DNA of 64,000 nt from Amphiscolops sp. MND2022 (lineage: Eukaryota), in assembly GCA_964187785.1 (NCBI GenBank), contig OZ076409.1, positions 52,578,001 through 52,642,000 on the forward strand, written 5' to 3'. Below the pieces are notes generated by a model, which was given only the letters and a program-made list of their open reading frames with translations, searched no databases and was not told where the DNA came from. Shown here piece after piece: positions 1 to 64,000 of the stretch. Numbering within the stretch: position 1 is the stretch's first letter; every line of letters starts with the position of its first letter. The position numbers and the translations under genes were made by a program.

Positions 1-2519
1 TCAAATTTGTGACGTGCGAAGATGTCATGAAATTCTACCAAATGTGATTCAATTCTTTTGATCGCATGCTGTTGTAGCATTGAGTCTTTCCAGTCAAGGT
101 TGCTGAAGAACTTGCGACGAAATTCTTCATTCGTAACTCCGGTTCAGTTTCTCCTCTTCTTGTAGGTTGCGTAATTCTCTGAGTATTCGTTTCTGTATAG
201 GTGTATGAGCCTCTTCGTCTCCTGGCTTTCCAGGTGTCGGGAACCATTATTGCTCGTATTGGTCAATGTTTCGATTCGCTTTAAGAAGTCTGCTGATATA
301 GTAGACGGTGTCCTCTTCGTTTTCGTTTAGTAAGTGCAAGGTGGACACTGGGTCTAATGGTCAGGCTTGTTTCATTTGTTCAGGAGTCATTACTGAATAG
401 TTTGCGATGTGCAATCCCTTTTTAAGTTTGTAAGGTTGATCAGTGAAGTTATTGACGCGTATCCCCTTGGCCCCTTCATTTAAGGTGACTATTGCAGCGC
501 AGAATGTTACGTCGCCTTCCTCATGTAAAAGGTCACTAGGTTGTAGTATCCCTGTACTCCATTTTAAGCATAGATCTGCGACTGCATTTTGACGACCGTG
601 TCGTCGTTTGGCGGAATTGTCACGTCATCAGGAGTAAGTAGGGGCTCCATTACGTTCGAGTACTTGTGATCAGCCGTTTTCAGTTGAATTGAGAAATGGA
701 GAAAATTGAGGATACCTTGGCGCATTTCCAGGACTGTATGGTTCCTTTGAAGGAACATTAGGCCAATTATGGGACTGGCCAGTTTCCCCATTACCATGAA
801 GATTTCATGGAATTCAATGTCTCTCACTTCGAATTTTAATTTGACAGTGCTTTTGGGGGTTTTTCCATTTGCGACCATTACTTGAAATGATGGAGCAGGG
901 CCTTCTTTGACTATGGATTGAGGAGCTAGTAGGCGTATTTTCATGAGGTCTGCTTCAGGTTTTGCACTGGAGTGGGCCCCAGTGTCTATCAAGCCGTCTA
1001 ATGTTAGGTCTCTAAAATCCATAGGGAAATATAGCATCCGCCGTTTAAATTTGAGGCCTTTAGCATTTGAATTGTAAATTTGCTTTGTCGTATAAATCGT
1101 TGTTCCAATACGGATCCTTTCCGTACTCGGGGTCAATGTATTGAGGGTTATAGTCTTCGATCAATTGCAAGGGGCGAAATTGAGTTTCAAAGTCTTTGGT
1201 ATAGTATTTTTCATAGTATGGGCCTGGGCGATCATTATGTACTATTTTATAAGTCTTGATGTGGGCTTTCTCTATCTGTTGCTGCCGGGCAACGAACGGG
1301 GTGCCATTGGTGTCTTTAATAAATTGGCGAAGTTTGATTGTTGGAGGATCTGATTTGACGTATTGTCGAACTGACATGTAGTCATTTATTTGGCGTTGTG
1401 GAAAAATTAATTTTTGGCTCATGCTTTTTGGAAGAGGATTCGTCTGAGGTGGACATTTCTGTGTTGTTAGACATATTTGATCTTTCTTCATCGTTTGAGT
1501 CGTCATTGGTTTTTTCATTCTTTCGAGTCCTTTTGGGACGTAGATGAGCTCCAGCGCCTTGTCAACATCTTTCTGTTGGGTGATTCTTTTTCCCACGAGT
1601 TTCACATGGTGGGTTTGTTTGGCGTTGTTTTTTTAACCCATTTCTGTCGTCCATTTCCTTTTTCTTCTTCAATTTTGGACGATTTTTATAGAAAAGGCCA
1701 GTTGCTTTACAGTAAGAGCATTGGGCTTTCTTGTTGGTGTCAATGCCATTGGAGAGCAAGTTGCGGCTATTTGTAGACGCTGAGGCCAATATTGCAAAGG
1801 GTAGGTCGTCTGATTCCTCCAATGCCTTGAGTTCAACCTCTCTCTCAAGATGAGCTACAATCTTTTCTCCAGACGGCCATATTGACAGACCGTTTCATCT
1901 TTGGAGGAAGTTTAGCATACAAAAAGCTGTCAATTTTTTTTGCGTTTTCACCAAAAGCTGTTTCGGTGCCTTGGTTTAATTCTTCTAAGAAGTCAAGCAA
2001 TTTCATGGTGTGAGGGTCGAAAGTGAGCCTATTCCATTTTTGCTTTGCCCTAGCTTGGGATTCGAGTTTTACATATTTTTGCCGGAATATGACCAGGACA
2101 TCCTCCAAGGGTTGACTGTTGGTTGAGTTTATGTTCCGAAATGTCTGCTATGCGCCTTTCCGTAGCAATGAGTGGAAATGGTTAATTTTCATTTGTTCGT
2201 TCAATGCTGGTTGCAATTTTATCATTGTAAGAAGCAAGTCCTCAAAGAGTTCAAATATTTCACTCATTCCGTCAAACGTCATCGGAGAGGTCTTAACTGG
2301 TCGAATTGTCATTGACTGCGGTTTATTCTGGAGGTTAACCAGTACGTCAGCCAATCGATTTATTGGGTCCTGGGATGTGTCGGGTACCTCAGGCTCTGGG
2401 GCTGGCAGATTCGTGTCCAGAGAGAGATTCTGGGTCGATTCTTGCCTCTCCAAGTTCAGATTCGAATGGATTCGTCTTGTCAGGACTTCACCGTTGGGTG
2501 TCGGTAGCTCCTGTTACCA
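1..2519 (-). mobile_element. Ty3/Gypsy LTR retrotransposon internal region (gag-protease, frameshifted), running off the window start
   Basis: Fragmented minus-strand ORFs: gag-like 2148-2453/1845-2108, Cys-containing knuckle-like CSYCKATG (1562-1822), aspartic protease LIDTGA and IIGLMFL (564-1136). PBS-like TGGTAACAGGAG follows directly after ...CCTTACA at 2520. Confidence 0.85.
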
Positions 2520-4004
2520 TGTAAGGACTACCGTACCTGTGGCTCTAAAGTCACAAGCGGACCGTCAGTCTTTTTGTAATTTTAGATTTAAACCCATTGT
2601 TTCCTTCAGTAATTTCTTGACTAATTGGTGACGAGTTAGTCTCAGTGTCCCGATTTCCTGAAGATGACATTGAACTCACTATGTTCTGAATCCCCGGAAT
2701 TACTCTTCCAGCTATTGCCCTACTGATCGCTCTATTTATTTGATTATGCATCATGGTCATCATGAAATCCATTTCCTGAAAAAGTCTCATGTTAAATTCC
2801 CTATTGAACGTTTCCGTGGTCTCTTGGAATTTATCCAGTCTAGGGATTGCGTTTTCATTGACATTTAGGCGGGAATCATCTTCTCTAGCCTGCAAGTTGG
2901 ACTCCTTGTCGCAGTGACTTTCTGCATTTCCAATTACTATAGAAAGTTCTCGTTCAATTGGGTTGACATTGTCACTACCTAATATGACGTCCAAATTTTC
3001 AAAGTCGGACATCGTGTTCATTTCTCTAGGCTTTCTAGCGTTCGTTTTCTGCTTTCTAGTGGAAGGCATAAGAAATTATTGCAAGAGGAAAAAAGTTAAT
3101 TGTCTTTAGCTTGCAAATCGTAATTTATTAACTGTAATCAACTGTGATGTATTACAAGGAAAATTATTGTCCCCTAGACTAAGAGTCCTGGATTTATATA
3201 GTCAAGTTTCCATGATTTGCATGAATCAGTACGTCATCTAGCTATTTTTAGAACATAAGGTCTAAAAATAGTACCAGTATTAAACTACGTTACTATATAA
3301 AACATCGCGACGTAATATCTAAATTTAGTCTTCATGATGTATTGATGATGAACAGTATGATGTTTACGTGACCTTGTGGGCCATGGCGACATCGCATCAA
3401 ATATTATATGGGGTTGTATGTTACATATATGTAACTTGCATGAGCATCTAATAATGAAGGGGGAAATGGACAATTTGTCCAATTTCGTTCCATACATATT
3501 ACTTCAAGCAACAGTTTCATGTATTCAGTATTACAAATTGCAACTTTCATCAAACCATAAGGGTCATGCTTGAGAGTTAATATCAGCTAAATTGCACCTT
3601 CAATTTTATATAGGACTCGAATGCCCCTCAGTCATAGTTGGGCATTCTAATTAGGTGAACGGCCGAGTACGGCCTTTAAATCAAAGCACTCACTGTACAG
3701 CAAGTTAATAAAAGCACGTCTCTGATTGGTTTAAATTCAATTCGACTGGCTGTCCAAGGCGACAGGAAACGAAACATTTGAACACGTTTCCTTTGCCTGT
3801 ACGCCTTGGTGTCCAATTTCAATGAAGCAGTGTTATTTTACATGTATAAATATAGTAAAGCAACGTTGTATCAATCCAATTTCATCAATTTGAACTAAAT
3901 GAGAACTAATTTAACTCCAGGTCCGAATATTAATTTCAAACTAAGGAGAGGTATCAAAGCACAAAATAATAACCTTCGATAAAAAATGAGTTTATCAGTT
4001 TCAA
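2520..4004 (-). repeat. 5' LTR of the Gypsy element, containing the gag start (MPSTRKQK ORF 2551-3069); outer end uncertain
   Basis: Ends in ...CCTTACA next to the PBS. Shares the GAAAC-GTGTTCAA and AACCAATC motifs and the MPxTRKQK ORF with the other LTR copies. Its outer boundary merges into the 170-bp repeat. Confidence 0.7.
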
Positions 4005-4173
4005 TACAATTCCTAATGGACGGCGTGTCCAATTTCCTCAGTCAAGCGGACTGTCTTGGGAGAGTGTTGTAGTGGTTATAAGAGATCGAATACCAGTTCC
4101 CATTGCATGCGGCTGCCTGCGACATCTCCAGTACAGGCCGAATGCTCTAACCACTACGACATTGCTCCCGCTA
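4005..4173. repeat. ~170-bp direct repeat, left copy, abutting the Polinton left TIR
   Basis: TACAATTCCTAATGGACGG...ATTGCTCCCGCTA recurs at 18410-18583 with 3 substitutions and two small insertions (1 bp and 4 bp). Confidence 0.95.
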
Positions 4174-4403
4174 GTAGTAGGCTATTTCCCGATATACGCC
4201 CAAAAAAATAAAAAATAACATCAAAAAAACCAAAATCATCTAAAATTAACGTTTTTTTCCGTAATAAAAATTATTAAAAAATAACATATTTTCAAGGCAA
4301 TCATCTAAAATTAACGTTTTTTTTCACAACTAACTGTTAAAAAACAACCAAGGCAAACCATCTAAAAATTAGTCATTTCTCACAACTGAAAAATTAACAA
4401 AAT
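4173..4403 (+). repeat. Polinton left terminal inverted repeat
   Basis: AGTAGTAGGCTATTTCCCGATATACGCCC... is the reverse complement of 18180-18412 with few mismatches. Contains internal repeats of AATCATCTAAAATTAACGTTTTTTT. Confidence 0.95.
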
Positions 4404-4423
4404 TAATGAAAAATAACTATTAA

Positions 4424-4837
4424 ATGAATTATTTATCATTCAAAGAATTTGTTAATAAATATGGATTAAAAAATGAAGCAACTTCCAATGTAGAAATAAA
4501 AGAAATCTTAAAACTCATGAACACATCTTGTGGAATATATATGAGAGATGATAAATTTATAACCACCAGTGGTATAGTTAACTTACATCCAACTAAAGGA
4601 ACTCATTGGGTTATGTTTGTTAACGAGTTTTATTTTGATTCATATGGCTGTCCACCACCACTAATTATAACAAAACAAATTAATAATGGTATCTATTCAG
4701 AATATCAAATCCAGAAAGACGACAGTTTTTGTGCAGCTTATTGTTTGTATGTGTTATATCTTACACAAATTATAGGCTTCAAAAATGCAGTTTTAAGCAA
4801 GCTTGCAAAAAGTTTTAGCATGCAAAAAGCTAATTAA
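4424..4837 (+). CDS. Adenain-like cysteine protease (Polinton PRO)
   Basis: Catalytic motifs GTHWV, YFDSYG and QIQ...FCAAYC. Confidence 0.9.
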   Translation: MNYLSFKEFVNKYGLKNEATSNVEIKEILKLMNTSCGIYMRDDKFITTSGIVNLHPTKGTHWVMFVNEFYFDSYGCPPPLIITKQINNGIYSEYQIQKDDSFCAAYCLYVLYLTQIIGFKNAVLSKLAKSFSMQKAN

Positions 4838-5095
4838 GCAAGCTTAGAAAAAAATTCACCAAAATTTTTTTTCTTAAATGAAGAAAATTAATAATTATTC
4901 AGCTCAATTTCAAGTTATTCAAAAGCCAGAGAATGAAAATAATAACAATCATATTCATAAGCAAAGCTCCTTCGGTAATAATTCAAAAAAGAAATTAAAT
5001 ATCAAAACAAAACCAAGAATTCATAAATAAGATATCCGCAAGTGGATTTAAACAATTTTTCTCCTAATAAATTGATCTATCAAATTTTGTAACCT

Positions 5096-6117
5096 ATGAT
5101 AAAAAAGAATCTCTTTTATTGAGTATTGCAAAATCTAATTTGGATATTGTTGAAAATACCTTATCTAAACCTCAGGAAACTCTAGAATTTAAAATGAATA
5201 AACAAAAAGAATCTTTTTCATTTGATATTCCTTTGGAATTGCCTGAACAATGGATGATGGGAGTAACAAGTTTAGAAGTATATAACACTGTATATAACAT
5301 TACTGAAAAGAATAATAAAATCAAACTTTTTGAAACAGACAAAATGTTAAAAGCATATAAAGTTGCCACTGAATTTATGTCAAAGATTAAAAAAATTATA
5401 TGAAACCTCCGGTAATAAAGGAATTTCTAATATAGAAGAAATTAAAAAACTTATAAATGATGATAATTTTAAAAAGGTTACACTTTCTGAAAATTATTAT
5501 GATGATATAAATAAAATAATTGTTCAAATTAACCAAAATATTAAAGATAAAACAAATATTATTGTTCTTGATGAATATAGAATTGTAACTGATTGCTTGG
5601 AAATAGAAATACCACCAGGAGCATATGAATTAATCGATATAAATAATGCCGTCCAACAAGAAATTATTAATTCTTGTAGTTCTCGTCTTGATTCTGATTT
5701 TAAAATCAACATAGGAGCAGACACAATATCAATGAAATCAGTTTTAACAACCTCTTATTCCATTTATTTCAATTCTGAACTAACCACCCTTTTAGGATTT
5801 ACAAACAAAGAATACTTAAAAGGAATTTATAGATCAGAAAAACCAGTCATGATAACAACGACAGACAAAGTTCATCTTAAATGTGATTGTGTAGATGGTT
5901 CAATTGTTAATGGGATTATAGAACAAAGTTTATTTTCGTTTAATCTTAGTGCTCCTCCCGGATATAAAATTATAAAAGAACCCAATATTATTCTGTATAA
6001 AAAATAAACAAAACAAGGTTAGATATTATTCAATTTTTCTTAGAAGATTCCAACCATAATCCAGTTGATTTCAACGGGGAGACATTAACATTTACCATTC
6101 AAATCATAAAGATTTAA
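5096..6117 (+). pseudogene. Minor capsid (penton-like) protein, frameshifted
   Basis: ORF pieces 5119-5403 and 5363-6007, plus a tail ending ...PVDFNGETLTFTIQIIKI* at 6117. Motifs VTSLEVYNTVYNI, IPPGAYE and VHLKCDCVDGSIVNG resemble Polinton minor capsids. Frameshifts occur at A-runs near 5100, 5395 and 6001. Confidence 0.75.
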
Positions 6118-6129
6118 AACTAATAATAG

Positions 6130-6513
6130 AGCTTTAATAAATTTAAAAATAATTCATATTGTGTTGGTGGAAAACATTATTCCGCTACCACAAATATTCG
6201 TGGAGATATTACTCAAAATAAAAAATCAGGAGCACCTGTTAAATTATTAAGAGGTACTTGTTCCTCTTGTAAAAGAAATAAATCACTTATAGTATCAGAT
6301 CAAACAATACAAGCAGAAGGATTAGGTGACTTTTTCCGAGGTCAGAATGTCGGAAAGAAAATTTTAAATAATCCTGGACGAGCATTAGAACTCGCAGCTA
6401 ATATTGGTACAGCAGCAGCAAGTAAAAATCCAAAACTCATTGCTGCAACTGCTCCTGATTTTATAAAATTTGTTCATCAAGGAAAAGGTCTGTACTTGGG
6501 TAAAATTCATTGA
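6130..6513 (+). pseudogene. Small basic Zn-ribbon/core-like Polinton protein, start codon damaged (absent from the ORF track)
   Basis: Open frame SFNKFKNNSYCVGGKH...RGTCSSCKRNKS...AEGLGDFF...HQGKGLYLGKIH* preceded by ATAG instead of ATG. Confidence 0.65.
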
Positions 6514-6562
6514 TTTACAGACTTGCTGTAAATTAAATATTATTTTTTATGAATAATAAATT

Positions 6563-7477
6563 ATGTATTCAATTCATAATCGAGATGATTTAGAAAAATT
6601 AAAAAAATTGCAAGAAACAAAATCTTCTTTGAAAGCTGAAAGACTAAAAGAGAAACTAGGGAAGCAAGACTTTCATTATGATATGGAAGAAGTTTTTGAA
6701 CCTGTTACTGAAAACCAGAAACAAAACCAAACTAAACAACAAGAACTTTCTGAAAAGCAAATACAAGCGCTACGTGATTCTACTCAAACTACAACACAAG
6801 CAATCGAAAATCAGACAAGAGCAATAGAACACAGTAGTGATATTTTAAATAAAAATTTACAAAAATCTATCAAAGATGCTAATTCTAACCAAGTAGACAG
6901 TTCAATTGTTAAAACAGTTTCTAACCTCCTCAACACCCAAAGTCAATTCAGATTAGAACCTGTGGAAGGTAATTTAAAATTACTCATTATCAATCCTTTT
7001 ACTAATCCTCAACAGGTATTAATCAAAGGTTCAACGATGACATTCCAAAATGGTAACACGTATTATTTGAATGATCTGGATCTTTCAAATTTCATTACTA
7101 ATACACAACACGATAAAATTAAAAACATAGCTGTGAAATATAATTTTTTACGTGATGTGAATTACTATTTAAATTATGGAGATAAAAAATCAAATAGATA
7201 TAACTTTATTAAATCTATGTTACAACCACAAATAGGAAGTGGATTAAATTTTGTTTCTCTTCCATCTGATCCAGATGAACTTGTAGATCAACTAAAACTA
7301 CTTTATTTTGAAAAAGTAGGAGGAAATGATAATCCTATGCTTAGTGAACAAATCATAGCAATTGCTGATAAACTTTTACAAGACCAATGCATTACAACAA
7401 ATCAACATCAAAACCTTATAAGCACATTTACTAAAAAGGATCAGTTTGTGGAGAAAAGATCTGGTATTGCGGATTAG
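6563..7477 (+). CDS. Polinton hypothetical protein (coiled-coil N-terminus)
   Basis: 304-aa ORF. The C-terminal QIGSGL...LPSDPDELVDQLKLL...GGN segment resembles a motif I recall from Polinton proteins. Confidence 0.7.
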   Translation: MYSIHNRDDLEKLKKLQETKSSLKAERLKEKLGKQDFHYDMEEVFEPVTENQKQNQTKQQELSEKQIQALRDSTQTTTQAIENQTRAIEHSSDILNKNLQKSIKDANSNQVDSSIVKTVSNLLNTQSQFRLEPVEGNLKLLIINPFTNPQQVLIKGSTMTFQNGNTYYLNDLDLSNFITNTQHDKIKNIAVKYNFLRDVNYYLNYGDKKSNRYNFIKSMLQPQIGSGLNFVSLPSDPDELVDQLKLLYFEKVGGNDNPMLSEQIIAIADKLLQDQCITTNQHQNLISTFTKKDQFVEKRSGIAD

Positions 7478-8394
7478 ATTCATTACATATCATATACTTA
7501 CTCCCATTTTTATCTTCTAACCTATTTATTATTAAATAATTATACTTATCCCGCCATGCTTCTTTACACAAACTTTTGAATTCATCATAAGACATATCAA
7601 AACCAGCAATATCTCTATAAATGTGTTCAACATCTTTCAATGTTTGTTGAAATAGAATTATAATATTACTATTGTTTCTAATTGTTCTTTTAGGCAAATC
7701 AAAGTATGACTGTGATAAAGAATAAACATCTAAATCATTATGTCTTTCCCTAGTAAAAAATGGATCTATTAATTTCTGTGAAGTGTCCAACATATTATCA
7801 AATACAACACAACAATTTTGAAAATCTTGAATACTTTTGTCTTCTAGATCTTCTTCTACTTTAACTTGTTCTATTTCTATGTTGCTGTATTGCTCAGGAC
7901 TCCTTGTAATAATATGAATTTTCCTTGTATTATCATCCAATCGAATTAATTGTAATTTGTTTAATAACAAATGGGTCTTACCACAAAATGATGGGCCAAC
8001 TATCAATGTCCTATTACAATTATTATGCAAAGCCAGCGTAGCTGTATCAATTTGATTATTATTATCATCAATTTGACTATCATTATCATCAATTTGATTA
8101 TTATCATCATCAATTTGATTTTCATTATCATCATCTTTGTTTAAATAATATACATCTTCCAATAATTTATTACATCTTTTTAAATGTTTTGATAAATAAG
8201 TTTTTTGAATTCCTTATTACAGAATTCACATTTTACTTTTTTATTGAAACATGCTATACATGTACTATACAATTAATCATTTTTATATTTGTAAAAATCT
8301 GTTTTCAGTATATTATACACTTTACATTTTTTTTATTCTCACAATCGGAACAGACAAATTTTTCATTACATTTTCCACAAAGTATACACTTCAT
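7431..8394 (-). pseudogene. A32/FtsK-like packaging ATPase 1 with N-terminal Cys-rich Zn-finger region
   Basis: Walker A GPSFCGKT, Walker B VVFDN (expected DD), RERH (expected GRH), SQSYF, IRNN. The frame continues upstream of 8162 through CEFCNKEFKKTYLSKHLKRC to an ATG at 8394 across one stop and one frameshift. Confidence 0.85.
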
Positions 8395-8414
8395 TTATTT
8401 AGTAAAAAATCACT

Positions 8415-8511
8415 AAATCACTAAGCAAATTCACTAAAAGCATGATGTTTTAAGTGTAACTTATTTGCTTAGTGACAAAAAAATGCTCTTAGTGAATTTG
8501 CTTAGTGATTT
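8415..8511. repeat. Intergenic 29-bp inverted repeat between the two ATPase genes
   Basis: AAATCACTAAGCAAATTCACTAAAAGCAT (8415-8443) pairs with 8483-8511 at 28 of 29 positions. Confidence 0.9.
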
Positions 8512-8560
8512 TACTAAGAAAATTACCAAGAAATCAAACCCAATTTTTTAGGTAATTGTT

Positions 8561-9584
8561 TCATTTTAAACTCTTTGCAATGCCAGCTTTATCGTAACTA
8601 ATTGCTTGTTCCATTATTATATTTTTAAAATCTTCTTTAAGTTTGTCTGAAGTTAATGGTTGTTGCATTCTATCGATGTAATTGTCTATTTTAGATTCAT
8701 TTACTTTAATTTTATTTTGTTTACAATAATATACATAATAATAAGCTACATTAAAAGGTGTTATTTCAATTGTTTGATCTGACATATCTTCTAGGAATAT
8801 TTTAAGTTTATTATATTCTTCACCTGTAAAGAAGTAACTTTCATATTTTACATAATCCTCGGGACCCCATTTATGTTTAGTTGTATCGTAGACTAGTTGG
8901 TACTTGTGGTTGAGTATTTTATACTTTTGTGATCTAGTATCAAATTCAATTACACCAAATTCTAATTGGTCACGATATTGTTTCCAATTAAGTTGTTTGA
9001 TACTATAACAACTCATCATTGTTTCGAAAAATGTATCTGGATTATTTATTGTGATAAATAACTTAAAACAATTTTCTCTAACAACAGGTAGAACATCCTT
9101 TGCATAATGTGCAAGATAAATAACTTGTATATTATGATGTCTTCCAAACCGGAATAAGTCTTCTACTTTTGTTTTGAGTTGCTTATAAGCACCCGCATCA
9201 TCTAAAAAGATTGTTTTAACAGCAAGTGATTCAATGTTAATATTTTCTAACTGCAACAATTGTACAAATCTACCCGGGAATTCCGCTTCATCTCTAGCGA
9301 ATACTATAAAATCGTTTTTAGTTTGATCTAAATAATACTTCAGGAAACTAGTATTACCTGATCCACTAGTACCACACCAAAAAATGACAATTAGTATTTG
9401 TGATTGGTTTGACTTGTGGCTCGTCTTTTGGGTAATCAGTTAGATGGGACTTTTTAAATCCCTTGAATTGTTTTTGTTTTTGGTATATTTTTTCGTAATG
9501 TTTGGGTCTAATATAATACCAATAAATATATAAAACTATAATAAAAATTACACATAATAAACCTATATAAAACTTTTTATTCAT
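8561..9584 (-). pseudogene. Second A32/FtsK-like ATPase with N-terminal transmembrane helix, frameshifted
   Basis: ORF 9366-9584 (hydrophobic IGLLCVIFIIVLYIYWYY) shifts frame near 9378 into CGTSGSGNTS (Walker A, K->N), then TIFLDD (Walker B) and FGRHHNIQVIYLAH. Confidence 0.8.
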
Positions 9585-9597
9585 TTATAGGAAATAA

Positions 9598-10452
9598 ATG
9601 AGTGAAAAGAAGAAAGAAATTGCTAAAGAAATATTCTCTCCTGTAATTAAGAAGTTTCAAAGAATTCAAATACAAACTCACTATAAAGATGAGTAATGGA
9701 GTATTGATCTGATAGACAGGTCTAGCTTAGCAAAATACAATAAAAACTACAAGTTTATTTTCACAATAATTGACAATCATACCAAATACGCATGGGCCAT
9801 TCCTCTTGAAGATAAATCAGGAAAAAGTACAACAACTGCATATAAAAGTCTTATTGAAAAAGCAAAAAGAAAACCTGATAAAATTTGATCAGATAGAGGT
9901 AAAGAGTTTTATAATAAAACATTTTTGGATTTCCTAAAAGAACAAAACATTCAAATTTATTCAACGAATTCAGATTTGAAGGCTGTTTTTGTTGAACGTT
10001 TCAATAGAACACTTCTGGACTTAATTAAAGAACCCATGTACATTGAAGGTAAAGCTTGTTGGTTGAATCACCTTGATGCTGCTATGGAAAAATATAATAA
10101 TCGTGTTCATGGTACAACAAAAATAACACCTTTTGAAGCTAATAATCAACCAATAGATCCACCTACTTTTGTTAATAAACCGAAACAACCCAAATTCCAA
10201 GTGGGAGACTATGTAAGAGTTCTTGATAAACGCAATTTATATAGTAAAGGTTATACAACAAATTGGAACAGAGAATTTTTTAAAATACATAAAATTAACA
10301 ATACAAATCCCGTTACATATGGTTTAGTAGATGAAAACAACGAACAAATAGAAGGAAAGTATTATGAACAAGAACTTTTAAGAAGTATATTCAACTTTAA
10401 ATCTAACAACAAAACGTTAGAAAGTATGAATATTTTCCACCAATATGAGTAA
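9598..10452 (+). pseudogene. Retroviral-like (rve) integrase of the Polinton, with two premature stops
   Basis: From ATG 9598: ...KDE*WSIDLID...IIDNHTKYAW...KI*SDRGKEF...VERFNRTL. The DDE triad is recognisable. Confidence 0.9.
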
Positions 10453-10469
10453 TTATATTTAAATGAATA

Positions 10470-10781
10470 ATGTCAATTCATAAATTTGGTTATAGTGCCG
10501 AGAGCCTACAAAAAGATAAGATTGAGAATCTTGAAAAAGAATTCGAATCACAAACCAAATTAATCAACTTAAAACTTAATGATATGCAAAGCACCATAAA
10601 TGGTATGACTGATAACCTACAAAGTGTACAAGAAATTAATTTTGATGATGGTGAAACCAAGGTAGTAGTCAATGTAAAGTTTTTCTTAGACATGAACAAA
10701 AATATCGAAGACTTGAAAATCAACCTGAAATACTTAGAACAAGATGTTAAAAATAAAATTTTTAGAAAAAAAAAGAAATAA
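10470..10781 (+). CDS. Polinton hypothetical protein (coiled-coil)
   Basis: 103-aa ORF in the compact co-oriented gene run. Confidence 0.55.
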   Translation: MSIHKFGYSAESLQKDKIENLEKEFESQTKLINLKLNDMQSTINGMTDNLQSVQEINFDDGETKVVVNVKFFLDMNKNIEDLKINLKYLEQDVKNKIFRKKKK

Positions 10782-10783
10782 TT

Positions 10784-11173
10784 TTGGATGCTGCCAAGTT
10801 AGTGGAAGAACAACAAACCATTTTACGTAATCATTTTGAGAGAAACCTTTTTTCGGAATTGGAAAAATGTCAAAATCAAGCAGTCAAAGATGTTATACAA
10901 CTATTGTACAACAAAGGATTGTTTGACTCATTTGAAAACAAAGACCAAATATTCCATGATTATTTAACATTTACACACCAATACTTGTTGGAAAAATACG
11001 GAAAAGAAATAAAGACATCAGATGGTGTGTATTATTTATCAGACTTAGATTTTTCAACGAGAGAAGATATCGTGAAGTGCTTGAAAAAAGATGAATACAA
11101 AGATACTGTTGATCTTAAATATAGAATGAAACTAACCGATACTGAGATTAATTTCATACTTTTTGAAGAGTGA
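10784..11173 (+). CDS. Polinton hypothetical protein
   Basis: 129-aa ORF with a TTG start, closely packed; may be a detached continuation of the previous ORF. Confidence 0.5.
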   Translation: MDAAKLVEEQQTILRNHFERNLFSELEKCQNQAVKDVIQLLYNKGLFDSFENKDQIFHDYLTFTHQYLLEKYGKEIKTSDGVYYLSDLDFSTREDIVKCLKKDEYKDTVDLKYRMKLTDTEINFILFEE

Positions 11174-11230
11174 ATACTTGTAAAATTTAAACTAAATACT
11201 TTATAAAATTAGGTTTTTATTTAAAGTTAA

Positions 11231-11752
11231 ATGAGTGAAAAATTGTACCCATGTTTACAACAAGATCAGAATCTTGATCTTAGAATAAAAGAAATAAATA
11301 GTTTTAATAATTCAATTCAAAATATAAAAAATATTCAAAATTTTTATAATCATGAAGCTAAAAAGTATAAAAAGAAATCTAAAATATTCAAGCTTATAAA
11401 TGGTTTAATTCAATCTATTGATGGAGTTTTATTATTGGGTGTTTCTTCAACTGCTATCACATTAAGTGTTACCGGAGTTGGACTTATTGTGGTACCAATA
11501 GCGAGTGGTATAGGTGCAGGAGTATCCATAATCAGTAAAATTCTTAACGAATACCTGAAAAGAAAAGAACAACACAATATTAAAAAATATACTCTTGCTG
11601 GTAGAACACTACATGATTTCTGTAAACTACATTCAAAATGTTTAGAAGACAATAAAATTGATCTGAATGAATACAACAAATTGAAACAAATTTACGATGT
11701 GTATAAAAACAATAAAACTAAACTAAATTCTGAGTTTACTTTTTTAGGATAA
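11231..11752 (+). CDS. Polinton putative membrane protein with a Gly-rich hydrophobic hairpin
   Basis: GVLLLGVSSTAITLSVTGVGLIVVPIASGIGAGVSIISKIL flanked by basic helical regions. Confidence 0.7.
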   Translation: MSEKLYPCLQQDQNLDLRIKEINSFNNSIQNIKNIQNFYNHEAKKYKKKSKIFKLINGLIQSIDGVLLLGVSSTAITLSVTGVGLIVVPIASGIGAGVSIISKILNEYLKRKEQHNIKKYTLAGRTLHDFCKLHSKCLEDNKIDLNEYNKLKQIYDVYKNNKTKLNSEFTFLG

Positions 11753-11820
11753 AATTCTTTAGTAAAAATAATATAAATATAAATTTTGAATCATCATCAT
11801 GAATATTTATTCTTATTTAA

Positions 11821-13065
11821 ATGGAATTCTTTTCATTGAAAAATAAATATGCTATGGATAAACCTATTCATAAAATTGATTTCAATAAATACTCACCTAG
11901 TAGTTTAGCTACAATTAATAATAGTAATTCAAATATTTCCATCATCTTCCCAAGAGAAGATGCATATATTTGTTTACAAAGCTCATACATATCATTAGAA
12001 TTTGAAGTTCTTAAAAATGATGATACAAGATATGCAGATGGTGATCAAATAAGCTTGGTCAACTCTGGACCCGTTGCTTTATTTAGCGAAGCTAAGTTAA
12101 CTACTAGTTCGGGCAAGCATTTAGAGAAAGTTGATAATCTACACCCAATTTCATTGATGTATAAACTTTTAACATCTAATCAACAAACAAGTCAATTGAT
12201 GTACGGGTTTGAAGAATCACAAGCAACTAGAAGACAAGAACTAACAAACAATAAAACAGAAAAAGGAACCTTTTTTGTTAGAATAAAATTAACTGATATA
12301 TTTGGATTTGCTGATCAAGAAAAAATAACTTATGGATTGGGTTATACTCTAACTTTAAAACGAAATAATATTAACGACCCTATCATCAGGGACAACGGTG
12401 TAGATGCTGCAAAAATAAATATAAAAGACATTTCCTGGTATATTCCACACTACACGCCATCAATGGAAAACCAACAACTCGTGATGGATCAAATACTAGA
12501 CAAAGATCCAACTGAACTGTATTATATTGAACGAGTTGTTTTTAGAAAAGATGTTAACACGAATAATAATTGGACATTTGAATTAGGTAATAGTGGAGAA
12601 TCAACACCAACTTTTGTAGTTGTTGGCTTTCAAGCTAGAAATAAAATTGATTCACAAACACATGCTAATGCAATATTTGATCGTTTACCTGTTTCAAATG
12701 CTGTTTGTAAAATAGGATCAGAAAAACATCCCGATGATGGAATGGAATGTGATTATGATAGAGACAAATATGATCAAGCATACAGTGAAATTGAAAACTT
12801 TTATTTGTTAAAAAGTGAAACTAATCTACTCAATCCGTTTATTGATATGCATAAATTCAGGACAAATTATAATTTTTATGTATTTGACTTATCCAAACAA
12901 AAAGATAATATTGCCAGTCAACCAATTAGATTAGAATTTAAATTTAATGCTGCCATTGATGTAGCAGATTATATAGCTTACGCCCTAGTCCTAACACCTA
13001 AACTGATAAGTATCAGCAGTGATGGACGAAGGCATTTTGATTTATTAGAATTAAATATAATTTGA
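11821..13065 (+). CDS. Major capsid protein (double jelly-roll type), intact ORF
   Basis: 414-aa beta-rich ORF with C-terminal PTFVVVGFQ and YNFYVFDLSKQ...IRLEFKF segments resembling Polinton MCPs; size and context fit. Confidence 0.8.
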   Translation: MEFFSLKNKYAMDKPIHKIDFNKYSPSSLATINNSNSNISIIFPREDAYICLQSSYISLEFEVLKNDDTRYADGDQISLVNSGPVALFSEAKLTTSSGKHLEKVDNLHPISLMYKLLTSNQQTSQLMYGFEESQATRRQELTNNKTEKGTFFVRIKLTDIFGFADQEKITYGLGYTLTLKRNNINDPIIRDNGVDAAKINIKDISWYIPHYTPSMENQQLVMDQILDKDPTELYYIERVVFRKDVNTNNNWTFELGNSGESTPTFVVVGFQARNKIDSQTHANAIFDRLPVSNAVCKIGSEKHPDDGMECDYDRDKYDQAYSEIENFYLLKSETNLLNPFIDMHKFRTNYNFYVFDLSKQKDNIASQPIRLEFKFNAAIDVADYIAYALVLTPKLISISSDGRRHFDLLELNII

Positions 13066-13177
13066 ATATATAATAATACAGCTTTGCTGATATATAATAA
13101 ATAAATTTATTAAATAATGTTTTTATTTTTATAAAATGATAATAATTATAAATAAATTTATAAAAATTTTTTTATTT

Positions 13178-16100
13178 CTATAAAACATGTGCTCGATCAC
13201 TTATCAACTTCACAAGTTGTTGATGGGTGAGTGCTTGTTTCCAATTCCAAACATTGAAATAAATTTCTTCATCTGTTTTCTTGCTACCGTCAACATTTAT
13301 AGTTAAATCTTTATAATACAAACCAATTAATTTCAAACAATATATACAAGGACAATCGCCTTTTTGAGTAAGTTTATCCCATGGTAAACTTTGTATTGAA
13401 TTTATATACAAACGTTTATCGTCAAAAGGATTCAAACACAACTTAGGTTGTTTTTCAACTGTAAGGTTGTGTAAATTAGATTTAATTGATATATTTGTAG
13501 AACTTGATGTTTCTGAATTAAACAATGAATTCTGATGTTCTTCACATTTGGGAGCTTTTTGTATTCCTTTTTGTTTCGCTTTTTGAATGTTATTATTGTA
13601 ACTAAAAGAATATGACTTTGATCGCAATGCTGTGAAGGTATCTAACACCAAAACTGGACTTGTTTCAATTTTCATTTTTCCTATAACTTTCTTGTTAATA
13701 GGATCATATAATTCATGAGATTTGTGTAATTCACTGAAATCAAATTCATCTTTGTTTTCTTGTAAAAAGTTTATTAGTTCTTGGTGGTTTGTCTCAAAAC
13801 TAAGTATGAAAGAATCAGTATCCATGTAGCGTAGTTGTATGGATTGTTTCCAATATGGTTGTAATTTGTTATAATAAAATTCATACATTAATAGTTTTGA
13901 TAGTTCTAAAACTGTAAAACCTAAACAAATTGGTTAATCAAAGACTGTTTTTTCTTTATCAAACTTGTACACACTAAACTTAGAATAATGATCCACAATG
14001 CCTTTGAAACTTAACTTGGATTGTCTTGTTATTATTTGGTCTGTTTGAGAATGATCAATGAATTCTAGATTGGTTCTATCTCTTACATTTTCCATAGTCT
14101 TCCCAAAGAAAGCATTATTCATTAATTTATATAGATCCTTTTCAAAGTTTGTTTTCGCTACTGTGCGTTTCTGAGTATTATGATCGATATATTTACCTAA
14201 CCATGGACTTTGTTTAAACTTATAGATAGTATGTATCTTCGTTACTTTCATCCCTTGGTTAAGATAAAACTTAAACATCCTATAATGTATCATATATTTC
14301 GATTTATTGGTTACATCACACATAAGTTTTGATGTTGGTTTGTAATTAGGTTGATTTACATTATTCATATAAGCTGAGAATAAGTCTGGATCTGCTTTTG
14401 TTTGATACGGACAAAAAGGAAAGTTTTTTGTTTTTTCTTTAATTTCAACAGGATATTCTAAATCACATTCTATAAAGAATCCATATTCATTATCATCAGG
14501 TATTTGTAACAAATCTTCTACTAATTGCTCTAAATTGTAATTACACGGATTAAGAGGTAATATTTCGAATTCGCCAGTAGGATGATATTGACTCATTGCC
14601 CATCCATATAGATTATTTGCATCGATATATAAGATTTGTTTATTTTCATCAGATTGCACGTGACGATCTCCCATTACACTTGAAATTCCTCCACGGATAT
14701 TATTTTCAAGTAATAGTAATAATTCTTTATCTTTTATAAAGTCTAACTTTATATTAGTCAACTTCAATCCTGCTTTCCATGTATAACCAGGTAGAGAGTA
14801 ACTATACAAAGGATTAATTTTATATTCTCGTGTAGAACTTTCCACAAAGTTTTCAAGTACATCAGCTAATTGAAGAACATCCATTTTTAAATATAACATT
14901 GTTAATTCTCTTCCATTTTCAATTTTATTTTTATCAATTAATTCTTGGGTTCTTTTTATATCATCATCTGATGGATAAGATTGTGTTAATGTTGACCAAT
15001 AATCTTCTTTAGTTAAATTTAATGGTTCCCGAAAGTTATCAAGATTTAAGTCTTCATAAGGATAAGCCAATTTCTTTTTAAATAATTTGTCTTTAAATCC
15101 ATTTTCATCCATTATAGGCAAGTTGTCTAAACTCCTAACTAATTTATCTAAACTACTACTTAGAAAACGGTATGAATATAAGAATCTCAAACAGCCTATT
15201 TGAACTGATACATAACTTTCTACTGACTTTGGGATTGTTTTTGGTTCATACCCCTTTTCGAAAGCTTGTATTAAGAGTTCTTCAAATATAAGATGACAAT
15301 CATAACCACTGAAATTATGGAAAAATATAGGAACAAAACTTGATGACCTTTGCTGGCTTTGTATGTTACATATATTATGAGCTGCTCCTCTGTATTTTCC
15401 TGTTGGATGATCATGATCTCTAACCTTAGTATCATCGAGTGGATTTTCACAAAGCCAACACTCTTCTGCTTGTTCAAATTGTACTTCTTCTTCTTGACTC
15501 ATTTCTAATTCTAAATTTGTTTTAAAATATTTATTTGCTTCTTGTTCTAATATTAACATTTCCTTCACAAACCATTCGTTACAATCTGTTCCAAAGTATG
15601 AATTATACTTGTTTCCAAATGGTGAAGTTACATAAAAGCCTACTGCAATTGGAATTTGTTTAAATAATACTTTGGGGTCTTTTCGAGGTTGATTAATACA
15701 TTCAAAATCCGCATATACTCTTATTGATACAGGAACTTTCATATAATAATCTTCAAACTTTAACTGATTCTTCCAACTGAATGTGATATTAGTTGGTTGT
15801 TGTTTTATACATCTTTCTATGTGGTTGTTTAGAACATCGTTTGAATAAAATGCAGTAAAACATCTTCTACAAACATGTTTCATGTGTGAATCTTTATTTA
15901 TTAAACAATGTAACTTTGTAATTGAACAATAGTGATTTTTATATAACATTAAATCAATTTGTGGTTGTTTGTAATTTTCGTTAATATAAATTGGTTTTAA
16001 AACATTTCCAGTGAGTTCAAATACATTTATACCATGACCTCTGATATTCAATTTATTACGTCTTTCAAATTTGGGAATGTCTTTGACTTTCATAGGCAAT

Positions 16101-16939
16101 TCTAAACCTTGTATATTAAGATTATTTTCATACATTAAATAATTTGATGTTCTATCTTTATGATCCTCAACAGGATATAAATATGCTAGGATACACCATA
16201 AAAAACAATATTGATCATTATTCTTTATATTTATAATTGATTTACTATCCTTATATTTTCCTGGTAACTCAATGTATGAAGATGCTTGAATATCTCTAAC
16301 TTTATATATTTCTAATATAACTTCTTCTACTTCTTGAAAATGAAAACCTGATCCTTCTAATTGTTCATCATCTATTTTCTGCATTAATTTGTTATGAATT
16401 TCTTGTTGCATACTATTGTTATATATTAAATCTGATTTTATCCATCTTTTAAATACTTCTTCTTCTCCATTGACTATTTTTGAAAATTTAGCTAGATAAC
16501 TCAATTGATATTTATATCGGGGAAAATAACTTTTACTAAGTAATTCATTTATGTTATGTTCAAGATTTTCAGTTGGATTTACTTTCAGTTTAATGTATGT
16601 GTTTTCGTTCATAATTATATTTACTCCATTACCGAAATCTGTAATACAGCTTCGCTGGCTTTGCATACCGTTTTGTTGACGGTTTTGTAAATGAAATTCA
16701 CTTTGGAAATGTCTTGTTTTATCTGTTATATAATTACCACATTCTTCACACCATACTTTTTCATTTTTATTTTTGTGTTCATCTGAATTTAAATGAGAAC
16801 TTTTATCTGAGATATTCATATATAAATTACATGAGTTACAATAATATTGCCCCAATTTTTCTTGATGTTTTACTGATTTGTTATGAGCTAATTTGAAAAC
16901 TTTTTTATAATATAAACCACAAATCATACAATATTCCAT
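13178..16939 (-). pseudogene. Protein-primed family B DNA polymerase, one in-frame stop at 13934-13936
   Basis: ExoI YADFE, ExoII HNFSGYD, motif A YIDANNLYG, motif B KLMNNAFFGK, motif C YMDTDS. The two ORFs are in frame across TAA. N-terminal Zn fingers and an EndoVII-like insert are present. Confidence 0.95.
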
Positions 16940-18179
16940 TTCTATTTATTAAAGAAAAAATAGTATAATTAAAAATTTTTCAATTATGATTTTTCAAAAA
17001 ATTGGTGAAAAGTATTTTAGTTTTGTGGTGTAAAGGTATTAAAATTTGCCACAGATTTGAATGATAAATATTTCATTTAGGAAAATTTTTATAATCTGTA
17101 ATCAGAAACTCAAGACCTTTCTAATGATGTATCACACATGGTAATATCTTGAACTTTTATAATCTCTACATGTTTAAGGGTTTCAGATTTTTCGAAGTTT
17201 CAGTTGGTATACATTTGTACTAGGTTTTCGAATTGTACCTAGATAGATAGCCCTTGTCAAGACCTTTTCAAAAGTATATTATACTTTGTTGTAACTCAAA
17301 TATTCGTTGAGTTATGGCTTTTTTCTTGACCTATTAGTAATCTCTACATGTTTAAGAGTGAAAGTCTGAATGGAAAAAGTTGCCACTTGAGTGCTTTTCA
17401 AGTAGTTTTTGACCCTTTAATCTTTTTCAAAATCATTTTTCTCGAAAACTATATTAGGTAGAAATTTGAAATTTTCAGGGTAAACTACTCAGGGTATGAG
17501 CTAATGATTGGAACCGAGACCGCCAAACTCCGACTCTTACCATGGTAAGATGCTAAGGGCTATCCTTAAACATGTGGAAATTGGGTATAGCAAAGAAAAA
17601 ATCCATTTTTCACACTCGTTTTAACGCCTGGTAATCAATGGGTAGATTGTATAGCTCAGAAAAAAATGTGCGTACCTTTTGATTATTGAAATAAATCGAG
17701 TATACATTTTACCACCCCCAAAACAATATATTACAACTATTGCATCAAAGTCTCTTTGCCTGTTTCATTCCTTCGACCATTCTGTTTGCTGTGACTGTAG
17801 AGAGAAAAGTGAAAAATGAAATTTTGGTGCATTCCGAATGCACCTCAAGGTCAAACGACCGTCTGGTGCGTGAAATTCTGCTTGAAATTTATATGGTGGT
17901 AATTTTTCCAACAGTTGTGGTGTCCACTTGTGCGCATCAGTGAATTTATCCATAATGAAAAATGTGTTCATCAATTTTTATATATAATTTTTTAATGGCT
18001 AAAAATGAAGAAAAAAACTCGTTTTCAATTGGGACACTTGTGTTTTCTACTTGAACGCATTTGCTAAGTATTCATTTTTTCTTCACGATGTGGTAATAAT
18101 TCTATTATACGTCGATGGAGCTTAGTTCAATTTTTGTTTGTGACAAATGTTTCTTTGGAAAATTTGTGCATCGATTTTT

Positions 18180-18412
18180 ATTTTGTTAATTTTTTAGTTG
18201 TGAAAAATGACTAATTTTTAGATGGTTTACCTTGGTTATTTTTTAACAGTTAGTTGTGAAAAAAAAACGTTAATTTTAGATGATTTGCTTTGAAAAAATG
18301 TTATTTTTCAATAATTTTTATTACGGAAAAAAACGTTAATTTTAGATGATTTTGGTTTTTTTGATGTTATTTTTTATTTTTTATGGGCGTATATCGGGAA
18401 ATAGCCTACTAC
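18180..18412 (-). repeat. Polinton right terminal inverted repeat
   Basis: Ends ...GGGCGTATATCGGGAAATAGCCTACTAC, the reverse complement of the left TIR. Confidence 0.95.
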
Positions 18413-18583
18413 AATTCCTAATGGACGGCGTGTCCAATTTCCTCAGTCAAGCGGGACTGTCTTGGGAGAGTGTTGTAGTGGTTAGTTATAAGAGATCGAA
18501 TACAAGTTCCCATTGCATGCGGCAGCCTGCGACATCTCCAGTACAGGCGGAATGCTCTAACCACTACGACATTGCTCCCGCTA
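18410..18583. repeat. ~170-bp direct repeat, right copy, abutting the right TIR
   Basis: Same orientation as, and near-identical to, 4005-4173. Confidence 0.95.
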
Positions 18584-19290
18584 AACATAAGACTCGAAAA
18601 CTGCTTTTACCATACTCGGAATACCAAAAAATTCAAACTTTGGATACATTTTTTCGAATTGTTCTCATTTGTTCTCGTTTTGAAAAGTCTCATTGTGCTA
18701 TAAAAAAACCCAAAAGAAAACCCTCTAGGTTCGCAATAATCATTTTTCTAAATAAAAAATTTTTTAAAGATTTGGGCACCCTTTGAGAATTGAACTTTTC
18801 TCGAAAAAACTCACGCCGTGCAAAAAAACCGTAGGTTTTTTCTCACAGGTAATGAGAAAAATCTCATCAGTCCCACGGGACATGAAAATGACCAAAGTTG
18901 TTACCCTTAAAACTTTGAAACTTTCAAAACTTTTGAACACCTCAAAAAATTGAAAATTGAATAGGAATTTTTTTCGAGAGCTTTTGATTTGTTTCCATCA
19001 TTCTAAAAATGCAAATGGGCTGCAATAAAAAAAAAGAAAAAATGCCGCAGAGTACCGAAAAACCAAAGGAGGGCCCTTTGGTCTTTCCTCTAACTTTGCA
19101 AGCACTTCGTTTAGTGTGGGACTCACCTTGAAATTCGCGTGAACCACTGGGCCAAAAGGCCGCGGGACTTTTAAATTCAACTCCATTTAAATTTATTATT
19201 CCACTTGAAGTTTATAAAAGTAGAAGCTTCACAGTGGTAGGAGAAAAATTGGTACTGTCAAAGTCGTGCACTTTTTTCAAAAAGCGATAA
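18584..19290 (+). mobile_element. Diverged non-autonomous repeat resembling the DINE/HINE-like family at 35799 and 54446
   Basis: Shares the AAAGGAGGGCCCTTTG motif and a terminal ACTGTCAAAGTCGTGCAC...AAAAGCG segment. Confidence 0.4.
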
Positions 19291-20356
19291 ATAAATAAAA
19301 ACAAAAAACTCGAGTCCGATAGTTTGTTTTAAATATTGAGTCCTCAAGCAATTTTTGATGTGCTTCATTTTGACGACGCTTCTTATTTTCTTTCGATCTT
19401 ATTTTCATTATTAGTTATTTTTTGGTTGTTCCACGTATTTGGGTGTTGGTAGGTACTGGAAGAAGTTCTGAGCAACGACCTTCAATTTTCCTTTGACGTT
19501 GCCTCAAGTTTTACCTTTCAGCAATATTGTCAGCTTGAAAACTTCTAACGGATACCCGGGACTACAAAATTCTCTTGAAAGCGCTACAATGTTAAATCAG
19601 CATCGAAATTTTCCGTTTGAAATATCACTAGAAAAGAGTTGATGCTAGATTTTTCAGCTGGTAAAATTGACAAAAAATTTTCGTTTGTATCGATTTCAAA
19701 CAATTTACATGCATAAAGTGTTTCAAAATAGCAACGATTATAAAATGAAAATGATTTTTGAGAAAACATCATAAGGAAACATTGTCCTCTTGTTTTTCGA
19801 ATTCCCATTTTATGACACTTTCAACTTAAATTTGGAGATGAAAGAATGCAATTGAATCAATTGACTGATGACCTCGCATGAAACAATGTTCGAAGTTGCA
19901 GCTGGCATTCAGGAAATGGCATCATCGCATAATTCTGTTTGACGTCATTTCCGCAATATCACGTTGAATAGACAGACTCACACAAAAGATTGCTCACTGA
20001 AAAAATGCTCACTGCAATTATTATCGCCATTGAATCTCTCTAAACTTTGTAGGAATTTGGTTATAATCCATTTGCAGAAGCAAACAATTCGAATAGTTTC
20101 ATTTACATTAAGCTTGACATTTGGTCAAAATTCCATGCCACACGTGCCTCAAGTTACGTACAGATTGAACTATGCAACATTTATAGAACTAATTTACCAA
20201 CTAGATAGTAAACATTCACTAATACAAGAAATATCAAATACTTTCAAAACTTTGCTTCGGATTAATCGATTGGGCTTTCGAATTTATCTTCATCATTAGG
20301 AGAACTAAACGCATATCTGAAACTATACAAATTCTCTACTCGATTCACGATAAAAC

Positions 20357-21842
20357 ATGGACTGTTTTACAGGGCTTGTAAGTTTCCTGTTTTTTATATT
20401 CACCGCCATAGTATGTGTGGTAGGGCTGGGTATGATAGGAATCGCTTCCTATTGGATGGTAGAATACGATTATATCAATGAAGCAGCAGACACTAACTCA
20501 TTGTCTTATGTCTCAATTGCAGTCATCGTTCTGGGTTAGCACAATTATTGTTCATGTACAGGGAATTTAAGGAGTCAACTTCTTTGCTTGATAAGTTTTG
20601 AGTATTACTTTTTGCTTTTGATACTTCACATATTCAAAAGTTAAGTTTGCTTTTCATCATAGGACAAGAACGTATGTTATCGAAAACGTAGGTCAAATTA
20701 CACAAAAAATTGGCGCTCATCAAAGGAAAAACGTTATCAAGTGAAGCAATCCTTAAACTTTTAGATACATATTTTGAATTTTTTGAAGTTGAAAATTGCG
20801 AAATAACCTTGAATAGTTACCGTCACAAATTTAAAAGTGTTATATATTGTTAATCTTTACTGAGGAAAAAATTGGTAGAATAAATGTATGATTGACTCAC
20901 AATGATTGACTGTTTTCACAGGTGTGGTCCTGTTTTTCATGGGCCTGCTGGGTAGCTGTGGCACGTGCAAGAAGAGCAAGTGCATGCTTTACCTTTTCGC
21001 AGTGTTCCTGTCCGTGATTGTGATTGCTCAACTGGCTCTCTGCATCTATGCCTTCGTGGAGCGGAATGACGCAGAAGATCAAATCAAGAAAGGCCTCCAT
21101 AAAACGGCTGTTAGCACCCTAACTAGCTATTTTTTCAGAAAATTATGATTATTTTAGGACACTATCTATTTTTTTCGTCAAGATTCAATGTAGTATAACA
21201 TTGGATTTATAAGCAAAAAAATAGTGTCTTTAACAGTCGCTGAGGTCAAAGGGCTGTAAAATTTGAAAACCATTGCATTGATTAACTTTCAAGTCAATTA
21301 CTCGTTTTCTTTTATCGACAATACGCATAAGTTGCAAATTCATAATTCCTCTCCATTCGGCTTGTTTATATGATTATTTGGAAATAAAAGAGACATGTCT
21401 GTTATTACATCACATTTTTACATTTCAATTTTCATTCCAGGAGCAGTACCTGACGGACAAGAACATGATGAAGGCCTGGGACGAAATTCAATCTGACATC
21501 AAATGCTGTGGTTCCTGGGACGGCGCCAATGATTGGTCAGGAATCCTTGTTGTCAATTCTGTCCCTAAATCTTGCTGCATGAACAAGGCTTGCAAAGCAA
21601 CAGCTTATGAATGCAAAGCAGCTGACGGGTCCGAAAACACAGTGGACGCCCAGTGTGTTCAAAACACGGTCGTTAACATTTACTCTGAAGGCTGTGGGAA
21701 GAAAGTTGTCGACACTGTTAAAGATAACCTTGTCTTGGTGGCAGCTTGTCTCCTGGTTTTCGTTTTCCTCCAATGTTTGGGAATCTTTTCTGCTATTTTG
21801 ATCGCAAAGTCCTCCGGAAGAGATTCACCTCAGTATGCATAA
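20357..21842 (+). CDS. Tetraspanin (host gene), 3 exons: 20357-20534, 20922-21109, 21441-21842; 255 aa
   Basis: GT..AG introns with consistent phases (1, 0). Four hydrophobic helices, GLLGSCG, large-loop CCG, PKSCC and EGC motifs. AATAAA near 22225. Confidence 0.93.
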
Positions 21843-22259
21843 ACTGCTGCTCTATTCTTCATTCAGCAGATGCTTTTGGTGGAAAGCCTCATATCAAAAA
21901 GTACTCATAAAAGATGCCATATTTACATAAATAATTTAGAGTTCCTGGACACATTTACCTCTCTTTTGAAATTTTTCAAAGTTTTGTTTCCATTTCAATT
22001 CAATCAAGGCTCTGAATCACGTTTTGTGAACATTCAACTTTAGGACGGAATATCATAAAAATATCGCACTTTCTGCGATAATTTTCTTTTGACCAATGAA
22101 AAACTTTCAAAGGCTTCAAAAGTATCTAAATCAAAACGGTTTGTATCGAAGTGGTTTTCACTTGTGAAAATCTACCAGATTGTGTACAAAAGGTGACTTC
22201 AAACGGGTTCCCATGGTACAGCCTAATAAAAACAACTATGGACACTATTTATATGCACA

Positions 22260-23311
22260 CCCGGGTCGACCCTCCATGGATATCTTAGTAAGATCTTGGC
22301 AAGATCTTGCCAAGATCTTGGAAAATTCTTAGCTAAGATCGTGACAAGATATTGCCAAGAATTGCAAGATGCCATGGTAAGATCTTATCAAGAGAGCCAT
22401 GTTTCCAAGAAAAATCTTACTAAGAAGCCCAATATGGCAAGAAAAATCTAACTAAGAAGCCCAATATGGCAAGAAAAAAATTGCTACGAACTGCTCGATA
22501 TCGAGAAAAAGTAAAATCAGAAAACCATTAAATTAAGAGTTATGCAAAAATAATCTAGACATCACTCTGATTGAACAAAATTACTGAATGATTTTTACAA
22601 CCATTTCGATATCGATTTTTTTTCAATTGCAAAACTGTCCCCAACAACGGCGTCAGATAAGCCTTGAGCAGTCATTACCCCAAATAGAGCAATGACCGCC
22701 GTGTCTAGCAGTAATAAGGCTGCCAACTAAACAGGCTCAAAGAAAGCTGGAAATATGATTCTTGCAAAATTTTCAGGATTTTAAGGTCTTTCCTTTGTAA
22801 CTTTCCGATAGTGGATCTAGACGTTTGAGAGCATATTTCTCCGTCTCTGGAATCGACAGGAATGATAAATTACAAGTTTTGAAAAGCCCTCGAAATTACC
22901 TTTCATTTGGTACATTCGGCATTTTTCAGTCTTAAACAGGCGAGGAATTATTAGGATTCTCGTCAAATTTTCTGAAGCCAGACTACGTTATCGTAATTTT
23001 TCACGCATTTTTGCATGCAAAATTTTTTCAGCAGGTTTAAGCATTTTGATTATGAAAACGAGTAGAAATAGTCGTTGTTGGGTGAAATGAGCCTTTAGAT
23101 TGAGTCTCGGCTGCTTGTACCGAAGGTATAGTGTTTTTTAATAATCTTAAAATTTTGTCCATCGTGATAAGATACGATCTTGGAATAAGTATCATCTTAG
23201 TAAGATCTTAATAAGAATCTTGCCATGGGATCCATGGCTGCCAAGATGTACTAAGAATTTGGCAAGATCTTGCCAAGACAGCCAAGATGCTAGTAAGAGG
23301 GTCAACCCGGG
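22260..23311. mobile_element. Non-autonomous CMC/EnSpm-like DNA transposon (MITE), copy 1
   Basis: TIR CCCGGGTYGACCCTC, subterminal TCTTGCCAAGA repeats, 2-bp TSD CA. Confidence 0.85.
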
Positions 23312-24236
23312 CAACTAGGTTGTATGATTTCTTCTAGTGTACTATCTCCAACGTATCAGCTAAAGTTGCAGTGAAAGGAACAAAAGAGCCACAAAATTAC
23401 CAAGTTAAACAAAGTCTATCCATAGTGAAACCCTGCTCAAGTTGACGGCTCATATATAGATGGTATTTCAAAAGTGAAAAAGCAAGAAATTATGAAAAAA
23501 TTAAAGCTGAGCAAGCCTCCTCATTCTTTAATAGGTTACTAAAAAAGATGACTTGCTCTTCTTGCACGTGCCACAGCTACCCAGCAGACCCATGAAAACA
23601 TCTGTGTTCGCATTAATTCGAAAAATCTGAAATCTAATTTAGAAATAAGTGATAAAGTTTTCCTTTTCTGAACGACGGTTTTTTTGTCTAAGGAACTAGA
23701 GGGAAAATGATTCGTTCCTAGGACCACTCGAAAGCCGACCAAGTTGGAAATTTCATTACGGTAATATCTCTCGCCAAGGGTAATCTCAATTCGTGCTTCC
23801 ATAAAAAGACCAGAGGCACTTCATCTTGTTTATCATTTTTATTAGCAAATGTCATACAGACAAAACCTTTAAAAAATCACACTAAGAGTAATTTCGCAAT
23901 CACCACCGTTAACAATCAGAGTTATAGCATTACATTTTTCCTTTTCTTCGGCAACTGAGAAGTAATCAAATGATTTGCAACTTGCTGTTTGGCGTCGTAA
24001 TGAAAGTAAGGAGCCACTCACAGCTCTCAGGAGCAATCATTGGGTGCGGTTTCAGAATGTACGAAAAACGTATTCCAGGAGACGAGAAACGTTTTGATTG
24101 CCTGCTGGCATTCAGCAAAATAGAATTTTTCCCAACAGAAGAAAAAACGTTTTGACAATTTTTCGAGACAACAGAAGTAACTAACCGTACCCGGATTGAC
24201 CCTCGACTAATGTCATATTACGATTGTGCATAATAG

Positions 24237-25183
24237 CCCGGGTTGACCCTCCATCGATATCTTAATAAGATCTTGCCAAGATTTTGGAAAAATCTTAGCT
24301 AAGATCGTGCCAAGATATTGCCAAGAATTGCAAGATGTCATGGTAAGATCTTATCCAGAGAGACATGTTCCCAAGAAAAAGTTTAATGCAAAATCCTATT
24401 TGATCAGAAAAAAATCTGAAAGGAAGTCAACAAAATCAACATTTTTGCAGATTTATATTGTTAGGCATCAAAATTTCTGTTGACAAGGTATAAAGTTTGA
24501 TTGCAGAGTCCTTAATGCTTTCTATTTAGGGATGCACTGATTTCATTGTTCTATCAAACTGTCGACAAAAACGGCGTCAGAAAAGCATCGAGCTGAATCA
24601 TTACCCAAACTGGGGCAATGACCGCCGTTTCTAGCAGTAATATGATAGCAGGAGATATGATTTTCCAGTGTAACTTTCCAATTGTGGCTCTGGACGTTTT
24701 AGAGCAATTTTCTCCGTTTCTGGAATAGACAGGAGGAATAAATTACAAGTTTTGGAAAGCCCTTGAAATGAGCTTTCATTTGGAACATTCGTATTTCCCA
24801 GTCTTAAACAGGTGAGCAGTTATTAGGATTCTCGTCAAAATTTTGGAAGCCAAAATACGTTATCGTACTTTTTCACGCATTTTTGCATGCAAATTTTTTT
24901 CAGCAGGTTTAAGCATTTTGATTATGGAAACGGGTAGAAATGGTCGTTGTTGGGTAAAATGAGCCTTCAGATTGAGTCTCGGCTGCTTGTACCGAAGGCA
25001 TAGTGTTTTTTATAATCTTAGAATTTTGTCTATCGTGATAAGATACGATCTTGGAATAATGTATTATCTTAGTAAGTTCTTAATAAGAATCTTGCCATGG
25101 GATCCATTGTTGCCAAGATGTAGTAAGAATTTGGCAAGATCTTGCCAAGACAGCAAAGATGCTAGTGAGTGGGTCAACCCGGG
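24237..25183. mobile_element. Non-autonomous CMC/EnSpm-like DNA transposon (MITE), copy 2
   Basis: Same TIR and internal sequence as copy 1; 2-bp TSD AG. Confidence 0.85.
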
Positions 25184-26303
25184 AGTTCGTAGTCGTGGTT
25201 GTGGCGATCGCCATTGGAACTACGATTGACGTGATGTTGCATTAAGATCGTATTACGAATAATCGAATTCGAATACAGTGACTACAATGCACGCTAAACT
25301 TTCATTAGAATCACATGTCTCAAATTACATCCCGTTGATGAATTTGCCTGAACTTTTTGGAAATACTTTGATGTTGCCAGCCAATTTTATTATGATTTTC
25401 TAAACCTCAGGAAACCTAGGAAACTTTCATGCGAAACTATTTCTCCGTTGTACTTAACTTTTATCTGCTTGACTGATTCAGAGAAGTTTTGGCGGCAATT
25501 TTAAGCCTTGAAGTTTTGCAGGTTTTATTATGCATCAGCTATAATTTTAAAAGAAAAAAATTGCTATCAGTCTTACGGCTAATTGAATGCAAAATAACTG
25601 CAGTCGCGTAATAAACTGCAAATTAGCGTCATGTTTAGCGTGCTATTTGAGAGGCGGTGATCCCATCAGATGAACAGCTGAGAAAACAAAGTATAAAGAC
25701 AACATGATGACATCGGTAATGATGTGGAATTCATTTTTCAAATTAATTGCAGTAGTGGAAAACGCAGTGTAATTTTAAATGATTCACCACCAGAATTTCA
25801 CTGAATTTACTAGGTTTTTTTATAAAAAAGTACCTGCATGCAGGCCTGCAGCTTGTAAAAAGTTCATGCAGTTTCAATTAGGGTCTACAGTAGTACGAAG
25901 AGTTCAAAGTTACGAGTACGTATATTTCAAAATTACGCGTAAAAATATACGATTTTGAATTTAAACACATATAAACATGCTCATACTAACACATTTTCCA
26001 AACTCTCTGAGAAAAAAAACAAATTTCAAGTTTGAAACATTCCGAGAATTTTTATGCCAAAATTAATTTGAAGTGAAATTTAAAAAAAACACTTAGAAAA
26101 AGATGCTTTCAAACTAGCTTCTGACCGATTAAATAACTAGCCAATGAGATTTGTTTTATTTGCATCTTTCTGCGTGCTTTTTTGGTTTTTCTAAAATCAT
26201 TCCTGTAGCGTTACAAAGTAGCGTACTATTGTACTATTGTAAACAAATCAAATAGGAAAATTATCTTCACGCCGTCATGACGAACACACAACTCGAAACT
26301 ATA

Positions 26304-28789
26304 TGTCGTAAGCTTGTTTGTGGTGATTGTCAATAAAACAGACATTGAGGAGGTCAACGTTGCTATTGGTAGGTCATCGGACTCCTCAAGAGCGTTAAGT
26401 TCAAGTTCTCTCTCCAAGTGAGCAACTATTTCATCGTATGAGCCATTTCGAAGCCTGGCCATTTTGACTGACCGTTTCATTTTCGGTGGTAGTTTTGCGT
26501 ACAAGAGATTGTCAATCATTTTTTGAGCATGGTCTCCAAACGCCTTCTCTGCCCCTTGATTGAGTTCTTCTAAAAAAATCGGGTAGTTTGATCGTGTTAG
26601 GATCAAACACCAGACGGTGCCATTTGTGCTTGGTGGTCGCCTGAGATTCAGGTTTGATGTATTTGCGTCTAAAGATGACTAGTACGTCTTCAAGAGTTTG
26701 TCTATTTGCAGTGCTGATGTTTCTGAATGTCTGCAACGCATACTTCCTCAAAAGTGAGTCGAAGTGGTTTATCTTCATCTGCTCAGACATTTCACGCTGC
26801 ATCTTGATCATCGTGTGGAAGAGATCTTCGAACAGCTCGAACTTCTCGCTTTCATTGTACTAGAGTTTACCGGTCCGATAGTGAGTTATTGGGCTGTCGG
26901 ACGATTCTGCATACTTGTCAAGACGTCAGCTAGTCTGTTGATTGGGTCTGATTCTGCAGCTGTTCTCTCTTGTGCTGGGATCGTCGTGTCGAGTAGGGGA
27001 TTATGTTCGTCATCGGGTTGATTGAGATGACTTCACGATGGGATTCGTCCCGTGAGAAACTCGGGAACTAGGATTGGAGATTCGTTTTCTCCTGTCACCA
27101 TGTCGTAAGCTTGTACGTGGTGATTGTCAATAAAACAGTCACGAACTGGCTCACTCCTCACGTTGCCTTTGATTCTCTCACTGCGGCAATCTTCGGAAAT
27201 AAGTTCAGGTCTCTCAACTGGAACGTTCCATCGATTTTGTGTCAAGTGGCCTGACCCGGCCTTTAAGGCATTTTGTATCTGGGGCAATATTTGATTACTA
27301 ATAGCATCGCTAATTGCCCTCTGAATTTGAATATTGACATTATTCATCATATCATTCATGTTCCTAGACAGCCTTGAGTTAAGTTCACTCGACAGTTTGT
27401 TGATCTCGGCATTGGAGCTAACTCTTGCTGATTTCTGATCCTGACTGGTGTTAATACCAGGTCTAGCCTCTACATCATTCAGGTATAAGTTTTCTTCGTT
27501 GTTTTCAAACTTATCACTAATGACACTTCCTGGTGTCCTAGCTGAGTTACTGTTCGCACTTTTCTCTCTTTCAGAATGCCTTTAACCTAGCATTATGTCT
27601 AGATTTTTAATATCCGAGAGTTTCTAATTCTCTGGATTTCCTTGCTTTTTTCTGTTTCCTTGTAGTAGGCATCAAGAATCTAAGTACAAATATTTGAATT
27701 ATTTATATGGTCGGAAAACTAACAGAGAACGGTTCTGAATGGTAAGAAACGAAATTAATGAATCTCCCAAGAGGGATGTGGGTATTTATACCTCCGAAAG
27801 AGTGACACTCACATTCTTTACATTTTCGATCATGAAAAATCACAAGATTGTTGGAGTCCTAACTCACGTGGTTAATCATGAGGAAGCGAGGAAGCATCGA
27901 TCAATGCCTTCAATTTGGCGGTTGACGGGACTACTACGTCAAAGCATCAGTCAAAACAAAATATCTAAACAACTAAATGCTGAACATTCCTTGTTAAATC
28001 TTCATGTTGTCAACGATTCATCATCTCCATACTGCTGAGGTGCAAATATTCAAAATAAGTAGCATCAGCTTCGAGCACGTGGTGGGACGTTAGATTCAAA
28101 GTGGGACATGGGTGAAACAATTTACATGTGGTGGATAAATACTAAATAGACCTAATAAGGCCGGCGTACTCAATACCATGCAGTGATTAAAGACCGGTAT
28201 AGAACCGAAGACCAATCTATAGTGCTATCATAATAAATCAACAATCAACACTTCAAATCGTCATTAACAGTCCTTTTCATCCCTTAAGGGCTGTTTTATT
28301 AACCAAGTATGCATCAATAATCTACCGTACTGAGTATTAGCACTTTAAAACACATTGCTTTGATCGGTCGGAACCGGCCCTTTACCTAAACAGTGCAAGT
28401 GAGTTAACAAATCTCAGGCAAACGGCCATAACCGGCAAGTAATTGGACTGCACTATATTAATGAAGGCTTGTGATTGGTTAAAACATACTAGCAAGCGAC
28501 ATTGTCGCAAAGGTACGGGAACCCAATTGAACTCGTTTCAGTTTTGCTTTGCAGTCAACTTTCCTATTTCGCTCTTGTATTAATTCACATGTACAGCCCT
28601 TCAAATAGCACACTTATGTTAACAGACTATTAGTACTTGTGTATAAAAAATAAAATTATGATATTACATGCGGCAAAAGTTTATTCTTAATGACAGTTTT
28701 TTAAAACATCGGTAAAGTGCCGGGTACGGTCTCCTGTCCGGACGTCGTAGTCGTAATCCTGGTACCATCACCGGCGGCAGCCTGCGACA
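26304..28789 (-). mobile_element. Internally deleted Gypsy element: 5' LTR 28789-27101, PBS, gag fragment, last ~40 bp of the 3' LTR
   Basis: LTR TGTCGCA...TACGACA; PBS TGGTGACAGGAG; gag ORFs 26226-27359; LTR end repeated at 26304-26341; TSD CTATA on both sides. Confidence 0.9.
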
Positions 28790-29331
28790 CTATAAAACCT
28801 TGAAGAGTTTGTCTACCAATTGAAATCCTTGAAAGGGACAGTACCTTATCCTCGAGAACCAAATTTTGAATCAAAATGTCAGTGGATAGTAATAGTGCCA
28901 AAATAGTCTGTGCTTTTCTTAAAAAAATGCCCGAATATCACAGTCCCTCGTTTTTCTGCTTTTTTTAAAGACACACTCGATCCGACGAACGTTAACGTTC
29001 AACTAAAGGAATCTAACGGAACACCCGAGAAACGCATCAAAGTTATTCCAAAGAATGCCCTTTTTCGTTTTTTACTTTATAAACGTAACCTACAAAACCG
29101 GGCGGTACTAAAGGGTGCCCCTTTCAATTTTTTCGGCACTGTGGACTTTTTTTGAAAGTTTTTTTGCCTCCAAAGCGTCCCTTCTTTGTTTTTTTAACCT
29201 AGCCTACAAAACCGGATGAGTGTAAAGGGTCCCTTCTTTAGATTTTTTTCGGCACTGTGGACTTTTAGATAGTTTTTTGTCTCCAAAGCGTCCCCCCTTT
29301 GTTTTTTTTTTATTTTTCAAACCTAGCCTAC

Positions 29332-31168
29332 TGTCGCAGGCTGCCGCCTGTGATGGCACCAGTTATAAGACTTCGACTGCTGCCCAAGATATAACACCGG
29401 AACCTTACTATTGAAACCCTCTATTGAAACACAAACTTGTAAATCTATTAAAACAGTACGATTAGTCAGTTACACTATAGTGAAAACACCGTTGCTACAT
29501 TTGTATTAATACTAGTCTGTTAAAATATTACGATTTGGAAAGTTGTTAGATTCAAAAGCTGTATTCGTAAAGTTGAAAACTGGATAAATGCTGTGACAAA
29601 TTGAGAGCAATTTAATCGCAAAGAGGAAATGTGTTCAAGTGCGGAAACGTCCTGTCTCGGCGCAGTAGCTCTCAGTACATTATCCAACCAATCTTAGAGC
29701 ATATTTATTAAATTGGCCGAGTAAGGACAAATGACGCAACTTTACTCTTCTTACTTGATTTTTCAGTCATTAGGCCAGTTTCGGCCTCCTTCAAAGTAAA
29801 GTGCAGCGAGAAAATCAACTACCCTTATAATCAAGTAATACTTGATTGTTTGTGCCTTTAATAATGAATTTTGTCTCAGCAAAAGCTACCTAGCTGCTTT
29901 TCATTTATAACAACCATTTCTGCGCTACGATCATTCACCCTCTTACTTCTGTTAAAATAGAATTAGTCAAATGGCCTGCTCCGGTCTAATCAAGTAATGT
30001 CGTTATATTCTTTGTTCATTGTTAGTTGCTCTCAGTTTAGTTGCGCTATATCATCTGATGACAATGAAAAATGCTAAACGATATTGTGCCAGATATGTCG
30101 AAGCTACCAATCTTTGAATCAATCTAGACCATTATTTATGATGCAATGCTAGGCCAAAGGTCCATATTAGGTCGTTATACCATGTAAACCTTTGCATGTG
30201 ATATTACTGTTTCCAGAAATAATACTTTTCACGTGGCGACGCATGCAAGTAATTTGTACTCGAGTTTCTTTGTAATTTGTTTACATTCCCGAAGTGGCTG
30301 TTTGTTTGAAGTTGCATTCTTTAGTGTAAATCAATGTCAGGAATTTCCTTCCATTAGGGTGCTTATTCAAATATGACATTCACGAGACCCTTTGTGGAAA
30401 GGTGTCACTTGGTGTCAAAAGATAAGTGCTTTGCTGTTGTGTTTAGTAAACATTGCAAATATGTGGAAAATGTGATTGTCACCCTCTCGTGAGTATATAT
30501 ACCCGTGTTTTCCTTGGGAGGGACACAATTGTTTTAGTCCTACAGTATTTGTTACACTGTTTTAGACTGCATAATTAGATCACCCATTAAAATATTTCAA
30601 CCTGAAATCTCAATGCCTACTACGAGAAAGCAAAAGATAGCTAGGAAATCAAGAGTCTTAGAAATTCTCTCTGACATTGAAAACTTTGATATAATGCTTG
30701 GTGAAAATCACTTTATTACAAGAGAGAGAGAGATGAAAGCTGGAACAGTAATCAAGCTAGAAGACCTGATAGTGTCACTAGTAACAATATTGGGAATGAT
30801 GACGAGAGTTTGTACCAGGACCGTAGAGATATTAGTTCAGGGATTGATGCCGATTACGGCCAAAACTCAGTCGGTACCATTTCTCCTGCAGAGATTAATA
30901 GATTGTCGAGCGAATTGAACTCTATAATAACTAGGGAGATGGATGAGATGATGAACAGTGTCTTTGTTCAAATACAGAGAGCCATAAATGACGCCATTAG
31001 TAACCAAGTCTTACCTCAGATTCAAAATGCCATTATGGCCGGTTCAGGCTGATGGACCGGAATCAAATTCTGATGTTCTGCGAAATGTATGCAATAGAGA
31101 TAACTCAAGAAGTGAGCATATCCAAAATCATCAAATTGATTATCAACCCAATCACAATGCTTACGAAA
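29332..31168 (+). mobile_element. Gypsy LTR (solo or truncated) containing the MPTTRKQK ORF at 30613
   Basis: Starts TGTCGCAGGCTGCCGCC and ends ...GCTTACGAAA (the 27101 copy ends GCTTACGACA). No TSD recovered. Confidence 0.8.
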
Positions 31169-31376
31169 TTTTTGTCTGCATAGTGATGCGTATCTTGCAA
31201 GAAATTTTTCTTGGTGATGCAAGTCTTTCAAGAACCTTGCAAGATTTTTACAAGATATAACTTTTCTGTCAGATTCTTGCAAGATTTGCTTTTCTGCCGG
31301 AATCTTGCAAGATTTACATTTTTCATGATTGTCTGGCAGGATTCTTGCAAGCTACGTCTTTTTCCTGACCAGGGAT
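31169..31376. mobile_element. Terminal fragment of a CMC/EnSpm-like MITE
   Basis: TCTTGCAAGA repeats ending in ...CCTGACCAGGG. Confidence 0.55.
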
Positions 31377-32465
31377 ATTTTAAGTGACCAATCGGAAAGA
31401 GAACACTGCAAGTGATATGAAGCAAAGAGTCAAAGTGTAAATTGTGCGGCTGTGCAGAGACATTTTTATCTCAATGTACAAATATTGTTAAGACAGCCAG
31501 CGTTCGAAAATAGCACGTAGTATGACGTTGTCCATTGATCAACTGTGGAAAGATTTAAAAAGCTGCCAAAAATGTTGGTAGGCCTGTGGCAGGGCTCTCG
31601 AGCATATCTTGAGACGCTAGTTTGCCGGAAAAACCCACAGTGGTTAGGAAACGACATGTTTGCCCTAGTTGAACTTGCTGGGAAGATTTACATCTTCCTT
31701 AAGGTTGCCAAACACCTTTAGCATGATTTTTGGAGTTCCAGGGAGAATCATCCAAGAAAGGTGTTTCCCTGATTCAATGCTATTTCTTCAGGTATTTGTT
31801 AGGATTTCTATACAATTTGGCGTGTTTTAAGAGCAACATCGAAGAAATTGAAGACAAATTCTCCGCAAACTTTGAATTGTTTCAGTGGGCAAATCTTGAA
31901 GTTTTGTGAGTGCAAACGCTGCAATTGCGCCATATTAGTAAAGACGTAACAGAAGAAGAACAGAGTGTTGCTTCACAACTGCAAATCAATCATTTGCCGT
32001 TCTAGTAGAAGTGTACAGATGTAGTGTTACGGCTGGCGTATGAGTCGTTGTTTTGTGTCGAATTTATCCTAACTGATCTAGTAGGTGTATAGAAACTCCT
32101 TGTTTCGTTCTTGGGCTCATTTTCGGGTTCCTCTCTAGAATTTTTTCAGGAATTTGTCCTTGATTTTAGCAGGCTTAACATTGCCTTTTGCGATTCTGCT
32201 AGTAGGATTGGTTTTGATTTCCGATGTGATTTCGTCTTTCAGAGAAATCCGTAAGCTTTCTATAATGCTGTTTTCTATTCTAGGTGATTTTGGGTTTGAA
32301 GGACCCACTATCTGGACGTCCTGGGCTACAGGGACATCGTCCTCGCTCAGAGCTGGTGAAATTAAACCTTCACATACGTTATTGGAGCTCTCCTGCTGAT
32401 CATTCTTCCTTTTCTGGCTGGCTTTTAGTTGTAGATATTTTGAAAAACTTAGAAATCAAGAAGTT

Positions 32466-32665
32466 NNNNNNNNNNNNNNNNNNNNNNNNNNNNNNNNNNN
32501 NNNNNNNNNNNNNNNNNNNNNNNNNNNNNNNNNNNNNNNNNNNNNNNNNNNNNNNNNNNNNNNNNNNNNNNNNNNNNNNNNNNNNNNNNNNNNNNNNNNN
32601 NNNNNNNNNNNNNNNNNNNNNNNNNNNNNNNNNNNNNNNNNNNNNNNNNNNNNNNNNNNNNNNNN
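32466..32665. other. Assembly gap (200 N)
   Basis: Run of N. Confidence 1.
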
Positions 32666-35600
32666 CAGACGTGAACAACTAATACCTGATTTTGAATTTA
32701 AACCTGAACAAACGTTATGACTAATTCTTGAGTTATGATTATTTGAACGAAGCTAGGAAGATATTTTGAATAGACGACAAAGACGGATTTTGGATTAGAG
32801 ACAAAGTAACGAACGTCAACATATAAATCAACTCATTAGTAGGTAGTTTTGGTCTGTTGCGACAATTGCGACAGTCCTATAAAATGGAGAGTATAATATT
32901 CAATCATCCGCACCTTTTCGTGATGCTTCACATTAAGTTTACGAGTTAAGTAACGACATGTCCACGCAAATATATCGAAAGTTAAGGGTATGAAGCATAC
33001 ATTTAAAAGATTGAGTATGAAAGTACAAGCGTATGAAAATATGTTTCTAGTAAAAAATATATTTAGCTTGTTTCAACTTCACTAAAAAACTGTGACTTTA
33101 ATTCATAGATTACGGAGAAATTCATATAAATTAATTTCTAGAGCGCTTTTAGATTAATAACAACTTGTCTGACGGAAGGTTGACGCAATTTCAAAATTCC
33201 ATTTCCCTAGTTAGATTAAACGGACTTTAAACAAACTCCTTCAGCCAGATTCATCAGCAAAGTATTCATTTCATGATTTTAGGTGGAATAGGACAGCTAT
33301 TTTGATGGATTTGTGACGTAGTGTTGACAAGTTTTCCCAACTAGTATGACAAATTTAATTAATTCAACTAATTTCATAACCTTGTCAACGTCACTTTGAC
33401 GAATTTTCTTGGCAGAATTAAGATTTCGACTAGTTTGACGCAATGCTGACGAGTATTTAGAACGAGCTACTCTTCAGTTGCCAAAGCCGTGCCGTCATAC
33501 TGGCGTATAACTGGAATGATTTCTAATATGGCCGTTGATTCAGTGGCGTAGCACAGGCGGATAATCGGAATGATTTTCTGGTATGCATACACGGAATTAC
33601 GTCACATTAAATATTTCCAAAACTTATATGCGTCCTAATGACGACAAATGTACATGTACGTTTATTCTTACTGCCGCTTTGTTTACTTAGCGCAATATCG
33701 TCATTCTAAATCACACTATTTGCTGTTCAAACGCTATTAACTAGCCTTATTTTGACGAGGCGTACTTTCTTAACGTGTTTTTCAAAGTGGGTTTCATTTT
33801 AGATCTGGGTATGCGCTCTTTTCAGAGATAATTTCGTATCTGTTTTCATTTAGATTAGTCTATGAGTTCGATCCTGAGACGCAGTTTTAGTTTCATTTTC
33901 AGGTGGAGAAAGTGATCGCTTAATTCGTGGCTTAAACGTCTTAGCGGAAATGCGTGAATTCATTTTTAGTCTGTTCAACTACTAGTATTCAATATTGTCT
34001 AAATATTTGCGTGATCTAGACGTAGTTTGTTTTTGATCACAGTTTATCTGGTAATTTTTAGTAGTTAAAACAAGTTTTCACAAGCCTTGCGGTGCAACCA
34101 TGACCACGGCCGAAACCAACTCTTACACAGCCACAACCCAGTCCGGGAGCGGACTGTGACATGTAGTTCTTTATGAGAGGTCTAATTATTCAACAAATAC
34201 CGATAAAGTTATCGCCCAAAAAGTGCGCACGGTTATTGATTACAATTTGTTGTCTAATTAGTGCGTCTTCAGTAAGTATTCGATTGCATTGCTTTACTTA
34301 TATGAGACATTGGTTGTAGTTTGACGAATTTGATAAAACCACTGCCAGTCCGCTTGAACTGCACTTTTCAACACTAGAAATCTACTGCTTCATTTGAGTG
34401 CTTTCCTTCGTTGACAAATATTTGAAACTTTCAGATCTCGAAAACTTTTGTGCGTTCTGTTTTTGTGGTTTAACAATTCTAGGATTTCAATTCATTACTC
34501 CTACAGCCACGTGCAATTAGGTTTTTCGTGTTCTCCGTAGGTTTTTCGTCTTTTCCGTCCTTTTGACAAGCGTGTCGAAAGCGTAAACTTTAATATTTTG
34601 CTCGGAAAGTCACTATTCAGTCCAAAACCCACAATTTGCAAAAGTTTGATTTTCATCGAGTTCATGAAACAAATTTTTTTGTGATTATTTTTTTTTGAAT
34701 ATGAAAATAGGACCTATATTATGTTTTCAGTTATGAAAAAAATAGCGATTTTTATCACATAGTTTTGTTGAAAAATGTCTCGTGTTGTTGCGGTGTCTTT
34801 TTTCTTTTGACTTCGACGACAAAGAATTTGAAACTAAGTTCCAGAGGTTCGATCAAAAAAGTTGCTTTTTGCTTCTGTTTTTCAAACAGCATGTTTACAT
34901 AGACGCGATTCAGTTTCTTGCTTTTCTTTAAGAAGCTTTTATCTGGGACCGTGTGGCATGGTGGCGATGTTCGGGCGTACTGGTGCAATATCTGAAGGAC
35001 CGTGGTGTGACCTGAGTTCCTGATAACAGTTCCGCTCCAGGAAACTTCGATTTTAATCAACTTCCAGAGGAGACTTGCACTTCTGAACCCAAACCTTTTC
35101 TATTGTTTCACTTCTTCAAAAGTATTTTGTTTCTGAACTAATTCAGTTTATTAATCCATTGCCCTTTGTTTTGTTTCTTAGTTTCAGTGCTAACAACATC
35201 TATTAGCATCTAGTGAGGAAAGTCAGCTGATTATCTCGACTTTATGATTATTGAGCTTTCTTGAAGACCGCTTGCAGTTTTTTCAAAGATTTCAAAGGTT
35301 GCAGGTACTTTTTTCAAAGCGCAGCGGCATGGTGACAAAATTTTCTAAGATGCAGGGAATTTTTTTCAAAGTTTTTTCCCTGCGCGCAGTCTGAGTTTTC
35401 TAGGTTATTTCAAAAAAATTACCCTGCATGCAGGCCTGAAGCATGTAAAATGTTCCAGCAGTGTCGACTAGGGAGAACAGACGAAACTGACATCAGAGCA
35501 CATAAACAAATGCTGAAAAAAAGAGATCGTTGACAGGTACCTTCAGCAGCTTGGCGATTGTAGATTCCTGTTTTCTGACAGGAATTCACAACCTGGTGTT

Positions 35601-35798
35601 GTGAAAATCTCGAAAACCGATGATTTTCTTTCTCGGTGAAAGGGAGGGGGGTTCCAGCTCGCCAATTCAACCATCGGATAATTTAGTAGTCGTCCAATTG
35701 CACTGGATTCCCTTGAGGGTCTTGTCGTCTTCGAATGTTCGTTCTGCAAGCTATCGATGATTACTATCCATGCATGTTGCATTCTGACGCTGCTTTAT

Positions 35799-36262
35799 AA
35801 CAAGCCGGAAAAGGCATAAGCGTATAAGGTCACCCCGTAAAAGGCTCCAAAAAAGCAAAAGGACCTCAAAGCGTCAAATATTATCTTCCATTCTACGCGA
35901 AAAACCAAAAGGAGACGACTGAACTGGCGCGCTAAAAAGGTACATTTGAGATTTTTTTAACATTCATTGCAGCTGTTGCAAAAAAATTGAAGGGGACCCT
36001 TCGAAGACAAATAAAAAAATTTTCGAGAAAAACGTCTCACAATGCCGAAAAAACTAAAAGGGAGGACCCTTAAGAGTCGTCCGGTATTGTATGTTGAGCT
36101 AAAAGAGGAACAACTTTGATTGTTAAGTTCCCTGAGCCAAATGCTACAATTTGACTCCTTAAAATTTTGAAGAACTTCGAAGAACTATTTTGGTCAGTTC
36201 GTGTGGATTGAAAAAAGAGTCACTATTATAGTCGCGTTCCAGCTAAAGAAGCGCCGACTGAA
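35799..36262 (+). mobile_element. DINE/HINE-like (Helentron-associated) non-autonomous repeat
   Basis: Starts AACAAGCCG, has internal GGGGACCCTT motifs and a 3' AGTCGCG...GCGCCGACT stem; related to 54446-54967. Confidence 0.55.
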
Positions 36263-36305
36263 AAGAAAGTAATTCAGAAGTAAGAGTCTCGTTAGTTTAG
36301 ATGTT

Positions 36306-37608
36306 CCCCAGTCGAACTCCCATACATTTTCTGCAAGAATCTGTCAGATTTCACTTCCAAGATCTTGGAAGACAATGCAATATTCTTGCAGGTATCTTGG
36401 AAGATCTTGGAAGATAATGTCTGGTCTTGCAAGATCTTGCAAGAAATTGTCTGGTCTTGCAAGATCTTGCAAGAAAATATCTGATCTTGGAAGTAACTTG
36501 GAAGAAAATGCCTGATCTTGGAAGTAACTTGGAAGATAATGTCTGGTCTTGCAAGATCTTGCAAGAAAATATCTGATCTTGGAAGTAACTTGGAAGAAAA
36601 TGACTGATCTTGGAAGTAACTTAGAAGAAAATGTCTGGTCTTGCAAGTTCTTGCAAGAAAATGTCTGGTCTTGCAAGATCTTGCAAGAAAATATCTGATC
36701 TTGGAAGTAACTTGGAAGAAAATGCCTGATCTTGGAAGTAACTTGGAAGAAAATGCCTGATCTTGGAAGTAACTTGGAAGAAAATTCCTGAACCTTGAGA
36801 GTAACTTGGCAGAGAATGCTTGAATCTTGAAAGTAAATTGAAAAAAGAGTGTGAAAATTTCAAAATGAAAGATTTTTACAGCATCAGCAAAACAAATATA
36901 GATGAAGATAAAGATAAATATCTACACGTATTCAAAGAATAAAAGTTCGTTCGACATATGTGATTCAAGTTTGTTGTTGCTGTCAAGTGGACCGAATGTC
37001 CAAACTTCGACGAATCACTGCAGGTAGTGACCGAATGTCCAAACTTCGACGAATCACTCTGCAGGTAGTCTGCTGCTTTCGTCTTCATAAGAATAGGACT
37101 ACCTTCTGGGCTGCACCTGTTGCATAGCAAGCAGTAGCAGAAATTGTTTACACCTGTACAACTTCTGGATGCATTGACGTATGTTTCATCTCACTGTACA
37201 TGTACACTTGAGTAGCTCCTTCATCAAGATCCTCGCAAGTTAGGGCACGGCTCAGGCGGCTGTCCTAGGTCACAATTGTGGCAAATGTGCAGCTCCCAAA
37301 ACCGAGTGTTCTGAAATAAACATATCATATATCAAAAACTTTGGTCACATTTAAGTCCGTGCGACTTTCATAAATGAGACATTCACATTCATTTTGAATT
37401 TATTCTTGGTTTAAATAATCTTGCAAGAAATGTCTTGACCGGCAAGAATCTTGCAAGAAACGTCTGAATCTGCAAGAAATGTCTGATCTGCAAGAATCTG
37501 AGAGGTTTGTCTGAAATCCAAGATTCTTGCAAGATTCTTGCAGATAGTGTCTGATATGTACCACTTCTGCAAGATTCTTGCAATAAATGTATGGGAGTTC
37601 GACTGGGG
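36306..37608. mobile_element. CMC/EnSpm-like non-autonomous transposon with an internal tandem array
   Basis: 24-bp perfect TIR CCCCAGTCGAACTCCCATACATTT, 3-bp TSD GTT, ~30-bp tandem units at 36400-36830. Confidence 0.85.
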
Positions 37609-37948
37609 GTTAACAAAAGCTAATGTCACAATAAAAGATTATGAAATGAGTTCAACTATTCTCATCAACCTAATTGAATTAAGATACCAGTTACAGGTAA
37701 GACTGCGATTCTGGTTTACACAGTACCCAGTTCACCCGTTCAAGGGCTTCCATAGTGTATTTATCATAATCGTCCAAAGTGAAAAAAAAATTCGAACTGA
37801 ATTGTCTGCAGGTTTAAACATTTCCTCCTTCTCTTCCCTGCTTATATCTGTGTAGTACATGGGGATGTCGCCTGTAACAAGGAGCTTTTCAAACAAGATT
37901 TCAATTTGTTGAGGGAAATATTGTTCCAAATTTCACCACTGGAAATAG

Positions 37949-38688
37949 TGTAACGACAAGCAGTCACCTTCGCTTCTCCATGAAGATGGAGGAATTTGTG
38001 ACATTGGTATTTGCCCGTGATAGGCGCCTATAGCCATAAGCCCATTTTGCCTCCTGAGGTAAAACAAGTCCCCCCAGGACTTCTAAGGAGTACTTGACGA
38101 CCTTTTCCAGTCCGTAATTGCTACCAGCACAGGGCATCTTGCATTTTCTCATTCAGGATCACCGTTAAGATAGCTTTTAAATACATCCCGAGAAGAAATG
38201 ATGTAAATTTTGCCAATCAGGTTGGCATCGGAATAACGTCTAAAATGGCCAAAGTAGCCATAAATTAGCAGAAACGCACAATAATCACGTCCGTAACAAT
38301 TATTCAGCAACAACCCTATTCAGCTCGTAAGCTGGGACACCACAGCACAGATTCGTGAATTAGACAAGAAGACTCATTTTGCCGTTCTTCTACTTAAGGT
38401 AGCACACTGCTGAAATCCAGTAAAACCGATTGTGAGCATCGGCATGAGCTTTTTTCAGACGTTTCCACAGTCTCTGGGTGTCTAGGTCTGTTGTGGCTGC
38501 TTTTTTGTGTATTTGAACGGTCACGCTTTTTATTTGATTTCCAAATAGCTGGCAAATTCGTAGTAACAGAAAAAAAGAGCAATCACGTGCTCACTGCCAC
38601 GTCAAATATCAAATTGGAATTTTTCATCAATTTTCTGAACTTGTTCCAATATCAACTGGCTTTGGTTGTACCAGAGGGTTGTGTTACA
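37949..38688. repeat. Possible solo LTR of a second family
   Basis: TGTAAC...GTTACA ends. The first ~80 bp recur in diverged form at 41670-41750. No clean TSD. Confidence 0.4.
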
Positions 38689-40729
38689 TAGCTCCCGGGA
38701 CCTTGGGCATGACGTCCCTGTCATTTGGAGTGATTGGCATGGAAAACCTCCCCACATCAACTTTGGGACCCTCTGAGAGTTTAAACTGGTGATTTGGCAA
38801 GGCTAAAGTCGCACTACCATCTTTTGCTGTTTGGGCAACATTGAGGTCTTGCTTCTTGCCATCTATTGTATTGAGACTGTATCGTCCACTGACTTCCAAA
38901 ACTGGAGAAATCCTTTGGGCTAGAAAATAAAGCACTCAAAAATCGTTTAGGCACTCAAAATGCACCTTCTAACAAAGTAAAATCAATATTTTGTATAGTC
39001 TGAGAGCATCACTTAGTTGGCGCAAGTTTTCTGCACTGAATTCGCAAAAGATCTTGCTAGCACTGTAATGTTTTTAGCACAGTGTTTTGCTGTTTGGGAG
39101 CTCGGAAGCTCTCGTGGCGGTTTCTTTCAAAAACTTTCTTCCACACGAACTGGCTACCAGGTAAAGGTAGCCAAAATCCTTAAATTCAACAACAATTTGG
39201 TGCTTGTGAGCTATATAACTTGAGTTATCAGGCTGAATCTTGCTCTAGGAGAACCTTTATAGGAAACAAATCGTAGAAAAACCACTAAAGAGGACCACAT
39301 TTCTGGCCAAATTTGCACTATTGGGAGCCACTTTTGCGTCTAAGGATTTAGGGATAGTCATGAAAACGTTAAACTAAAAAATATAATTATATGCCCACTG
39401 CTCAAACGGCCAGAACATTTTACTTTTGAGCAGAATGCTCCAATTTTCTTGAATTATGTATAGCAAACACAAGTAAGAGTTGTTCGTTTACCTCTCAACT
39501 TCAAACATTTTGATGATTTGCAGTCGCTCGAGAGTGTTATCTGCATAACTGACGTGACGTTTGGTGCTCGAACTACTTGATAAAACAGAATAACACCCAA
39601 TTGGGGCACCAAAGCGAACAAAATGTTATTAAATTTGAGTAGTTCTGCAATTTTGTGTCGCAATCTATCAAAGTTTCGTTTTTTTGGAACGTGTGATCAC
39701 TCAATATCTTTTCTAGATGTTTTACTCTCTGCGGGGGCACACGGTGTAACACCTAGAGCTGTTGCTACTCAAAATTTTGTTCGCAGTGCCTGTAGAAGCC
39801 CCATTAGAACGTCCAAAGTGTAATGCTCCAGAGGTGTGGAAATTTTATGTCCCGTGCAGGCGCTTTTTATTTGTAAAAGTTTCCCCATTTGAATCCAGGA
39901 AAACATACTACGACCCTTCTGTACGAAAATGAAAGCTTGATATAGCGGAAAAGTTAAGGTTTTACAATAATAGTTTTCTGACAACTTGAATAACGCCAAG
40001 TTTGATTCCAGCAGTTTTAGCGCGTTGAACACTAGACAACACAAATTTTCAACTGCACTAGTTGGAAAATTGACCTCCCAAAGCCGTTGTCTGCTTCCAA
40101 AGACAAGCTTGAGAGCCACACAACTCTACCCAAAACCAGGTACATGGAACTAATAGCTACTTTGCTAGAACACTCGGGTTAGATTTCCAGACAGTTTAGA
40201 CAATCCATACTTCTAGGCCCTGATACTCGTGATTTTTCACGTGTATACCAAGTATTTTGTTCACTGCATAAAGCTAGTAAGCCCGCGTTTCCGCCAGCTC
40301 CATAACAATTGTAATTAGTTGCAATGGCGGGCAAAAATTTGACCGCAACTTTCAACGAAGGTGTCGAGGCTAATCCAAAAAAATATCGAAAAGTTGCGTT
40401 TCTGCGCAACTTTTAGTGCGATCTGTTTATGTCAAATTCTCAACGTGTATTGTTCCAATCGATACAAAATTCAGTATCCGCTGCCAATGTGTACCCATTC
40501 TTGGTACACTCATTCTTTACACAATATGTAACCGCTGCCAATGTGTAAAGTACAGTTACTACGGTATTCTGCGTCTTTCTGTCAAATTGGCTACGAGTGT
40601 CACTCCAAAGAACGTTACCGCGGTACAAAAGGGCCCACGCGTTGCCCCACTGGTCTTAGCCAATTTTTTGACATTTTTCAGCAGGATGGATAAAAAACCC
40701 AAGTGGTTCCACTTCTAAGCGCGCCTGGG

Positions 40730-41083
40730 GCCCGCGCTTTTGAGTTTTTCCAAATTGTTCCGGTCTTTTCACCTCCATTTTTTTCGGCACTCAGAGGTTT
40801 TTCGATTTTTTTTCATTTCACCAAAGGTTCTCTCTTCATGTTTTTTTGAGAGTTTCCACTGAATGAATGTTAAAAATTCCCAAAGGGTTTTGTGACACTG
40901 TTCAAAATTCTAATTTTGTGAAAATTTGCGGACGTTTTGAGAAAGGTGCCCCTTCATTTTGCCCATACTTTACAACAAACGGTTGTTTCAAAAAGCTCAG
41001 AGGGGCCGCCCTTTACATTTTTAATACCTTTGAGCTTTTTTAGCTTTAGATATAGCACTAACGTTGGCCGTAACCGGCTTGTT
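40730..41083 (-). mobile_element. Partial DINE/HINE-like repeat
   Basis: Minus strand AACAAGCCGGTTACGGCCAACGTTAGTGCTATATCTAAAGCT resembles the start of the 54446 copy. Confidence 0.55.
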
Positions 41084-41829
41084 CTACATTTATTAGCACT
41101 GAAAACGACTTTTTTGACGCGGTTTTTTCGTCCAGCAGTCGTTTGTACCGTACAAACGGAAATTGAGAGGTTTTGAGCTCCTAGCTAACAAACGCACTGA
41201 GCACTCAGAGGTTTTAATAGTGTACTTGGTCACTCATGAAACTAGTCAAAAATGATTTTCTTCCATTTTTTTTCCGATAAAAGCAAAAACAACTGCTCAA
41301 ACATTACTTTCGGTGCCGTCGAAGATTTTAGTAGCACTTGCGAGTCCATCAAATCACTTTACGGCACTGTCCCAGTGACTGATTGTAGTGGTTTGTTGCC
41401 AAACGCGTTATGGCAAAACATATACAAAATTTGTATCAAACGTGTCGAGGTTTTGGGCTAATGTTTATTTTCTTTTCAAAGTGCTGTTGTTAATACCTAG
41501 AGCGCTCGCGCTCGTACCAAGAAAAATACCAAAAACTCCCGTCATCGGTATTCGTTAAAGGCAACCGAAACACCGAAAGAATACCTGTCACTAACAACCT
41601 GTCAATACCATCAAACCTTTTAAAGAATGTAAAAAAAGTTCTGGATCGCCAAAAAAAGGATTTTCTCCTTGTAATGACAGGCAGTCACAGTCGCTTCTCC
41701 GTCTATGAAAATGAAGGAACTTATGACATGGGTATTTGTCCGAGACAGGCGAACATTTGCCTTTGATACCCCTATCGTTGTGAATTTGGGAATTTTTTGA
41801 TATTCGTCATTTACTATGGCAATCAAACG

Positions 41830-43165
41830 AAACTGAGATATTGAAATTTCCGTAACGTGGTAGGTGTTCGGTATACCCTAGTTGTGTATCTTCATTTGGT
41901 GCTCATATTTGAGTTTATTTTTCTCGCAATTTTAATTTTTGTTTTATGGTTCTTACCCGCTGCCATGTATGTCTTCCATCTTTTCATTGGTCGAATATCC
42001 TTTTCCCCTCTTTAAAGAGGTTTTGTTTTGGCTATCACCATTATGAAACAAATATGTCCTGTGTGCAAAAGTAGGAGAATTGGTGTGTTTAGGTGATTAC
42101 GATCTTCCTCTTCGTACAGAAGTGAACTGAATCGTGAGGCCAAGTCGTCACTTATAAAAATTCACCCGACTGGCAGGTCGTTCTTGTCTGTAATTAAGGC
42201 TTGACAGCTCTATATCCTTTCTCGTACACTTTATCAAGTGTACAAGTTCTTGCATCAACTTTTCCTGCCTTGCTCAATGTTTTCTTCACCTTTCTTTATT
42301 TATTTCCAGACTTGTCCTCAACGTGGCTTTTTTAGAATAATTTCCAGAATGCTTATCCCAATGTTATTTTCTGATCTATATATGGTGGCATCGTCTTCAC
42401 TCACTATCGGGTTTGCCTGGCACTGCGTTTGGCTTGGCTAACGATGCATGTATTCTGCATTCCTTGCGGTCTGGTGTTATGTCGTTCGGAAATTCATATG
42501 TCCAAGTTTTAAGACTTCTTCAGTGGGAAAAATGGGGTCTGTATGGCGGTCTTTCAAGGGTCCTACTATTCCGCATCATCAGCCAAAAATACAAATCCGA
42601 CAAATATGTCAGTTATCAGTGACAGTTTCAATTTTTGGTTTGATAATCTCCTGTACGGTCTTCATTTACAGTGTCATCTAGGTCAAGATTTTGGAAATTT
42701 ATAGGTTGTACTCATGTTCTAAGTTCGTTTGTTCCTGGTGGCCTGAAAGGATTACCCTGTATTTTGTTTTGTTGTTCATTGATATCAGATGCGAGTATTT
42801 CAGCGTCTTTAAAACTTATATGTTTTGGAGCGTCCATTCGAGAAGTGTTTTGTTCACGGGATTTTCTGGTTGTGTTCTTTTTTTACTCTTTACTTCTCTT
42901 ATCGTCTTTTCTAAATTTTCTTCTGTTTCTCTCTTCAATTCAGACATTTCTCTGTTCGTTGTGCCGGTTTTTCTTTGCGTCCATACTTGCATCTCAATTT
43001 CATTTTGTGTACCATCAAATAAAACTGCCTCTCTGTCCCTAACTGAACTAACATTTTCAAAATTACTAAGGGTTTCAATCATAGTCTCATTCTATCTCAA
43101 GTGATGGCAATTGTCCTCGTCTAGTTCTTCTGTTTCTTATGTTTCCCATCTCAGTTGGGCCAAAA
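41830..43165 (-). mobile_element. Degenerate gag-like region of another LTR retrotransposon
   Basis: Minus strand ...ACATCA followed by PBS-like TTTTGGCCCAAC, then broken charged ORF pieces (42816-43082). Confidence 0.35.
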
Positions 43166-46100
43166 TGATGTTTATTTGGAGAGAAGAATTTTAATTAAAT
43201 TGGAAAATGCGAAGTTAGAAACAATGTCAAAGAAATTACACATATTCGGTTAGCAAAGTACAGTAGAAATTAGCGTGAGATCAATTGAATTTTTTGTATC
43301 TTCAAACGGATAAGAAATATAGATATGGTTTCAACGTTAGTTTTGAAACAAACGATTTTTATAATTTTTCTTCTAACTCTCTTTTTGTAGGAGACTATTT
43401 TTAGTGACGTGACAACCATTTTTAGGATGTCATACCATCGTCATCATAACATCTTTTCCAAAATTAGGGCCGCGTTATTTCACCAATTAGGTTTTTACAT
43501 GACATAACATAGAAAATAGAGTTTTAAATGACATAACATTTATAAATAGAATCATACATAACGCAACACAATGCCTTCTAATTGGATACTGTACGTATTA
43601 TACCGTTTGTGATAGACATCAATTAAACTAGATGAAATATGCCGAATGAGCGACTTCTCTTACTTTTCACACTATGCTGTATAGATGCGAATGGACACAA
43701 ATGAGTCATACTGCTAAAAGTCACATTCAACATTGTTAAAGAGAGAAATTGTACTGCACTATGCCGCAAACTCAGTACGGCAGTTGAGTTGAATGTATGA
43801 ATTTGACGTGTGATAATGCTGCATTAGGGTTCCGCATCATTCATTCATTTCGTAGTTGACTGCACAATGTGGTACTACGCAATAGATAAACAAATAACTA
43901 GTACTATACGCTCATTTGTGGGTAAATCAACATTATTCCTCAAGTTTGCTTCACACTAATAAAAAAGAAATTTCACCATTACTGTTACCAAGATATCATA
44001 TAAAAAGTTACATGAAACAAGTTTCATAATGTACCAAGTTTTTGGATAAAAAACGTTTGGAAGACGTTGGTTGAAGCTCTTTGCCATCATCACTGCACTT
44101 CAGACCCCACGCAAGCTCTAGGCTGTGACAATTGGTGTTGATAATGCTTCAAAAGGTTCCAGCATGGCAGAGAACCTAGTAGGTACTCTTGTCTGCTATG
44201 CCGTAACCAGGTTCAGGATAAGGTAACTTTCCAGATTGGCAAGTAGATGAAGTAATTTCAAACTGGCAAGTAGATAAATTTTTGTGAATCTGAGTGAGTA
44301 GAACTCACTCAGAATTTTTAAAAAATCATCTACTTGCCAATATGGCTATCGCCAAGAATATTCCTATGTAGGAAGGTCAACGTTGCCATCCGTAACACAA
44401 AATGGCCATATTCACGGGTACGCAAAATCAGTCAAGAAGTCGGAAGAGGCCACAGGACGCGCAACACGCACACCCTGAAGCTACAGTACCTCTCTAAAAT
44501 ATCGCAACTCCATTGCTCAAACTTGCAAAATTTCAAATCCAAATATCTTTCACGAACAGGACAAATCTACGACAAAAATATATTGTAATTCGAAAATTCA
44601 TCAAACTTGCACTTTTCTCGATTTTCACAAAGTTGAAAAAACATCTTTGCATCATTTATTCCCAAATCTATTCCCGATTTAAAAAAATATCGTTAATTTT
44701 CCGAATACAATTGCTCAATCCTATCTTAACATATGCATTGCAGGGCTCAATAGACACAAAAGAGAATGCACTGGAACCATGATTTCGGTCGGACAATTCA
44801 ATAGGTTCCGGAGACTCTAAGGAATCAACTTTATTATCCGAAACAAATATATTTAAACCTCACAAAAATCGTAACAACCCAAGTTTCAATGAAAATTGCC
44901 TTTCACAATGTGGTCGTAAAAATTTCAAACATTTTTGTAAACTAGATGAAATTCTACGAAACTTTTGTGACCAACAGTTTTTTTTGCGACAGTTTGGGAG
45001 ATATTTGGTTTTGAATTTTGTCAATGTGAATGATCTATAGCGACACAGAAATATTGTCGAAGTAGCTAAATTACCTGAAGATACACCCACAAATGCCAAA
45101 ATCGCTTGTTTTTGCCGAAAACTTCCAAAACTTCAGCATGTTCAATATTCGATATGGAATATCTAGCAGGTCAAAGTCTCAGTGATGCTTTGATTTCATG
45201 TTTCAGAGCCAGAATTGTATTCAGCTGTGCATTTTTCAGCAATTTTTAATTATCGGACCTGTTACATCTAATATTTCACCTCAAATAGCTAATAAAATGA
45301 GTTTAATCGGAAGTATGTAGGAAGTAAGTCTCAGTTGCCCTAGCAAAACATTTTTACGTGCTTGTGGGATGTGTTTGGACTTGGTGTGTGCCAGCATTTG
45401 ACCTCGGAGCTCTAAAATGCCAATTTTTTATGAAAGCCCCCCAGTAGACTACTTATTGGGTTAAAACTTGTGCTTAGGCTTGTGTAAAGTATGTGTAAAG
45501 TAACAGGTGGTCTCCTGTCCAGGCAACCTAAGCATCGTCCCACTTCAGTGTGTGCAGCTATTGCTGTACTTTACAGTTCGAACAGAACAATGTACTGCTT
45601 CACAAGTCGAACATTTTTGCAAACTTTCAAGAATTCCTGGAGTCTTTTCGGTGGGATAAACGGTTAATGGGAGTTGGTGGGAGTGGACAAGCAAATGGGT
45701 TAAATTTGTACTGTGAAATTTTAAAATAAATGCATAGAAACTACAGTTCTGTTCAATCTTCAGCTTGTATACCTGAAAGTGCTTTGGAATACAGTTATAA
45801 CTTTTGATTTGAATGATTACTGCTCAGTTTCAAACCTTGGCCTCAACCACCAGTTCGGAAGAAAGTTTTTTCATTATATCTCATGATTCAGAAGTACCAA
45901 TGGCATTTATTTGCTCCATTACGAGGACTTGCACGATAAATAAGTTCAGCATTACGACGCATAACCCTACACTTTTGAAAATAGCGAAATCGACGGCTAA
46001 CCGCATGTAGAACCAACAGGACCTGGAATCCGTTGTTTTAAATGACGGATTTCAAAGATTCCGGGGACAAATCCGGGGTATTATGTTTCCGGACCCTTTG

Positions 46101-47399
46101 TATTCTTTCCTGTTCATCATCCATCAGCACACGTGATTGACACTTCAATGACACACACAATTTGGATTTGGCTGCACAGGAAACTAAAGACAGTTTAAAC
46201 GTTTTAATTAATTTTTAGTTGAATCAATTTTAGTCAATTTGTGTCAAATGTGTCGTAATTAAGTTAATGTAAGTTATACAATTTCAGTTTGCTCTTTTGG
46301 AATTTCTGCTCTTTTGGACATTATCAAAAAATTAGGGCCATTGTTTTGCTGACGGACGAGATTCAAAACCTTTTGTCTTTTTTTTGGGTTTCGAGCAGGG
46401 AAAGGTTAAAATGAGTAGACTGAAACACTTGGTTTCGGTGGATCAGATGAAACTCAGATATTCAAAACAAAGCTCCATCAAGGACCATGTTGATAAAAAC
46501 AGAAAACAATGGGAGTTCATGGAAGTTTGCAATGTCAGCACGTGGAACGCTTGGACGCTTTGACAAAAAATACCTGCGTTTTTTAATCATTAAATCTTTG
46601 ATCATGAAATGCTTGATAAACTGCTATAACTGTCACGGTGTGCGAAATTGTAAACAAAGCTAATGTTTCTAGGGTATTGAAGTGATTTTCGGATACCTGC
46701 AATGACCGCTAATGATTTGATGCATGTCACCGTGTTTCTTTTTTTAAAAACATGCATTAAATTTCGCGCAATTGGCCAAATTACGCCTTATAAACGGGAC
46801 ATTTAACTTATTGGGTTGTCTTAAATGCCCCAATCGAGTGTGCAACAGTGTATACTCTATAATAGGGCATTCTTCATAATTCGCGGTGAGCCAATCTACG
46901 TTTAATAAACGGTGGAGCTTCACTACCGGGAGGTGCTTTACAATTCACAGTTGAGGAAGTTTGATAGAAATTATTTGTGTTCACACAAAATTTAGGAATG
47001 AAAATACAAAATTCATAGTCTTCTCTTCTGCGAGGAAATTTTGATCGTTTGTGATTGGTTTCTCAAGTTGTCATAGTCGAGATTTCTGGAATTTTTTACA
47101 TGCTGCAGTCCTGCATGTAGGGTATTTTTAAGAAAACCTAGGGAATTTAGTGGGCTCCCGTTGATTATTTTTGAAGGGTTACACATCAGTAGCTACTATT
47201 GAAATTACAATCTAAGTCTTTTCCACTTCGCTACCGAAACGATCACGCTGAACTCACACTTTGACTTCTCAATGACTACACTGATGTAATTAAAATTTCT
47301 CAAATAGCGTTGAAGATGACGCTAGTGTGCATTTTGAAGCGTAACTGATTTGCCCTAAAATGGTATACTTGTCGAATTGACAATTGCATTTAAAAACAG

Positions 47400-50300
47400 A
47401 AAGGATGCAGAATAAACCCTGCAGAATTTCAAGCCTCAAAAATAGGGCCCATTACTGAATCCCTTAAGGAGCTTTCAGTAAGAGTTTTAGGAGACCATGA
47501 TAAAAGTACTTGGTAACATTGAAGAACATCTATGCATGGGAAATTAACAAAATTGACTCACCAAAAGTTAAAGAAGTTGTTGGCAACTGCTCAACCAATG
47601 TAGGAATTTCTATCGATAACATAAAAAGCTGATCACAATGACACGTTTTTGGTACCTGATGCGTATTTTAGTCAGCGCTTTTGAAGAGAAGTGCCCGACT
47701 CTTACACTATTAGATTTAGACACCCAAGGTCCACTTTTTTGTTAATTTGTTCAACTTGAACTACGGATATCCAAAACATACTTAATCATATCCGAATTTT
47801 GGACATTTTATCCGAACTATATTGCGTTTTACTAACGAGGAGGCAGAGGTTCCAAAACAAGCGCTCTCATTTGTCCCAGCACGCGACATCGGAACTTTGG
47901 ACATTATATCCAAAGTCATTTGCGTTTTCATGAGGAGGACCCGTAGGATAGAAAAAAGAGCTAGCATTATCCCAGCACGTCAAATCCGAACTTCTGAAGC
48001 GTTTTCAAAACCCTTTCCTCTGGGTGTTTCGAAACCTTTCTGTGAGTTTTTCAGAACAACGTCCTGAGCATATTTTAAATCATGGAAGAAAGTCAGCTTT
48101 CTATATTGTTTTATGGAAAACATGCAAATCTTACAATGACCATATATGAAAACATTTAGTTCAAACAATGACCATTGAAAAAACCTTCAGTTATAGCATG
48201 GTCATTTTTTGGAACATTGCATTGACTAAATGTTATATCAACCCAGGTTTTCTTCTTTACGGAGACAAAACTCAAAAGCCGTGCCAAATACAGACACAAA
48301 TTTCGTTTAAAAAAATTATATTTAAAATAGACGTATGGTTCTGAGTCGCCCCAATATGATTCACCCAGTAAACAAAACACCCATTTATGTAAGAGAAAGA
48401 TTATCAAAAAATGATGTTCAGTTGAAAATAAACGCGGAGAAAGAATATAACTTTGTTACGACTAAATACAACAATCAAGTGAAAGTCTTCTTGAAAACAC
48501 CCGAAACAAGACTATCTCCAAAGTAGTTCGGAGCAAAAAAGATGTCGATTACCTAGCAAAAGTCGCACTACAATGAACAAGAAACTCCTGTGGCAATAAG
48601 ATGAGCTCCAGCATCAATCTATCTTCTACGAAAAGACAACTTGAGGATTCACCGAACTTGACACCAATGCCAACAAAACGAACCAAAGCTCTTCACCGGA
48701 TGGTAATGAAGGAATGTGAGCTAAACAATAAGTGTATCGAAAACTACTGCATATTTTTCAGTAACTGTAATTTGTTGAAAAACTGCTCACCGTCCTTAAA
48801 CAAAAACATGCTCCTGACGTTATTTCATGTATAACGAGGGAACCAACCGTTGTCACGTCGGACTAAGAATAACAGTTTAACCCCAGAACTAAACATAATG
48901 TGTTTAAATTACCATCAGGCTGATTTAAAAGTTGTGTTGGAAACATTCCAAACCAAGCCGGATATTCTAGCTCTCTAACTTGTATGGCCGAAGACGGGGA
49001 TAAGGAGACTAACAACAAGAAAGACTACTAACTCATTTAGGCCAACCCAAGAAACAATTTCAAAAGAAGATCAGGTGGTGTCGCTTTTTTCACCAAAACA
49101 GGTATCGACTATGAATTAATAAATCACGATACTAAACTTGAATGTTCTTTGATCAAAGTGAGCAACCACGAGAAAGAAGTCATAGGTTCGTTACCGGCAT
49201 CAAACTTATCGACTCACGGACGCCCTCTCAGAATTCGAAAATAGGGTATGTTCAGAAAGAACTTGAAGTACGAATCAAAACTCTTTGGTGACTTAAATAT
49301 TGACATTTTGGAGGAGAGCCCTGAAAAAAGTAGGTACGAAAACCTATTGACCGATTACGATCTCGAGGTACAAAATTTCGAGCCGACAATAGCAGCACCA
49401 CAGTCAAAATTGTGTCTGGGCCATATTATTTCTCGAGAACTGATTAAAACAACAACTCTACGAACAACTATCTCTGATAATTAAACAGTGCTGGAAAATA
49501 TTGCATTGAAAACCAAAAGGAATAAATCTAGTGACTCGAAAACTAAAGTACGCGATCTGAGAAAAATCAAACGTGAAAAAACGCTTAACGTTTTGTTTTT
49601 CCTGGATTAAAAACTGAGGCAAATACCTGACGACGCAACAGCGGAACCGCAAAAAAACATCAATCGCAAAAATTGAAGAGTGTGAACACATTCGCATCTG
49701 AACAGGAAAAACTGCAACAAGAGCAAACAGAAGACTGAATTTGTAACAAAACAAAAAACGCAATAAAAAAGTGCAATAAAAACTTCCATAAGTGGACTGA
49801 GGACCCATCAAACCCACCCTGACGACCCACCCTGAAAATCATCAAGAACACAAGACGAGGAATAAAGTTGAGTCCATGATTCGACAAGCGAGTCAGGATG
49901 CTAATTACAAGAAATTTGGAGAAAGGCCATTGCCATAAACCTTCTATAGAACACTCAAGGTAATGATGAAAAGAAGCATCCAACCAAACCCTTGCCACCA
50001 TGATGCAAAAATTACAAACTAGTATTTCGTTTTCACAGGTCAACCGCTATCATCCAAGCTTCTCAAAATGGTCATGCCTACCAAAATACCTTCAAACAAC
50101 AATTCAATGGTGTTCCACAAGACAAATGTGTTACGAGTGATGGATTTTATCAAACAGATGAAAAAGACAGAAAAACCTTTGCTTGTGATGGAATCACAAA
50201 TGAGATACTTGAATGCAGTTTCCCATTTGTTGAAATCTCATCAGCCAATGCGTTCAACAAATGTCTCGTAGAAAGTACATTTCCTAACGTTCTGAAAACA

Positions 50301-51370
50301 ACCATACCCATACAAAAAAAAGACGACAAATAAATTCTGAATGTTATAGATCAATTAGCGTATTTAATTCTTCAAGTAAGATCTTCAAAACAACACTAAT
50401 TCAAAAACGAATGGAAAAATTTCTTTGAAAAAATGAAACCATTAATAACACCCAATATGGATTTCGATCGAAATGATCATGCGCAGATGCCACAGAGTTC
50501 GTTAGATCTGAAAATGGATGTTGATGCAGTCTCTGACTAGTTAGCTGCTAATAAGTTAATTTTAATGCAGATAAGTGTGAAATGATGTTTTTATGATCCG
50601 TTGTAAATCCAAAACCGTTGTAAGTAAATGATACGTCACTCAATTTCAAACCGTCCTGTGAGAATTTTGGCGTTCATCTGGACAAATGGTTACGATTCAA
50701 TCAACACATCGAATAGGTCGTTAAGAAACTTAATATGTTTTGTTTTTGTTGTCTAATATACAGTTGCCGTCATCTGTATCCACGCAAGTATATGGTGTGT
50801 TCTACCACGCGTTCGGGAAATCGATAATAAGTTATGGGTTACTGATTTATGGTTCAGCGGCCAAAACGAGTTTACTAAAGATAGAAAGAGTTCAGCGTCG
50901 AATAATGACAGCAATCTTTTTGAGAACAAAATTGGATCCTTTCAATGTCGTCTTACTCGACAACTGAATTCTTACTGTTTTCGAACTGTATCTCAGTGAA
51001 TTGCTGAAGGAACTTTTACGACAATTACGTCACGAAGCCTCTGTGCAATTTGCCTGAAATCAAAGACGTTTCATCTTGAACAAGAAAACAAACTAAAAGC
51101 CTTCTCCAATCAAAATACTATCGAACAGTCACCTAGAAAAAACAGTGGAAAACTCTTCAAGGAAAATCTCTAACTGGCTGACTGAGCTCAATTGTATACC
51201 ATTAGATCTGAAAAACATGACTCAGTCGCTGCTCAAGCATTATCATGAGAAAGTTGTTTCGCTATGTGTTGTCAACAATCGGCATCTCTTTACAATGTTT
51301 TTTTTGAATTTGCAACTTTCCAACTAATTTTCTAGGGATGATGAACTCCAAAGGCAAAAAAAATCGATCA
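47400..51370 (+). mobile_element. Degenerate non-LTR retrotransposon (CR1/L2-like LINE)
   Basis: APE endonuclease remnants RSGGVAFF, FGDLNID, ISDN. RT remnants YRSIS, QYGFR, AANKL, GVHLD, SIISYGLLIYGS. ORF1-like IYVRERLS at ~48380. The RT core appears deleted near 50515, and the boundaries are approximate. Confidence 0.8.
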
Positions 51371-52209
51371 GTTAAATGTGCCAAAGTTGGTTCTCTAGGG
51401 CGAGAACTAACAGGACAGTACTGTTCTTTTCTCGCCCTAATTCGGTAATCTTTGTAAATACATTAATGACCTTGCTGTTTTTTGAATTCCCAATTAAATT
51501 AATTATTCTCTTTGTGAAAGTGTTCTGAACGTCGTGAATGGTTTTGACAATTAGTTTGAGTGGTAGACGTCTCCTTATTTCTGATCTTCTTGCAAAACAA
51601 TAGAACCGGTTTTTTCTAATTCCGATAACGCCGGAAAAAGAAATTTTCGCTCGAAGTATAACAGCTTGCATCAGAAGTTTCCTCTAATTGCGTTTGATCA
51701 AAGGCAGTGTTTAGATCAGAGCATGGCACCGCTTTCATACATACTGCTTGCATTAGCTTCGGTAATTTGTACCGTGCCATGGATCTAACGCCACAAAAAA
51801 CACTTGTGCAATCTCAACGCAGAAATCAGTACTTGAGTTCGTATGATCAATTCCTTCAACTCTGCAAACCTAATCACACTTTGTTTTTCAAAGTCAAGTG
51901 TCTATTGTTCTCAGTTCACATTTACTACTACAAGTTGAGAGGCTGAAGGTTAAAAAACGACATTCGATATTATAATTCGAATACCACCGCGTGTTCGCAG
52001 CAGCTCAAAAAGAGCTATGCGGGTGGAGTTCAACAATTCTAGGCGGGCGGTTTTCTGCTGCTTTTTTAGAATTCGATTTGATTGAAAGGGTTCGGGAGAG
52101 TCTCGAAAAAACGAATCCCAATGCTGACCATAGTGTAGATCATAGGCATCATCGTTGCCAATCGTGGCTGTTGGCGCATGACATCACAATGATCGCGAAT
52201 TTATTGTTA

Positions 52210-52280
52210 GTCCACTTAGCATAGTGGTTCAGTCCTTGCCTTTGAACCACACCGAGCAGGTTCGAATCCATGAAGGCGCA
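52210..52280 (+). pseudogene. tRNA-derived fragment or SINE head
   Basis: A-box-like TAGCATAGTGG, B box GGTTCGAATCC, followed by a T run; the acceptor stem does not pair. Confidence 0.5.
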
Positions 52281-53309
52281 TCTTTTTGTTTCTTCATTTT
52301 TGTTGTATCATTCACTTCGATTGACCTCTAATTATTTGATTGTACTGTTGCTCTTTTCTCATTTATAGTATTTACCGATTGATGATCACTTATTCACCGA
52401 TCAAATGCTCAATAATGTGAACGTATATAAACAACCTGCTGAAACCTTTTTGTTGCTCTCGGGCTGTAAGTGTCATTTATGTTTCCCAATAACCAGTCAA
52501 CGACCAGCCTTCATGTTTTCACTCTTCTTCTTTCATTTATCATTCATACCGTCAATAAACGACGTTCTCAAATATAGATCTCTTGCCTTGAGTCAAGACC
52601 CAAATCGCAATAGTTTGAACTCTATCTTTGAGTTCCTTCAATCTTCTTAGTTCGAACTCTTTCTTGAGTTCCCCCGTTGTAGCTTGAGAGCTACCCCGAA
52701 ACAGTGGCTATAGTGTAATCGGCGAAAAGTCTTATGCGTCTGCGAAGTACGCAGTCGTACCAGGCTTCACGACAGCCTTAGTTGTCACTTGCGAGCAGGC
52801 TTTTGCATCTTCTCTCCTGATTGGAAACCTGCAAAACCAATGGTTGCGCTAGAACTGTTCAAACATGATTCCCCTTTTACAAGGACTAAATGGTAATTTA
52901 TTCATGTACTCAAAAATTAGCATGTGAGTATAAAAAATTGTCATTACAAAAACAAAACTTATTAGAGGTTTGAAAATCGTACCGGTTTTGTAAATCTTTT
53001 CATTTTTTTCTGAAATCTTTGCAGTTTTTGATAGTTAGTTTGCAATAACCAAAGATTTCACGTTAATTAAACATCTACACAGGAGCTAAGAAGTTTTTCA
53101 CAGCAGTGATTTTTTCCAGTGGAAAGTTTGGCCTTTTTTGCAATACTGTAAAACTTGAATGGATCGTACTTTCCAGCACACCATACGAAAGACACGACAG
53201 TAGCCCTAAAGACTTCCTTGGTTGTTTGAATTAGAAATGCCAACCGATTTTCAATCAGCATTTTGAATATTCGCTGATACAAGAACTTTAACTTTACAGA
53301 AAAAACAAC

Positions 53310-55085
53310 TGTGGCAGACTGCCGCCTGCGACGGCAACTTATTGTAATGTTTCCTCAAGAAACGACGATGTGCTTCTGCTTCCAGGAGTTCTTCCTATTT
53401 GAATTCGGACCAAAATTCACCACAGCTACAACACATCTAATACTCAATAACAAGAAACAATTTTAGCTTCATAAATGCTCTAGTATTTCTAGTATTTATT
53501 TATTATACGGAACCAGTTGCGCTCAAATGTTAAGATGATGTATTTATGTTAAATTCAATGAAGAACAAGTAACTGTAAAAGGTAAAGGAAACACGTTCAA
53601 CTGGTCTGTCGTTTAGCACAGTCGACGCTCTGTCCAAACTTGCCTTTAACCAATAATCTTTGCTTATTCAGCTTATTCAGCCTAGTCTGCCGGACTAAAA
53701 GTCCATAACCTTCCATTAGTGCGTTTATCACTGCCATGTCAAAAAACACGGAAATGAAACTAATCTCACTGACAAATTTATACTTTTAATATTATGCATG
53801 AATACCCTATATAGTAAAACTAGGATTGGTTATATGTAAAATCAAGTTGCCATTCATAGAATTATGCCCCTTTGATGACGTAACGGTGATGTAAAATGCT
53901 ATTTTTAGGAGCGTGACACCTGTTTTTTCAGTGTCATGATGGGGAGAGTATAAATCCCCGAACAGGGACTAGTGAGAGATTGGATGAAAAAGGGCTTCCA
54001 CGAGATACACTGATTATTGTCAAACCTGATCTACTATTTTGTTACTGTTCTACTTTCATACTAGATCAAATCCACTATTGAAAACAGTCCCCATTCTTTG
54101 GAATGCCTTTTACCAGAAAACAGAAAGCAAGCGAAAAACACTCTGGTCAATCTGATCTGATCTCCGACTTAGGGGATATGAACATGATGATAAGATTTTT
54201 TTCTGAAAACAAAGTTGAGAATAACTCAATGGACAGGGAAACCGAAGAGAAAAAAGCGAAAGAACTGCGGAAACTGCTAAGTGTTTCAATATAAAACTAA
54301 CTAGTCAGATGTGTGAAAAGTTTGATGAAATTTGAATCAACTTAAATTCGCAAATCCCACTAATAATAGATGCTGCTTTTATTGAGAAAGTGATGCCCCA
54401 GCGGTCTAAGGGAATACAAGGGAGTCTGAAGCTAGTGCAAGTTATAACAAGCCGAGAACGGCCAAAGTCGGCGCTATATCTAAGGCTCAAAATTGTAAAA
54501 GGGGGGACGCTTCGGGCTTTGTGAAACTCCAGCTGGTTGCAAAATTTGAAAAAAAATTGAGGGGGAGCCCTTTGAAGACTTGAAAAAATTTCCAAAAAAA
54601 ATTTGAAAATGATATTTTTGAACAGTGTCACAGTGCCGAAAAAAGTCAAAGTGGAGGCCCTTTGGGATTTTTTGGATCCCATTGTGTTGCAAAATGTCGA
54701 AAAAATGAAGAGGGGACCCTTTGTGCAATCCAAAAAGTTTCAAAAAAGTCGCATAATGCCGAAAAAAAGTGGGACTATGAGGTATCCTTAGTGTGATTTC
54801 GAAGTTCCGGACGTCTGTTTTGTTTCGTTTTTTGTTGAGGTTCGAGTTGTTGAGGTTTGAGGTTTGACGTTGTTGAACAAATGAACAGAAAAGTAGACCT
54901 TACGCGTCTAAAAAAAACTACCCACTGTAAGAGTCGGGCGCATTTTCTACTAAAATGCGCCGACTAATAAAAACGATCAAATCAACCCAAAATGTCTTTT
55001 ACAAAATGTAACTTGATGGAGAAAGAGTTCTGTGGAACAGAATTCAGGCAACTGTGGAACAGAGGAAAAGCGAAGAGTTATGACA
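53310..55085 (+). mobile_element. Gypsy solo LTR with MPFTRKQK ORF (54103), interrupted by a HINE-like insertion
   Basis: TGTGGCAGACTGCCGCC...TTATGACA with a 5-bp TSD ACAAC. Confidence 0.85.
54446..54967 (+). mobile_element. DINE/HINE-like non-autonomous repeat nested in the LTR
   Basis: AACAAGCCGAGAACGGCCAAAGTCGG start; 3' hairpin AGTCGGGCGCATTTT-CTACT-AAAATGCGCCGACT; A-rich flanks. Confidence 0.6.
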
Positions 55086-55224
55086 ACAACTTTGACAGAT
55101 TGACAACCGTAGCTTGTAACATCAAAGAAGCTCCTTTAAAATTAAAATAATTTGACACTCTGCTGAACTTCAAGTTGATAATACACGCCAAAATGTTTGA
55201 GAATCAATGTTTTTAAACGGAAAG

Positions 55225-56900
55225 TGTAATGAGTATCCTCTTCGTCCTCGTCTCTAATCAGGTTTCGATGAAAATCATCTCACAAACTACTCCTGAACTT
55301 CCTGTTCAGGCTTCTTCAGATCTGTAATCCGGTCTCTCAGCCGGAAGTTCCATCCTTCACGAGGCACTGGTCCTTGTCCGGACGTAAGCGTAGCTTGAAT
55401 CTGAGGCAAAAATTGCTCTTTAATTGCTTCACTTATGGCCTTCTGGATCTGGTAACTTACACTACTAGGTAAATCATTCATCTCTTGAGTGATCCTTCGA
55501 TTTAATTCCCCAGACAGTCTATTGATTTCACGGTTAGAATCAGTTTCTCTCGAGTTTTGGCCGTTTCTGGCAAAACCACCAATTTCATTCTCTATAGAGT
55601 TGGAGTGAGAATTTGAGTCATGATTAGTTAGGGCATTGTAACTAGGGCTTTCTGGTCTCCGAAATGAGTTTCTAAGCTCGCTTTCCTCTCTTTCAAAGTG
55701 GTTGCTACATAGCTTTATATCCCTGTTTTCAATGTCTGATAACCTGATAAACTATCAGTGTCTGTAGATTTTTTACCCCTGCTCTTTTGCTTTCTCGTAG
55801 TAGGCATGAACATGAAGAATATTCCATAGTAACGTTTGAGTTATGTTATCGGAAAGCGATTATTTCACAAACGGTTTGAACACTGGTTAGCTCGGAAACT
55901 TGTGTCAGACTTCCAGAGCTGGAGGTATATATACCCCTTAAGGCATGACAGTTACAATTTTTGCATTTCATCAAAAACATATTTATCATAAATAATAATA
56001 ATACATAAGGGCCAGTGAAATCTCTCTTATGAAGCATTTGAGTATTGTTAATAAATTTTTGAGGTTCTTGAAAGTTGTGTCTTGTAATGATCATGTGATC
56101 TAGAGGAAACCTCACATGATCACCGGATACTACATTCCTGGAAGGTCACCTGACCATCAGCGGTTGGAGCATCAAAGCTACGGGAAAATCTAAAAGCCTA
56201 CTACACAACATTTTGAAAGCAAATTCAAATAAAACAACGTAATATTATTAGCTGCAAAATTTCTTCAAATTGTCAACTAAAAGCAAAAAATATTACAATT
56301 ATGCATCAACATTATCAGGCACACATTTACACGCGAACCATTTCAGGTTACAAAAATGGAACAAACTTCAAGTTACGAGAATGGAATTAACTAGTGTAAT
56401 AGCCGAATACAGCCATCAGACGCAACATTCCACTTGGAGCAAGAGCCGGAATATGTCCGGAGACTGTTATTTAGCACACTTCACAAACTGAATAATGACT
56501 ACTTCAAGAACCAACACTAGTTACTAATAAAGCATTCATAGCGCGTTGAGTACTAGCCACTTTATTTGGCCGGAACCGGCCATTTGCCTAACCACTATTA
56601 TTTTACAGCGACGATTCAGTCAAACGGCCGTAACCGGCAAATAACTATACTGCACTATGAGAATGTAGAGCGATGATTGGTTTATTGGGCACTGATATAT
56701 ATCGCTGCCGTGAAAGTACGTGAGCTCATTCGAACTCGTTTCTGTACATCTACGAAGTGTTATAACATTTGCTTAACATTACAGCTTTCACAGCTCTTAT
56801 TACAATTCATCGCATTAAACAATTCAACTAACAATTTTAACTTTCTAGGATAAAACATTAACAGACTAATCCTTCCCATATCCAAAACAAGAACGTAGCA
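55225..56900 (-). repeat. Gypsy LTR (probably the 3' LTR of the element at right), MPTTRK ORF start at ~55807
   Basis: Homologous to the 27101-28789 LTR (GGAACCGGCC, ACGGCCRTAACCGGCAA, GAACTCGTTTC); ends ...CATTACA. Outer boundary uncertain. Confidence 0.7.
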
Positions 56901-59900
56901 ACAATATAAAATATTGTTAAATTGCAAAAGTAATTGCACCTACTGATCGTCCGCAAACCAAACTCCCAATATAGCGTGTTTCACTCACGTTCTGGTACGG
57001 CTTCGTGTTTTGGATGTGATAGGCGGCTCTGAAACTCGAATCTGAAAATTGGCCGATCAGAGTCTCTACTACTAGTCCTCTTTTGTGCGGAGGAGAAAAC
57101 ATAGGTGAATCTGCGACTGGAATTATTGTCTTGCACAACTGAACTCTTCGACAGGGGCGTAACACAGCTTCCCGTCGAATTGTACTTTGCTAAGTTTGAG
57201 GGCAACGCCTCCACACGTCTGACTTGTGCTAGGCCTAGCCACCATTTCTTCTTTCGTTTCGCCCACTGTCAATACACTTCCTCCGATTAACATTGGGCTG
57301 GACCTCTCGCTCAATCCACCTCACCAGTTCCTCCGTGTCTGTGGACCAGTCAGACTCCCAGCAATCCAATTCTTTCTCCTCCTCATTGCTGGAGATATAA
57401 ACCAAAGAGTCAACTGATGATGTTGGGCTAATTTTATCAGCTTCAAACAACCTTTTAGATAAGTTGTATTTTCGCAGTTTGAGTTTTTTCCCTATTTTGA
57501 ACAACTACGGGCAACTGAGCTCGGTGAAGATTCAGATAGAATGAATCCTGTTGATAATTTTCCGACAGGGACAGTCAGAGCGATTTCCCGGCAATTTTGT
57601 TTATGCATGAGAAACTCCGGTATATTGCCCTGAGTCGGCGTAACTTTTCTGAAAGGAAATTTTCTGCCGACGGTACCCTTTGAACTCCAATTCTTTACCC
57701 GCATCATCATCTACACCTCGAGAACATCGCTTGAGTTGTTGTCATCAAACAAACTTAACTCAAGATGGTAATTAGCGGCGCCGCTAAAAAAAACTGGACG
57801 AAACGAAACAGAGAAAAACGGCCTTACTGGGCTCTAACTAACTAAGTTGTAAATAAGGAAGACGAGCCCGTACATTTCGCTGGCAGACTTTTGTACCTTT
57901 TAAATATGTAATTTGTACCTTTTAAAAGACAATGTACCTTTAAAATGTGTAAATAATCACAACAAAACAATATTTACTTCTGGTAAGTGTTTCAGCCACA
58001 AACTCCAACTTTTGAATTCCAATAGCAATTTTGACACTTTCAATTGTTATATTTGATTTTCTGTTCCATTTCTTCAATTCTTCAGTAGTCGGCTTTGCAA
58101 TTTTCCAAGTAGTCAAAGCTTCCGTTTTGGCGGAATTCGGTTAACATCCCTCAACTTCACCGTCCTTATTGGGAGGATTCTTTAGATTGCAGATCATTGC
58201 TTCAGGCAGACTTGTCTTCACCACAAGGTTGGTCTGGATTTCCTTTGAACGAGCAAACTCGATCGGGATTTTTTGTTCATATTCGCTTCATGTTTCTTGT
58301 TCAGAGTGCGTTAAAACATGTCTTGTTCGCTTTGAATGAAATACTTCAGTAAAATTTTAATGCGGTAAAGTGGATCTCTATCAAGGAAACACACCGCTAA
58401 TTTTCTTTCCCTTTCGTTTAGGTGAACAATCAGAAGAGAACGCTGAAACACCAGATTCTGCCCAAGTAACAACTTCCAGAAGCTCTGAACCTCAACCCAA
58501 AATTCCCCAAGTTGGCAGAAAAACCCAGGGATCTCCTTCCAGCTTCGGTAGCGAGGTAAAGGTTAACCTCTTTGCTGAAGAGGTGGTTAACTTGATGGAG
58601 AAAACGCAACCAGCTATGCCGGAAACTTCCTTGAATAACTGCCCACCGGCTGAGACTGGCATTACCAGCCTAATATTGATGAGTCCCAAAGTACAACTAT
58701 TCCCAGAACTAGTACCCCTGTGCCCATGGAGAGGTTAGAAAAGACTTCGCTTAAGTCTACTGTAAAAGTTCCCATCTCTTCAAGGACACAGCTCCCTGAA
58801 TTACTTCTTGCTGTCGATCAGGGTAGGTAGGGTGAAACCTGCCGTTAGTTTTTTCCTGGGATCGACGACGATTCCACCTCCGTTTGTGATGTCCCATCCC
58901 TACCATATCAAGAACCTCGTGTTCCATATTTGACTGACATGAGTGAGGGAGAGATGACTGGTGACGACATTAGTCAGCTTGATTATTCTCTTTATCCACG
59001 AGGTCACCCCTGGGGGTCACGAACTGAAGGAGAGGACGAATCCGGTTTGGAGGCACGACAGCCTGGTGCCTCCTCCTTCCCTAACACAACAACCGTGACG
59101 TTTGGACCTAGAGACCAAGTTTTGTCAGGCCGCAGCAGTGCGATAGTGGAGGAATAAATTGATGACACTCCACCCTTTTCACTCAACGTGGGACATCCCA
59201 CAGTTGCTTTCAGTGCGCCACCTTCTTCGGATAATGGCCAATGAGACTATTGGGATGTCCTTTTCTACAACGGAGCGAAAGGTGATTGACGAATTAAGGG
59301 GCACTCCAACTGTCACAAAATCCAGAACAGAACACTTCCGAACTCACAGTTGTGCACAAACCCCCTTCAGAGACTACCAAGGAGATTTCAATCAGGATGG
59401 GTTCAGCACTGATTCCGATCCCGAATCTGGGACCCTTGGAACATCCACTACCTCTGGACCAGCTGCAGGCCAGTACTTTTATGAGGAAAGTGACAATGCG
59501 GGGGAAGAAGCCCTGCTTGAGCAATCCTCCCATCTTCATAAAACTCCATAGACCGACACTGCTGGACAACTTGCAAGTGTAGCTAACCAGGGCCCTGATT
59601 CAAGTGGACCCAGTGCCCAAGACGTCACACTATCTGCAATTCAGAGTACCTGTCCGTAACCTTCCTAACATTTTGGTGCTGATTTCAACCTCCGAGCCGG
59701 AAATGGTCGCTCCTTTTGACGAGTTCATAATTGTTCACCTGGAATTGTTCGTCAGTGATTATGACGAATACTCCCTTTTCTGTTGACCTTTCTAGGATGA
59801 AGGTTGGGAATTCTATTTTGTAAATGTGAGCAGTTTCGTTGTCAACCTGGAACATCGCCGGGATGCCACCTTCTTTCTCTGTGGAGGTGAGCAGTTTCAT

Positions 59901-61009
59901 CTATCGTCTCTGCTTCCTGTGTTACACCTCCAACAGTACCTCTTTGGAAAACATCTGGTTTCAGTTGCTGTCTTTCCGTTTGAGCCAGGGAACTTTCGTG
60001 CGTTAGCAACAGTTCCTTATCCGCTAAATTTGACCAGCAAAGTTCAGCCGGCTTCTGGGTGGCACATTGCAACAAGTTGGCTTAACTTCCAACCTCACCA
60101 AGGACTGGCGGCTTTTGACCCATTCGGTATGTTTAAACGCCTCACGGAAGTAGCGCTTCGACACTTCGACCTTTTAAGCAGGACTTTCCAACTCTGCTCC
60201 TGGTGCAAACGAGGCTGCCTGCCGCGATCAGTATTTAGAGCTTTTTGATTTCCTCAAGACTCATAACTGCCGACTTTGAAATTACTAGTGTGTCCAAAGA
60301 CCTGATCGATTTTTTTATGGAACTTGAGTTCTTACAGACAAAGTCCTCTCTCATATCTATTCCCGCAGTCCCCATTGTGCCGCTGCCGCTGTCACAATGG
60401 GAGCAATTGACACAACAGCCCTCCAGCTATTACTGATGTCCTTTTGCCCGGACAAAATTATTTGGTCGGGGTTCCAGGTTCAGTGTCCTTTTGCACTCAA
60501 GATTCCAACCTTGCCAAGTTTACCCTGCTTGCCGTACATTTTGGTAGGACTGCATTTGCCACCGACTACGACACTTGGACATATGTGGATTGTTTTGGGC
60601 AGTTTACTCTATACAAATCTTCGGTGGCGCCACATAATGCCGTTCTGGCTGGGCCCAAGAGGAGTATCACACTAGAAGGAGGTGACGTGGCCTCACTTTT
60701 CAATCGATGAGGAAACGCCAATGTAACGCCACTGGAGCTCCTCTTTCATCAGTAGCTGGAGATTCCTCATTTGATTCCTCTAATTGATTAAATGTACATA
60801 TGTATTTTTGGACGCATTCGGACTGTAAACTTCCTAAACCCGTATGTTTTCATATATTTGTTTTCTAATGCAATCGTCAAGTTCCTGTATTTTTTCCCTT
60901 AAAGGATCGTTACCAGATCATCCCCATATTTTTTCTCGCTAAACTACGGAGAGATAGAAAAATAAAAAAAAAACAAAGAACACTCGTTTGCGAGTTTAAT
61001 TCAAACCTT

Positions 61010-64000
61010 TAGTATATGAATTCTTTTGACGAATGTGGATTGGAGTTGGGTCTGAGGTTGAATTCCCTCACCTATGGATTAGATTTTCGTTTCTATCATC
61101 ACTTTGAGATATTTCGGGCACGATGATTTCATCCCCACATTTGAAGGATTCTTTGAATCATTTTCATTAAAAGGAGTTCCTTCAGTGATATTTGTATCGT
61201 TTTCTCGGTTTTTCGGCGGATCCGAGAAAGTTTTTGTTCGAATTTTGTGGTAAACGGTCCATTCCGGCCGATCCGAATTTTCATTTATAGTCGCTTCACT
61301 AGCTTCATTTTTTGCTGACGCCATCGTCTAACTTCCACTTCGTCGTTGCGCTGTCTCGTTGACGCCATTTGGTCCGATTTGTGTTGGTATGTAATCCATT
61401 TCCCGTTCGTCTACGTGACATGGTTCATCGTTTGACGTGACCCTCTGTTCGCATCTTGGCAAGTGAGTCGGATTAGGTGCGCTGCTTCGTATTTCTAATT
61501 GGCTACCAAATCTGACTCCCAAGTTATCGTGTAAAGTTCATTTTGCAAAAATTATAATTTCCTTACCAGGCTGTAATTTCTCTTCACGACAGTTATCGTC
61601 AAATGGTTGGTTGGGAACAAATTTTTTGAGTCGAAAACGATGTAAAATTTGAGTTTTGTTCATGTTAAAACGGAGTACAATATAGTTTTCATTAGGTAAG
61701 ACCTTTTTTACTGGCCAACCCAACGGTAAACCTAAACTGGGGTTTTCGACACTTGATGATCAGCTTTATGTTGCAATAAAACGAAACAGTAGTCCTTCTT
61801 CTTGAATGGAGCTGCTTTTGCTTTGCAGTCATAATACTACTTATGTTTAAGATAGAAGTGCATCATACCTTGTTTTGTTTTTTCAATGAGCAGTCTAGTT
61901 CGATTTTGTATTTCTTCGGCAAAGTCAGTTGTAGGGTTATTCTGCTCGTTTGGATTGTTTCCAAGCTTGTGGTCCTGAATATTGTGAGGAAGGCTGCCAT
62001 GGAATACTCGTGTTGGTTCACAACCAATGCTCGCATGATGGCTGGTATTGTGGTTCGGAACTGCAAGGGGTAGATATTTATGCCATTGTCGGTCATATTC
62101 TCCACATGCCATTTTGTGATTTGTCTTGAGAAAGGCGTGTGTTAGCTCTAGTTTCCCAACCGTTTGCGGATTTTTGGTTGTTGCACATTTTAGTAATTCA
62201 CAAAAATTGTGTAATTTCCTTAATAATCGTGGAAGTGAACGCAATTCTTTTGTCAGTAATCAATTTCGTCGGTAGGTATGCGAGCCTAGAAGATAAGCGA
62301 ATAGGTAACGCGAAAAGACATCGATTGCAGTAAGCACGTTTGATTACCCTCCACTTGGTGGAAGATTCGGCAATAGGTCGATCTGTTTTGCGTCTTCGGA
62401 CCAAGGTCCATTCCGGCAAACTGAGTAGTTCGGGTGTAATCGTTGCATTGGAGACTCTCTTGTTTTTTGCGCATTGTTGACACGCCTCTACCCGTTATTT
62501 GACGTGTTTCACTATGCTGGGGTACTATTACTTTTGTATGATCTCCTGCAGCATTTTTGATATACCAGGGTGCCTATGGGCTATCCCGTGAAATGACTGA
62601 GGCGATTCTTTGAGTATGTGTTGCGGGAGAAGTATTTGGTGGTATTTTACATTTCCCATTTCTTCAAAGTATTGCCGAGTCAGGTTGTTTACCTTGACCA
62701 CAATACGCTCAACGTTGCTAGCGTAGTCTCGGTATCTGTCTTCTTGTTGCAGTATGCGCTCTGAATATTCTTCAAGAAGGAGTTTGGCCTTCAATTGTTG
62801 CAATACTGCATCTTTAGAATGCACAATATTGTTCTGGTTACTTTTGCGCAGTCGCATCTGTTTTCAGGTTGTTGTCGTATTAAGTTGGTAAAAACAATTG
62901 GAATTGTTATAATAGATTCTGCGCTGGCAATGTTTCGTCTGGTTTCTTCCTTTCTCGCTCAATGTTGTTCTTCAGTTTCTTGATGATAGGTTGTATAGAA
63001 AAATTGTACTCCTTGCATTACCACGGCTGATTGAACATTGATTTCGATTGGTAGGGTTTGTACATCCTCGCGGATTTTCGTGACCAGTTTGACTTTTGGA
63101 TCCGCTTCGGGACAGGATAGGTAATCTGCTGCTGTGTTCTGTGCTTCTGGGACGTGAGCTATTACAAAATTGAATTGTATGACATAACCACAAGCATTCA
63201 GCAGGGCTGACGTTACGATTTTTTCCGGAAAAATCGCGTCAGACCTTTGTTTTCAGTGAGGTTAGAGACCGGTTTAGGCGCTCCCCAGAAGATATGTCCA
63301 AATTCTCTGAATGCAAAAAATTTTGCAATGAACTCTCTTGCGTATATTCACATCTTGAATTCAGTGAAGGTTTTTGAATCAGAAGCCACTGGGGCGTATG
63401 ACTTGCGGACTGAAGTAAACTTTTGGTAAGGGTCATCTTCTAAGTGGACTGCATATCCAGCAGCGGCAATACTCGCATCCGTCATTCAGGCGATTTGTTC
63501 GTTAGGAAGTGGCTGCTGTAGAGTTAGGTCGCCCGATTTGTCAAGTGCATTATTAATTTCTTCAAATTGTTGAACCAATTTTTTAGGATCTACGACCTTT
63601 TCGTCACTACTTCAGCATCTTGTAGAATGGGGCTAGGCGTTAGGACAGTCTTGGCACGTAATTACGGTAACAATTCAAGAGTCCCAAACATCTTTGTAAG
63701 GTAATTTTCGACTTTAGAAATTTGGTCTTTTCCAGAAAGTTTTGAGCGTTTTGTTTCTGGGGTTTAACGCCTTGAGGGGTAATAGTTCTTCCACGAAATC
63801 AATTTTGGTTGCTCCAAAATGACGTTTGTGCATTGTAAGTTTAAGGCCTGCCTCATGAATACAATTGAAGGTTGCTCTCTGGTTGGCAATGAGGTGGTCG
63901 GCATCATTGGCGACGATACCGATGTCGTCCACATATTGAGCACACTGATCCGCTTTCAAAAGTTTGTCGAGGTATTTCCTCATAAAGCACGAAAACCCAT
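61010..64000 (-). mobile_element. Gypsy pol remnant (RT-RNase H-integrase), running off the window end
   Basis: RT QYVDD, RNase H TDAS..AAG, integrase H-HPG zinc region and WHKYLPLAV..HNTSHH.SIG. The RT-RH-INT order is Gypsy-type. Confidence 0.9.

Follow-up and report, generated by a model that had tools for sequence, protein, structure and literature searches.

The evidence supports reducing the match of the 16-nt motif TGTCGCAGGCTGCCGC at 18519-18534 (minus strand) to a local duplication, in which an ordinary LTR start would have been copied together with 49 nt of adjoining DNA. The duplicate belongs to one direct repeat that abuts both TIRs of a Polinton, and a one-ended Polinton integration, finished by microhomology-primed host synthesis, is in our judgement the probable origin of the arrangement. 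Among the explanations offered by an earlier, sequence-only reading of this DNA, the third, a duplicated LTR/host junction, fits these observations. In particular, the proposed check of whether the upstream 49 nt are constant or unique to the locus found them solely in the two repeat copies within the window (the whole 64-kb stretch of DNA analysed), which points to a local duplication, and the LTR part of the repeat is family sequence.

The motif is matched at 16/16 at 18519-18534(-), 28774-28789(-) and 29332-29347(+) and at 15/16 at 4109-4124(-), as had been claimed, and a fifth copy, absent from the earlier note, lies at 53310-53325(+) with 14/16. These five matches with at most two mismatches compare with 0 expected in the window, and any match at all was found in 0/100 shuffled sequences. 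The left copy, previously placed roughly where the LTR ending at 2520 should begin, proved to be the start of that LTR (LTR A, 4124-2520). The members of the LTR family, elements A-E, are arranged as follows.

2520-4124, minus strand: LTR A, the 5' LTR of element A (TG...ACA, 1605 bp), with its start TGTCGCAGG at 4124
2508-2519, minus strand: PBS-like TGGTAACAGGAG, directly after LTR A and inside the gag frame (MVTG); the same motif follows LTR B at 27100
1412-3069, minus strand: gag of element A, broken (tblastn with P0023)
564-1160, minus strand: protease remnant of element A, after gag (gag-asp_proteas, E 6.7e-4)
26304-28789, minus strand: element B, with 5' LTR 28789-27101 (1689 bp), PBS-like TGGTGACAGGAG, gag and ~42 nt of the 3' LTR end
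29332-31168, plus strand: solo-type LTR C, its end decayed or interrupted
53310-55085, plus strand: solo LTR E (1776 bp, inserted repeat included), flanked on either side by ACAAC
56932-57486, minus strand: accessory-ORF remnant of element D, between pol (63.6-61.8 kb, tblastn) and the 3' LTR (profile iE 2.3e-19)
2520-3069, 27101-27672, 30613-31168 and 55287-55813: LTR-encoded gag starts

The motif at 4124 evidently marks the true 5' end of the LTR. The start is fixed because 5-bp TSDs are present at B and E, and because the matches to the accessory-protein profile described below begin at 4125 and 18535, with none further upstream. The 3' LTR of element A lies outside the window, so the TSD evidence comes from B and E. 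TATAG flanks element B on either side, and the window holds a single ACA+TATAG. The TSD of LTR E is weaker, since there are seven instances of ACA+ACAAC in the window and two in the 9 kb that were searched, but the match falls at the expected length. No TSD was found for LTR C. A start of LTR A 11 or 39 nt further out was ruled out by the accessory profile and by B, C and E. Similarly, a reading of 2520 as mid-gag coding sequence, not an LTR end, was ruled out by the duplicated end of B with its TSD and by the breakpoints of gag homologs; the position is both.

Element B has lost the part from mid-gag to the last ~42 nt of its 3' LTR (26304-26345) and has kept its TSD. LTRs B (28789-) and C (29332+) stand back to back, 542 nt apart, and between them lies a 130-nt tandem pair of an AT-rich repeat family with related pieces at 35980-36095 and 54700-54767. 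In the solo LTR E, which also contains the inserted repeat, the leader is shortened to 793 nt before the ATG; element D (the part at 55287-57486) ends ~200 nt from this LTR, on the opposite strand.

The Gypsy label for this LTR family is provisional. As far as the available portions of PMC7264820 and PMC3601003 describe Ty3/Gypsy elements (Metaviridae), the family shares with them TG...CA termini with 5-bp TSDs (TATAG at B, ACAAC at E), a PBS-like sequence beginning TGG, and RNase H ahead of integrase, as seen in element D; the protease follows gag in element A. The PBS-like sequence TGGT(A/G)ACAGGAG follows LTRs A and B, and a search for a polypurine tract before the 3' LTR gave only short G-rich runs, in the metagenome loci L002 and L003. 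No RT motif was found in the window. Gag shows a weak match to DUF1759 (7e-5, below the cut-off), a model associated with BEL/Pao elements. Gag sequences of this kind may come from acoel worms.

The 16-nt motif codes for SQAAAC(D/N)G, which belongs to the tail of an accessory ORF extending into the LTR. Metagenome contigs, scanned for the motif pattern, yielded three loci that contain it (L001, L002 and L003). In L002 and L003 it stands in an open frame of 273-299 codons (...G(L/V)SQAAACDG...), and the flank of L001 is unrelated.

L002, 3-899, minus strand: accessory ORF
L003, 22-843, minus strand: accessory ORF

The motif pattern had no match in viral contigs, and the accessory ORF has no Pfam match. 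A search for its family returned 597 matches, and among the 120 listed the motif is present in 83, in 73 of them as exact SQAAAC(D/N)G; the 50% representatives gave 222 matches, with the motif in 66 and the exact form in 41 among the 150 listed. The proteins are ~250-340 aa long, with an acidic, proline-rich N-terminus and a CxxCG motif ahead of the SQAAACDG tail. Codon-position evidence is mixed: 14/18 differences from L002 fall at third codon positions, in loci that had been chosen by the motif pattern (L001-L003), and the variable columns are distributed over codon positions 3/1/2 as 4/3/1. The real evidence for coding is the protein family.

The profile built from the 50% representatives matches all five LTR starts (iE 6.5e-8, 4.3e-7, 1.3e-6, 8.7e-6 and 0.03). 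The weaker similarity that had been described downstream of the motif is real as protein and unconvincing as DNA: in alignments of LTR nt 17-130, the score of A against C was reached by 133/500 shuffles and that of A against B by 20/500. Because the profile matches the five LTR starts, and because a remnant lies between pol and the 3' LTR of element D, the arrangement is that of a sense accessory ORF after pol with its tail inside the LTR. A sense ORF at this place is a known category in Ty3/Gypsy elements, and elements with such additional ORFs between pol and the 3' LTR are described in the portions of PMC7264820 and PMC3601003 available to us; unlike the ORFs described there, this one has no Pfam match and carries its last ~30 codons in the LTR, and the gag start lies ~550 nt inside the LTR. 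The 3' LTR of element D, with its ORF-LTR junction, is without the 16-nt motif. Coding, together with the LTR's own TG end, accounts for the conservation of the motif, and no shared att site is needed. The first ~25 nt of the LTRs can be folded as a hairpin (C at 29332, -14.7; B at 28789, -10.0; E at 53310, -10.4; A at 4124, -6.4 kcal/mol). Several open frames antisense to element D occupy 58361-60710(+). They stand between its pol and accessory ORF, where the GC content of the window is highest; the three that were tested had no Pfam match.

The LTRs are 1.6-1.8 kb long, and the gag frame that begins inside them reads through the PBS. In A, B, C and D the gag ATG is preceded, at a distance of 118-131 nt, by a TATA box. 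In LTR A this distance is 131 nt, and the LTR also includes the first ~183 gag codons and, at its start, the accessory-ORF tail. The LTR family is thus, by its reading frames, apparently coding at both ends, which is unusual. Our gag-family set comprised 148 proteins (120 listed of 163 matches, and 28 new cluster members), and the LTR-encoded part of gag is present in 145 of them. In five of these 145 homologs the gag sequence breaks off early; in four the break falls at reference positions 182-184, where the LTR ends, and in the fifth at 187, the pattern that would be expected of solo LTRs reading into their flanks. In P0055, P0060, P0136 and P0138, gag gives way to unrelated sequence where the LTR ends, and in two cases this sequence belongs to another retroelement ORF (645 and 913 aa). 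With a TATA box, an ATG and ~183 codons open into neighbouring DNA, every solo LTR is a possible source of fusion ORFs. No gag loci were found in the metagenome contigs, and a brief literature search gave no precedent for so long an overlap between gag and an LTR. Coding sequence overlaps the LTR also in HIV, where nef extends over U3. In Ty1, as the available part of PMC5454406 describes it, coding overlaps both LTR and PBS, with gag reading through the PBS as here; unlike in the present family, the overlap there is short (a 53-nt UTR, with the PBS at RNA nt 95-104), against ~183 codons and coding at both LTR ends.

The direct repeat consists of LTR and flanking sequence in both of its copies.

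4005-4173 (4005/8), no strand: left copy, continuous with LTR A; LTR nt 1-120 (4124-4005) and 49-nt flank (4125-4173)
18410-18583 (18410/3), no strand: right copy; 122-nt LTR stub (18413-18534) and 49-nt flank (18535-18583)
18519-18534, minus strand: first 16 nt of the duplicated LTR stub, which from nt 3 reads S-Q-A-A-A of the accessory-ORF tail
18557-18579, minus strand: inverted arm in the flank, a near-copy of LTR nt 46-67; in the left copy, 4148-4169 against 4058-4078

The copies agree at 166/169 aligned bases, with two indels, and positions 18410-18412 are common to the right copy and the Polinton end. Each copy holds its own derived changes relative to the family sequence. The peptide at the start of LTR A matches P0317 at 24/25 aa, the match to the P0317 tail persisting up to the Polinton junction, so the LTR part of the repeat is ordinary family sequence. 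We propose that the repeat has no function of its own and holds a dead 120-nt LTR stub.

Comparison of the 100-nt flank with those of B, C, E and L001-L003 gave scores equalled by 188-640/1000 shuffles, and P0317 has an internal ORF upstream of its LTR start, not the 49 nt. The idea that the 49 nt are left over from internal sequence preceding a 3' LTR, in a tandem LTR array, was rejected: no DNA or protein similarity to the sequence upstream in L002 and L003 was found, the profile matches stop at the LTR start, and the P0317 upstream sequence differs. In viral contigs, nothing matched the flank pattern exactly. The label of a tRNA-like unit, given earlier to this segment, did not hold, since ARAGORN reported 0 tRNA genes and Rfam gave no tRNA match at E<=5 in the 64 kb or at E<=10 in 18400-18700; readings of the flank as a tRNA, a SINE head or a ribozyme were rejected for want of a model match. 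By appearance alone, we take the flank to contain something like an A box.

The 22-nt inverted arm agrees with the LTR at 19/22 with one gap, a score equalled by 13/5000 shuffles, and through it the repeat segment folds with z -4.4 on the plus strand and -2.5 and -3.0 on the minus strand. Since the arm is present in both repeat copies, it predates the duplication. It may be templated filler, the remains of an LTR piece in inverted orientation or a product of chance; a reading of the hairpin as a MITE was rejected, as it has no TSD of its own.

The element between the repeat copies contains the following features.

4173-18412, no strand: Polinton/Maverick, 14.2 kb, AT-rich, with stops in the integrase and polymerase frames
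4173-4406, plus strand: left TIR, intact AGTAGT end, the join probably integrase-made
18177-18412, minus strand: right TIR, its end motif lacking one base of the canonical form, 3-nt TAC overlap with the target, the join probably host-made
8561-9439, minus strand: packaging ATPase (Pfam Pox_A32, E 2.1e-6)
9889-10452, plus strand: putative retroviral-type integrase, core and C-terminal part (rve_3 at E 0.11 only; SDRG motif; named partly by inspection)
11821-13065, plus strand: double-jelly-roll major capsid protein (Pfam DJR-like, E 2.1e-18)
13178-16945, minus strand: putative protein-primed family B polymerase, split by one stop (motifs by inspection)

The integrase frame is broken by stops just upstream of 9889-10452. 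At the polymerase frame Pfam gave Endonuclease_7 alone (E 1.2e-4) and no match to a PolB model; the motifs that we see there by inspection are presumably those of a protein-primed PolB. The TIRs, 233-236 bp long and identical at 225/233 positions, are within the class range of 100-1500 bp. By its gene set the element appears to be a Polinton despite the missing 5-8 bp TSD: no TSD of 4-9 bp was found around it in 16 end combinations with one mismatch allowed. The accessible parts of PMC8097293 and bioRxiv 10.1101/2023.08.22.554363 describe Polinton/Maverick elements, like this one, as 13-25 kb long, with TIRs, (AGT)2 ends and capsid, ATPase, integrase and polymerase genes. According to the same portions, their TSDs are normally 5-8 bp (bioRxiv 10.1101/2023.08.22.554363), and the ends are often (AGT)2//(ACT)2 with a 6-bp TSD (PMC8097293); (AG)3//(CT)3 is the other end motif of the class. 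Unlike them, the present element has a flanking repeat of 166-169 bp in place of the TSD, and, with the (AGT)2 motif at its left end, is one base short of (AGT)2//(ACT)2 at its right. The last three bases of the right end, TAC, are also the first three of the repeat, with a local chance of 0.019 (~0.02).

The Polinton has two adjacent ATPase-like frames, at 7431-8213(-) and 8561-9439(-), and in the former a tandem repeat of 21 nt (8046-8150) is part of the coding sequence. The 1.2 kb from the polymerase start to the right TIR (16945-18177) are free of long ORFs and GC-richer than the remaining Polinton, and may hold a secondary insertion.

We infer an order of events in which the LTR came before the Polinton, since the repeat contains the LTR/host junction. 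The Gypsy-type element A would have inserted first, its LTR beginning with TGTCGCAGG at 4124 and with at least 49 nt of host flank on the right, and the Polinton would later have inserted 49 nt outside the LTR A start. Its left end (AGTAGT) would have been joined cleanly by the integrase. The right end, having lost at least one base, would have annealed by 3 nt (TAC) to target sequence ~166 nt away, within the LTR. Host DNA synthesis primed there would have run over the LTR start and the flank and on into the distal arm, probably along the sister chromatid. On the map, the plus-strand 3' end left free at 18412 would anneal to 4005-4007 and be extended rightwards past 4173, the outcome being a target duplication of 166-169 bp in place of the normal ~6-bp TSD. 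Substitutions in the repeat (3/166) and in the TIRs (8/233) do not differ at the low power of this comparison (Fisher p 0.37), nor do difference events (5/166 against 11/236, p 0.45, also of low power), so that repeat and TIRs are compatible with one age. The mechanism is reconstructed from a single locus, at which the junction signal consists of a 3-nt overlap and a single missing base; the truncation of the right end could be mimicked by a point change in its last base after insertion. The 22-nt inverted arm in the flank is left without explanation by the one-ended model.

The same map, likewise without a TSD, would result if two normal Polinton insertions 166 bp apart on different alleles had recombined through the element and duplicated the interval. 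The divergence of the TIRs is nominally above that of the repeat, as this history would have it. Nevertheless, we regard it as unlikely, since it requires two insertions within 166 bp and predicts two intact ends, so that chance would have to account for both the absent base and the 3-nt overlap. Improbable, too, is an assembly artefact in which two haplotypes, with and without the Polinton or with differing flanks, were joined and ~170 bp shown twice. The five differences between the repeat copies could then be allelic, but the repeat ends exactly at both TIR termini, its divergence is of the same order as that of the TIRs, and the sole N run is distant (32466-32665).

Long duplications could instead be a regular trait of the Polinton lineage, arising by uncoupled distant strand transfers or by routine joining of one end. 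The accessible portion of PMC12220804 gives a TSD for 58% of the elements in two rve-integrase clusters, on comparison of 50-bp flanks, a survey that would presumably miss long duplications; against a regular trait, which we hold to be very unlikely, stand the single element seen here, the published TSDs of 5-8 bp in the portions available, and the absence of any related Polinton locus from the viral contigs. Most improbable are the two other origins suggested by the sequence-only reading, an independent LTR-derived, tRNA-headed parasite and a site recognised by both integrases. The folding through the 22-nt arm and the A-box-like look that we ascribe to the flank would suit a chimeric parasite, but the LTR part is unaltered family sequence, no second locus of the flank was found in the 64 kb, the tRNA and Rfam searches gave no match and the hairpin has no TSD. 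As to the shared site, the Polinton joins lie off the motif, one of them 49 nt outside the LTR start and the other 117-120 nt inside it. The role of LTR termini as integrase signals is standard in the portion of PMC3601003 available.

One-ended integration with host synthesis would give the Polinton junctions the signature established for retroviruses, in which a long duplication follows one-ended integration. There the free 3' end, in many cases truncated, uses short homology to prime extension by a host polymerase, and host duplications of hundreds or thousands of bp are the most common result (PMC5041404). Like the aberrant HIV-1 and ASLV integrations reported in that paper, the Polinton has one normal end, one truncated end with short homology, a predicted retroviral-type integrase and a host duplication far longer than the normal TSD. 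Unlike those events, which were drug- or mutation-induced and experimentally mapped, the Polinton case is natural, germline-fixed or segregating, and deduced from one junction pair. In a limited search of open-access literature we found no report of one-ended integration with a long duplication for a Polinton. Polinton integration is known almost only from sequence, and the junction pair looks like a natural half-finished event. It is very doubtful that the lineage routinely integrates with duplications of 100 bp or more, with one integrase-made and one host-copied end. If it did, long-duplication copies would form part of the 'TSD-less' Polintons in surveys that reach only 6-50 bp from the TIRs, and Polintons would regularly give rise to local duplications, in the present case one of the promoter end of a retrotransposon.

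The window also contains an older tandem duplication of ~1.9 kb (22260-23311 and 24237-25183, 82-93% identical), which adjoins a tetraspanin exon (21282-21842), and a 48-nt inverted pair at 20934 and 23551. A further element, at 36306-37608, has 43-nt inverted ends and an internal 30/31-nt palindromic minisatellite of the GCAAGATCTTGC type; units related to this minisatellite are present at 22290, 24270 and 31190-31350, and the last of these abuts the end of LTR C.
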